From Diadema antillarum (Eukaryota), in contig NW_027271659.1 in NCBI RefSeq assembly GCF_040938485.1, forward strand, positions 248,001 to 312,000: DNA of 64,000 nt, written 5' to 3'. Below, one piece after another: positions 1 through 64,000 of this stretch; the stretch's first letter is position 1; each line of letters starts with the position of its first letter. Below the pieces are notes generated by a model, which was not told where the DNA came from, did no database searches, and was given only the letters and a program-made list of their open reading frames with translations. The translations under genes were made by a program, and so were the position numbers.

Positions 1-303
1 AGAAAGGTATAGGTTTCTTTAAAACGTTGACCTAAAACAAGAAAGATTGTACACGTTTCGCATAACGCCCCTCCCTTTCTCCAAAGTACCATTGGCACTG
101 CGTCATTTATGAAAGTCAGATTCAAAGTTGTGTGTAGTTGCCGTTTAAGATTTTGGAGGGGTAATAATCATAAGACTCATTGCACACCTCCTCCTCCCCC
201 TCCCCTCCTCTTCCTCCCCCCCCCCCCTTCTTCTTCTCGAGAATATCACGGGCTTTTTTTCGGAATTCATTCGCCAATGATTTTTTTTATTGTCATTATT
301 CTC

Positions 304-385
304 ATTATCATTATTATTATTATTATTATTACTGTTATTATTATTATTATCATTATTGTCATTATTATTATTATTATTATTATTA
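304..385. repeat. (ATT)n microsatellite
   Basis: Directly visible; explains the poly-I/poly-Y ORFs at 109-444. Confidence 0.95.
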
Positions 386-2016
386 GAATAACACTGGAAT
401 TTTCTTGCCTCTTAGCAAATACCATTCCACCTGTTTTCGGATAAGAGGTGCATGCTACTCACTCCCTCTCACCAGAATGATGTGAATGACTATTCAACGC
501 AGATCTAGGGAAGATGTGAACATACCGTGCGCTGGTCGAGGTACCAGTCCGACGGTTTTGCTTGTTCAACGTAAAGGTTTTTTTTGACATTCTGTCCTCT
601 TTATGCAAGGTCAGAACTTACTACGATATATGCGAGCTTGTGTACTATGTGCAAACACACGCACGCACACACATCCACACACATATACACACACACGCAC
701 ACACATCACGCACGCTGCGCAATGTACTTTCACGATCTCTGTCTGTATTGTGTTTCCTTATTTTTGTTTCTGTTATCTCTCAGTCATTCATGGACATCAT
801 CTCCAAATCTCGGTACCTCTTTATCATTCTTTCTGTCCGTTTGTGTTTCCGTGTCTGTCGGTCTCTGTCTGTCTGTCTTTCTGTCTTTCTGTCTCTCTCT
901 CTCTCTCACGCTCACTTTGTATAACTATCTGTTCACTCAATCGCTTCCGAATATCATATGATATAAATGTCGTAATTTTTTTTTCATTGGTGTTTGGTGT
1001 TTTTTGTTTTGTTTTGTTTTGGTTTGGGTCTTTTTTCTAAGTGCAGCAAGTGCTACTGAACCTTGCTGAGTGACTATATCATAGTTAAAGGAAGCAAACA
1101 GTACTCGGTATATTGTGCATATATCTATTTGATTGTGTGAGCCTGTGGTTTAACTACGATTGCACTTCCATGTTCAAATACGTTAGACCCCCTTGAGGAA
1201 GTAAAGACTCGTTTACATCCGCCGTGTCCAAAGTCCGTATGAGTACATTTTCATCATGGGTGCGTCATTGCAAATTCCAGTTTTTGTGCGCAACAGCACC
1301 ATCATTGCAGGTGTCGTGTTATTTTAATCAATTGCTTTGGATTTATTTGGAAGTGGATGTTACATCCATGGTAGCCAACAACCAATGAAGCACTGAGCCT
1401 TTATCGCTCAACAAAATCAACCTTTATAACAAGAGCATGTTCTAAACACAACAATTTTAAACCAATAATCGCACAGTGTGTTGCTGTGAGTCACATTTGA
1501 TGGTGGGTGGAAAATGTAAACTGCTGCGCACCGGCAAAGACTAGTTTTTTTTTATTTGTTTGTTTGTTTGTTTGTTTGTTTGTTTGTTTGTTTGTGCGTT
1601 TGTTTGTTTCTTTTTAACCTGATTCGAGCATCTCACACTAAATATTGTAATGTACAGTCTCCTCGAGCCGGCACTTTAAGCTTGACTTAAAATCTGTAGG
1701 TGTTGTCGCCGCATTCCATCAAATTTGAAGCTGCGTGTGTTTGACACCTGGACGAGGCTTATATTTCACGAAGATCATGCACAGCGAGATGACAACTTTT
1801 TAAAGGTTGGAACTTTGGAATGAAATCTCATTTTTGTTCATTTTTTTTTTTACTTTCCCACGTTTCATTTCCAACTTAATCCCAATTCAAAGTCACCTCA
1901 TATTCTACTTAACCCAAATGGTTAATGAAAAGTGAACACACATGTAGCGGGGAATGTACAGGATGCAGTCTCGCAGCCCCCCCCCCCCCCCCCCCCCCAA
2001 CACACACACATACATA

Positions 2017-2241
2017 CACTCTGAAAATGAAATGGTAAATCAACTTTTTGAATGCCGCCACTCCTAAAACCTTCTGTTAAATGTTGAATTTAACACTCAA
2101 CATGTTTAATAATAATACTCAAATTGTTGAACTACCAGTTCAGAAATAGAAAACACAACATTTTGAATGTTCAACATTATAAAAAGGTTGGATGAATGAC
2201 AACATTTAAAATGTTGACTTGACATTTCATTATTTAGAGTA
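2017..2241. mobile_element. MITE with CACTCT-AAAA termini
   Basis: Left CACTCTGAAAATGAAATGGTAAATCAAC; right (reverse complement) TACTCTAAATAATGAAATGTCAAGTCAAC. Flanked by TA on both sides. Confidence 0.6.
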
Positions 2242-4989
2242 TACCATGAGTCCTCTGTAGAATACCTGGGTTAGAAAAAAAATACCTATGTGGTTCAATG
2301 AAATAATTCAGAAGAACGGATATCAAACAGATGATACTTTGTATAGCGCTGAGATCATTCTGTCAGGTAGAGAACGTGTGAAAAGATCACAGGTCACGAA
2401 GGGCAAGAAACCAGCCAAAAATATAACAACCACAAGGCATACAAACCAAAGATGATAAATGAAAAGTAAGGGGCTCTAAAAGTACAATACCAATAAAAAG
2501 ATCACGTGGAAATATTTGAAGACACATCACAAAAATAACTCAAATGAAAAGGCAAACATCACATTGCCCGGAGACATTGTTAATGAAAGAAGCAAAATAG
2601 TACTAGTCGGATAGAAAGTACGCACGTATTTTTGACACTTGTAACATTGCCGTATGTTGCAACTATTCTGCCCCGCATATATGACGGGGGAATGGAAAAG
2701 GGGAATATTTATAAAGCAAAGTGGAGAGTTGAAGAGGAGGGGGGGGGGGGGGTGATGGAATAAACCCCCTGTGGAAGAATGATGCTTGTGATAACACGTG
2801 CATTTATCCGGAAATGATGCTAGGTGTGATTGACGTATTTTACGTGGCATACATGCTCGAGAATATACAGCCGAAGGTCTATTGCATATTCTGAAAGAGA
2901 GGGGGACAGATAAATAGAAAGAGAGAGAGAGGGGGGGGGGGGAGGGAGGGGGACGGAAAAAAGCTTTCTGCCCAATTACAATCTCGATATTAATGCTTTG
3001 GACACTTCGTCGCATTCCCACGTACTTATTTTTCAATAACCCCACTCATCCTTTCGAGGGCTCTGCCTAAGCCATGGTGGGAGAAAAAAAAAGTGGGAGA
3101 TTAAAATGTCGCAATAGCTATGTTCACGGCTATTGGAACGTGTAAGGCTTATTCAATTCCGTGCTGTTTGCTGCTTGATTAGCAGCACGCATTCAGATGT
3201 TCTTTACTTTAATTGAACTCTCAGTGAACTCCAATTGCGTTTGATTAGAAGACGTTAACCAGAGGTGTTTAATTTCTTTTCCAACACAAGAGCAGGAATG
3301 ACACGATGAATAGTAATGCGTTGTGCAGCAGTTGTGATGAACAGCAATCAGCAGGCTGCTTGTGTTAAGCAAATGTGGATTAGTTTGATGTGCACGTAAG
3401 AATTTTAATGTATCTTATAAATAACGAATAAAGAACATAATGAAGACACACATAGGCAAACAAGCTAAACATGAAAAGATTTATATGACAGGAGCCGTGT
3501 GTTTCACCTTAAAGTGCAGTTTTGCTCTATCTGATGATAGACTTACATTAAAATGCTTTAAAACGGCACTCATGATTTGAGATAAAACTTTTCAATTCCA
3601 TCCCATGACTATATAGTGTAAAATCAAATTGAAAAAAAAAATGATAGAAACTGTGTAAAAATGAGACATAAGATATCAAAGGCGTTGTGGAATTTGGAGA
3701 CTGCACATGGTTTTCGATTACTTATGTGGCTACATCTTTGTGTAAATTAGATTCAATGGTGATGTCACAAATCTGTAATTGACCTGCATACAAGTGGTTG
3801 CTTTCTTTCCCCTTTCTTCAGACGTGAAATCGTGACAGAAAAAAAAATCCTTTTGTGTTACTAATCCTCACAGTGATGACGTCACAAAGAAGGTTGTAGC
3901 TGCGATAATTTATAGAGAGTAAACGCGATCTTTCCATGACAAGAGTAGCCATCATGAGCCATGGTGGCCCATGATTTCTTGTATTAGGGCTATTACTAAA
4001 CACTGATCAATTCAGTGCTTAGTTACGTCGATGCAGGGCAATTTGTCAATCAGTTGCAATGTGAATGAAAACATCTCGACGGAAGAATTTAATGAATTTG
4101 AAAAACATGATCTTTTTTCCAACAAAAATCTAGCTTGTACTTTTAAAGTTATTACATCCTTAGTTCATGCAGTTGATAAAACCCGATTAAAAACAATCAC
4201 AAACTTCTCGTGTGCAACGAACGACTTCACCACCATTATTCTCTTGATAATAAAGAAAATACATTACATTTTTTTTTTACAATTCATTCAGATTTAAAAA
4301 CACATAAAGAAGTACAAAGGTGATTATGATAAAGGCAACATCTGTGTCAAACAAATCTGTTCTCCTCTTTTCGGTGTTTGTTCAATTGGAGCATGATCTC
4401 TTATCTAGGTTAGCCTACATCCCGAGGTGAAATGAAGCTGACCCCTTGACCTCGTCTATAATTAATATGGCTGTGGCTTCCATGACGTCTGATCCAAAGA
4501 AAAAAAAAAAGCGGCAGGTGCCTCGTCAAAGATTAATGGCGGTCTTTGACCAAAGACAAATGTCTTAGTTGTTTTCAGAAGACTGTTCTTAAGTAGAACA
4601 AAGTGCTTTTAAGAGTTGGGCAGCACAATAACCTTAACAGGAAAAGTGCTTCGCGTCAATTAGGCCTACATAGTTAAGTTCTATTCTTTCAGGCTTTATC
4701 GGGTAAAGATAGGGACAATTGAAGAAAATAGAATAGTGAATCCTTTTGGGGTTTTTCTTTCTCCTGCTTTCCACAATTCTAATGTCATGGTATAGCCAAG
4801 GGGGTAATTCAGTTCAAGACCACTGTCCAGTAATGGAAACTCAATTTGCAAAACGGGCGAGGCCTTCAGAAGATAATCTAAGAATTAAAAAACACAACAA
4901 CAACAACAGACAATGCAGTGACGAGGGTGGATCGATTGTCATGTTTGCGCGTTACATAACAGTCGTAAGAGCGCGACGCACATTTCGCA

Positions 4990-5029
<40 letters not shown>

Positions 5030-7451
5030 GAGCGCTTAACTTCGGTCGTAAATCGGCAAGCAGTGCCTCTCCGGTGATCAGGAGGAGAGGTTAGGGACAC
5101 AAACGAGACAGGCAAGTGGTGATGGAGATGGAAGAATCGATAACCGTCGAGTGTTTAATCATCATAACCTAGCCGGTGGAATCTTTCTAGTAGTCATGGT
5201 AGTATAGAGACTTATTAATTACGCCTCGCACTCCAGACACAAGGTGGGGTTGAAGAGGAGAAATATCGAGAGAGACAGACAGGCCAGACAGGCAGAAAGA
5301 GAAGAGAATAATAGCAAAAACCTAAACATTCCCTTTCCTAAAAACGAAAAAGCAACACAAAAGCCTGGGGTAACTAATATCACAGACATCATCACAATTC
5401 TAAACGTCCAAAAAATTAAGCTGGTGGCGTGACATATTTGCAGTTGGGACCTCGGATATCAATATACATGAAGGAAAAGAAAAAGAGAAAGAGTTCATAT
5501 AGTTTAGCACATATCGATTTCGTCTGTTATAGAATAGAAGCAGAGTAAACTTACCCAGACGTTTACCAAACTACCAGACTACACACTTTTTGTTTCATTG
5601 TTATACAAGTTTTGCCATTGATTCTTCTACTTTAATGCTTGAAACGGTGAATAACTCTGATGCATTTTTCTTGTATCGTTGCATTTGATCATAATATGTA
5701 TGCGCTCGTGTGTGTCTGGGAGAGACCACTTGTACATCATAACAAATATAACAAAATGATGAAATTACGCATGTCTCAGCACTATGGAATATCAGAGGTT
5801 TTCTTTTTTTTTTCTTCTTCTTCTTCTTCTCCTTCTTTTCATTTCATTCCCTTTCATTTTATTTAATTTCCAACAAGTATAAAGTGCTTTATGAAATTTG
5901 CATATACACACATACGAAATCAATGAAGTTTTTTTTTTACAATAAAAATAACTTAGTTTAAGGAAATGCAATCATTAATGGAAGTGTATCAAGGAAAGTT
6001 AGGGTTTGTCGATTAATCTTCTTCTTCTTCTTCCTTCATTCTTCTTCTCTTCATATCTGTCAAAATACAGGACACAACTAGATGAATAAAAGAACAAGTT
6101 TGTTTGTTTGACTTTTTTTTTTTGCCTGCAGTATCGCAAGAGTGGTGCGGTTTTCTTAACGGTATTTTTCTTAGCGTGTTCATTGACATTGAACGGCACG
6201 CGTAGACAGTAATAACTAAAGACAGCAGTCGATATTCTTTCTGTTTCTTTGGAAGATTATTAGAATAACAGGGTTCAGAGTGAATCAAAGTTAACAGGGT
6301 TGGGTGGACAAATCGTGCGTGAGCATAAAAGAAGATGACCATGCGCATATACGATTTTAGCCAGCCCAAATGATAGCAGTCGCCGACACTCAGAATTACG
6401 ATACTCCGGCGAAAATTGTTAGGTTGCTGCGTTACGGTTGCCCGGCAACCAGCCGTTCGCCCAGAGTGTAGAAAATATGTGAGGCAGAAGTTTGATCAGA
6501 GATTAGATTGAACATTCTGACAAGACAGTGGGCACAAAATAAACTAATTAACATATTAAATTACGTTCATGACCACTTTAATGAAATTAGGAATAACGAC
6601 GGTAGGAGACAATTCGGCTTTTCAACCGAACCACAAAAATCAGAACAAAGTCAATCCAGACAATTAGAAGGAATCTCTGATGTCCATTGTATTTTGGTCT
6701 AAACAGCTTTATATCACTTCAACACTTTTACAAGTTAAAAGATGAAAAAGAAGATAGAAATACGAAAACATTGACATGGACAGATAGTCTCCAAAGACAA
6801 AGCAAACTATTATATTACACCCAGCAGATAATTAGATAGCTCACACTATTATTATATTGTTGAGTCATGCCTTTAGACAACCCGCATGGTATCATTTAAT
6901 TGGTACAAGTTAAACTCGCAATTGGAACTGTTCCTTTGTTTGTTTGTTTGTCTTTTTCTTTTACTGTTCTGTATGTTCAAGGAGATGAGCCGTCAAGATC
7001 AGCCCCGAACAGAAAGAATTCAATCGAGTTCAACCCTGATGGCAACAACTTCATGATATTGCTGTCATGCGGTCAAGGCATAGCAAGCGAATAATAAAGG
7101 GATCTGCGGGTCGTACCGAGAAAAGAAATTCGACGATTGTTTTTCCCTCTGGCCAAGAAATGTAATTAATTAAAGGCCGTTCAGGGAACTGTTCCCCCCT
7201 TGATCCCCTAACGAGGCAGAAACAGCCCATCCTGTTTGCCCTACCGGCGGACTCTCGGCTCCCAGGTGGCCTACACTCGCGTGGCGGAGCGATCGCCAGG
7301 CGTGCGTTGCAAAAGGGCAGTGACGCTCTAGAAGAGGATCGAACGAGTGTTGCCCCCGTTTAGTCGTAGCTCTCAGTCTGGATTCTTATTAACATTATTT
7401 CTTTCTGTTTCGTTATTACTAATTGATTTTATTTGCCTGTGTATTTGCGTC

Positions 7452-7494
<43 letters not shown>

Positions 7495-7861
7495 TCGGTG
7501 CAAGAGGGATAAGCCTTATGGTTGTTTTGAAATGTCATTATTTCAATTCCCTTTAACAGCTGTTATCACCTTCTTGCCCTCTTGGTATTCAACATTTTCA
7601 AAAATTGACGATAACAGAAAGACCTATTCTATTCTAAAACATTTTAACTCTGCGGGCGGGAGATTTCTAACATAAGAAGAAAAAGATGATTCAATGGGTT
7701 ATGCAATGAGCCAGATGCATCAATATGTCAGTGCATAAATCCACTATTTATAACATAGAGCGAGCTGAAACCCTCAGTTATGGCTGCAATAGACACTGAT
7801 ACAAAAAAACACCCTTAAACCTAGCCGGCTTATAGGGATATGGACTTCGGGGGGGGGGGGG

Positions 7862-8014
7862 GGGTGGTGTTTCATAAAGCTGTTCGTAAAGTTACGAACG
7901 ACTTACGAGCGACTGGTGATTGGTTCTTGTGCTAAATTATGGCACATCAGAACTGATCACCAGTCGCTCGTAAGTTATTCGTAACTTTACGAAAAGCTTT
8001 ATGAAACAGGACCC
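7862..8014. mobile_element. Palindromic MITE, PIF/Harbinger-like termini
   Basis: Inverted arms of about 58 bp: GTTTCATAAAGCTGTTCGTAAAGTTACG...CGACTGGTGA and TCACCAGTCG...CGTAACTTTACGAAAAGCTTTATGAAAC. Confidence 0.75.
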
Positions 8015-9929
8015 AGAAATACAATTTTGTGTCTATGATGCGTGTATAGTGTAGTAGCAATATACATCATAGTGGCAATTTACATAATACACGAAATACA
8101 ATGGAGGTGAAAGACATTTTCTTTGCCATAGTTTGCCGTGTGCATTTCTTTTCCTCCAAGTAGATGTCATATTTTGTTATAGTTCATGCCTAAGAGACGG
8201 AAAAGGTGGGAGAGATGTGAGTAGCATTAGTCAAAATTGATAATGCAGAATGTACAATTTAAAACAGATTTAAAACAACAACAAACATTCAAAAAAAGGT
8301 GGCGTTTATAGACAGGTGACCGCTACGCACATGGTTTTTGAACAAAGCCTTTCTCTCGGGGAATCTGTCAGTGGACACAATACGGTCATATACGACAGGT
8401 CTCTCTTGTACAGACGATTGTCATGCATGGCGGGAAAATCATTTACGGACCTAGATGATTTGTATTATGATCGTTGTCTGTGCCTTCGTGCTGCATCCTA
8501 CCACTCACCCGACAGGTGATTACTCGACAAAAGGCTACCGCTAATTTTGTGCCCCAATTCTTAGATGAGACTAATGGAAATCGGTGATTAAATGAAAAAA
8601 AAAACAATTACATGGATCTACTCCATGATGACAAGGGGATAAAAATACATTTGCTTTTCTCGTACCTACTGTTTAAATGACTTTCAGAATTGATTGACAA
8701 TTATGATGTAGCATTTATGAATGTATGTAGGATCCTTTTACATTTTAGATGCGAATGTAATGTGCATGTCAAGGTTGCGTATGCATCACTTTGTGAGAGA
8801 AGTAAAGAAAATTAGTTTCTCTTTATTTTTCTATCATTTAGTTTTCAACAATGTCTCGTGTTGCATATATACCACGTAAGCATCGTAACTGATCTCTTTA
8901 CATTGAATCCATAGAGAAATCGACTAGATTTGTAGTCACCCGAAACTGATGAAGGTAATGTAATACTGTAAAGGTAAATGAAAATTGATGAAGATAATGA
9001 ATGTAGGTCAAATCAATGTTGGTCAAATATAGTTAAATGTCATCTGGACTTGACAAAATAAAAACTGGAGATCGGTGGTGATGTCTGCTTTAAATATTAG
9101 ATTATCAAACCCTTTCGATTTCTTACGACTCATTGCAGAACGTTGTTTTCGACTTTTCTGACTACTGCCCGTTATAAATAATACTCAGTCAAAAATATTT
9201 ACTCCTTGCAAGAGACAATAATATTATTGCTCCGATCATTAAACTGGAATGAAGTGCAACCGTCCTTTCAACGATGGAACTCTTTTCCCGCGAGACAAAC
9301 CGTTGCCATAGTGACGGAATCGCCTGACTGTAATCACAAGAAAGACATGGTATACGTCTCCCCGGAGAATTCAAGACGTCATAATTCATGAATCCATTGT
9401 TTGTTTGGTGATTTATTTATCTTTATTATATATGAAACACTGCTTTCATTCACATCGAAACTCATATCACACACACACAAAGAACTTTCTCAAAAGATAA
9501 TTAATACACATTAATACTCCAGAGAAATATTCGGGAGACCTTGTCTGTTCAACAAAACAACTAGGGAAAGATATCCTTTATGCTGAGTCGCAGCGTTTTT
9601 AATGACTTGAATTCCATAGTTCTTAAGTTTCACTTTAAATTGATGGCAAAATATTACGGGGCAGCTGAGATTGCCCAGCGGTAATTGAAGCAGTGTTGCG
9701 TGAATTCCCAGTGGAGATCGTGATTTTCATGGTGAGCGGGGAGGACAAAATATGAGCTATAGCCATTCTCTTTCATTCAGCAGCAGTTTTCTGTAGTTTG
9801 TTTTAAACCTTCGAGTCCAGACTAGATTGAATCGCTTACCACAAGCAATGCCATGACATGAAAGAAGTATTTGATACCAGTCGTAATCTGGCAAACAAGT
9901 GCGAGATAGACAGAGAAAGAAAGCAGAAG

Positions 9930-10322
9930 NNNNNNNNNNNNNNNNNNNNNNNNNNNNNNNNNNNNNNNNNNNNNNNNNNNNNNNNNNNNNNNNNNNNNNN
10001 NNNNNNNNNNNNNNNNNNNNNNNNNNNNNNNNNNNNNNNNNNNNNNNNNNNNNNNNNNNNNNNNNNNNNNNNNNNNNNNNNNNNNNNNNNNNNNNNNNNN
10101 NNNNNNNNNNNNNNNNNNNNNNNNNNNNNNNNNNNNNNNNNNNNNNNNNNNNNNNNNNNNNNNNNNNNNNNNNNNNNNNNNNNNNNNNNNNNNNNNNNNN
10201 NNNNNNNNNNNNNNNNNNNNNNNNNNNNNNNNNNNNNNNNNNNNNNNNNNNNNNNNNNNNNNNNNNNNNNNNNNNNNNNNNNNNNNNNNNNNNNNNNNNN
10301 NNNNNNNNNNNNNNNNNNNNNN
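9930..10322. other. Assembly gap (393 N); other gaps at 29349-29499, 57263-57391 and 58483-58613
   Basis: Runs of N. Confidence 1.
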
Positions 10323-11824
10323 AGACCAATTAAACAGGAAGGAAAATTGTTAATACAAGTTTGTGATCTACTTTTATATAAAAAAGAAACTACATCATAT
10401 CAGGATGTAGACTGAGTGATGCCCATTCCACGTCACTTCAAGAAATCCAAGTAAACCCACAAATATTAAACGATAAACATCAACTTTCAATAATGTTTTA
10501 TGCATACTATATTGAATTGAATTACTGAAAATGCATCGGTCTTATACATAAAACTATTTGTTTCCTTTATACTCCCTAATGTTTTGCTCTTTGCTATTCG
10601 CAATGATAAATATGAAGTAATAAAGAGTGAGGTTTGCATTTTACGTTAATGAAGGGTACTGACGAGATTGTTTTGGCAGATCTGAGCTAAGCTGAACTGC
10701 GTTTCTTTCTATCTTTCTTTCTTTTGACTTCCCTCTCTTCGTCATTTCAAATACAGTCACGTAAAAGAGAGCGATATCGAACAGAAACGCGCTAGATGTA
10801 TATCATACATCTTTATTTTGTCCGATTTCGCATCGGCAGGTTCCTCGAGTTTGGCGCCACGAAAAGTGACAATTACAGAGGGAAGTAATGACGTGATTGA
10901 TGTCAGCCAGCTCAGAAACACGCCAGATTGTACCCAACATTTCATTCCATACACGCCCCCTTGGATACAACGGGGGGATGAGAGAGGCTGTATGAATCGA
11001 AAGCCCCACACCATCCTCCCCTCCTCCACCCCATTAGATCGTTCTTCATGGGTTATTCATATCACCTCTTGTTCGTCCGAGAGTATCAACGCGGAATGGG
11101 TGGGCGAAAGAATTAAGCTGGACACGTTGGCTTTCTGAGGAGTTAACGAGTAGAATAATGTCGCTAAAGTTTTTCGGACGGACTTCAGGATCCTGATACG
11201 AAAAAAAAGTGTCTCCTCAACACAGATTCGCCCTGCAGAGTATTAAATTAAATCGTATCCCGTGATGGACAGCCAATATGATAAAGTGGATTTTGTTCAT
11301 CACTGTCGATGGAGGACATAATATTGTCATATTTAGGTTAAATTTAGCGATGCCGCCTGCCGGGCACTCGGTGATTTGTTTTTGAGCGCATGGCTGGCAA
11401 ATAACACAATGTAGACTCGAAATTGTCCTTTTTTGTATTGTTGTTGTTGTTAAGCTGGTAGTTTCTGTCTGGAAGCACGTTAATGTGATACTAATATTGG
11501 ATTATCACGCACATTATCCTGCATGGCGTAACACACAAGTAGAGCACCCACCACATTTCACTGGCGGCGACACAGATTGGGATAACAGTTAGGACATAAT
11601 ATTCTTCAGCGTTTCTTCAAAGAAGTAAGCTCTAAAATCTATACTTGATTAGAGTCGCTTTCTCGTGTGTTTACTTGAATGTAATGACGTCAAATTGAAA
11701 CATCAGCTCCGACTATGTGCGATGATCAACTCAAGGAAACTTCCATTGCTTCCAGGATTGAGAGAGAAAACGGCGGGTTAACTTTTGCTCCTGTAACCTT
11801 CACTCCATCTATACTTCTCTTCGT

Positions 11825-11875
<51 letters not shown>

Positions 11876-12894
11876 TTTTCTTTATATTTTTCTCTCTGTA
11901 TCCTTATTCTTTTTCCCCCTCTCTATATCTTTATATCTTTCCAGCATTTTGTTTATGGCTCAATCGACTGTGACATAGGAATTGCAAAGCGACCTTAATA
12001 CTTTGTCGATTTGGTAGTTCATATTATGCAAAGAGAAAAAAGAGACATGAAAAATAATTCATCTATTCTAAGCGTAATGTTTCTCACCATTATAAACCAG
12101 TTTTCCTAGCATGCTCACTTTAAAACTATATCTATATATTAGACGTGTATGCGACTAAAAGTCGAACCAAGCCCCCTTATGTGGTTTAAATTTCTTGTTG
12201 TATTGTTGGGTATGTATGTATCGTATCACTTGGCACCGTTTAGAGAGGCCTTCACGATCAAAGAGGAAACCAGATATTTTGGTAAGCAAACTGGGCAAGC
12301 GAAACTGTTTCGGGCACACTCCGCGTGTTGGAAGATCAGGATGGAGGTATGAGTCAAGGCTTTTATTCTCTTTGTTTTTGTTCTATTTTGCTTTCTGTCA
12401 TTTTTATAATTTTTTTGATATTAAAATATCTTATGGTTGTTAGTGTGGGCGGAACCATTGACGTCACTTGAAGATAAAAGTTTATTTGCTGTATTTGTTT
12501 GTTTTCCTGATTTTTCTTTCATTTTTCTTTCTTTCTCTAAACTTCTCTTTCTCTATGACCTTTTTTCTCTCTCTCTTTTTATTTGCAATCTCGAGTTTTT
12601 AAATTGCAATTCAGTGATAAGTTCTTAATACTGAATAACAAAAAGAACTGATGACGATATATTTTCCTTTCCTTTTCGCGGTTAGTGATGGAGAAACAGT
12701 GCCTTTAATCGTTGTTTATAGTGTGTCGTTAATTTGATGACTTTTGCTTCACTTTGCACATGCTACACCCTTTTTTCTCATTATATTTCGCTAAATCACA
12801 TTTCATCGATGGCTTTGTATTCAGATGATTTAACAAAAGAAAATTTTTCAGACATAAAGCACAAAAGAACATATCAGATTTTATTACTCCCTAC

Positions 12895-12941
<47 letters not shown>

Positions 12942-14826
12942 CCGTACCTTTCTCTTCAATTTTGTCACTGCGAGTTTGGTAATCTGCAGTGACGAAAGAC
13001 CTTCCTTTGAATCTAAACCGCATGATCATGATAAAACAGTGTCCCGTGGTAATAACTTCAGATTTCGAGTGAATTTCGAATAAAACGAAAGCTTTTGTCT
13101 CCACCGCACAAATAATGATGAGAAGAACATAAAAATAATAACTAAATCATGGACGTGCAGCCCACTTTTTTGCAGACTTCTTTACGAATGGATTTCTTCA
13201 CCACAAGGCAATCACACCATACGGATTCCAGCAGTCTCCCATTTTGAGAAATCTGAGAAATCAGGTAAAAGAAAGAGCAATATAAACAAGGGCTAGATTG
13301 AAGAAGAAACCTGAAAAAGTGCAGGAGGGCCTATTTGTTCACCATCGTCTTGAGTAATTCACTATTTTACGACCAATCCTGTGATCGTGCCTGTAGTACA
13401 ATGTCTTTCTTGCCGACAAAGCGGACATTGCTTTGCAGTTCGTGCTGCTCATCTTTTACAATATTATCAAACATTCGAAGAAAAATGGAAGAAAACCATC
13501 TGCTAACATTCCATATTCTCCTTTTCTTTTCTTCCTTTCCTCTATTTCTGCCCATCAGCGTTCCGCGACGGATTATGCGTGAAATTGAAATTGGGATTTT
13601 AATTGAGAGATATTAGGGAAAGCGGCCGGGAAATGTTTGTCCGTAGGTATAGGAGAAAGACTCGAAGAGAGAAAGAGAGAGAGGGAGAGAGGGGGCGGGG
13701 GGGGGGGGGAGAGAGAAGCAGACCTGGAGAGGAAAAGGGAGAGGGAGAGAGAGGGAGAGAGAGACGGGGCAGCTTTGAAAATTCCGTTAATTGAATGTTT
13801 AAAGAATGCTAATTAAAAGTCAGGATTTTTTTCGTTGTCAACGTGGTGTGTGTGTGTTATCTTTCCTGGCCAGTCAATTCCCTATCAACTTCGCTGATAG
13901 GAAATTGAATTCCCAGTTTTCATATTCCATGGACAAAAAATGACAATGATGTAATATGTTTTATGAACCCTTTAAGAAAACTCTTGCCTAGGACATAGTT
14001 TCAAATACACAGTGAGAAAAAAGGGAAACAGTAGTTTGTTTTTTGTTTGATTGCTTGTTTGTTCTTGCTGACTGAAATCACGGATGTAAATCAGAAGATC
14101 TTTATTTCCGTGGAATTTCCTTTTCTTTTGTCAGAAAAACTTAACTAAAACAAAATACTATCATCATGCAAATCTCAACCATAACCTAACTACATTTCAT
14201 AATATCGTCATGTCTAACGTGGTATGTGAAATCATTAAAAAGTAATACAGTCCTTTTTCGAACTGTTTAATTGTCATTGTTTCCTTGTCAATTTTTCGAA
14301 TAAACTTAAGACATTTAAGATATATTATTTCAAAGGATAGAAACATTGGAATTCTACATTAGCTGTAATTAAATATAGATGGAACCTATAAAGGCAATAT
14401 AGTGTAATTTGCGAGTTAATATTTCATTAATTTTAGGTACTTAACAGGAATACAGCATGACAAGATGAAGCTCTTAATGGCATTGAGAATAAAATAAGAA
14501 AATACAAACTGTGTTTTTATTAAAATAGGGTAGACCTGAGTAGACCTGAATGACTTCATTTGGATAAATGTCGACAATTCAGTGTCAATTACAGACTTAA
14601 CTTACACTTCGCAGAATCTCCCCATTCCTGCACAATCTACACTCATTAAAGTTGAAGTGAACGATTCCGTGCGTGCCTTATAGTCGTGCTGAAGTGTGTG
14701 AAATATATTAGCATATTATGCAGTATGGCCTGTGCACTGATCTGTAAAATGATAAAAGGTACATATCATACACGCCGTCCTGCGTCTGTAATATCTATAT
14801 GGGAGGTACGCCCTCTGGTCCAGAAT

Positions 14827-15156
14827 AGGGAGTTTTAGATTTGCTGCGCGGACGTTTCAGACGACGCTTGAGCTGGACGTTCTCGTCTTCCATGCGTCGT
14901 GCTGGAAAATGGCTTTAGATTACGCTGGGACGCAACGTATAAAAGATAAAATGGCGCCCCCATATGATCGGTGCCTCAAGTAGCTCTCTACGTCGTGAAT
15001 TGAGCGGTCGTAAATATAGCCCAGAACGCGTAGTGAAAAAATCAGACGACGCAAGCTAAAAATAGATCGACTTGACGCGCGCTTCTGCGCATGCTCAGAA
15101 TATGGTTTTTTTTTTTTTACTCTGAACGTCCCCGTCGCGAACATCTAAAGCTCCCT
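14827..15156. mobile_element. MITE with AGGGAG(C/T)TTTAGAT TIRs, Harbinger-like
   Basis: Left AGGGAGTTTTAGAT; right (reverse complement) AGGGAGCTTTAGAT. Subterminal GGACGTT similarity and CpG-rich interior. Confidence 0.65.
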
Positions 15157-15169
15157 AGTGACCGATCAG

Positions 15170-15538
15170 GGCGGTAAGTTGGCTCAGTCAGTAGTGCGTC
15201 TGCCTCACGATCCTAAGGGCCCGGGTTCGAACCCGAGTCTGGACTGAGCAATGTTGTTTGTAAGCATACCATCCCCTCTAGCAAGAGGCAAAACACTGTC
15301 CCTCGGATAGGACATAAAATGGAGGTCCCGTGTATGAGAGAGTAACAACTCAAGCACGTAAATGATCCCGCTTAATTCATTCATCGCAAAGAGCAGGGTG
15401 CTTAACCCGGTGAAGTGGTCCCACCTCACATCCAACTGGACCCCATGGAAGACCGGCTTAACATAGCTGAATATGGGTTATCCAGCCATCTTCTCAGATG
15501 GAAATGAACAAACAAACAAACAAACAAACAAACAAACA
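15170..15538 (+). mobile_element. tRNA-derived SINE with Deu (Nin)-domain-like core, full length
   Basis: A box TGGCTCAGTCAG and B box GGTTCGAACCC. The central CTGTCCCTCGGATAGGACATAAAATGGAGGTCCCGTG...GATCCC...AAGAGCAGGG resembles the DeuSINE/AmnSINE1 core as recalled. (AAAC)n tail; second copy at 19867-20220. Confidence 0.85.
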
Positions 15539-15912
15539 GCTTCAAAAGTTCAATAAACTCGTGTGGGTGTGAAGCAGAAACTGGCTCTTATTTCTGGTTA
15601 AAGAAAATATTGTTATTGACCACAAATAAATATAATACGATAGAATAAATTGATAGATAAAATTGAATGTCAAAAGGACAGGAAGGACTAGATAGGCAGA
15701 TTAACAGGTAAAAAAAGAGAAAGGATAGAAAATTGAAAAATCTGATACATTTGATATCACTGCAAATTAAGAAGAAAGAAAAAAGTGTAAGACAGAGGGA
15801 ATGGGAATGTGGATGGTACTTGAAAGATAGAGAAGAAGATATTTTTTCCAGTATAGGTGTGAGAAATATTTTGATGGCCTGTGTCGTTCTAGTATTATAA
15901 CACATAATTATG

Positions 15913-16185
15913 TTAAAGGGGTGGTATGGTATTGGTTGAGGTGAGGATTCGGCATTTAACTTTTTGCGAGATGCAAGGAAACTACTTCATGAAATGTCAA
16001 AGAGCATACAATTCTAAGAGGAATTTAAATTTTACTTGATGAAAGTTGGTTTTGAAATGGCCGAGATATCCAAAAACAAAGTGCTCTAGTAAAACACTTA
16101 AAGGCAATCCTAATAAATTTTTGGGAGTGCTTTATTATTGATATCTAAGCCATTTCAAAACTAATTTTCATGAAATAAACTTGGA
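15913..16185. mobile_element. Truncated TTAA-AGGG-type MITE
   Basis: Begins TTAAAGGGGTGGTATGGTATTGGTTGAG and resembles abundant echinoid non-autonomous elements as recalled. No right TIR found. Confidence 0.45.
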
Positions 16186-16366
16186 ATTCCTCTTAGAATT
16201 ATATGCTCTTTCATGTTTCATAAGTAGCTTCTCATTATCTCTAAAAATGATCATCAAGAGAAATTTAAAACCTGAAACCCCTTCTCAACGGAACTTGTTT
16301 CATGCCTTTAAAGTGGAAGTCTGTAACTCTTATTCTTTCTCTCTCCCTCTCTCTCTCTCTCATACA

Positions 16367-16402
<36 letters not shown>

Positions 16403-17409
16403 CACTGCAACATAAATACGTACACGGACACACATATATCTTTCTCTCCTCAGCATCTCTCTTTAAACACAGCCATTGACAGCGGTAGAAGTTTGTAATC
16501 ATTGCATCTTTTCTCTCTATAACGGGATCGTCGAAAACGGAGCTTTATCCTTCCCGCTTCTATCGCAATCGGCTCTCTCCTTCACTTCCTTGCAACCCAT
16601 CCCACTTCGCGATCCAAGTCGTCGCACCCTTCCCAGACGATCGTCCATCGTCGAATCATTGAGGAAGTTCCGGGGTTCCTGGGCGGGGTCACTGGCACTT
16701 TTGGACTCCTAGCTTCCAACGTGCGCCACCCTATAGGTTTTCAAGTATTGATATATGCATACGTTAATCCCAATTCCGTCAATTTGGTTCGTTCAATCTG
16801 ACCTAGATGGATGAATTCTTGCCTTTCCTAGCTCTCCCTCTGTCCCCCTCTTCATCTCCCAACCCCCTCCCCCCCCCCCTCGTTCTCTTGATGGGTTCCG
16901 ATCACTCTCATTTTCCACGTATGTGTGTGCAAGGGAGGAATGCAATCACGTGTACAACTCTTTTTGCTGTAAATCTTATGCACCAAGAGAAAGTCTAGCG
17001 TGTACATGCACATCCGTGGCTGCTCTGACGCCTGGACAAAAAAAAGTACTCTCATCATGCTCTCACCCTCATCCTAAGGCTTAAGGTTTTTTGTTTTTTG
17101 TTTTTTGTTTTTTGTTTTGGTCTTGGAGGGGTCAATGCCTGGTGGTCAGAACACACTTGACCCTCCCGTGAGAGCAGCGAACCCGAGGCTACACGAGAAT
17201 GACCAAACCAAAGAACAGTGCATGGTCGTGTTTGTTTGGTTTATAATTATGTTTAATATTTCAAATATGAAAAAAATACATGTATATATATATCGTGAAA
17301 CGGTTAACATGTACAAATCCGTTCATTCACACATGCGTCTACCCCTATGTACCTACCTTCCTATCGATCTATCTTTTTGTTTATTTATTTATCTATCTGT
17401 CTATATATA

Positions 17410-17453
<44 letters not shown>

Positions 17454-19866
17454 CTAAGTGTGTGTATGTGCGTGTTTGAATAAGTGTGCTAAGATATTTT
17501 TATGTCAACTGGTGCGATGCATTGTCACAATTTTTTTTCCTTGTTTTCTTCTTTGTTTTGTGATTATTTCATTAATTCATAAAGTCTTTGTCGTAGAAAT
17601 GGCTCTTTTGTTCAATACTCGATCACTGTTATCATAACAACATATAAGGTGAACTTAGGCAAATCAAGGTTACCTCGCATGAATGGTGTATGGGGGGGGG
17701 GGGGGTGGCACCCACGTCCTAACAAATCATGTATGCGAGTATGAGCTATGATAGTACCTCTTAACGCCGGTCTGGGCACTGACGGATGTGGCGCGTAAAG
17801 TTCGTTAGGTAAACAAACAAAGACAACGAAAGAGCATTGAGTAGTGGTCCAGATTCATTACCATCCATGGCGGCACCCTCGATCGACACCAGAAAATCCT
17901 TACTAACGAGAAGCAAGCAAAAAGAAAAGAACAAATAGCGCAGTGTGTAGATTGCAACTATGCTGAAGAATTCGCCATTAAAGTTTAATAAGGAAGGGTA
18001 GAGTACTTCATTGTCTTTTAAGGATAAAAAGAAAATGCAACAGGAGACAATTTATGAGACAGGCATTTTGGTAGGAAGCATCAATATTCAGAAGGGAAAT
18101 CCTTTACCCTCCTCCTAATCCCTCCTGGTGGTGCAAAGGATCAATAACAGGTCTTTAAGGTTTGGGTCGTTTCAGACAGCATCTTCTGAATAATGGGGGA
18201 GAGAAAGAAACTTTCACTAAGACTCTGAGAGAAGAAATCTTAGTCGCCAGATGAGTTAAAACTCTTTTTAAGTTTTTTATTTTTCTCAAAAAGAGACTTT
18301 GCCATACTGTGCCATGCACAACGTAAGCCTGTAAAAAAAAAAAAAAAAAATATTGCTTTCGTGTTCTTTGGTGGCATTTTGATGCGTGATTTTTTATTGC
18401 TATTAGGAATAGCACATGTATCGTCTTATCAAAGATGAAGATCATAATGTCTATCCATTACACTTGAAATGGACATAGATAAGCGCGATAGATCTAGAGT
18501 TACGATTACTGCCTTTTCTTGCCAGCTTCCAGTAGATATCACAATAAAAAGCCGGCTTTGTAGGCAGAAAAAAGAGAAAATAAAGAAAAAGAGATGCAGG
18601 GCTCATTCATTGTCGACGGGAATCAGCTTCTTTTGAATAATGTTATTGTTGCATATTCAAAGCTGCCTCGGAAACTTTCTTCAAGGAAGCAGAATGGATA
18701 CAATAACAGAATAGCAGAAACTGTCGAGATTCAGGAATGCTGCTCCGTGCATATTATGATCGTTATTTTTCTTTCCAAAAAAAGAAAAAAGAAAAACACC
18801 TTTACACGTAGGCCTACTACGAAAGTTATATGCATGTAGTTAAGAACATCTCAAAAGGTACATACACTTATTTCACATTCTGTTATACAGTTCGTTTGCT
18901 GATCTTACTGAGCTGACGAATGTTCAAAATTTCTTTGCGACAAGAAAAAAAAACATATGTGAGAATGAAAACTGTTTTGCGAATTTGATTGCAACTGTTT
19001 ACAAAGTTGATTGCAATCCTGATGAAACGTAATATTTGCTACGTTTGCAAACATTCGCCGCTCAGTGATACACTGGAACCCACGGACGAACCATTAGCAC
19101 GCACGCGCAGTAGGCTTAAGCACCGTGGTATTAAAAAGTGCGAGAACACGCACCACATGTGCTTATTACTTATCTTGGGCTTCAGTCACTCTAACTATCT
19201 ACGCGGCACTTAACGACGCGAAGATTTAACTTCATCGTTTGTGCGTCTGTGTGCGCATGCCCGTATGCACGAGTCACTTTTATAGTGCTCTGCTTCAGAT
19301 CTCCGCATCATTTCGATATGAGAACATTGCATCACAAGGAAACACAACATAAGCCTGGGAAGAAGGCTACAACAATGCTGATGACAAGTCTCCGTTCAAG
19401 ACAGAGATAATTAATTGACGTAACGAGCAAATCAATTGCACTGATATACATCTGGGGAAAGACATCCATTACAGAATCCCTGTCAAGTGAATCATTCTAT
19501 CCTAGGTTTGTTTGGGTCTGTGAGAATAGTGAGAGTTGATCACTGGCAATAAGACAAACTGACAAAGTCGCTGAAATACTGCATTACAGTGTTTCATTCT
19601 GCCTAGTTTCTTTTCTTTTCCCGTGAAACGATAACAAATCTTACGGAGGGAAACAAAACGCCCAAAGAATATAAAATGATGTCAACATGGTAAATGTTTG
19701 CAGTTCGTCATTGTCGCTAGTCATCGTAGCGAAACACTCACAGGAAAATCTGTAAATCTGTAACGTAGACATGAGCACAGCAGATGGGACTATACTATCG
19801 AAAGATAAATTAGTATGATAAAGGGTAGATAGAGAGAGAGAGAGAGAAAGAGATGGAAAACTTAGA

Positions 19867-20220
19867 TGTTTGTTTGTATGTTTATTCATTTCCATCTGAG
19901 AAGATGGCTGGATAGCCCATACTCAGCTACGTTAAGCTGGTCTTCCATGGGGTCCACTTGGATGTGAGGCGGGACCACTTCAACAGGTTAAACACCCTGC
20001 TCTTTGCGATGAATGAATGAAGCAGGAACTTTTACGTGCTTGAGCTGTGACTCTCTCATACACGGGACCTCCATTTTATGTCCTATCCGAGGGACAGAGT
20101 GTTTTGCCTCTTGCTAGAGGGGACGGTATGCTTACACACAACATTGCTCAGTCCAGACTCGGGTTCGAACCCGGGCCCTTAGGATCGTGAGCTAGACGCG
20201 CTACCGACTGAACCAACTCG
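19867..20220 (-). mobile_element. Second copy of the same DeuSINE-type SINE, inverted
   Basis: The reverse complement aligns end to end with 15170-15538, roughly 90% identical by eye. Confidence 0.85.
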
Positions 20221-20234
20221 GTCGGTAGTGTGAC

Positions 20235-20271
<37 letters not shown>

Positions 20272-23200
20272 GAGAGAGCGGGAGAGAGGCCAGCCAGGGG
20301 TATGGAGGTATAGCGATACGCACAATGCTTTGGAATATTTTTGTTCAGACCATTCTGTACAGAGAGGACCAGGGTGGCATTTTCAAATGAAGAAGGAAGC
20401 TAATAAAAAACAACAACAATCAAACAAACAAGAAAGAGTGGGATGACAGCCTACAGAGTACTGCTTTAGAAAGTTAATTGCAACATTTTATAAAGTCGTA
20501 AACGCATCTCTAAAACAGAATTCTGACACGAATCAGAAGTACCTCATGAAGCAGTGAATGTCAGTGGTAAAAGAAAATCACTTCACGTGAAATCAGTGTT
20601 AGATATGAACGTACGATTTGCAATAATCGGAAAGAGACATACTCCGTTTTCACGACAGTTCGATGCCGGGCACAGATAAATTAACTACCAGCGTGCGAAT
20701 ACCAAGTGAGTGATTGTAGCTAGCGATTTCCATGTTTTCTACTTTACATCCGATACGAAGCCTACCGAGTGTGCGGCGGTATAATGCCCAAGCAGTCACT
20801 TATAATGAGGCGCTACGTAAATAATACAAGTGCGGTACCTGCGACGGGATTGTTTTGCATATTCAGTTTCGCGCTCCGCTGAGCGGGCTTCTTTCGTAGT
20901 TCACGGAAAAGTCGATCATAAAAAAAGGGGAAAAAAGAGAGAGAAAAAGGGCAACAAACGCAAGCGTCGTTAGATTCAATTTACCATGTCACGTGATCTA
21001 ATTGGAAGATTTACTATCCCCCATAGAGACGCCTTAATTGAAGAAAGGGAGTTAACACATACTATCCCCCCCCCCCCATCCACGTTCTTTAATTCTTCGA
21101 ATTTGTCGTTCCACTGAATTTGAGGTCACATTTTGGTTGACTGCCACTTACGCGAACTGTGAAACAATGCATCAAACTCGCAGTTTGTGTCTTTACGTAA
21201 TACTATGATGTAGGTACATGCATCTATGTACCGTATTTTGTTTGCTGCCATTGTTATCTGATACCTCCATATAGTACGTACGATAAAAAAAGGTTGACCT
21301 TTTTCGTATTCAGGTCTTGTATTTAAGAATCATGTCAATATATCAATGATTTATTTGCTTTTACACAGCACGGATGTTGTCGAAGTTGAACGAACAGGTG
21401 CTGACAATACTGTTACTAAAGTTGAGAATCGACAAACGGCAAATATCTTGATTCTGTCCGTCTCTATCTGATTGTCTGTCTTCATCAATACATTACTCCC
21501 GTTCCTCCCCCTCTCTCCTTATTTTTCTCTACGTCTGTCTACTTATCAGTCTATCCATATGTCTATCAGTCCATCTATTTAAGCACGTAAGTATTAATCT
21601 ATCTATTCATTCATATCCCAATGAATTCATCCATTTACCCATATACCTATTAATTCCACCTATCTATCCTCTATCTATATCTCCACATCATCTGTCTGCT
21701 CATATATCTACAAATTCTTCAATCAAAATATCTATAATCCATCTATCTATCAATCCATCTCTTAATCTATCTATCCTTCTATCCGTTTGTCATTCTTTCT
21801 CTCATTTTAAGTATCTTTTCTTTCACATTTTTGCGCGGGGGATTTTCTTTTTTCCTGGAGCTTAATGGCATACCCGGTGAATTATGTTCAAACAGAGTTT
21901 CGTCCCCCTGCTTCGAGAAAACCGTCTTACTGAAATCATATCGAGGCTTCACGACCCCACCTCCTTGTACTGACTCCACACACACACACACACACACACC
22001 TATACATTCCCTTTTAGACCTCCGGTTAACCCCGCTCACATACCTTCTTCAAAAATGTATCTTGCTTGCATCTCATAATACAATCAGCACTTTTTCCGGG
22101 TGAATTTCTGGAGAACTCCCCTCTTCCTGATTTCTCTCACGATTTATCTTTCCCCTCCAGATGGAAACCTGATTGCAACGAACTCTCCTTCTCTATTCTC
22201 AACCGCCACTTCTGCAGTCTAACATTTCCCATTCAGCCTCAGAGTTTATTTCGCAGCTACTCTTCTAGTACAGTTAGAGAGAGAGAGAGGGAGCTAAAGC
22301 GCGCCAAAGTTACCGGTTAGCCCGCCCCGCCATTTCCTTGCGAACGCGCTCAATATTGTGTGCCGTTGTAGGCCAACAATGGGCCGAGGATGTCGTTCCC
22401 GCCAAACGAAACTGATTTAAAGCGATGTAAACATCGTCGTGGCGGTGGACAGCGAGAGACTGTTTACAGAATTGATGACAAGCAGGAAATATCGTCCGGT
22501 GGAAAGCAAAGCGGCATATTTGGGTCAGATTTCCGATTAGTCGTTAATCAGCATAATTGCGGCTTAGGCAACTGGATACTGGACGTGGTAAGAAGAATGA
22601 TGAAGGAGACAGACAGACAGAAAGAGTAAGAGACAGAAAACGGAGAGGCAGACAAACAGCCTAATACAGAGACGAGGGAAGAGATCCTGCGGATTCTGTC
22701 TAAGATTCTCCTATAATGGCGGGAAATTTCCTGTTGCAGAAATCATTGCTACGGGAGACTTAAGTAAATAAGTAGACAGAAGATATCGACTGGCTTATAA
22801 CGATCATAATTATTCTGAAGGGATTTTATTTGGTGACAATGAGGTTCCGCAATAAAGACGATTTTTGGAGGACTATTGTCGTTTTTAGTGTGTTTCCGGG
22901 CTTTCTACAGTTTGTCATTTAGTAAGTGATAGCACCTTGTTGTTACGTAACCGTCGATGTTTTTCGATATTTTTTTGGAGCGAGCTATTGAGGCACACTA
23001 GAAACGAGAAGGACATTTACTTGAAGATTTTTGAAAAAGGACTGCGTGTAACTCCTGTTCTTGAATTAGGCGTCTATTTAGCTCCTGCAACAAATGATTG
23101 GCTTTACTAAAAGTTAGCTGACGCCCATTTAGAATGAATATCATTGCTGGAATGTACTAAAAGGGACACACTAAAGACATCTTTACATTAGCTCTGCCAG

Positions 23201-26200
23201 AGAGTATGCTTTACTCCCTTCATGAATAATCTGTGAAGCTCTGATTCATGAACAATAAAGGAAATTCTAAGAAAACAAGATAAAGTGTGACCCTGCATAA
23301 AAAAAAACTACACACACACACAAAAAAAAAATATATGTATTTTTTTTTAGTTCAGGCACATCCTGAAAGAATCTGGGTACCTAAATTCATCATGTCACTA
23401 CCGGCAACTAGGGATAGCCCGGTGATAGTGTATATTCCTATAAGAATTTTGGACGATGAGAATGAATCGAAATTTCTGGTCGATAAACTCAGGAATAAAA
23501 AGAGAATGGCACTGACATATATCAGTGCTCATGGTCAAACATGTAGGGCATTCTATTCGAATGCGCTTCCTGCCTAAATCGAGATAAACATCAACAATTA
23601 CAATTGAACACATAAGAGAGAGAGAAAAACCAAACAAAACAACAACAATAAAAAGTTGAGATGCCAGACAAGATTTACTTCATCGTGAATGCCGCAGGTC
23701 GATATGATTAATAATCATACTCTACGCTGACATAGCCTGAACGCAAACGTTGATGAATGTGGTGATGGAATCACAAATCCCACAACTACACCGAAAATTA
23801 TTGACGTCTTTCTAAAATAATCCATCCCGTGACATACCAGTTGTATAATTCGTGCCCCTGTCAAGTGGTACCTGTACCTATATGTTTGTAAGTATGTATG
23901 TGTGTGTGGCCTCATAACGGTAAAATCGGTCTTTGTTTTTATCGTCCTTCAGTTTAGCACTGAGAAAGATATTATATCTAAAAACACACAAGAGGAATAT
24001 TACAGCTGCGTACAGCTGGGAAAATCGTACCCAAAAACTTCTCTTTGGAATTAACCTCCTACTAAAAATGCTGAAGCTGGATCTTAAATAAAGTCTAAAA
24101 AAGTTTCTTGCCGTTGTGTTGTTATTGTTGTTTTCAACAGGATTAACCAGAAGGATTTTTTTTTTCGTGATTAGAGGCGCTGTTTTTGGAATCAAGAATT
24201 AAGCAATTATCAGTTAAATGGCTCTTCCTTTAAAAAGAAAAGAGAGTCTTGCGTTTATGCTCCTCGGCACTATCGTTTGGATAGACTTGTTTTCAAATCG
24301 CCTGAAAAGATCACTTCATCAATACATTTGGATATATCGAGCTTCCTTCGGTAACCGCTCCCTTGGTTTGTCTAAACTAAAGAAAATCCGGAATAGGCCC
24401 ACGGGGTAGAGTCATCTTAAATGTCACTCTCGCGTAGAAAGTCTTCCACAAGGCTTCAGATGGGCGAAGCGAGAGAAAATTCATCGGCAGAAAAAAGTAA
24501 GTGGCTTAGATTGGCTTGCCTAGAAACGTCATCGTGTGCTCAAGGGGGCATGGCTTCCGGTATAAAGTGTGTTTACTGTACAGCTCAAATCTGAGCGGGA
24601 ACCCCAATCAACAACCCATTTGGGGGCGGGGCGTTGCCATGGTTGCAGACCGAGGACGCCGCCCTGGCCCGTCGTTGAACAGAGACCCTCTCAAAATGCT
24701 GAAAGGAGATTGAACTGACTTCATACACTTCGGGGACCGTTGATATTAGGTTGGATGATTTTAGTTGCGGGCGGTTGCGGAGGGGAAGGGGTTGAGGACC
24801 GAAAAGTAAGATTATCAGAATCATACCCGACTTTTTGGTCGCTGCTACTGCATTTTTACTGCAAATAAGCTTTCAGATGGTGGTTTTGCAATTTTCAGTT
24901 TTCAATGCAGTGTACAATTTCAGGAAACGGTATCATATTTAAAGTAAAAATTAGTTGAAATAAGTTTGATTTAATGTTCTTACTCGCTATTTTGAGATGC
25001 TTTATAAAGTTACTCAGTAATCTATATATGAGATATAAAGCAAAAAAAAATATATATATTTTCTTTTTATAGCCATCTATCTATCCATCAATCTATCTAT
25101 CTATCTATTTCTCGACTTGTTCATATATCTATTTATCTGTGCATCTGTCTGTGAAGGTTTCTTGAATGACAAAAGCGCGTATCATATCTGTTACATTACA
25201 ATTGATCTCATTTCTTTATTGTCTGTCCTTCTTGTTGTCGTTGTTCTCTGGTGTAGACGTATAAGACTGCCCACTAGACATCGAGGCTGTAGTCGTAAGA
25301 CCCATTTCATTTCAGAGCCATTCCTTGCATCTTGAATTATATAATCCATGTAAACGTCGCTTCGTGATGAATGGACATTCATAATAGAAGATAAAAAAAC
25401 CCAAACACACTTCCCAACCAGCCACACCAATGCCACAGTACCTAAATGTTTGATAAATAATTCAGATCTAGATATGCATCTCATCGGGGTCCCTTGGAGC
25501 AATTCATTGCATGCTTCTTTTTCTGATTATCGAAACCAGTTGTCGCAGCGTCCAGTTACGACGCCATAATTTTTATGTAGAGATATTGAAGTGGCAATCT
25601 GTGCATCCAAACTGGGATAGCAAGATGGAGTCTTGCTCATTTAGTGCAGCTTATTAAACTCAGTTTATTTTCTGGACAAATTGTCCTTCAGTATGTTTTT
25701 TAAGACCCAGAGTCAGCACGTTTGGTGGCATTATGGTCAACAATTTTGATTTCAATTACGTCGGAATATCACAGAATATCACAAATAAAAGAATCAAAAT
25801 TATATATAAGTTGGAGGTAGCTAGCAGACGGAAAAAATTTGATTGATATAAAAATCATTGCGGGTATACCAATGTTTTGTCAGTATTGATTTCCTTCCCA
25901 CATAGCAAAACGTGGACATCCCTCCTGTTTCATCTACAACTTTGTCTTAATGGAGATATAAAAAAAGTACAAAGAAGGAAAGAGACAAAGAAAGGAAACA
26001 GATTTATATCGAATCGACACCTAAAAACTGGGTGAGGTTCAATTTTCCTGTCTCTCATTCGTTTTTACTGTGCCACTTCATAGATACTGCGGTGCTTACA
26101 GACGACGCTATGGATGCCTGTGGGCACTGACCTTCTAATCTGAAGACAGAAACGGAACTCTCTCTAGATCAATCATTATTCATTGTCTTTTCAATACGAT

Positions 26201-26201
26201 T

Positions 26202-26241
<40 letters not shown>

Positions 26242-26670
26242 TAGATAGATATAAACTTGTTGTATTGTTCTATATGAAAGAGACAAACAAAACAATAGAG
26301 ACAAAAGGATATTACACCATGGAGGGGAATTTTCACCTTTGCCTCGGGGCTGGAAAGAAAATATGATACTGGAATCGATCAGCCGCCGGTACTGGCCTGA
26401 CTTGTGCCTATAATTCTGCAAATTTGAATCCCGACGACTTACTTATACGTCCACAGCTGCAATATTATTCCGCATAATTCATGGCAGCGCGATGAAAACG
26501 ATTTGTACAATTTGTTTTGAGAGCATCAATTTTATTTGACTTTCCGCCCTCAGGAAATTAATCGATTCCGATGGATAATGGCTAGCCCCCTGGGCAAATG
26601 TCTCTTTGAAATTCTCATAACCAAATACGTTTCATCCCCCTGCCCACGGTGTGAAAATCAATAACAATCA

Positions 26671-26684
26671 GTTGTCATGGCAAC
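26671..26684. promoter_or_regulatory. RFX X-box motif
   Basis: GTTGTCATGGCAAC, one mismatch from GTTGCCATGGCAAC. Motif match only. Confidence 0.5.
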
Positions 26685-26839
26685 TGAGTGTCATACCATA
26701 AGCTGTCACACTCCCTCCTTGTGAACCCTTCATCCTGGGCCATTGCTACACCGCCATTGTCCCGTCTCGGGCCATTGCACGCTGGGGATTATTCGAACAA
26801 ACTGATCATCCTGTTTTGAAGGACGTCGGTGATTCGTGA

Positions 26840-27374
26840 CGGATTCGTGACGATTATTTTTCGAAAGACTCGTTATCCCGAAACACACACATTTCCTATC
26901 TTGTCAGTTAATCTAAAAACTACAACATGAATGGTTCGTTTATCTAAACATGTATGGGGTTATTCCGAGGGTTCGTTCTTGCGGAGATTCATTATTCCAA
27001 AAATGAAATAGGTCTCGTTATTCAAAAGATTCGTTAATCCGAAAATGAAATAAGGTTCGGAAGTGCGCACCTTCTTTTCATTTGTGGATAAACGAACCTT
27101 ATTTCTTGGGATCCTTGTCGCGAATGGTTACAGTTCGTTATTCCGAAGGCTGGTTATTTTGAAAGTTCGTTAATCCGTAAATGACAAAAAATTTAGTTAT
27201 CTGAAAATGGAAATGAATTGCGTACCAACGAACATTCGGATTTACGAACGTTATTTCATTTTTGGATCAACGAACCTTCGGAATAAAGAGCGTTTATTTC
27301 ATTTTCGAATTAACAAGTCTTCGGAATGCCGAATCTGTGGAATAACGAACTGTAACCATTCGTGACAAGGATCC
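26840..27374. mobile_element. Repeat-rich MITE-like element(s) built of TTCGTTATTCCGAA units
   Basis: 36-bp inverted repeat, GGATCCTTGTCGCGAATGGTTACAGTTCGTTATTCC at 27109-27144 against its near-complement ending at 27374. Many degenerate units in both orientations extend left to about 26840. Confidence 0.65.
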
Positions 27375-28703
27375 GAAGGTACTCGATAGCAGATTCGCAC
27401 TACGCCCCCCCCCCCCCCCTTACCTCTGATATTCTCCCCAATACGCATTCTGTGATACGTACAGCTTTAAGCTCTCTCACAGCTCCTCACATTGTGTGCG
27501 TGTGCGTGTGTGTGTGTGTGTTTATTTTTTTGTCTGTCATTTTCCCGAGCTCATCAGAAATCATCGCAACAAAAGAAAATCACAAACAAACAGCATCAAC
27601 AACAGCAAAACACATGCAAACAAAACAATATCTGATCCTTCCTACCTTTCGTCAACTATTCACAATCCATCACCTCGAATGTCGATGCGACAATCATATT
27701 AAACAAAAATCACAAAAAAAAACTGTGTAAAAAAATCTCCCAGGTTCAAACATGTTGTAAAAACATCCTTTGTGATTAGCTCCAGGCAACAGCCTTCGAG
27801 ATCAGACAGTTAAACATGTTAAATGCAAAAGGTCAATTGTATACACCATAGTAAAGGCCTTCGTTGAAAATGGAGAAAAAAACGTTGGGAAGTACCTTGC
27901 TTCACAAAAAACCTCTACATGAGATAGCTGAGATACCTATTGGTTGAGATCTCTTGGCATGCAGGTATCAGATTTCTTACTTTACAACCAAGTCACTTAA
28001 CTCACAATTCACTGGGCTGTTATTTCTACCACTTTCATCACTAGGGGAACATAACAGTGATAGTTCACATTCTATAATATTTTCTAGCTATCTCTATATT
28101 ATCTATTCTATGTGCTGGGAGAATTGATAGAATCCCTAAGAATGCACTACAGCGCTATACAAGAATGCTCAGCCGTCGAGACTGAAATCGCTGGAAAACT
28201 AACCGATGTTCAATTCTACCTCCAGAAGAAAGGCATCATGTTTTCTCTATTTTCCCCTTTCTTTGTCTAAGTAACTGGCGATCACTATTATGTTTCATAA
28301 CAAACATATTTTCCCTGCGATGTTTAGGATTGAGTGAGAGTTCAGAATGCAATGGATTTTTTCCCCCTTCCGTGCCAGAGTGTCGACAATAATTTTCACT
28401 AGGGTCTCTTTCCTGCATCTTCTTTACAATCTATGTTAACAATGATCTCTCCATGTCTACCTTTCACATTTCATCTCCTCTTTCTGGAGACCATGCTGCG
28501 TTCCCCTCCTCTTGTCGTACCCGCCCATGGAGTGTTATTGAAATTTAGACGATGCGACTGATAATGGCATAACATAGTATCGCGAGATCTCTCAGGGAAC
28601 TGCAGTCGAAAGATGTCGATATTCTGACGTGGCAGTTAGACCACTCACTCTTAGTACTTTATAGTAACACACACATACACACCCAAACAAACAAACAAAC
28701 GAA

Positions 28704-28742
<39 letters not shown>

Positions 28743-28951
28743 CCTTCTTTCTCCTGTTCTCCCTCATTTTTTTTCTAAATATTAGCATACTCACGCGGGA
28801 ATAAACCTGGCAATTTTCTTCCATCTCGCGCCGCAAATCCCAAGAATAATTCCGTTTGAATATAGCATTGGCTCATAAAAGGCAAATACTATAAAAGAAT
28901 TACACAGAATCAAACACACATTTACACGCACACACACACACTCTCTCTCTC

Positions 28952-28984
<33 letters not shown>

Positions 28985-30190
28985 GTACGCTGTATCATCA
29001 CACTCATAAAAGAATGAGCGGCGCAATTTACTTTAATCTCGCCCCGCAAATCTCATAAACTGAATACCGCTTGAAATGCATCGATAGCGACAGGTATTAA
29101 GGTATTGTTAAAAGACATATGAAACAACCAAGAGATTTGCATTACATTTTTCTCATAATGGAGGATATCGTGTTTGCCGAAAAGCAGATTATTGATTATA
29201 ATATTCTTTTCAACCTCGTCCTGTTTTACTCTACAAATCTGTTGAAAATAGAATAGAGCCGGTAAAATAAACTTTCTTGGTATTTCTTAACAGGTTTATT
29301 ATCAGGCTTCATAGTCTTTTTTTTTGTCATGCCTGCAAAAATTATTCTNNNNNNNNNNNNNNNNNNNNNNNNNNNNNNNNNNNNNNNNNNNNNNNNNNNN
29401 NNNNNNNNNNNNNNNNNNNNNNNNNNNNNNNNNNNNNNNNNNNNNNNNNNNNNNNNNNNNNNNNNNNNNNNNNNNNNNNNNNNNNNNNNNNNNNNNNNNC
29501 TCCGCCGCAAGCCATGGTTGTAATTGATTGCAGAAAAGCTTGAACACGCCGTTCTCGAACGTCGCGATCTTACCAGTTACAGTTTGCGGCGAACCAACAT
29601 CAAGGCCATAACTCCCTCTGTGATCTCCTCAAAATTGCTTCTCCTCTTTCCCGATTAAAGTGATAATACGTGTCCTATTGCTTACCATATTCTCATCATG
29701 TTATCGCAAGCCCCTCTTTTATGATCGCGATCCTTTACCGCGAATTCCGCTGCTGATATTGTAATGCTATGCGTTGTCAAACAGCCCCAACAACAGGATG
29801 AAAGTTCAGTACTACAAGGGGCCGTTATGTGGAGCCTATCAAACGGAATTTGAAATGCGTCATTTGCCTTCGAAATAACTTGCTAGAAGTTGGTTGGCGG
29901 GTAAGCGTGTGTGTGTGCGTGTGTGTGTCTGTGTGTGAAGGCAAATGGATACTGTTCTTTATTTTTCATTTTGTTTTATTTGATTCATTTCCGCATTTAA
30001 TCAAATACAAATTGAATACAAATTTCAAAAGCACAGAATTTAGAATAATATAACACTACACAAAAAGATAAACATAAGCAATTGTATTGAGCAGTATACA
30101 TATACAGCAACATGCCTTAAGATATGAATTATAGTATTTTTCAGTAAATAACAGAGATAAATGAATGTAGGAGACCACCATCGTGAGCGA

Positions 30191-30670
30191 TTAAAGGGGC
30201 ATTCCAGACGATTTTCATAATTTCACATCATGTAGTTCATAAACATGACAAGTAGACTGCTCCATGTATAGATTTGTAGAATTTATTGCGGTACTTAAGC
30301 AGAGAAACCAATACTTTGAAGAACCTTAAACAAATTACAATGAACAATGATGATGACATAGGAGGCTCACATTTTTCAGAAATGTAGCTGTGTAATTCCA
30401 TTAAAATACCGCTTGCTTAACAAGTTTACCTGTGTATAACCTATGTATACCTTCTTCTTTTGCTCTGTTTTCTCAAGCCCAACCTCACGCATTCTTATGG
30501 TGAGGCTGCCATGTCATCACCCTTGTTCATTGCAATTTGCTAGACATTTTAAAAACACATTTTTATTCTTTATCCTAACTACGATAAATTCTGAAACTCT
30601 GTGCTCAGTATAACTCATTTACGCTTGTTCAAATGTACAAGTCTGAAAATCATCCGGAGGTCTCCTTTAA
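30191..30670. mobile_element. Non-autonomous DNA transposon (MITE), TTAA-flanked, Kolobok-like termini
   Basis: Left end TTAA-AGGGGCATTCCAGACGATTTTC; right end (reverse complement) TTAA-AGGAGACCTCCGGATGATTTTC. A related fragment lies at 34734. Confidence 0.7.
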
Positions 30671-32663
30671 GCCTGGAATGGATGGGCAACACCTTTCGCA
30701 ACATAAATACCACTTGCCGATCAGCAAATACGTCTGGAACCTTAGACTATGTCTCTTCAAATTAGCAAAGGAATGACATGATGGTCGTCTGTATTGCTCG
30801 TTTCAGGATAAAGGCTTCGGCGACGACATTTTTGACGCACCCCGAGATGACACTAGAACATGTTCAAGTGTCATCAACTGCAGGTATACACACATGTCCC
30901 TGTCAAAAGCTGTTCCTTCATGAAAGGAGGACGTGCCACTTTAGTCAGAAGGGATGGTATGCAAGGAACAACAGACAGACACACACACACAAAACCAGAT
31001 CAGTTCACCCCCATGTGCTCAGTGTGCTTGAGATTAAAAGACTCATTAGTGTTAATTAGCTTTGGAATACTCCAGTCTGCGCACTCTCTTCCCCTTGATC
31101 CCACCCCCATCCTCCTCCCCCCCCCCCCCTCCTTCCCCCACCCCCCGCTTCTTCTGCTTTTTCTTCTCCTCCTCCTCCGTAGAGTTCCCAGGCATTTTAC
31201 GTCGAGTGGCCATGCCGGGGGCTCCAGAGAGATCGTCATTTCGTAGAGCTCGGGAGATATAATTTTATTTGTTTTCAAGTGTGTGGGTGTGATGTGCAGG
31301 TAATCACTTTGTCTACGGCATTTCGGGCGTTTGCCTGAGCAATTCGTCAGAGTGTGGTTTGTATCGTAGAAAGAATTTCTCCCTCGTTTTCTTCCGGCAA
31401 GCACGGTGACGGATGAGTCTCCGATTTGTCTCGTACATAGAAAGCGTCGTGTTATAAGTACAAGACTTTTGCTGCGGTGTTTGGATTGGTTCATATCAAA
31501 TGAACATCACGTTCCGCTTTGAGAGCTATGTCACATTTTTTTTTCTTGCTCCAAGCAATATCATGAAGCCTTGCATATTTGTCAGAATGAATAAAAGAAA
31601 TGAAGAAGGAGGGAATATGAGAATCACGTTCGGAAGTTTGAAAGAGATCGACGCAGTTTCTTTCGGTGTTTTCATCTTTCTGGATATTGGAGTCATCTTT
31701 TGTCATCCGAAAATAATACAGCACCTCTCTTGAAATGAACGGGAAGTCGTGATGGCATCGGGATAAAAGAGACAAAGCTTATAGCTGTCACGTGTGAGTG
31801 GTTCCTCGATATCACACGTTTGGCCGTCGTGTTCAAGGGACGTCACGAAATTAAAGGCAGGGACAGCTGATGACGTATAGAAAATGAACAATTTTTGCCT
31901 TTGATGTCATCTACTTTCATATTCTTTTGACCCTTCCCTTGTAGATCGTGATTAAACACGGCATTACTGCGATAGGTTCTGTCATTCCCGAAATAGGTGC
32001 TCATATTATTGTCCTTACGCAACGGTTCACAGATTGTGTCACATCACACATGAAAATGGTTAAAATCTCAAGATCTTTGACGTCACAAACGCCTCTACTC
32101 CTACCACTCGGTATTACACGGGATAAAACTGAAACACAAAATAAAACAAAGCAAGAACGAACCCTCTGGCGTTTTGGTGTCGGTGTTTTGGTAAACGTCA
32201 TTATTTAAGATGATACATCTCATTGAGAAATGGCCTTTCTCCATCGTTTTTTATTACGGAAAGAACGTGATACGATTAGACAGTTGACTATAAATAGATA
32301 TGTCTTTTGTCAGGTTTGTTTGTTTGTTTGTTTGCTTATTTGTTTGCTCGCTTGCTTGTGTCTGTTGTTGTCGTTGCTGATGTTGTTTCTTGGCCAATTC
32401 TTTCAGGGACCGCCAAAAAAAAACTGCAATAGATGGATAAAACCATGTCATGTCAATGGAAGTTTAGCAACTGCTGTTGAGTCCAAGAAAAGTAATATAA
32501 AGATTGAAGATAATTATGAAGACTCGAAGAAGGTAAACCAGTCTACCACGTGATCTATCCAGCTGCTTCGTTCAGTTGGTGAGTGACGGAAATAAGACAG
32601 ACATTCGGGGAGTTCCGAAAGGAAAGACCGCGCACCTGTGAAAGAAAATATCACACACGTTTA

Positions 32664-32742
32664 ATTCATTTTGATTCAGTCGCTTCACTAGCAGCTAGGA
32701 TAATATCCTAGCTGCTAGTGAAGCGACTGAATCAAAATGAAT
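32664..32742. repeat. Perfect 79-bp palindrome (39-bp arms, 1-nt centre)
   Basis: ATTCATTTTGATTCAGTCGCTTCACTAGCAGCTAGGATA-A-TATCCTAGCTGCTAGTGAAGCGACTGAATCAAAATGAAT, no mismatches. Confidence 0.95.
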
Positions 32743-32817
32743 ATACGTCTCATTCCTTTCTTTCTTGTGTATGAGGGTTTATATCTATGTGTGTGTATAT
32801 ATTTGTGTGTAGTGTGT

Positions 32818-32865
<48 letters not shown>

Positions 32866-34733
32866 GCGTTTTGATATTGACACACCGATTTCCATTTGAT
32901 TATTCTTTATCATATGAAAGTGGATAAATTGCAGAATCTTTTTTTTTTTTGCGGTATGACCCAAATTATTAGGAAAATCTCTGAACTAAAATTACGGCAA
33001 AACGAAATGAAACGCAAATTTAATTCCATTGGTTCCCTCTGGTGCACAGTCGTCCCAGAATTGAGGCCAGAAACAAAAACAAAAAAATTGAAATGAAGCC
33101 CGAATGACATGACTGCACGTTGCCGATGGCACAGAGTCTTGAATGAAAGAAATAGACATCTCATTTCAAACTTGCTCTAGAGTGAGTCAATGCAATTTTC
33201 GGATTGATATAGGTGGTATTATTGACCTGCGAAATAATGTTGCAAGAATGCAGTCATTGGAATACCATTTTTCGTGGTAACTCTTACGTACAGTAACTAT
33301 AGTATGTCACATCTGTACCTTATTATTCTCTCATATCATCCTTCTCTCTATCTTTTTGTTGTTGTTAACATTCTTTACAATATCTTATGTTGGTTGGTTA
33401 AATTAATATGTCGATCAATCTTTGTAAATTCTATTAGATATTATTTCATTTTCTTCAGTGAGAAAGAAAGAGGCAGAGAGACTACAATAATTGGACGGAG
33501 GGTTTCAATATGCAACGATGAAGCTTGTTTTCTTTGCCATGTTTTCCTTACGTCTGTGGTCACTATCCGATTCGGTAAAGAGTTTGTGGACGGAACATTA
33601 CCAAAGTGGGCTCAACATATTGTACTAACATTCCATCAGAATCTGCTATATTCAATAATAGTAGAAGAAAGAGAAGAAGAGGAAAAAAACTGAAGAAGAC
33701 GTTGTGTCCCTACCAATTTCCCGGTAACTTTGTCACTGTTTGTCGCATCACTAGGCCTACGCACAAGTATATTGCGGTATATATCAATACACCAAAGCGC
33801 GCGGAGATTTTCGCACTGGGCGGGACTTAGGTTGCGGTCATTCCCGATCGTGTTGGAAACGGCGCGGAAGAAATTACAGTCCGGAACTACAATCTTCTTG
33901 AGATGGAGAGTATAAAGGAAAGTAAGAGAAGAGAAAAAACAAACAAAGGCATCTGCTTTGTTTCTCGCCATCATTCTACGGTAAAGTAGATGAATGGTTA
34001 AGTCACCACTTGGCAGGTAGTGCGAAAAAAAGGCCTGACATTATTGCTTTAACTTTCAATCACTCAGAACTCCCATTCATCCGGATGCCCGCTCGCCGTT
34101 GAGGTCCTAAGAATGACAAACTATCGATTTGAACTCCGTTGTGAGATGCATGCATATAAACGAAGTAATCAAACTGCAAACCGAACAATCAAGCACTAAA
34201 AAGAAAAAGACAACCCACGTAACATCTCTTACAATTAAAAAAAAAGATAACAGAAGCTATATAAAATGACAATGATAATCAACCACACTTCGAGTTAATA
34301 ATCTATGGATTTTAAAAAATGAACATTTTCGTCGAATTGTAATGCCTCGTTATAAGTATAGACACCTAGTGCATAGCTGTTTCTTCGTCATTGAAAACAA
34401 ACTATAGCAGTGCAAGTATCTTCCCACTGTCTCCCCATTACCATGCTTTCCTTTTTCTTTTGCGATGTCACATCGCATTAGATGAAATGGATTCATTTCA
34501 TTTTATGGCGCGGCAAGAAATATCAATTCGTTCTGGAGCCAATAAAAGTGATCCTCCCCCTCCCCACCCACCCCCTTCCCATCGCTTTTCTCAGGCTTCT
34601 CAACGTTCTGACCCCGGTCATTGTCTTTCATGCTCTTCCCCCCCCCCCCCCACCCCCCTCACCCCCTCTGTAAGCACCTCTCTCTCAATCTCGAGCGGTC
34701 TTCATCTTCCACATAATGAATAGGCCCTATACC

Positions 34734-34860
34734 TTAAAGAAAGCCTTCGGATGATTTTTCAGACTTTCACGTTTGAACAACTTTAACTCAGTTATACTGA
34801 GTACTGAGATTCAAAATGACATGGCAGCCCCACCGTGAGAATGTATGGGTGAGGTCTCTA
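34734..34860. mobile_element. Terminal fragment of the same family as 30191-30670, opposite orientation
   Basis: TTAAAGAAAGCCTTCGGATGATTTTTCAGACTT...GTTATACTGAGTAC...ATGACATGGCAGCCCCACC matches the reverse complement of about 30490-30670. Confidence 0.65.
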
Positions 34861-37029
34861 GGAAGTAGAACAAAAGAAGAAGGTATGTATAGATCATCAT
34901 GCATAGGTAAACTTATTAAGGAAGCGATATTGTAATGGAATTGCACTGCTTCATTTCTGCAATATGTAAAACACTCCTATGTCATCTACACTGTTCAGTG
35001 TAATTTGTTTAAGTTTTTTCGGAGTATTGGTTTCTCTGCTGAAGGACCACAACGTATTCCACAAATCCCTACATGGAGCTATCGATTTACTATGTCAGAA
35101 TGTGAAATTATGAAAATCGTCTGGAATGCCCCCCCCCCCTCCCTTAACTCCACACCATGCATATCCCTGCCTCTCTCAGTCCTCCTGGTCCGATCACCAC
35201 CCCTACTCCACCCACCAATGTCACCCCTCTATACACCAATACTCATCTCCAGCCCCCTTCATACACCCCTTCTGTTAGGGATGGGAAGGAGAGCTTACAA
35301 ATCACCTCATATTCCACGCCATCCTTCACCTCTTTCAGAGTAAATTTCGCAGTGTTCTTACAACTGGCATGATGTTCATTGCATGCAATAAAAGCAAGAG
35401 CGATAAGCACAAGTCCTTTCTCTAATAATATCTTCAAAACCGTCCGAGTGGGAGTCGTTGCCAGGCATCCTAATTCTGTCAATTCTCATACGAAGATACC
35501 GTTCGGGAGACGCCTGGCGGTTGGGCAATGGGTGAAATTCAAGCAGCGAAAAGGACAAAGTTGCCTTGGTATTCTTGAATATCAGCAACTTCCATTAAAG
35601 CCGACGAGAGCTCCTTTTCAAAACCTCTTACCAGAAATGCAAATTTAACAGCACTGCGAACATGCGATATCCTTAGCTCTTTTATGCGGGATTAAAAGAG
35701 AGATGCTTTGAAAATAAACCAAGGCGAAAACAAAACAAGACAATTACGGAAACTGTGGCTGGAACGGCTTTATATCGCATGGACACAACGAACCTTTGCT
35801 GTGCTGATCACGACACCTTACACATGCAGGGATGACTGATCAAGCTCTTACATGCACACATAATCAAGCTCCTCAACCTACTTCTGAGCCTTCCTCCTCC
35901 TCCTCCTCGTCTACAGAGCACCATACAAAAGGCGAATCAGCCACCTAGTTTCTGTAACCTCCCAAGTCATTTCCGTGGTATCCTAGGCAGGGATTTTATC
36001 CATCTAAGCATTACCTCCGCCTACTATTATCTCCAGGGCAGGGTAATGAAGTAACAGATCAAAGTATTAAACGATAGGAATTTTCCTGCAATGGTGCAGT
36101 GTGCAGTAATCTAGTTGTCATTTTGTTCTCATCGTTTGACTGTTTTATACATTGTGTTGTAAAATCTAGTCGTCTGCCCTGTCCGTAGTATACAGTCCCT
36201 TCCGGCAGCTCCTCATCATGTTTTGTTTTGATTCTTTTTCTTCATTGTCTATTTTTTCTGCTATAAGGGTAAAGTCTCCTTTAATTTCGACCTAGTTCTA
36301 CTTATTTCAATTCTCTGTTTCTTGTTTTGCTTTTCGCTTATCACTTTGTTTGCTTCCTTCATCTTCTTTTTAATTCTTCTGTTCCTTTTTTCGTCAAATC
36401 AATGATATCAAAAATTCAATTAGGAAGAACATGATCTGTCAAATGTTTTGGTTCCCAGACGCACCTTTGCTAGTGACAACGTAAATTTGTAGTAGTACGG
36501 TACTGTAAATGCTTTTTGTTTCTGCAGGCACAAATCACCCTCCCCCATTAGAAGACAGCGAAGCTACATTTCTATGACAGCCACTCCTTTACGGCAGACC
36601 GCAGTCATCACCTCACCGCATCACCCCGATACCCTCCCTTCACCGACACCCCGACCACAACTCCCCCTTGCCCTGCTCCAGTTAACTCCCATCCACTTAC
36701 TAGTAGTCCTCAATACCCCCATAAGTACGACATTCATGCTCAAATACAGCGATCGCAGTGTTTGTCTATCCGGTCGCATCCAATCTTCTATCAGTATTCT
36801 TTTCAAAATGTTTTCAGCATTGCCTTAAATGGAATGAAGAAAAAAAAGCAGTCATGTACAGACCAGCATCAGACTACACTCTCCTAAGCAATTATTAAAT
36901 GATTGCAACAATGTTTAACGGTGACCATGGTGACGATAACCTTTCCATCATGATAATAGAGCTTCGAATACGTGTGCATACAAAAGTAGATTTTGATGGA
37001 TGAGTGCTATATATGAGGGTGTCGGAGGC

Positions 37030-38210
37030 ATAGTACAGATCTTATTAGTTACCTGCTATCCCAAAATATTTGAAAAAGACAACTTCGGTAAATTAAATAA
37101 TCATTCCCAACGATGAACAATATTCGTTACATGTTACAATCTGGGTATAGAACGAACTCTTCAATTGAATTTTGTACAATTAAATAAAATCACACACTTA
37201 TTTTCTTTTCAGGTATACACTGATTGGAGTTCGGCATTTGACGCCATAAAATCATATCATTAAAATGTTCTTTATAAATTAGATAATCATGGTATTAACA
37301 GCGTTGCTATAACGCCTCCGTTTGATTTGTCTAATATGCAGTAATTTGTTTCATTCATCTTCGACTGATATCAAATGTAGAGTTCAGGGTTCTAAACTTG
37401 GCCCCACGTTGTTGTTGTTTTTTTTTACCTTTAGTAATGGCATTGCTAATGAACCTCCAATTCTTAAAGTCACAAGTTTTGCTGATGATACCACTATTCT
37501 GCTATTCCACTAATCCAGTCTAAATTTGAATGCCATGGTAGGAATTTCAAGTGCAAAAGTGATCAAAATATTAACCTGTTCAAAATGTAATGCGTTATCT
37601 TTGAATATGAACAAATCAAATTTCATGCAATTTCAAACTACAAACATAAGCATATACACCAGTCCTTTCATATTGATGCAAACATTGATGGCTTATCATT
37701 GCATTGCACACAAAAAAGTATTTAAAAAATTCTAGGTTTTACAACAAACCTAGAATAGGTTTATAAGGTATATACCTAACATAACAATTCAAATGACATA
37801 GGAATCTATTGTATATGAATATCAAGTTCTATCAATCATAAATTAGGGTAATACATATATGACACAGTATAGTATGATCATTCTTAATTACAGAAGAAGT
37901 TTGTAAGAATTTGTACTTGATATCTGTGCATACAACCATACTAAACCTTTATTTCAAAAAGTGAAAGTCCTTAATGTACAAGACGTAAAATATTCTATAA
38001 ACTGCAATATTCGTGTTCAAGAACATGAAAAATGTACTTCCATGTGTATAGCTACAGAGATTAGTTTTGGCATAACAGAAATTTCCACGCTTTCATAATG
38101 CGTACACGTAATGATAGTAGTATTCACTTGAATAAGTCCAAACTCTAAGTAGGTCATTATTTTCTTAGACATTATGGCTTTCCCTGATTGAATTTAATTC
38201 TTAAGCCCCT
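37030..38210 (+). mobile_element. Degenerate non-LTR retrotransposon (CR1/L2-type) reverse transcriptase fragment, 5'-truncated
   Basis: Frameshifted motifs in RT order: PAIPKIFEK, AFD-like, QGSKLGPTLL, FADDTTILL, LSLNMNKSNF, QKKFVRI, HTKPLFQK. Many stops. Confidence 0.85.
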
Positions 38211-39745
38211 TTAGAAAGAGACAAATGAAAGAGAACATCTTACACATACAGATACTGTACTGATGGGTTGTAAAAGTTGTTTACGAAAAAAAAAATTACC
38301 TAATCTTTCAAATATAGTGAACCCAATGATTAATCAAAATGGTAACGTTGTTATACTATCGTTGATTACTACCTCAGGCAAATCGAAAAAAAGGGTAATT
38401 GTCATCTTTCAAATGTATAAAATTCTGAATTGAAATAATTACGCAGTACTGGTTGCTGCAAGCTGTAAGGATTAGAACCAGCACTGACGGTCGTGCGGGA
38501 GCTCGGTGGTTTACTCGATAAGACGTCTGTCCGGTAATCAAGATGTGATATAGGTACGAATATTGCCCGACTATGTATGGTCATGATTTTTTTCTTGTTT
38601 ATCATGGCTACTACTAAACATTGATTAACGTCGATGTAGGGTAATTTTTCAATCAGTTGCATTTTCATCTTTATTATGGCTTCACTGATCTAATTAATAT
38701 TTCAGTCTATATTAGTCCATCGTTCACCACATTAGTTACTGTCCTATCATCTCGTTAAAGCTGCGTTTACACCACGTTCCCGGCAATCACGGCAATCATG
38801 TTTCAGGCCACCGTGGAATAAATGGGATGGACGTGAACCGACGCAGTGAGATGGTATTGTCAAACGTGACAGACCGTGTCAGATTTTAAACTGTCACAAA
38901 TTTTGCCACGGCAGTCCCGGTTCTAATGAGGAATTTTGTATGCCGTGACAAAACGGGCTGAACGCAACGAAACACGGCTGCACGTAATAGGACGTAACAA
39001 AACTTGGAGGCTGTCCGTAACGGGACGCGAAGGAAAACATTGATAGTCTAGCCTGATCAGGCGCCGTGAGAACAGCGTCTGATAGCTATATGTTCACCGG
39101 GGCGAGGACTGGAACGAACAAGACTAGAATACTAGACTTGACGTGGGTAAAGTTAGGGAAATAATTTTTCAGTTCAAACGAGGACAGTGATGGTGTCGGT
39201 TCATGTGGTTCTTATGCTAATCTACAATGCATATGATCCGCACAAGACTAGGATGAAAGACGTTTCTGATCTCTACAGGCTTCGAAAGGTCGTTATACTC
39301 ATCGCTTTAAAACCTCGGCCATTATGTTCGAAAGCAGGTGTGCTTACATGAAAAGTCACAACACACATCTCACAAGGGTTTCCTTTCCACGCGGTTTTAT
39401 AAGCGGTTTCTTCATGTGCTCTTTGCGTCATTGACACCACTCCCATTCTTTACAAGAAGACAAACCAATCCCAAAATGAAGGGGTATAAAAAAACAGCAA
39501 ACAGACAAGATATGTAGTATATTTGTCTTTCTTTGGTAACAAACGTCTTTGTGTCTCTCCACACACAATTGGACTCCCCCCAGTTCGCCATGCTTGGTGT
39601 TTGGCAACATCCAAACACCACTTAATAACTGGCATCAAGCCCCTTCGAAGGTGTCATCTCGCCCACTTGCGAACTCATAAAACCACCTGTCCTTGAAACA
39701 GTAGAGCGCGAGTGTCGACAAGTGCGAAACAGACAGACAAACACA

Positions 39746-39792
<47 letters not shown>

Positions 39793-41585
39793 ACTGATCT
39801 TGATAGACAGAAATATTACTTCTTTGGTTATACAACTCGGCGCATCCATGACTACCTGCATGTAGGTGTCACTGCTGTTGCTATTGTTCTTGAGTCCGCT
39901 ACATAGGTGCAACATCTTATAACGATAACTTGAGTGTTTGTGAAACATGCCACGACAACTCAAGGAAGAAAGAGATTATTGTGTGCGTGCATGTGCATGT
40001 GTGTGTATGTTTTTCAGTTTCTGTTTTCACTGGAATATTGATGAACAAGGCTCCGATTTGATAGTGAGTGCTCCAGAAGAGGCGCTAATGCATCAGCTTA
40101 AAACTGCGTCTTAATGGAAGATGGGGAAATACTACTTGTCTTTGGGGGCCTGTAAAGTTGGAGCAAGGCTTAGTGTAATCAACGGTCTAAGCACGTTGAG
40201 ATTCTGCTAAGCACCCATTAAAATCTCTGGCAAAGGGTACAAAGTGGCGGGGTATTTACACGCTAAGCATTCTGTCTTTGTCACATGTGAATTTTAAAAG
40301 GCCACGATGTTTTTTAGATGTCAAAATATGAAGGAAAAGGAATAAAGAGACACTTCAAAATGGCAACAAGGAGCAGTCGTAAAATTATCAGGAAAAAAAA
40401 CCGATGAAACAAAAGACATACTGTCTATTGCAAGAATGATTAAGATTATAACAATCACGATCTTGGTTGTTATAGTGATGGTTATAATAACTATACAATC
40501 ATTGTAATAACCACGATAATGTAAAGATGATAAAGCTGATATAATTAATATCATTGTCCTTAAGTTGGAAGTGATAGACAAAGAAACATCTAAAGCTTTC
40601 AAATCAATGGTTGATACGACAAGAAAGTGAGAAAGTTAATCAATTAAAACAGACATAGGTGAGAGAAATTAGAAAAAAAGATGAATGCTGGTCGTACAAT
40701 GACTTTGCAAATGGACAAAAATCAAGTTAACGTTCCTTCTGAGCTTGACGTATAGGATTACAGACAAAAAGCATTCTCATATAGATGCAGATATATTGTA
40801 TACGTCCAAATGTCGTCGAGAACCCGAGGTACAACGTGTGCATCACTAGACTAGATGTGATAAAAGTTGACAGAATTGGACTTGGTAAAAGAATTGGACT
40901 TGATAGTCAAAGAGAATAGAAGACTCCGGCCGTGTTTTTCTTCCGATCATCACGGTCCGGCATTTCATCCTTGTTGCGGTTTCCGTCATCTCTTTACATT
41001 ACTCTGGGACTAATCAGTTCGGCAGACCACCAAAAGACCAATATCGAATTGTCTCTATTGAACTTCCACCGCTTGACAAAGCCACTGCCTTGCTAGACAG
41101 CACTGCACTTTTCGCGCCGACGAAGCTTGAAACTCTTCTCTCCTAAATCTAAAATCCCATAGTGTCGTAAAACTGGTTGACAGAAAAAGACTAGGACGAT
41201 CAAGAAAGGTAAATTAGGCAGTTTTAATCAGTGCTATGCCATAAAATAGGTGCTCAAAAGAAAACACAACCGAGTAATTCTCGGATGTTTCACGAGTGCA
41301 TTGACAAATATTTGGCCACTTACTAAGTGTTTTGGACCTCTTGTATCTCTAACCTACCAGCCGACCATAGCTGCTCTAACACTCCCAACTAATTGTTATT
41401 GCTCTCCATTTTCACTATTAAACAGCCAGCTACATAGATTTACCCCCTGGCGATCTGAACTAAAAAAACACCCTGAATGCATTTTTATTTGCAAATTTCT
41501 TTCCTTGATATCATTTCAAAGGGGACAGGGATGATTAATGAATTGAAGTCACGTTTCTCTGGTGCGAAATCATGTGCCAGTGACA

Positions 41586-41586
<1 letters not shown>

Positions 41587-41652
<66 letters not shown>
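41587..41652. repeat. (CA)n microsatellite, one of many (also about 7457, 12897, 16368, 28707, 32822, 39743, 54916)
   Basis: Directly visible dinucleotide runs. Confidence 0.95.
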
Positions 41653-41655
<3 letters not shown>

Positions 41656-42779
41656 GAGAGCGAGACAGGAAGAGAAGATGTAGAATGGTCAAAGACATGC
41701 AAATATACCATGTATACCTTAACATGGTTAATTTATTCGGTTTTAGTGTCACGTCAAACGAAATTTAAAGAAAAAACCCCGTAGAATTCTTGATTGGAGA
41801 AAAAGAAAAGAAAGTCATAATCTATCATCATTCTGTTGTGTTTCTTTTCCCGAAGCTATTTCTACTTTTTTTTTTTAATGTGGAAACTACCAGAACAGAA
41901 GAACAACATATCATCAGCAAACATATTAACCGGTTTCGAGAATATGGAGAGATATAGATACAATTGTTATCGAAACCAGAAATTGATCTTACCATTACTT
42001 GATGAACAAATTACAGTAATTATCAATACAAACGAAGCGACCACAAAACCGATAATACAAATTGCACAATAAAACAAATGACAAACAAGTATAGTGATAC
42101 ATATATTCTCCCCACTGGGTTCGAATCATTAAAGCAAATTGATAGATCATCACTGTTTCCCCCTAGTTTTGAACCATTTACACTGAAAATAAGGTTATTT
42201 GTCTAGAAACAAAGAAAGAAGGAAACACACGAACAAGCATTCTCTCAAAACAAAACAAAACAAAACAAAACACAGTACTAACTTCGGCTTTGATCCATAT
42301 GCGGTGCCTACATTTACAAACCTTTATACGGGCAATAGATTACTGTATCCCAAATTACAATTTTGAGTTCTTCTATCGTCCTAGAGCAAGAATCATTGTT
42401 CCTTTCTTCGAGCGAGGTCTTGATGAAAATAATTCATAAGCAGAAAATGTCAGACTTTGTTTTTCAAGCCATCAAATTTTCATTTCAACCTTTGAGGCGA
42501 GAGCCAAACTGTTGCATCATTCAGGTATCAATATCGACATTGATCGAAAGAGCGTGTTGTTGTCAGGAACGTCCAAACATGCAACCACGTGTAATTACAA
42601 TTAGGACAACAGACCCACGTCCTATTTTCTTTTTAACAATTCCCGCCTCCCCCTCCCCTCTCTCTCTCTTTCACTACCCGTTTGTGTTTTATGTACCATT
42701 GGCATCTTGCTCAGTCCTTCTACTTGTACCTAATATGTTCCTTTGTCTTACTTCTTATTCTACTATTCATCTATCGATC

Positions 42780-42820
<41 letters not shown>

Positions 42821-43279
42821 GTGTATAAATTACTTCTTTATTCATAAGATAATATCACTTCATTATCATTTATTTTTTGTTGTTTTCTGTAATATTATGC
42901 TTAAGTTATAACCAATTCACATATGCGTTCCTTTTCCCCATATTGAGTGCACTGTCAGGCAAATTCTGTCACAGTCAGGTAAATTCTGTCACAGTTTTGA
43001 GGTAACCTCAGTCAATACTAGTGTTCAAGATCGATGATGTTTCTTCAGGGGGGGGGGGGGGTTTACGTACTAGCCTTCGTCATTTGTTGGAAGCACTAAA
43101 ACTGGAAGATCTCTAATTTATGTTCACTTTCTTGGAGTAAAAGGAATTACTATTAGACTTCCTGTATCAATGACGCACTCTGGAAGAAAACAGCTGTGCT
43201 ATAAAAATGTGAAAATCCTTCATTCGGAATCATGAGATTTCATTATTGTTGCGATACCAATGTATCGGGGTCAGAGGTG

Positions 43280-43300
43280 AAAGGCAGACAATAAGGCTGA

Positions 43301-43352
<52 letters not shown>

Positions 43353-43353
43353 G
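43280..43353. repeat. Compound (TTG)n(AAG)n microsatellite
   Basis: Directly visible; gives the spurious poly-L/poly-Q ORF 43243-43602. Confidence 0.95.
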
Positions 43354-43924
43354 AAGAAGAAGAAGAAGAAGAAGTGCCTGTTGCTCCATGTCTAAAGCTG
43401 TATTATTATCCCCACCATTCTCTTCCCAACTAGCAATTCTGAAAGCATTTATGCATTTTACAGGCTTTGGAAAACTCCGATAATGGAACAAATACTTATA
43501 CGAACCACAAAGGAATCTCATGAAAACAAAAATATTGATATTATCTCGTGAAACATAAAGAATTTGTTTACACGATAACAAAACGATACATCTCCAAAAC
43601 ACACACTATTTTTTTTTCTAGAAGGAAATTGATGGGCTTATTAGAGAGCTGGCGGCTGGGGAATGTTCCTAATCCGAGATATGATCAAATGGAATCTTGA
43701 CAAAGAACATCTTTCCTGTTCACATAGATAAAGATGGTATCCCTCTAATTTCAAATCCCTGGCATTTAAGTCACGCATGTCCTAGCTTGTACATGAACTC
43801 TTCTGGCTTATGTTTTCTACATTGTTTTCTATCAAGGTCCTTTGATTTATATCTACGAGTTCGAGGCACCGCAGACGTGAATTCTTTGGGAAATGCATAT
43901 GTTACTGAATCAGAATTGGACTGA

Positions 43925-44150
43925 AGTGAATTGAATTGAATTGTGATGTGTTTCACATGGCCGCTGTAAAAAAAAAAGAGAGAAAGATAAAGAAACAATG
44001 GATATTTGTAGCTGAATATCAAACAACGACAAGACCGGCAGAAGACTAGGTAAGAGTGCTTTGCCCAGGGGCGCAGCCGCTGCTACGTGGGTTCGAACCA
44101 GGGGTCTAATGATTGAAAGCTCTGTTCCTGAGAAACAACGGATCCACACA
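43925..44150 (-). mobile_element. Degenerate CORE-like tRNA SINE
   Basis: The plus strand reads a (GAATT)n tail, then GTGCTTTGCCCAGGGGCGCAGCCG (CORE-like) and GGGTTCGAACC (tRNA-head-like), the layout of a reversed CORE-type SINE. Confidence 0.45.
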
Positions 44151-45103
44151 CCTCACCTGATAAAATCCACCCATCCTCGTTATTCTTTTATTCAGCAGCC
44201 AGTCTATCATCTTGTTAGCATCGTTGCAGACATTTCCTTCATGTGGGACTGGACACTCCTTTCATATCGATAACGCCTCGTAGCATATTTGCGTTTGGTA
44301 CATTATTTCAATAACTGTAAAATGTATGAGAAGATCAACCTTGGAACTTTCAGTTTTTATCGAGTTTGTTATGACTCCGAATAGTGCAGGGCTACTTGAC
44401 TTTCTTATAACAGGGATAAACTTTTCGTCTCGACTGTGAATAATTGGATCGGCGTTTCCATATCGTTTTGAAGTCAATAAGATTCTAGCATTTAGAATAA
44501 AAGGCGGATAGATGGACGTTTACACGGCCGATTATGGAAACAAAAAGAGAGAGAAACTCCAAAGTGACAGTCAAATAACAGCATGTAAAATCAAACGGAT
44601 TTCTAAAGTAAAATGAGAGATACGCGAGATGCTTTTAATCATGCTCTGTAAGATGTCTTCGTTTTCTTGGATTTCTTTTCTTTTCTTCGGATATCGTATT
44701 GATGTAACGGACAAGAAAATATTTGAAGAGTGAATAGTACTTTTGCTTTAGTAAAATCGCGTCATTTTGATTTCGTTACGGAAGCGGCGCTCGCAATGTA
44801 TTCCAACCGTAGTTCCATAAGTAAGTCAGCAAGGTTCTTTGTTTCATAGGGCCTCTTTCTCGTTTGCCTCGAATATGCATATGGAAACTTTGACATATTA
44901 CGTTCCTGATGTGAAGCAGTGAATTTGAGATTGCTTTCGTCCTTCTACTGGACAGTGAATTGTGGCCAGGATTTCCCAAGCATTTGTTATATAATCCGCC
45001 TTGTAATGATCTCGATGTCAACTATCCTGACATTCATCGCCCATCGGTCAAAACCCTCATAAAGGCGGGCTTATATTACAGATTTTGATCTTTTATTATT
45101 CTG

Positions 45104-45395
45104 CTCTCTAAAAAAAAATCGAGTGAAAATATCCACTCTTAAAGGAGTGAATACAAAAAAGAGTGAAATTAGAGTGAAATTGGAGTGAATTTGGAGTGAA
45201 AATGTTCATTTTCACTCGTTTGAGAGTGACGTCAGGGATCCCTCCAAAATCTTCGAGTGATCACTGAGGTCACTCCAAAATGAGTGAAAATGAACATTTT
45301 CACTCCAAATTCACTCCAATTTCACTCTAAATTCACTCTTTTTTTGTATTCACTCCTTTAAGAGTGAATATTTTCACTCGATTTTTTTTAGAGCG
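45104..45395. mobile_element. Palindromic (foldback) MITE with GAGTGAA subrepeats
   Basis: Near-perfect inverted arms of about 120 bp (45104-45225 and 45275-45395), with CTCTAAAAAAAATCGAGTGAAAATAT termini. Confidence 0.85.
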
Positions 45396-47684
45396 TAACC
45401 TTCGGTTATCTTAGATTTGGAGATGGGTTCATATTTTAGGATAACCTCAAAATCACATAACTGTGTAAGGATCCAGACATGCGACTCGATTATTGATTCG
45501 ATTCTAATATATGCGTTATATCTCTATTCATCGCTGACGTTTATTTTATTTAGTTTACACACTCGATCAAGTCCTATAAATATTTCATGCCCAGGGATGC
45601 ATTTTTTTTTTGGTTAGTTTACAAATTGTGGTTACTGATTCATCTCCATGTGCGTGCCCCAGTGCCGTCTTTTCGATAGCATTCATGTGCTCAACCAAGT
45701 CCTTAGTGCCTCATAGAAAGAACATCATTATTCAGGATGGGTGACATGAGTCAATACTCGATGGTTCACATACGTGGTGTTGTCGGTCTTTCTTGTCTTT
45801 CTCCACTTTGGCATTCCATCATGCTCTGTGTCTAGCCAAGTATGTATGAACCCCATTATAAATTCTTTTTAAAATTCATTATGAATTCTCCTTTAAATCG
45901 AAATAAAATCTGGCCGAAAAACAAACAAACAAATAAGCAAACCAAACGCCTGACTTTGCACTTTTTAGTTTTCGTTTTTCGATTTTGACGTTCCATCCGT
46001 CTGTTACCCAACCTTGATGTATTGAAATTGATCAAAATGTAAATAAATCACTTTCCAGTACAAACAGTGCCATGTCATCTGATACGTGCGCGAAATCGTG
46101 AAATGCGTACGAACAATCAGCCCGGCAGGTTGCGTATTTAAGTTCTCCGTATCTCTTTTCCTCTGGCCCCGTGCATCTCCCTCATTCTTTCACCTGCCCC
46201 CCCTTTTTTTCCTACCATCAATACACCACCACCACACTCTCTCCCTCTTTATGTCCTCCTACCCCCCCCCCTCTCTCTCCCTCTCACTCTCCTCTTTCCC
46301 CCAATACATCTTAAATCTCACAAACTTACTCTCAGTTTTGCTCTAACGCTGTTTGCTAAGTACTCAAGAGAGCTCCCCTTCCGCTATCTTTCGATCTCTT
46401 GGCGTAGCTACGCATATGACGACGGTCCCTTGTCCCCACATAAATGTACTGTCTTCTTTTGGAAATCTATATCTTCCATCTCTATATCTCTTTCTTCAGT
46501 ATATATGTTTGGATCTCCCTCTCCCCCACCCTCACGTTCTCTCTTTCTCTGTTTGTCTCTCTCCCTCTCCTCCTATTCCCTTCTCCAAACTATGCCTGTC
46601 TCTCTCCATCTCTATCTCTAGCCCCCCCCCCCCCCCCCACCCCTTTCCTCTCTCTTGCCTTTAGATGGCTGGCCGTATTTACAAATCCTCAAATCCATCC
46701 AGTATGGATGCAAGCGAGGGTGCGTGGTGAAAGTTTGTGCATATGCTCACACCCTTGCAGGCACAGACAAGCTTCGACGGTTCATTTTCGCCTGAAAGCT
46801 TTGGCATTTGAGGCACATTTCTCGGCAAAAAATATAGGCCAGGGTAGAATCCAAGTGATCTTGCCATTTTGTTTGAGAGAGATCGCAGTGACCGGATAAA
46901 GTGGTATATTGCCGACCTGTGTAGAGCTGTTTCCGAAGCTATTTCAGCCAGATAACTCGTTTTTATTTTTATCTATAACGACAATACTTTTTTTTCGGTT
47001 TGATTGACTTGACATCTCCGGATGACACTCAAACGTTGGCGCCTCCTTTGATCCCTGTCGTAAAAGAAGTGGCGGACTTTTCGGGGTCAACAACATACAA
47101 ACATCATAATCACACCATCTCTTCTCGAGGAAAAGTTCAGACTTCATGTTGAGAGAAAATGTAGCAGGAGGACGCAAACTAAAAATATCATAGCTGTCTT
47201 ATTTCAAAAGCGAAGAGAACGTCACTTGCTTCATTTCAAACGAGTCAGCCAGTCAGTCATTCAGTCAACGGACACTTCTGTCAAACAGCGCTGTTACAAT
47301 ACAGCGATTAGCAGGGTCATCCCTCCTTTGAACTAAATATCAGTACGTTTGAAATATATCTTTGTATATACGTATGTATATAATTGACAGAAAATACGAT
47401 ACAGTGCAATACGATACAATACAAAACAATATAATACAATACAATACAATGCAATACAATACAATACAATACACACAGTCAGTCTCAATTGTAATTCTTC
47501 AATATCCTTTTTTAGTTAGCGTCATTGTCAGCTACCAGTTCAATCGTGCCCATTTCCTTTTCTTCTTCCTTTCTTTTTTTTTTTTGGGGGGGGGGGAGGA
47601 AGGGGCAAGCCATATGGTGTCACAACTTCGCACATACTAGTTATTCTATCGCCTTCTGAAATTTGTGGGGATTGATATCATCCA

Positions 47685-47698
47685 GTAACCATGGAAAC
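47685..47698. promoter_or_regulatory. RFX X-box motif
   Basis: GTAACCATGGAAAC matches the RFX consensus GTNRCC-AT-RGYAAC-type palindrome. Motif match only. Confidence 0.5.
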
Positions 47699-47735
47699 TA
47701 GACAGATCTCAAGCACCTGCCATGGCATTCTCTAC

Positions 47736-47812
47736 CTTCCTCCTCCTCCTCCTTCTCCTCCTCCTCCTCCTCTTCCTCCTCCTCCTCCTCCTCCTCCTCT
47801 TCCTCCTCTCTT
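47736..47812. repeat. (CCT)n tract
   Basis: Directly visible; source of the spurious poly-P/poly-E/poly-R ORFs. Confidence 0.9.
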
Positions 47813-48371
47813 TCCCTCTCTGATCTCTTCTCATCAAGCCCCCCCCCCAAGGAAAAAAAAGGAGTCCAGAAACAAAACCAAAACAAATCATCTCCTTTTG
47901 AAATCAATCTCCAGAACGCACGACCCTCTCTCCAAGTCCTCTTTGCCAGAGTGCAAGAGCCGCTGGCATTTCCATAATTGCCCTTCCCTACCACCGGCCA
48001 TTAGAAAGAGAGAATCACTGGCGTGGGTCTGTCCGTCTGTAGCCCATTTTGACATACACAGGGAATATCCTGATGCTGCTACCTTTCGTCAATAATTCAC
48101 GCCGGAAGATTAACACATGCAATAGCTAATGGACCGTTGCTTGTTGATTCAATAGGGAATTGCAGACATAGCGGGACACGAAACAACAACAACAACAACA
48201 ACAACAACGAAGAGCAGCTTTGAATCTGTGGATAAAATTTCTCGTGCCAAGGTCTTGATCCTGGAAGTGTGTTCCTATTCATGTACGAATACTTGCGACA
48301 CGCTCCTTTCAAAAGTACAACACAAAGCATAACCAACAGTCCGAAGCAACCAGCAAAATTCATAAATGCAC

Positions 48372-48740
48372 TTAAAGGCACAATTTACCATATGCAGACG
48401 AAACAAAAACCCAGCTTCAGTGCTTCAAAATAGTTGTAAAATGTGAGCTAGGGATAGAAACAACCAGTGTAAAAAAGTTAATATCAGTTTAATCAATGTT
48501 ACGTATTGTTAAATGTAAAAAAATGTGAACAATAGCTATGATAAAATTGTGTCTAGACTAAGCCGTCTATAAGTTATGGTTCAGTGAGAAAATCGTGACA
48601 TCACCTCATATTTTAGGTTTTATTGCAAAATATTTATATGGTAGGATGTTTTGTGATACGACTGGCCTACACATATGCATCAATGTGACAACTTGAGCAT
48701 TTTTTCAATCTCTGTTCCCAATGGTAAGCAGTACATTTAA
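48372..48740. mobile_element. TTAA-flanked MITE, Kolobok-like termini
   Basis: Left TTAA-AGGCACAATTTACCAT; right (reverse complement) TTAA-ATGTACTGCTTACCAT. Imperfect TIR. Confidence 0.55.
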
Positions 48741-50551
48741 CTTAATGGATATAGACGATAAAATACCAGTTCACGACAATTTTTGTTTGACAATAAATCA
48801 GAAACACAGAACTATTTTTTCTATACCGTCACTTCCTCTCGCTTTTCTTTTCGGTGTTTCTCCATTTTGCCTGCCATTTAATTGGTGCTGATTTTCAACA
48901 GTCGCGTCAATTTCATTCGATTTCTAATCAATTTTCTCCTTGCGCGGAGTCAATTATTTTCACATCGCGCTTAATCGAGACATTCCGAATCCTCGAGGAA
49001 GTTATTAGAAGTGGTTTCCTTGCAGTACACTCGCGGGGAGGGAAAGAAGGTAAGAAAATGGCTTGACAGTGAGGGTGAGAGATCGATGGATAAAGGGTGA
49101 AAGACGGGGGAGAGGAGCGTAAGTGTTAAGTAAACGGTGACGCCACAATACCACGGCGTCGTCCGCGGTGTAGCACTTCTCATAAACCTCTTGGCACTGT
49201 CTAGCAGCTCCAGCATTTCTGTGTAAAGATGCCTCGAAATTCTCGGCCGCAGATGAGTGGGCTGTCCCGAAATCTCATTCACGAGAGTTGTTCGGCGTGA
49301 CGAACATCTAAACTTTATTCCATCTTGTCAAGATGTCATGCAGAAGATTTGGGCTGCATCTAAGAAGTTTTTTAGTCTCCATGTCTATTGGAAACATTAT
49401 TAAGCTCGGATGTTGATTGCATTGTGAGGCAGGGAGCGTAAAGCTTATAAGCATCCGAAGAAGACGGCATAATGTTTATGGAAAATCTCCACAGCTAGGA
49501 AATAATTGCTCGAATCGATCCTTTAATATCGTGAGAGCTTTATCGGAGAGTGTTATACCTATTCCCTGACTCTTCAAAGGATCCTTGATGTAGTTTAAGC
49601 TTCAACAGTGAATCAAAGAACTATAATCATGCGCATTAGATTTTTAATCAACTGTTTAACTGTTGAATGCACGAACATTAAAGTTAAAAAATTGGAGCAG
49701 CATCAATTTCCTCTTTCCTTTACCTTTGTTTTGCCTGTGAGGTGCGGAATCTTTCTCAAATTTTAATGAAATGTAATGAGCTCGGTATGGAAGACATGTC
49801 TAGAGTTGATAATCTCTGATTTCAAGTTAGAGGACCCTCCTCGGCGTTTAGTCTTCGTGAATTTATTTTGCTTGATACAATAGCAGCGATCGAAAGAAGA
49901 ATGCCCTAGCCCCTTCCTCACCATCGATACCATCACTATGCAGTGCATGTATAAGTGGGTCACATGTGACTTTGGTCTGAGGGCGGTAATTATGCAGAGA
50001 TTCTCTAAACGACCACTACGATTACAAGAGAGTAACACAACCAAACCGCCGTTAGAAAGAAGATACAAAACCAACACGATAGATACACACAAGAAAACTC
50101 ACCCCAACATCCTTTTTTTTTTTCCCCAGAGAAAGTTCAGAGGAATTCTAGCTCAAATGCTTCCCTGGGTCTAGCGGGATAAAAAACAAAATCATATTCT
50201 GCCTGCAGTTGCTTTAAGCTGATCTCTCGAAAATAATCTTTTTAAGCTGGATTCGCTCCTACACTCACGTACGCTAATTCAATTTCTCGGCTCTGTTCCA
50301 GCGTCTTTTTCTTTTCACCTACCTGTGGATTTGTGCGCGGAGTACACAGACTTTAAGCAGGTAGTAAGTTAGCGCGAAAAAAACAGAATAATCATCCACA
50401 ACCACCCACATTCAACACTGTGCTGCAGTTCATTAGCGGTTTTTTTTTTTCGTCACTTTAAATCAATCGACAAAGAAGTGAAGTCATCATGGATAACATA
50501 ATGAACTGAAAAGAAGAAAAAAACAGAAGGAAGGTTTGGAAGCAGTCTTAC

Positions 50552-50671
50552 CTCTTTCGTATCCCTGGTTTCCCTTGCTGGTCTACATTCCGCTTTATGC
50601 GCCACCGAAGAGAGCATTAAAACCAAGTTGACGATTAGAAAAAGTCCCAGGGAGTTCGAAAGAAACTTCAT
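50552..50671 (-). CDS. PPLNP1: First coding exon (signal peptide plus N-terminal propeptide) of pedal peptide-like neuropeptide precursor 1; partial, downstream exons not found
   Basis: ATG at 50671 (GCAATGA). 40 codons, MKFLSNSLGLFLIVNLVLMLSSVAHKAECRPARETRDTKE, with a hydrophobic h-region and likely cleavage after AEC. Phase-0 donor GAG|GTAAGA at 50552/50551. Ungapped match of about 24/40 to the S. purpuratus PPLNP1 N-terminus as I recall it (MKFSGNGRGAFLVVNLIFVLCLVDHMAECRPARKTRDVDE); not database-verified. Confidence 0.85.
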
Positions 50672-51117
50672 TGCTGCTTTCTTCCTCGTTGAACAACCCA
50701 CAGATAAATAGGGCAAAATGAAAGACGAAACTTCCTCGCAACTGTCTTTTTCTTCTTTAACTCAAATCTACCAAACACACATTAAGTTGCCTGAGTCCTA
50801 CGGACAGAGCTATAGCTGAGCACTGGACGTCGCAGTCTTCTGCGCTTTAACTGAATACTCGATAGGGATGTGGACGGGGTAAATAGCCGACTGATGCCCG
50901 GCTGGTCCGCCGGATGTGGTGGATACGTCTCTACTCGTCTGCTCGCGTGCTCCACCTTGGCTTGTGGTGAAAGCACACACGGTGTTGCCAAGCACGGATG
51001 AACGGGATTCTTCCAAGAATGTGTGTGTCCGCGTACGACGGCCGCTTCACTACTGAAGGAAAAAAAAATCGCGGCAAGAGATTGATGCCTCGCCAGGGAT
51101 GAATGATATATCAATGT
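50672..51117 (-). other. Predicted 5' UTR of the neuropeptide gene
   Basis: Lies between the predicted TSS and the ATG. GC/CpG-rich, with only one upstream ATG on the sense strand (50782, uORF M-C-V-W-stop) against many on the opposite strand. Confidence 0.55.
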
Positions 51118-51198
51118 GGGTATGAGTTGGGCGGGTTTTTTTTTTATAGACACACACGCGCTGCCTGATGACGACGCAGAACCCTGACTTTTCATTGG
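51113..51198 (-). promoter_or_regulatory. Core promoter of the neuropeptide gene: CCAAT box, TATA box, initiator
   Basis: On the minus strand: CCAAT at 51198-51194, TATAAAA at 51148-51142 and Inr-like CCACATT with A(+1) at 51117. The A(+1) is 31 nt from the TATA and about 80 nt from the CCAAT, the canonical spacing. The surroundings are CpG-rich. Confidence 0.65.
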
Positions 51199-52455
51199 CC
51201 AGAACGACAAACGCACAGTCCAATGATGTAATCTTCGTTTTATGCGTTCTCGCCATATACCTACGTCTGTTTGTATGTATGTACATGTATGTATGTATGT
51301 ATGTATGATGGCTTATGTGTTTGTATGTATGTAAGTATGTATGTATGTATGTATCAATGTCTTAGCATATTTATAATTACATCTACATGTTCTTCTATTT
51401 ATCTACAGTATGTATTTTTGTTGTCTGTCTGTCTGTCTGTCTCTGTCTCTCTGTCTTTCTGTGTCTCTTTCTCTCTGTTTTTTTTTTATCATGTTCGATT
51501 AAGCTCGTATAATGTCAGATTAGGCAGTGATTTATTTATGAGATAATCTCTACGTCTCTGTGACTGAATTCGAGAAGACCTATTCAGGCACACGGGAGGG
51601 GCGTCAAGAGAAAAGTGCTCTATTACTATACGCTGATGGTCCCACCCTCCGGCGGCTTTGCTGTCTCGCCTCTCAGGAGAAAGAGGATTTCGATGGTCAG
51701 TCTTGCGTGGGTGAGCGCCAATTCTTGACCACATTCTCTTGGACATCGTAAAGTGGATTAATTACAAATCGATATACTCCTTTGTTGTGACGCCCTTACT
51801 CGTAACCGCGTGAGGAGGAAACGTCGCTATTACAGGTGCAGAGAGAGTGAAAGTACCGTGTCGCTGGCGTCTCCGGTCCCTTACGTGGCCCGTAGAAAGC
51901 ACCGGAAAGGGCGTCTTTCCGGCTATTTGGGTTTCGATCCGACTATACGCCCATTAAAGTGCACCGACTTTGTGATTTGGTCATGCAGTAATCCGATAAT
52001 CAGCAATCACGGCGCAAGCTTCAATCCTGATTGTTGTATCTATTTTTTTAGGCCTTTGCATTCTTTGTCTCAGGCAGGCTTTTGAAAGCTGTGGATATCC
52101 TCAGCGTTACCCCCTGTTGCACTCTGAAGTGTAAGGTTACCGTCCAAGCGCTCATCAGAGCTAATGAGTAAATCTCATTTCAAGTAGCCAGAATATTAAC
52201 ATTATCGGACTCTATCAAGCCACATACATACTCACAAACACACCCACAAAAAGATAGCCAAAATGATAATAACAATGGTGATGATGATGATAACAATAAT
52301 AATGATAATAACAATAATGATAATAGTAAGAGAAGTAGTAGTAGTAGTAATAATAATAACAATAATAATAATAATAATAAAGATTGATATTTGATTGTCC
52401 TTATTCAAAATGTCAATATTACAGCGCTTTACAAAAAGGAGGTTATTACACAACA

Positions 52456-52760
52456 TTAAAGAGGATCTCCAGACCAGTTTAAAGTTAAACCATGTAAACT
52501 GAAAAGGAAGAGTTAAATTGTAGAAGCACAACATTGGACATTTGATCAAAATGGCACTGAAAGTGAGTAAATTCTGAAATTTGAAAGATTCACGAATTTT
52601 TGCAATACAGTTCTCAAACAGTTGATATGAATATGCTAATTAGTGAGGTAATGATGTCATAACCTTTTTATTCATCTGGCGTTTATCATTCCAACCTCAT
52701 AATTTTCCATTGATCGTGTACAAAGACGTTACGGGGAAAAAAATCCTCTGCTATATAGGT
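52456..52760. mobile_element. Truncated TTAA-AG-type MITE
   Basis: Starts TTAAAGAGGATCTCCAGACC, similar to the termini of 30191-30670. Internal GAATATGCTAATTAGTGAGGTAATGATGTCAT is typical of these families. Right end not identified. Confidence 0.4.
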
Positions 52761-53039
52761 GTAAAATATGTTATCCCCGGCCTATCACTTTGGAATAATG
52801 ATAAGTCAGATATATTAGTATATAGTAGACCGGGACATAATTGCGTTTGAATAAAGAAAAGAAAATAACACGTAAAGACTTTATGTTCTACACACTACAA
52901 TCATGGTAATGTGTGAAGCTGACATCATCAACTCATTATTTGCATGTCTACATTGACTGTTCAAGAATTCTTTTATAAAAAATCAGCGAAACCTTACAAT
53001 TCCATAACTGCCCCAATCTTTATCCCATTTTCATTCATT

Positions 53040-53700
53040 CATTCATTCATTTATTTCCATATCAAAACATAACATCTACAAATATCAAAACACAATTGCC
53101 TTGGTACGTTTATACATTTTGAATGGAGGGATCATAGGAAGCACACACGAGGCTTGTTGGAAATGATCCCATGATTTTGACCAAAGTTTCAATGATGTCC
53201 TTGTAAAATTTTACTCTTTCTTTATAAACTAACGTTTAACGGATTCTCCTTTAACAAATATAATATCTATAGAAGTACAAATCTACATTATGAATTAAGC
53301 ATCTTATAATTACAGGTCTATTACAATTTGCGGCGTAAATGAGCTTTAATTGATTCTTAATTGAGGTAATTGTTGGAAATTCACCAATCGATGATTAACT
53401 GCATGGGGTAATAATTTGGAGCATAACAAACACAACACACAAACTCTACCATGCATATGCATGCCTCATCCTTCTCTTCTTATACATACATGTAAAAAGG
53501 TGTAATCTTAAAAATTACAAGCGAACCAAACTAAAAAGTTAACGCATAGGACTGATCAAAATTTCAATACTAATAACTTCAGATTGTCGGATCTTTTTGC
53601 AAATTCCCTTTTGCTGCTATTGGAAATGGTATATTGAAGTTTTTACTGTAGTCTCATTTGTTCGTAAAGTAATTTTAATTGTTATGTAAACTATTTACTG
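53040..53700 (-). mobile_element. Probable decayed 3' end of a CR1/L2-type LINE
   Basis: (CATT)n tail at about 53030-53055, a 3'UTR-like block at about 53135-53190 and weak ORF2 C-terminal-like translation (NFNIPFP, REFAKRS). Highly degenerate. Confidence 0.4.
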
Positions 53701-53844
53701 ATGTGTTTTTTAGGCTGATGTATAGTACGTTTCCTTTATTGTTTGTGTGTGTTCTTATACAATAATGTATTTGTCTTTTCTCGTTTTGGAACAGCGCTTA
53801 GAAACTTTAATGTAATTTGCACTATTGTCTTTCCAAAAATTGTT

Positions 53845-53856
53845 TATCATTACTAC

Positions 53857-53901
<45 letters not shown>

Positions 53902-54080
53902 AAGTAGTGCTAGTAGTAATAGTAGTAGTATTTGCATTATAATCATTATTGTCATTATTAATATTATTGTTGTTATTATCATTATTATTATCATAATTAT
54001 TATTGTTGTTGTTATCATTATTATTATCATAATTATCATTATTTTTGTTATCATTATCATCATCATCATCATTATATCAT
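53845..54080. repeat. Compound (TAG)n/(ATT)n/(ATC)n low-complexity tract
   Basis: Directly visible; a similar tract lies at 52260-52380. Confidence 0.9.
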
Positions 54081-54914
54081 GACTTACGTCGTAGAATTTT
54101 GACAAATTTGTCTTGTTGCAGTTTCTATTGTCTCACTGCCGTAGCATTGCTATAATTTTCTTATTGTATTTTATTCCATTATACTTCAAGAAGGAGTATG
54201 TCCACCAGTAAAAGAAAAAAAAATATTACCGATATTCATTAAAGTTAGATAGGAACCTTCGAAAGAAAATGGTTGATATAACATTATAAGATTGAGAGTT
54301 TGTAATATAAAGTGAAAACATGTCTACGATCACATGACAAGTAGCCAGGAAATCCATATCTTATCATTTACAAAAAACACTGCTTAGTCTACTAAAGATA
54401 TCAAATGGTACTCTCATGATAAACACCGGTAGGCCCCACCTATAATTTCAACACTAATTAATTCTATAATGTATTCAGAAATTTGTAGGAAAAAGTAGCT
54501 TTCCAATTTGAGATGTTGGTAATATTTCTAGTCCCAAAAAAATGAAGACAAAATTTGCTCACTGGATGCTGCTGTGTTTGGGTTTTTTTTTTTTTTTTTT
54601 GTTCTTTCTTTTTTTTGGCGATTTTCCCCCTTTGGAATTTGAACACTCATTTGTTCTCAACAAGCAAGAAAAACTACGAAATCAGGATAACAGTCAGCAA
54701 GACAGGCAAGACAACAGGCTAATCAATCCGTGAATAAAAATGTATTAGGTTCACATTAACATATAACATGTATATCATCACACATAATTATACCTTCTAA
54801 TGTGCACATATTTCACGCTGTAGCAATTATCTGCTTAACATTGCAATCTTTGCGTGCGTTTGCGAAAATGTTTGTATAATACCTATTGCATAAAAAAATA
54901 CGAGGAAGCAGGCA

Positions 54915-54964
<50 letters not shown>

Positions 54965-55756
54965 AACACAAACACAAATACACAATTTCCATTATATGCA
55001 AATAAAACACATTGCTAACATCGGCGTGCAAATCTGTAAAGTGAGGTGGTTTTCCCATACTGAGAGTTGCACACTGAGTTAATGGTCGAGGGACGCGATC
55101 TCTTGTTTAAGTGCAGTCTGTCGCGCCATTTCCTTAGCGAAACAGATTCTGGTACCAAGGGACTCGAAAGGTTTTATCAACCAATCTAAATGCAAATCTG
55201 CGTGAACTTCTTCTTGTATGCCTGGAAAAAAAAAGAAAACCCAGACAGCTTCTAACGAAGGCAAACTGTTGGACCACTCTTGACCCTCCCGTTTTCTTCT
55301 TTTTTTATTTTTGTTGCACTTCTTATCTTCTTGATTTCAAATGTTATGCAAAACAAACAAACATAAATTACAGAGGGAAATGAGCAGCAGCTTGAACTTA
55401 AGATAATCTGCAAAAGAAATGAGGATCTTTGATTTACATTTTATATACATATATTGTATATCATTTTATCGCCTAATCATTCTTGGGTACTTATAAATCA
55501 ACATACATATCATACAGATTGCCTTCTTATATATGATGTGATAAAGCATCATAAGACGCCACCACAACGGAATTCTTCCCCATGATATAATCATTATACA
55601 TTTTAAAGCACTGTCTCGAGGGGAATATTAAACTCCCAAAGGAATCATATTACAACAATAGAAAAACAATAATGTGTTATATTATGGTCTACATAGCACA
55701 CATTATTTCATTCTAGTCTCATAGGCAGCCAGTCATATTCTTGAGTTGAATTGCTC

Positions 55757-55830
55757 GACGTGACGTCACTACTTGCAGCGTCAATCCCCGCTGTATTAGT
55801 CACGTGATTGCATTCTGATCAATCACCGAC
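55757..55830. promoter_or_regulatory. Candidate upstream enhancer with CRE and E-box
   Basis: TGACGTCA at 55761-55768 and GTCACGTGA at 55799-55807, within 50 bp of each other and about 4.6 kb upstream of the predicted TSS. Confidence 0.4.
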
Positions 55831-58800
55831 CAGCATTTGATGTAACGAAACTTTACAAATGAGATGCATTTTATCGACTTATAAAATTATGAAGCAGAAT
55901 AGTGTGTGCATGCGTGCGTGTGTGTGCGCGCTTGTGTGTATGTGTTTGCTTGTTTATGTATTGTTACGTCATGTCAGCAATCCTTTTTTAAAGCAACAGC
56001 TGCGAAAAATAAGACTGAAAATCTTAAAAGTAATGAGACTTGAGTATATCTCTCCCTTCGCAAACCCACGATTTGCAATCCATTCGTCAACATTCGGAAA
56101 TAGTGTTAAACAAAATGAAAGTGAGCAAATTAAACTTTTGTGCCCTTTGGGGGACACATAGCTCACAAGTTTGTGGCTAAATGTCAAACGACACTGAAAA
56201 AGACCAGCCGCTGTTTGACCGAATAACCTTATAGCGAGACGGGTATGTATCTGGAATAGATGGGATAACGTATCAATTGTTTCTCCCACTATTCAAGTTG
56301 CTATCTCAGGCGGTTTCCGAACGCGGGCTCGATTTTCGAATCGATGAATAGGGATATTCTGGCCAAGTCTCTCCATTAACATTAGCAGATAGCCAAGAGG
56401 AGTGACAGAAAATCAATGGCACACTTTGAGCAGAGGAGGTGATGCTGTCTGACGGATATATATCCCCAGCGCCATTTATAAAGTTGCCTAGTTACACGGT
56501 TTTTCCCCCGTTTTTCTTCTGACGCGGAGAGCCTTCCTCCGCGCCACGATATGAGCGTCAGTATCCCAAAGCGAAACGAGGTGCCATCGCTCTGCCCAAC
56601 ATAACAGTTATTTGGAGATCCTGCGCTTGCGTGTTTGTGTGGGTGTGTGTGTGCGTGTTTGCGTGTGGGTGTGTTTGTATGATGGTGTGTTTGTATGCTG
56701 GTGTGTTTGCGGGGGGAAAGGAGAAGGACGAGATGACAGCAGAACTAAGCTATATTGATGTCTTAATTTACCCAGTAGCGATATTGGTCGCAAACACATT
56801 TTTTCATTTTTGGCAAGTTAGGTGAGATGCCTCGCTTGGAAATGTGCTGGAGATTCATGCGGTTATTTGCATATTTTATCAAAAGACAGGGGTCAAAATT
56901 ATCTCAAAATCTAGCCTTAAGAGATTGATGGAAAGTAAAGGCAGTGTAGGTGTCGCCGCGTCTTCGCGAGGCAGTGGATCTATTATCGGAGAGAGAAAGA
57001 AAAAAAACATTAAATTTTGGTGGAAATCGGGATCAGATGGCGTGGCGTAACCCGGACAAATCGTGGCAGTAAAGGCGTTAATTAAGTAGTGAAGAAATCA
57101 AGACTTAGAGTGCTACTGTGGTATAGTGGTTGAGGATCTGACCCTGAATTCTAGCCACCCCCTCCCCGACAAGAGTGCTCGTCCATATCTCTCTTTACAC
57201 AAGCGTATCTAAATGATGTTAATATAATTTCATTATTATAATGGAGTATTTTTATCATTCTTNNNNNNNNNNNNNNNNNNNNNNNNNNNNNNNNNNNNNN
57301 NNNNNNNNNNNNNNNNNNNNNNNNNNNNNNNNNNNNNNNNNNNNNNNNNNNNNNNNNNNNNNNNNNNNNNNNNNNNNNNNNNNNNNNNNNNATTATCAGT
57401 AGTTGTAATAGTGGAAATAGTAGTACTATTAAATGTTATAATCTAATTATACTTATGATCTACTACAGAATATTGTTCACCAAGCACGGCCAATCAGATT
57501 CATATCTTGTACCTGCTTGGCAGTATTTCGGAGAACAACACTCCCTGTAGAAGGTCATTGAAGATCATTAATAAAACTGAAGTGGCTGCCCTTTTGAAAT
57601 ATAGGGCACTACCATGTCAATGTCAAATCAAACTTGCTATTAATACCATTGTAACAAGACTCAGTCCTGATATTTCTCAGCTTTGGTCAGCAGTTGAATA
57701 GAATAGAAATGAAAACAAACGTGGTTTGCAAACAACTGACGATGTTAATGATGATGATTATTGTTACAACGACGGGCATATTGTGGTTCACTTTGATACG
57801 ACTACAAAGCTAGGGAGGAGAAAAAAAAAAGGATATCCATAAAATGGATCGTCAGCAAACTTGGGGAGGTACATCTGTGCCTCACCCAATGCAAGAAAAA
57901 GGAGATACTGCGACAGTTTCACATGTTTCATGTTTCTATACCATCACGTCAGTCAGTTACATAATCAATGGCATCCACTAAGTTAATTAACTTTCAATGA
58001 TATGATGATGAATCAAAATAAATGCAAAAATGAACAAATGAAATGTAAACGCTAGTCGATAAGAAATATCAGTAATTAAAATTTATCATTGAACGCCAGA
58101 AAGTGTTTGAATATCAATAACAATTTGATATTGAACGTGAACAGACGAGTAGACATACTGATAAGAGCAAATGTAGTTGGTATAGTATACACAAAAAGAT
58201 GAACGAAAATATATAGAAGTAAATGATATCCATATACACAGGCAGACCAAGGGAGGGAATAATACAGTGTGGCTAAACTAATGTAAAACAGATTGCTTTT
58301 TCGTGGGCGAGGTGGTTTTGCAATGAATACGGCAAAATCGACTCGGCCTATACCTCATTTCAATAATTCCCGATTTGAGATGTAAACGAAAATGATCTTG
58401 ACATTTTCATTTGCATCTGTTATCTGTGTATATAATATACATTTTTTTTTGCGTTTGTACAAAGTTTGTAGGTCTATAATTTNNNNNNNNNNNNNNNNNN
58501 NNNNNNNNNNNNNNNNNNNNNNNNNNNNNNNNNNNNNNNNNNNNNNNNNNNNNNNNNNNNNNNNNNNNNNNNNNNNNNNNNNNNNNNNNNNNNNNNNNNN
58601 NNNNNNNNNNNNNNCCCCCCCCCCACCTCTACCCAAGCCACCACTGACATCGTGGCGTCAAAATTCCGCTCCCACTACTCCGAATACTTCTAGCGTGGCA
58701 TCCTCCATTTGCGTTTAGGTCAGGTCAGTGCACTATGAAAAAAAGTATTTCCATTTATTAGAGTGTTTTATCTTGTTCTGGATCTATTTCTCTTTGTATC

Positions 58801-59824
58801 ATGAAATCTCAAGTTGGTTTGCAATCGTAGTGCTTACCGTGATATTACAAGGTCAGAATCTGACATTGTTCTGCATGAGGTTTAATAAGATCATTCTTGC
58901 AATATCAAGTCCCAGATGGTTATCATCTGTGATATTGTTAGCAATATCTTTGGTAATACTATTCCATTCAGCAAATAATATATTATGCATAACCTATGAA
59001 ATTTTTTTCTTAAAACATGTGCTAGTATTACGGAGGTGAGTAAAAGATTATGGTAATTCAACATGTCACACATGTCGTCACTGACACCAAACCAATCAAG
59101 ACCATACCAGACTTTCTTAAAGTAACAAAGAAGCTTTATTCCTCCCCTCGAGCGCCATAGTCCCAAGAGTGTCCAATCTTCCTCTGCCCCACGCGGGCTG
59201 AACAGGTTATACTTACTTTATATAAATGCATATTCATGACACAAGCAATATAATTTGAGCTAGTATGCAATTCTGACAGTCATTAATCATTCTTTTTATC
59301 ATTTAGTATAATATCAGATTTTTTTTCCTTTAAATTTCCAGACTCTACATCATTAGATGTATATATGCATGCAGGTTTATAAATATACAAACCTAGAAAT
59401 GACTACCACGGAACATTTTTACGGTCGTTGACACCCACACTCTTGTTTCTAAGTTGTGATAGTTCCAAGAAACCCACTACTCAGTGCTTGGAGCAATACG
59501 CATGATATCGACGGGAATGATATAATCTTATAGTTAGGAGATGACAGGTAAATCAATACGCTAATTACTAGTGTTGGTCACTCAGAACTACCAAGTGCTT
59601 TTGACCCCGTGCATTCTGCTTATTCTATGTTGTCTACAACCGCTTCCGTTTCTTATGGACAGTATACCACTGCGGTACAGACAATCACTTTTCTTGGAAA
59701 CGTGATCAGCTGCGAAAGGATACATTTGATATATAACAGAAATATAAAATAAGCAAAAGAAGTCGCATGATTACTCATGTTAAAGAAACTCTTCGTGTAT
59801 TTGGGCGTCTGTTGGAGTGAATTA

Positions 59825-60402
59825 CAGTATGATTTTGATTATCAGGCCATCGATTATCCGGATTCTCTGTTATCCGGATGTCGACTTGGTGATAATTTTT
59901 TGGTGTGTGTTTTCATGTATTTTCAGTACCATAAATCTCTTTCAAAATAAACACTAGTCCAACCATTATCGTGCGAGTACACGACGAGACAAATTCAAAT
60001 AATGGCAGTGGATTGTAACTTTTAAGTCAGTTTGTGAGACGATGTCAAAGGTTGGTGCCGCGCTCGTTACTGCCACTGAGTGTACAGCACTTACTACAGT
60101 ACAATGCAGCGGCAGTATTATACGAGTCACAATGTCGATCCCATTGTCGGTCGATATCAATCAAACAAACAATGCATGAAGGAATATTTTACTTATATTT
60201 TCGTATCAATTTCTGAAGTATGAAACATGACGATGGCATGCAGATAATCATAATAATCCGCGAATTTGTAATAACATGTGTGATACCCCTAGCATGATTA
60301 TGATAGAAAGTGCTGTATTTGAGCATATCTCTTTTATCCGGCCAAATTGATTAACCGGCTGCTCGGCGGTCTCGACGTGGCCGGATAATCGAGGTCCTAC
60401 TG
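59825..60402. mobile_element. Tc1/mariner (pogo/Tigger-like) MITE
   Basis: TA|CAGTATGATTTTGATTATCAGGCC ... GGCCGGATAATCGAGGTCCTACTG|TA, giving CAGTA termini with a TA target duplication. Internal TTATCCGG subrepeats. Confidence 0.65.
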
Positions 60403-63400
60403 TATCTAGTTAACGCAACATGACCATGATGATTATCAGGAATGTGATCTCATGCTTTACAGGCCAGTAACCACGACACCGAGAGGATGAGGAAGTAGGA
60501 AGAAATCTGCCATGCCTAATGCTAATTATAGGCACACCGCCACCTTGTACATTGTTGTAATTGGGACTCGATCCTCACCCCTCAGACTGAGTGTGTGAGA
60601 ACTATCCACTAGAGCGATATGAACATGAAAATGTAACTAAGCATTTTAACAGATTTAAATGGCAAACAAGAGCAAAATAGTGAACGCCTTGATTTTATTT
60701 GCATAGGTGTACCTAATTTGCATGTTCAGCTCGTAAGAAGACTTCAATCACGTAAGTATTAATATGGAAGGGATTTCAAATGATTTGTCGTTAAAAGCTT
60801 TCTTGTAGAGTTGGCAGACGAATTTCTTATTAGAAATTCTTATTTTGGATCAACTAGCAATTAACCTCTTCAAGTCTTTACCCGAATCGTTCGTACGAAC
60901 GCAGCGAAACTCTTTCCGTCGGATGTCTTCAAACAGCCCAACGGACATCCCGTGGCTTTCAGCCGGCACAACCCCGTCAAAGCCCCGCGATCACGGCCGT
61001 AGATAACCCGAGTCAATATCCTTCGTGGATTACTTCCAATCAAATGAATTATTTCCCGCACACGAGCAAATGTCAGGCTGTTATTTCTGCGAAGACTATC
61101 TGTGTAAGCATCTCGTCCTCACAATCTTTGTCATCGAGCTTCGCTCACTTAACCCTTCGAGTGTTCAGATCGGCTGACGATACTTGGCACGCCCACAGAC
61201 TTACTCTTTCCTTCGAAGCACCATCAATTATTTTTCAATTCTGAATCTATTTGGGTTAAGGCAATGCTATGATGCCATTTTCATCAATTTGTCCGGTGGT
61301 GCAATGAACTCCGTGTGGTAATATTTCATTGTCCGATCCAAGATAAAATTGTCAGATTTTCATTACGAAAAAGTCATGAGAACTAGATAATGAGTGCCAG
61401 GTATTGCATCTCGGCTTGTCAAGCATAACAACTCCGCGGACTGGGCACATCAAAGGGTTAAGGGTGGATCACAGGGGGTATGCAGACTACTGGCTGGCTT
61501 GCTCCATTTCAAGCCCTTGCTGGCAAACATTCAAAACATCGTTGTAGTTGTTGTTGTTTCTTTGCTTATTACAGGACAATCGCAGGAATGGTTTATCTCA
61601 AGAAACTCACTGCATGCCGAGGAGTTTGCTATATAATGTGTTCAAGTATTAATACTGCAGGATTCATGCTTTGCATTGTATAAGTGGACAACTCCTTCTA
61701 AATCACAGACCCTGTGACGTAATAGAACGATACTCTTCCTAAATACTCCCGATATCCATTGTATGAAGTAACGTATGATATGCAAATATCATCTAACAAG
61801 CAAGGGAAGCGCTTTAATCACGCCAATCCAGCCACAATACATTTTCGTGCTATGTCTATCACGGCGATGTTCTGCATGTTACGCAGCATACTAAAATTAT
61901 TCATATGCAATCAAATAACGATTAAAAAATTGAAGTTTAATGCGTGCATTTTTTACATCACATTTTGTTTAAAGTCTGTCACATACACACAATGTATAGT
62001 TTATGTATATACATGCAAAGACAACAAATATCTTTAAAACCTATCTAGCTTTCACAGAGGACGGCGAACCGCAGATGTTGAAGAAGAAAAAGCACTTAAG
62101 AAATCGGCGAAAAAAAGTGCAAACCCTTCTTCTCCCACTGAGAAGTACCTGGGTCCATATTCGTGTGCCCGTGTGGGAATATCCGTGAGTGTGTATACTT
62201 CTATATGGCAGCACTCGATGCACGACTCAAAATGTCCGTTACATTAGGTTAATACTATCCGGTAAGAAAAAGATGAAGAAGAAGAAGGAGGAAAAAAAAG
62301 GTAAGTGGTGGGGGAGGGGAGGTGAGATGGGGGGGGGGGGAAGGGGGGGGGGGGGGTAGCAATATACATTGTGCCGAAAGTTGAGCTGTATGTAATGTAT
62401 GTGCGGTTTCGATGTCGCGGCGATGTTTTCGGCAAGCGTCAGTTCGTTATGTTGAACATCCATTATCCGTAATGCATATGAGTCGAGAATCTTGTTTTTG
62501 TTCAATTTTCTTCTCGGTCACCTTCTTTCTTCGTCTTCTTTCATGCCAATAACCGGCGTCATGCTCCAAAGTCTAAATTTGCCTCAGCGAGCTGCCCATT
62601 ACTACACCCTTATTGCTTTCATAACTGACCCACATACCCATTTATACTTCCAAGTTGCCAGCGACAGAGAAGGTGCTAATTACCAGTAGACTTCATCACG
62701 TAATTCGCGCTGAAACATGGTACAAACACGACTTCTCAAACGGATACTGGATTTGGGACAAGCGCTATATACTTATGTGAGTCTTCATTTTGTATTCTGC
62801 TCATATGGCATGTTATGAAAGAGGGACGAAATTGGCAAAGAAATAGTTCAGACTGTAATGAGATTGTCAAACAGTGTATTTTGGTGACAAAAAAGTCATC
62901 AAAACTAGTGAGGGCAACTTTTTTATTTCGAGTAGATCGCACATAACAAAAAGAACCTATAATCACAGAGAAGAGAAGCAGAGAATTTCCCTTGCAAGGA
63001 TATATTGGCCAAAACCCACGTACAAGCAACTCAAAAGAGGCAAATGGTAAAGAAAGGCAGAAAAATCAATTAATTACGCTCAATCTGTGTCAAATACCTA
63101 CAATTTTATATCTTTTATGTCATAAAATCTCATAAACCGGGAAAACAATACATTAATTACCGTCAATCATCCTATAATCAGAGAAGGAGAGTAGTGATGT
63201 GCACCAAAAAACATATCAATGTCTCAATGTCATGTCAACGACTCCTTACCGCCAAATATTATACTAAGTCATATGATTTAAACCATCAGACACAGAACAC
63301 CAGCTTATCCACCGATCTGTCATCAACAGAGTGCTTACGATAGATATCCTCTTTTTTTAAACCCAGAGTTAGCATTTTATAATTAACACATCTAATTAAG

Positions 63401-64000
63401 AGGGTCCTGTCACCATTATTGCTCAAGCGTTGTCAGGTAGCTTCTTCTTACGTCTTTAGTTGAGAAGGGAAAAGTTGCTGGTCAATCCCTTTGTCTAAGG
63501 ATGCAAGCACCAAGCAGGTCTATAACCTAGGACCTCTTGGCTGAAAAATCCTGATCCTTGTCCATTAAAAGACAGCATTCTCCCTGCTTTGTGATTGATT
63601 TTGGATATGTCGTGGAATAGCAATCGTCATCATGACGACATTGAGCACTGTAAAACGTTGGGTGGGGGTCAAGATTCGAATCTTCGTAGAACGTCTAGTC
63701 TCTTTCGATGTCCATGCCGTTCAAACACTGCCAGAGCCTTAGGCCAGCGAGTCAATTCGCTCTCGGTGCATAGTGCAATCACATGAGGCCGTGGCTCGGT
63801 GAACAGTAAGGCTTCACTAAATGAATCGGCCCCCAAGGATTCCATGTAGTCTGGGTCGTACTCCTAGACGGAGGAAAATTGACTTTCTCTGTTAATGGGG
63901 TTCAAAAGGGGCAAGCATATTGGGACATTGATTAGTGTCTAAATGAAGAACATTTGTGTCAATGCCCTACACCACTAAGGCGGCAATTTATCACATGAAA

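What the first reader, a model, noticed from the sequence alone, without database searches (positions are those of the whole stretch)
50552..50671. Unannotated-looking first exon of a pedal peptide-type neuropeptide precursor (PPLNP1) hidden in a short junk-like ORF
Inside the 87-aa minus ORF 50453-50716, an internal ATG starts a 40-codon signal peptide plus propeptide that stops exactly at a consensus donor. It aligns without gaps to the recalled S. purpuratus PPLNP1 N-terminus at about 60% identity. That is low enough to suggest a more distant echinoid, which would be useful for pedal peptide/orcokinin evolution.
Basis: partly seen in the sequence, partly recalled or inferred. Interest (0 to 1): 0.7.

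Follow-up and report, generated by a model that had tools for sequence, protein, structure and literature searches.

The report
First exon of sea-urchin pedal-peptide gene
The short reading frame is very probably the true first exon (start codon plus secretion signal) of a sea-urchin pedal peptide/orcokinin-type neuropeptide gene whose peptide-coding exons lie 74 kb away, outside the window; it is an ordinary member of a known gene family with a very long first intron.

Summary
The sequence features are real. On the minus strand an ATG at 50671 opens 40 codons with a classic signal-peptide shape, ending in phase 0 at GAG|GTAAGA (donor GT at 50551-50550).

The window holds no peptide exon. On the same strand, 73.8 kb downstream and outside the window (C771:222407-224708), lies a pedal peptide/orcokinin-type gene body with no start of its own:
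- Exon 2 opens at a phase-0 acceptor and has no ATG or signal peptide.
- Exon 3 holds the peptide repeats.
- Together they encode about 25 xEPLxxGF peptides flanked by KK/KR.

With the 40 codons the product would be about 543 aa. The published S. purpuratus PPLNP1 is 510 aa with 21 copies and two amidated peptides; here too, two peptides end in Gly-KR.

Of 923-959 ATG-to-GT candidates over 75-87 kb, this is the only credible signal-peptide exon. It sits in a 693-bp stretch with no substitution between the two haplotypes (mean 2.5%). Both haplotypes keep the same layout.

Verdict: first reading supported, about 0.8. A known gene family, so low interest.

The parts
50552..50671 (-). Coding part of exon 1: ATG plus 40 codons, ending in phase 0
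   Evidence: Translation. Identical at DNA level in the second haplotype (C1468:217402-217521). Top-ranked of 959/923 candidate signal-peptide exons.
50600..50671 (-). Predicted signal peptide, residues 1-24 (MKFLSNSLGLFLIVNLVLMLSSVA); cleavage after residue 29 is also possible
   Evidence: Read from the sequence: K2, hydrophobic core L8-L20, S/A at -3/-1. Mean Kyte-Doolittle 2.93 over the best 10 residues. No SignalP run. The literature gives a 29-residue signal peptide for SpPPLNP1 (PMC5860471).
50546..50551 (-). Splice donor GTAAGA after GAG
   Evidence: Haplotype substitutions begin 8 nt beyond the exon end, at 50543.
50672..51236 (-). 5' flank (5' UTR and presumed promoter) with no substitution between the two haplotypes
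   Evidence: Substitution-free run 50544-51236 (693 bp), the 3rd longest of 1956 runs in 85.6 kb aligned at 2.5% mean divergence. Divergence stays low (about 0.4%) up to about 52400. The promoter role is inferred.
1..50551 (-). Window part of intron 1. The whole intron is C771:224709-298551, 73,843 bp. Exon 2 (C771:224339-224708) and exon 3 (C771:222407-223548, stop included) lie outside the window.
   Evidence: No PP-type ORF in the window. Gene body found, boundaries read. Same layout on haplotype B with a 75.1-kb intron. Other conserved blocks in the intron show no coding frame.

Best explanation
Window 50552-50671 (minus strand) is the first coding exon of a sea-urchin pedal peptide/orcokinin-type neuropeptide precursor gene of the PPLNP1 type. 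It supplies the start codon, a signal peptide of about 24-29 residues and the first few propeptide residues. After a 73.8-kb intron it is spliced in phase 0 to exon 2, which encodes an acidic spacer and the first peptides. Exon 2 is joined in phase 1 to exon 3, which encodes the tandem peptide repeats. The product of about 543 residues would enter the secretory pathway. It would be cut at KK/KR sites into about 25 peptides of 14-17 residues, mostly GFGGAMEPLSSGF[V/I]. Two would be C-terminally amidated. Shown here: the sequence features, the downstream gene body without a start of its own, phase compatibility, uniqueness of the candidate, conservation between haplotypes, and family-level homology of the body. 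Inferred: the exon 1 to exon 2 splice, expression, signal-peptide cleavage and peptide processing.
For: (1) ATG, 40 codons and GAG|GTAAGA are present. (2) The PP/OK gene body lies on the same strand 73.8 kb downstream. Exon 2 starts at ...catcgcag|GAT in phase 0 and has no in-frame ATG or signal peptide. Exon 2 to exon 3 join in phase 1, giving a complete peptide FNE-G-ALEPLNAGFYS. (3) The exon 3 product matches multi-copy xFDRLxSGFVKK precursors at E = 9e-26. The exon 2 product matches genomic ORFs of two other echinoid-like sources at about 60% identity, E = 1e-27 and 6e-23. In one of them (L020) homology starts at the same acceptor. (4) It is the only credible signal-peptide-plus-donor candidate among 959/923 over 75-87 kb. 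(5) Haplotype substitutions: 0 in 693 bp spanning exon 1 and its 5' flank, 28 in the next 753 bp of intron. Positive controls: exon 2 0/370, exon 3 4/1142 (all silent), introns about 2.2%. (6) Both haplotypes keep the same order, strand and spacing. (7) About 543 aa, about 25 copies and two Gly-KR peptides, against published SpPPLNP1 at 510 aa, a 29-aa signal peptide, 21 copies and two amidated peptides. (8) The PPLNP2-like paralogue has the same design: a phase-0 acceptor before D..QEE, no signal peptide of its own, and none within 19.6 kb upstream. Its 166 aa against the published 204 leave about 38 aa for an exon 1.
Against: There is no RNA evidence. No RNA run could be listed for this stretch, so the 50552 donor has never been seen in use. 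No cross-species counterpart of the 40 residues was found. None lies within 10 kb upstream of exon 2 in L020, and the word search gave none, though both negatives are weak. The exon has no paralogue in its own genome. Haplotype conservation is not unique: 12 substitution-free runs of 500 bp or more occur in 85.6 kb. A small extra exon between exons 1 and 2 cannot be excluded. The signal peptide was judged by rules, not by a trained predictor.
Confidence: 0.8

Rival explanations
1. The 40 codons are a real first exon, but of another small secreted-peptide gene whose later exons hide in the 74 kb. The PP/OK gene would then use a different, unrecognised first exon.
For: Intron 1 holds about ten further blocks of 450-1000 bp with no substitution between haplotypes.
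Against: None of those blocks shows a coding frame. No other credible signal-peptide exon exists for the PP/OK body over 75-87 kb. The phases match.
Confidence: 0.07
2. The ORF is a chance ATG plus hydrophobic run plus GT in non-coding DNA, and the true first exon lies further upstream than the stretch examined, or is one of the weak candidates.
For: Signal-peptide-like ORFs arise by chance in AT-rich DNA. One weak rival, C771:245335-245442, also has no haplotype substitution. No homologue of the 40 residues was found anywhere.
Against: The donor score of 10.2 bits and the clean n/h/c organisation are unmatched among more than 900 candidates. The substitution-free run ends 8 nt after the donor. 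The rival has an acidic, uncharged N-terminus and a donor of only 5.3 bits.
Confidence: 0.06
3. Exon 1 is correct but the model is incomplete. One or more short exons, coding or 5' non-coding, lie between exon 1 and exon 2 or upstream of exon 1.
For: No transcript data. The intron is very long and holds conserved blocks. The open frame continues 30 codons upstream of the ATG (102 codons stop to stop).
Against: Exon 1 and exon 2 join in frame without any extra exon. About 543 aa is already a little above the published 510 aa.
Confidence: 0.07

Closest known systems
[quoted passage not shown]
   Same: A long precursor with an N-terminal signal peptide and many tandem peptides ending in SGF-x between dibasic sites. 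Two peptides are predicted to be amidated. Length is similar (about 543 aa against 510).
   Different: About 25 copies here against 21. The dominant peptide here is GFGGAMEPLSSGF[V/I].
SpPPLNP2 (204 aa, 10 copies) and its counterpart in this genome at C137:1936602-1937099 / C894:473350-473787
   Same: The same family and the same gene design: a phase-0 acceptor before an acidic D..QEE spacer, with the signal peptide on a separate, distant exon.
   Different: Short (a 166-aa peptide exon, about nine FGxSxNMEPMQSGFF copies), 57% identical over the matched part of the repeats, on another contig. The window's exon 1 has no similarity to anything near it.
Starfish myorelaxant peptide precursors (SMP, ArPPLNP1; PMC5069636, PMC5656890) and protostome pedal peptide/orcokinin precursors
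   Same: Multi-copy precursors of 14-17-residue peptides with hydrophobic residues near both ends and a PL..GF core (SMP is FGKGGAYDPLSAGFTD). The exon 3 product matches unnamed multi-copy xFDRLxSGFVKK precursors at E = 9e-26; named bivalve proteins (Dreissena, Mya) are only weak hits (E about 1e-4).
   Different: Different copy numbers and peptide sequences. Muscle-relaxant function is shown only in starfish, and an SpPPLNP1 peptide showed no effect on urchin preparations (PMC5656890).

Membership tests
Pedal peptide/orcokinin-type neuropeptide precursor | Tandem copies of 14-17-residue peptides bounded by dibasic (KK/KR) cleavage sites | tested here: met
   About 25 copies in exons 2 and 3, outside the window.
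Pedal peptide/orcokinin-type neuropeptide precursor | Peptides with a hydrophobic or Phe residue near the N-terminus and a C-terminal SGF-x motif (PMC5860471) | tested here: met
   GFGGAMEPLSSGFV/I and variants; motif definition.
Pedal peptide/orcokinin-type neuropeptide precursor | Sequence homology to recognised family members | tested here: met
   Exon 3 product against multi-copy xFDRLxSGFVKK precursors, E = 9e-26 to 1e-13. The hits carry no curated names, so their family assignment is my reading of their repeats. Pfam has no model.
Pedal peptide/orcokinin-type neuropeptide precursor | N-terminal signal peptide on the same polypeptide | tested here: inconclusive
   The 40-codon exon has signal-peptide form and joins exon 2 in frame. 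The join itself is not observed, because no RNA run was listed.
PPLNP1 orthologue (as opposed to PPLNP2) | Long precursor (about 510 aa, about 21 copies) with two amidated peptides | tested here: met
   About 543 aa, about 25 copies, two peptides ending Gly-KR, against the literature. A separate short paralogue exists.
PPLNP1 orthologue (as opposed to PPLNP2) | N-terminus alignable to S. purpuratus PPLNP1 | not testable with these tools
   The sequence was absent from the protein searches and from the papers and supplements read.

The most novel reading that the evidence does not exclude
The 74-kb first intron, with about ten blocks that are invariant between haplotypes, might hold alternative peptide exons or promoters. 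Exon 1 would then serve more than one precursor by alternative splicing, as in calcitonin/CGRP-type genes. Nothing here shows this. The conserved blocks look non-coding.
Probability: 0.04. Interest if true: 0.45.

Novelty: new member of a known kind. Interest (0 to 1): 0.25.

Why it matters
It completes a gene model that automatic annotation could easily get wrong. The signal-peptide exon sits 74 kb from the peptide exons, so a predictor may call a precursor without a start or miss the gene. The sea-cucumber study found that only 20 of 44 neuropeptide precursors had been annotated from the genome (PMC6586643). A full PPLNP1 orthologue with about 25 copies adds one data point on copy-number change in echinoderm pedal peptide/orcokinin genes. 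It also marks a candidate promoter for a neuron-specific gene. It does not change what is known about the family.

Tried and rejected
- RNA evidence: the look-up of sequencing runs listed no RNA run. None was listed, which does not mean none exists.
- Peptide exons inside the window: none found by ORF, dibasic-site or motif scans.
- Word searches: exon 3 gave only distant relatives and evidently missed closer ones, such as the 323-aa ORF of L020. Exon 2 gave nothing. Exon 1 scored over residues 1-40 gave nothing. These blanks are weak because of the length window and the requirement for shared words.
- Big search with exon 2: it found only two genomic-ORF orthologues without N-termini.
- L020 (another echinoid-like contig): no counterpart of exon 1 within 10 kb upstream.
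- Pfam: only a low-complexity hit (DUF1720) for exon 3, nothing for exons 1 and 2.
- Literature: no paper or supplement held as text prints the S. purpuratus precursor. Ophiuroid 'Pedal peptide 1' precursors begin MMKFLW..., like MKFLS... here. That is too short to count, so I rejected it as evidence.
- Other conserved intron blocks as exons: rejected, no coding frames.
Each exon was searched separately by reference.

Full report
**Observation.** The minus-strand ORF 50453-50716 (87 aa from a TTG) is in the window. Its internal ATG at 50671 opens exactly 40 codons, MKFLSNSLGLFLIVNLVLMLSSVAHKAECRPARETRDTKE. These are followed by GTAAGA, so the junction reads GAG|GTAAGA. The peptide has the form of a signal peptide: a basic residue at position 2, an uncharged hydrophobic core at residues 8-20, and small residues at -3/-1 of a site after residue 24. 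A site after residue 29 is also allowed. No trained predictor was available.

**Where the rest of the gene is.** The window holds no ORF with peptide repeats or pedal-peptide-like motifs. The window is C771:248001-312000 of a 1.75-Gb assembly that carries a second, 97% identical copy of the region on C1468, evidently the other haplotype. I fetched 150 kb beyond the low edge of the window, which is downstream on the minus strand. It holds two ORFs on the same strand:
- C771:224247-224816 has an acidic spacer followed by GALEPLATGF... and GFMGGAMEPLGAGFM-KK.
- C771:222410-223582 is a 391-aa frame of GFGGAMEPLSSGF[V/I]-KK repeats.

**Exon boundaries.**
- Exon 2 starts after ...ttctcatttacatcgcag|GAT in phase 0. 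It has no in-frame ATG and no signal peptide.
- Exon 2 ends at GAAG|gtatga in phase 1.
- Exon 3 starts after ttcataacag|GT. The split codon is Gly, which gives a complete peptide FNE-G-ALEPLNAGFYS.

The 40 codons end in phase 0, so they join exon 2 in frame. The sum is 120 + 370 + 1139 nt, or 543 codons. I did not build, store or search the joined sequence.

**Family.** The exon 3 product matches multi-copy precursors with xFDRLxSGFVKK repeats at E = 9e-26 to 1e-13, plus weak hits to bivalve proteins. This is the pedal peptide pattern. The peptides here have the C-terminal SGF-x motif that defines echinoderm pedal-peptide-like peptides (PMC5860471). Pfam has no model for the family.

The exon 2 product finds two ORFs called on genomic DNA of other sources at about 60% identity:
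- P0012, on a 20-kb ENA contig.
- P0013, on a Logan contig.

P0012 begins MQ|DLEREED.... DNA homology between that contig (L020) and this genome starts at the same acceptor. So the exon 2 boundary is conserved, and that gene too needs an upstream exon. No counterpart of the 40 residues lies in its 10 kb upstream.

**PPLNP1 or PPLNP2.** The literature gives SpPPLNP1 as 510 aa with a 29-residue signal peptide and 21 copies, and SpPPLNP2 as 204 aa with 10 copies (PMC5860471). Two SpPPLNP1 peptides are amidated (PMC6586643). The gene here has about 25 copies, and exactly two peptides end in Gly before KR. That fits PPLNP1.

A second, short locus exists at C137:1936602-1937099, with a haplotype partner on C894. 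It is a 166-aa exon of FGxSxNMEPMQSGFF copies and fits PPLNP2. It also opens at a phase-0 acceptor before an acidic D..QEE stretch, lacks a signal peptide, and has no credible signal-peptide exon in the 19.6 kb upstream. Its 166 residues against the published 204 leave about 38 residues for a first exon, close to the 40 proposed here.

**Is this the right exon 1?**
- *Candidate scan.* I listed every ATG-started frame of 18-90 codons ending at a phase-0 GT on this strand, from exon 2 up to the top of the window (87 kb, 959 candidates). With a hydrophobicity measure and a generic donor matrix written from general knowledge, the finding ranks first. The rest are CVCV- or III-type low-complexity frames.
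- *Relaxed thresholds.* It still ranks first of 923. Most rivals carry substitutions or indels between haplotypes, and all have weaker donors and poor signal-peptide form.
- *Haplotype layout.* The 40 residues, exon 2 and exon 3 are 100% identical in protein between haplotypes. The layout is kept, with intron 1 at 73,843 bp on C771 and about 75.1 kb on C1468.
- *Haplotype substitutions.* Across 85.6 kb of aligned haplotypes the substitution rate is 2.5%. The run with no substitution at window 50544-51236 (693 bp) is the third longest of 1956. It begins 8 nt after the exon end and covers the exon and its 5' flank. The exon 2 run (662 bp) is fifth.
- *Positive controls.* Exon 2 has 0 substitutions in 370 bp and exon 3 has 4 in 1142 bp, all silent. 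Introns run at about 2.2%.
- *Caveat.* Twelve runs of 500 bp or more exist, so this supports the exon without singling it out. The other blocks show no coding frame.

**What is not shown.** No RNA run could be listed for the stretch, so the use of the 50552 donor and the join to exon 2 are inferred. The word searches with exon 2 and with the 40 residues were blank. Those blanks mean little, given the length window and the need for shared exact words. The exon has no paralogue in its own genome. An extra small exon or a 5' non-coding exon cannot be excluded.

**Weighing.** The strongest argument is a prediction that came true. The haploid genome has only two such loci. Add the uniqueness of the candidate and the haplotype pattern, and I put the reading 'first coding exon of the PPLNP1-type gene' at about 0.8. 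I did not check it, and it only adds plausibility.

**Mechanism.** Inferred from established knowledge of neuropeptide precursors:
1. Translation starts at the ATG.
2. The signal peptide directs the precursor into the secretory pathway and is removed.
3. Prohormone convertases cut at KK/KR, and carboxypeptidase trims the basic residues.
4. The two Gly-ended peptides are amidated.

In starfish, related peptides relax muscle. In the urchin, one SpPPLNP1 peptide showed no effect on tube foot or oesophagus (PMC5656890), so the role in echinoids is open.

**Verdict.** It is an ordinary orthologue of a gene family known in sea urchins since 2012, notable only for its very long first intron. Interest is low, and its value lies in annotation.

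Noticed in passing
window 8579-9579, 36236-36903, 26916-27568, 20511-21064, 16916-17449, 15409-15937, 1977-2487, 31177-31655, 7204-7656: Blocks of 450-1000 bp inside intron 1 with no substitution between the two haplotypes, against a 2.5% mean. None has a convincing coding frame. They may be regulatory elements of the neuropeptide gene or simply low-diversity patches.
   Followed up: partly
window 51237-52400: Haplotype divergence stays low, about 0.4%, for a further 1.2 kb upstream of the invariant exon 1 block. It then rises again, suggesting an extended constrained upstream region.
   Followed up: no
L008:1613-2836 (-) = C771:209613-210836: An uninterrupted 408-aa ORF about 11.6 kb downstream of the PP/OK gene, with several hydrophobic segments and a GPCR-like look (GN..VV..SRYLAI..). 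Pfam gave no family at E <= 0.001. A membrane protein next to a neuropeptide gene may deserve a look.
   Followed up: partly
L011:3985-5619 (-) = C771:181985-183619: A 545-aa uninterrupted ORF with an acidic Pro/Glu-rich N-terminal part and hydrophobic segments. No Pfam family.
   Followed up: partly
C137:1936602-1937099 (+) (L032/L033) and C894:473350-473787 (-): A PPLNP2-type paralogue: a 166-aa exon with about nine FGxSxNMEPMQSGFF peptides. Its signal-peptide exon is not within 19.6 kb upstream.
   Followed up: partly
C666:60739-71984 and C290:557586-579929: Clusters of 480-570-aa open frames with 31-35% identity to the exon 3 repeat region. They may be unrelated Gly-rich repeat proteins or a further repeat-peptide family. 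Not examined.
   Followed up: no
C771:219694-220751: The longest substitution-free run in the 85.6 kb (1058 bp) lies 1.7-2.7 kb downstream of the PP/OK stop codon and has no coding frame. It may be the 3' UTR or a regulatory element.
   Followed up: no
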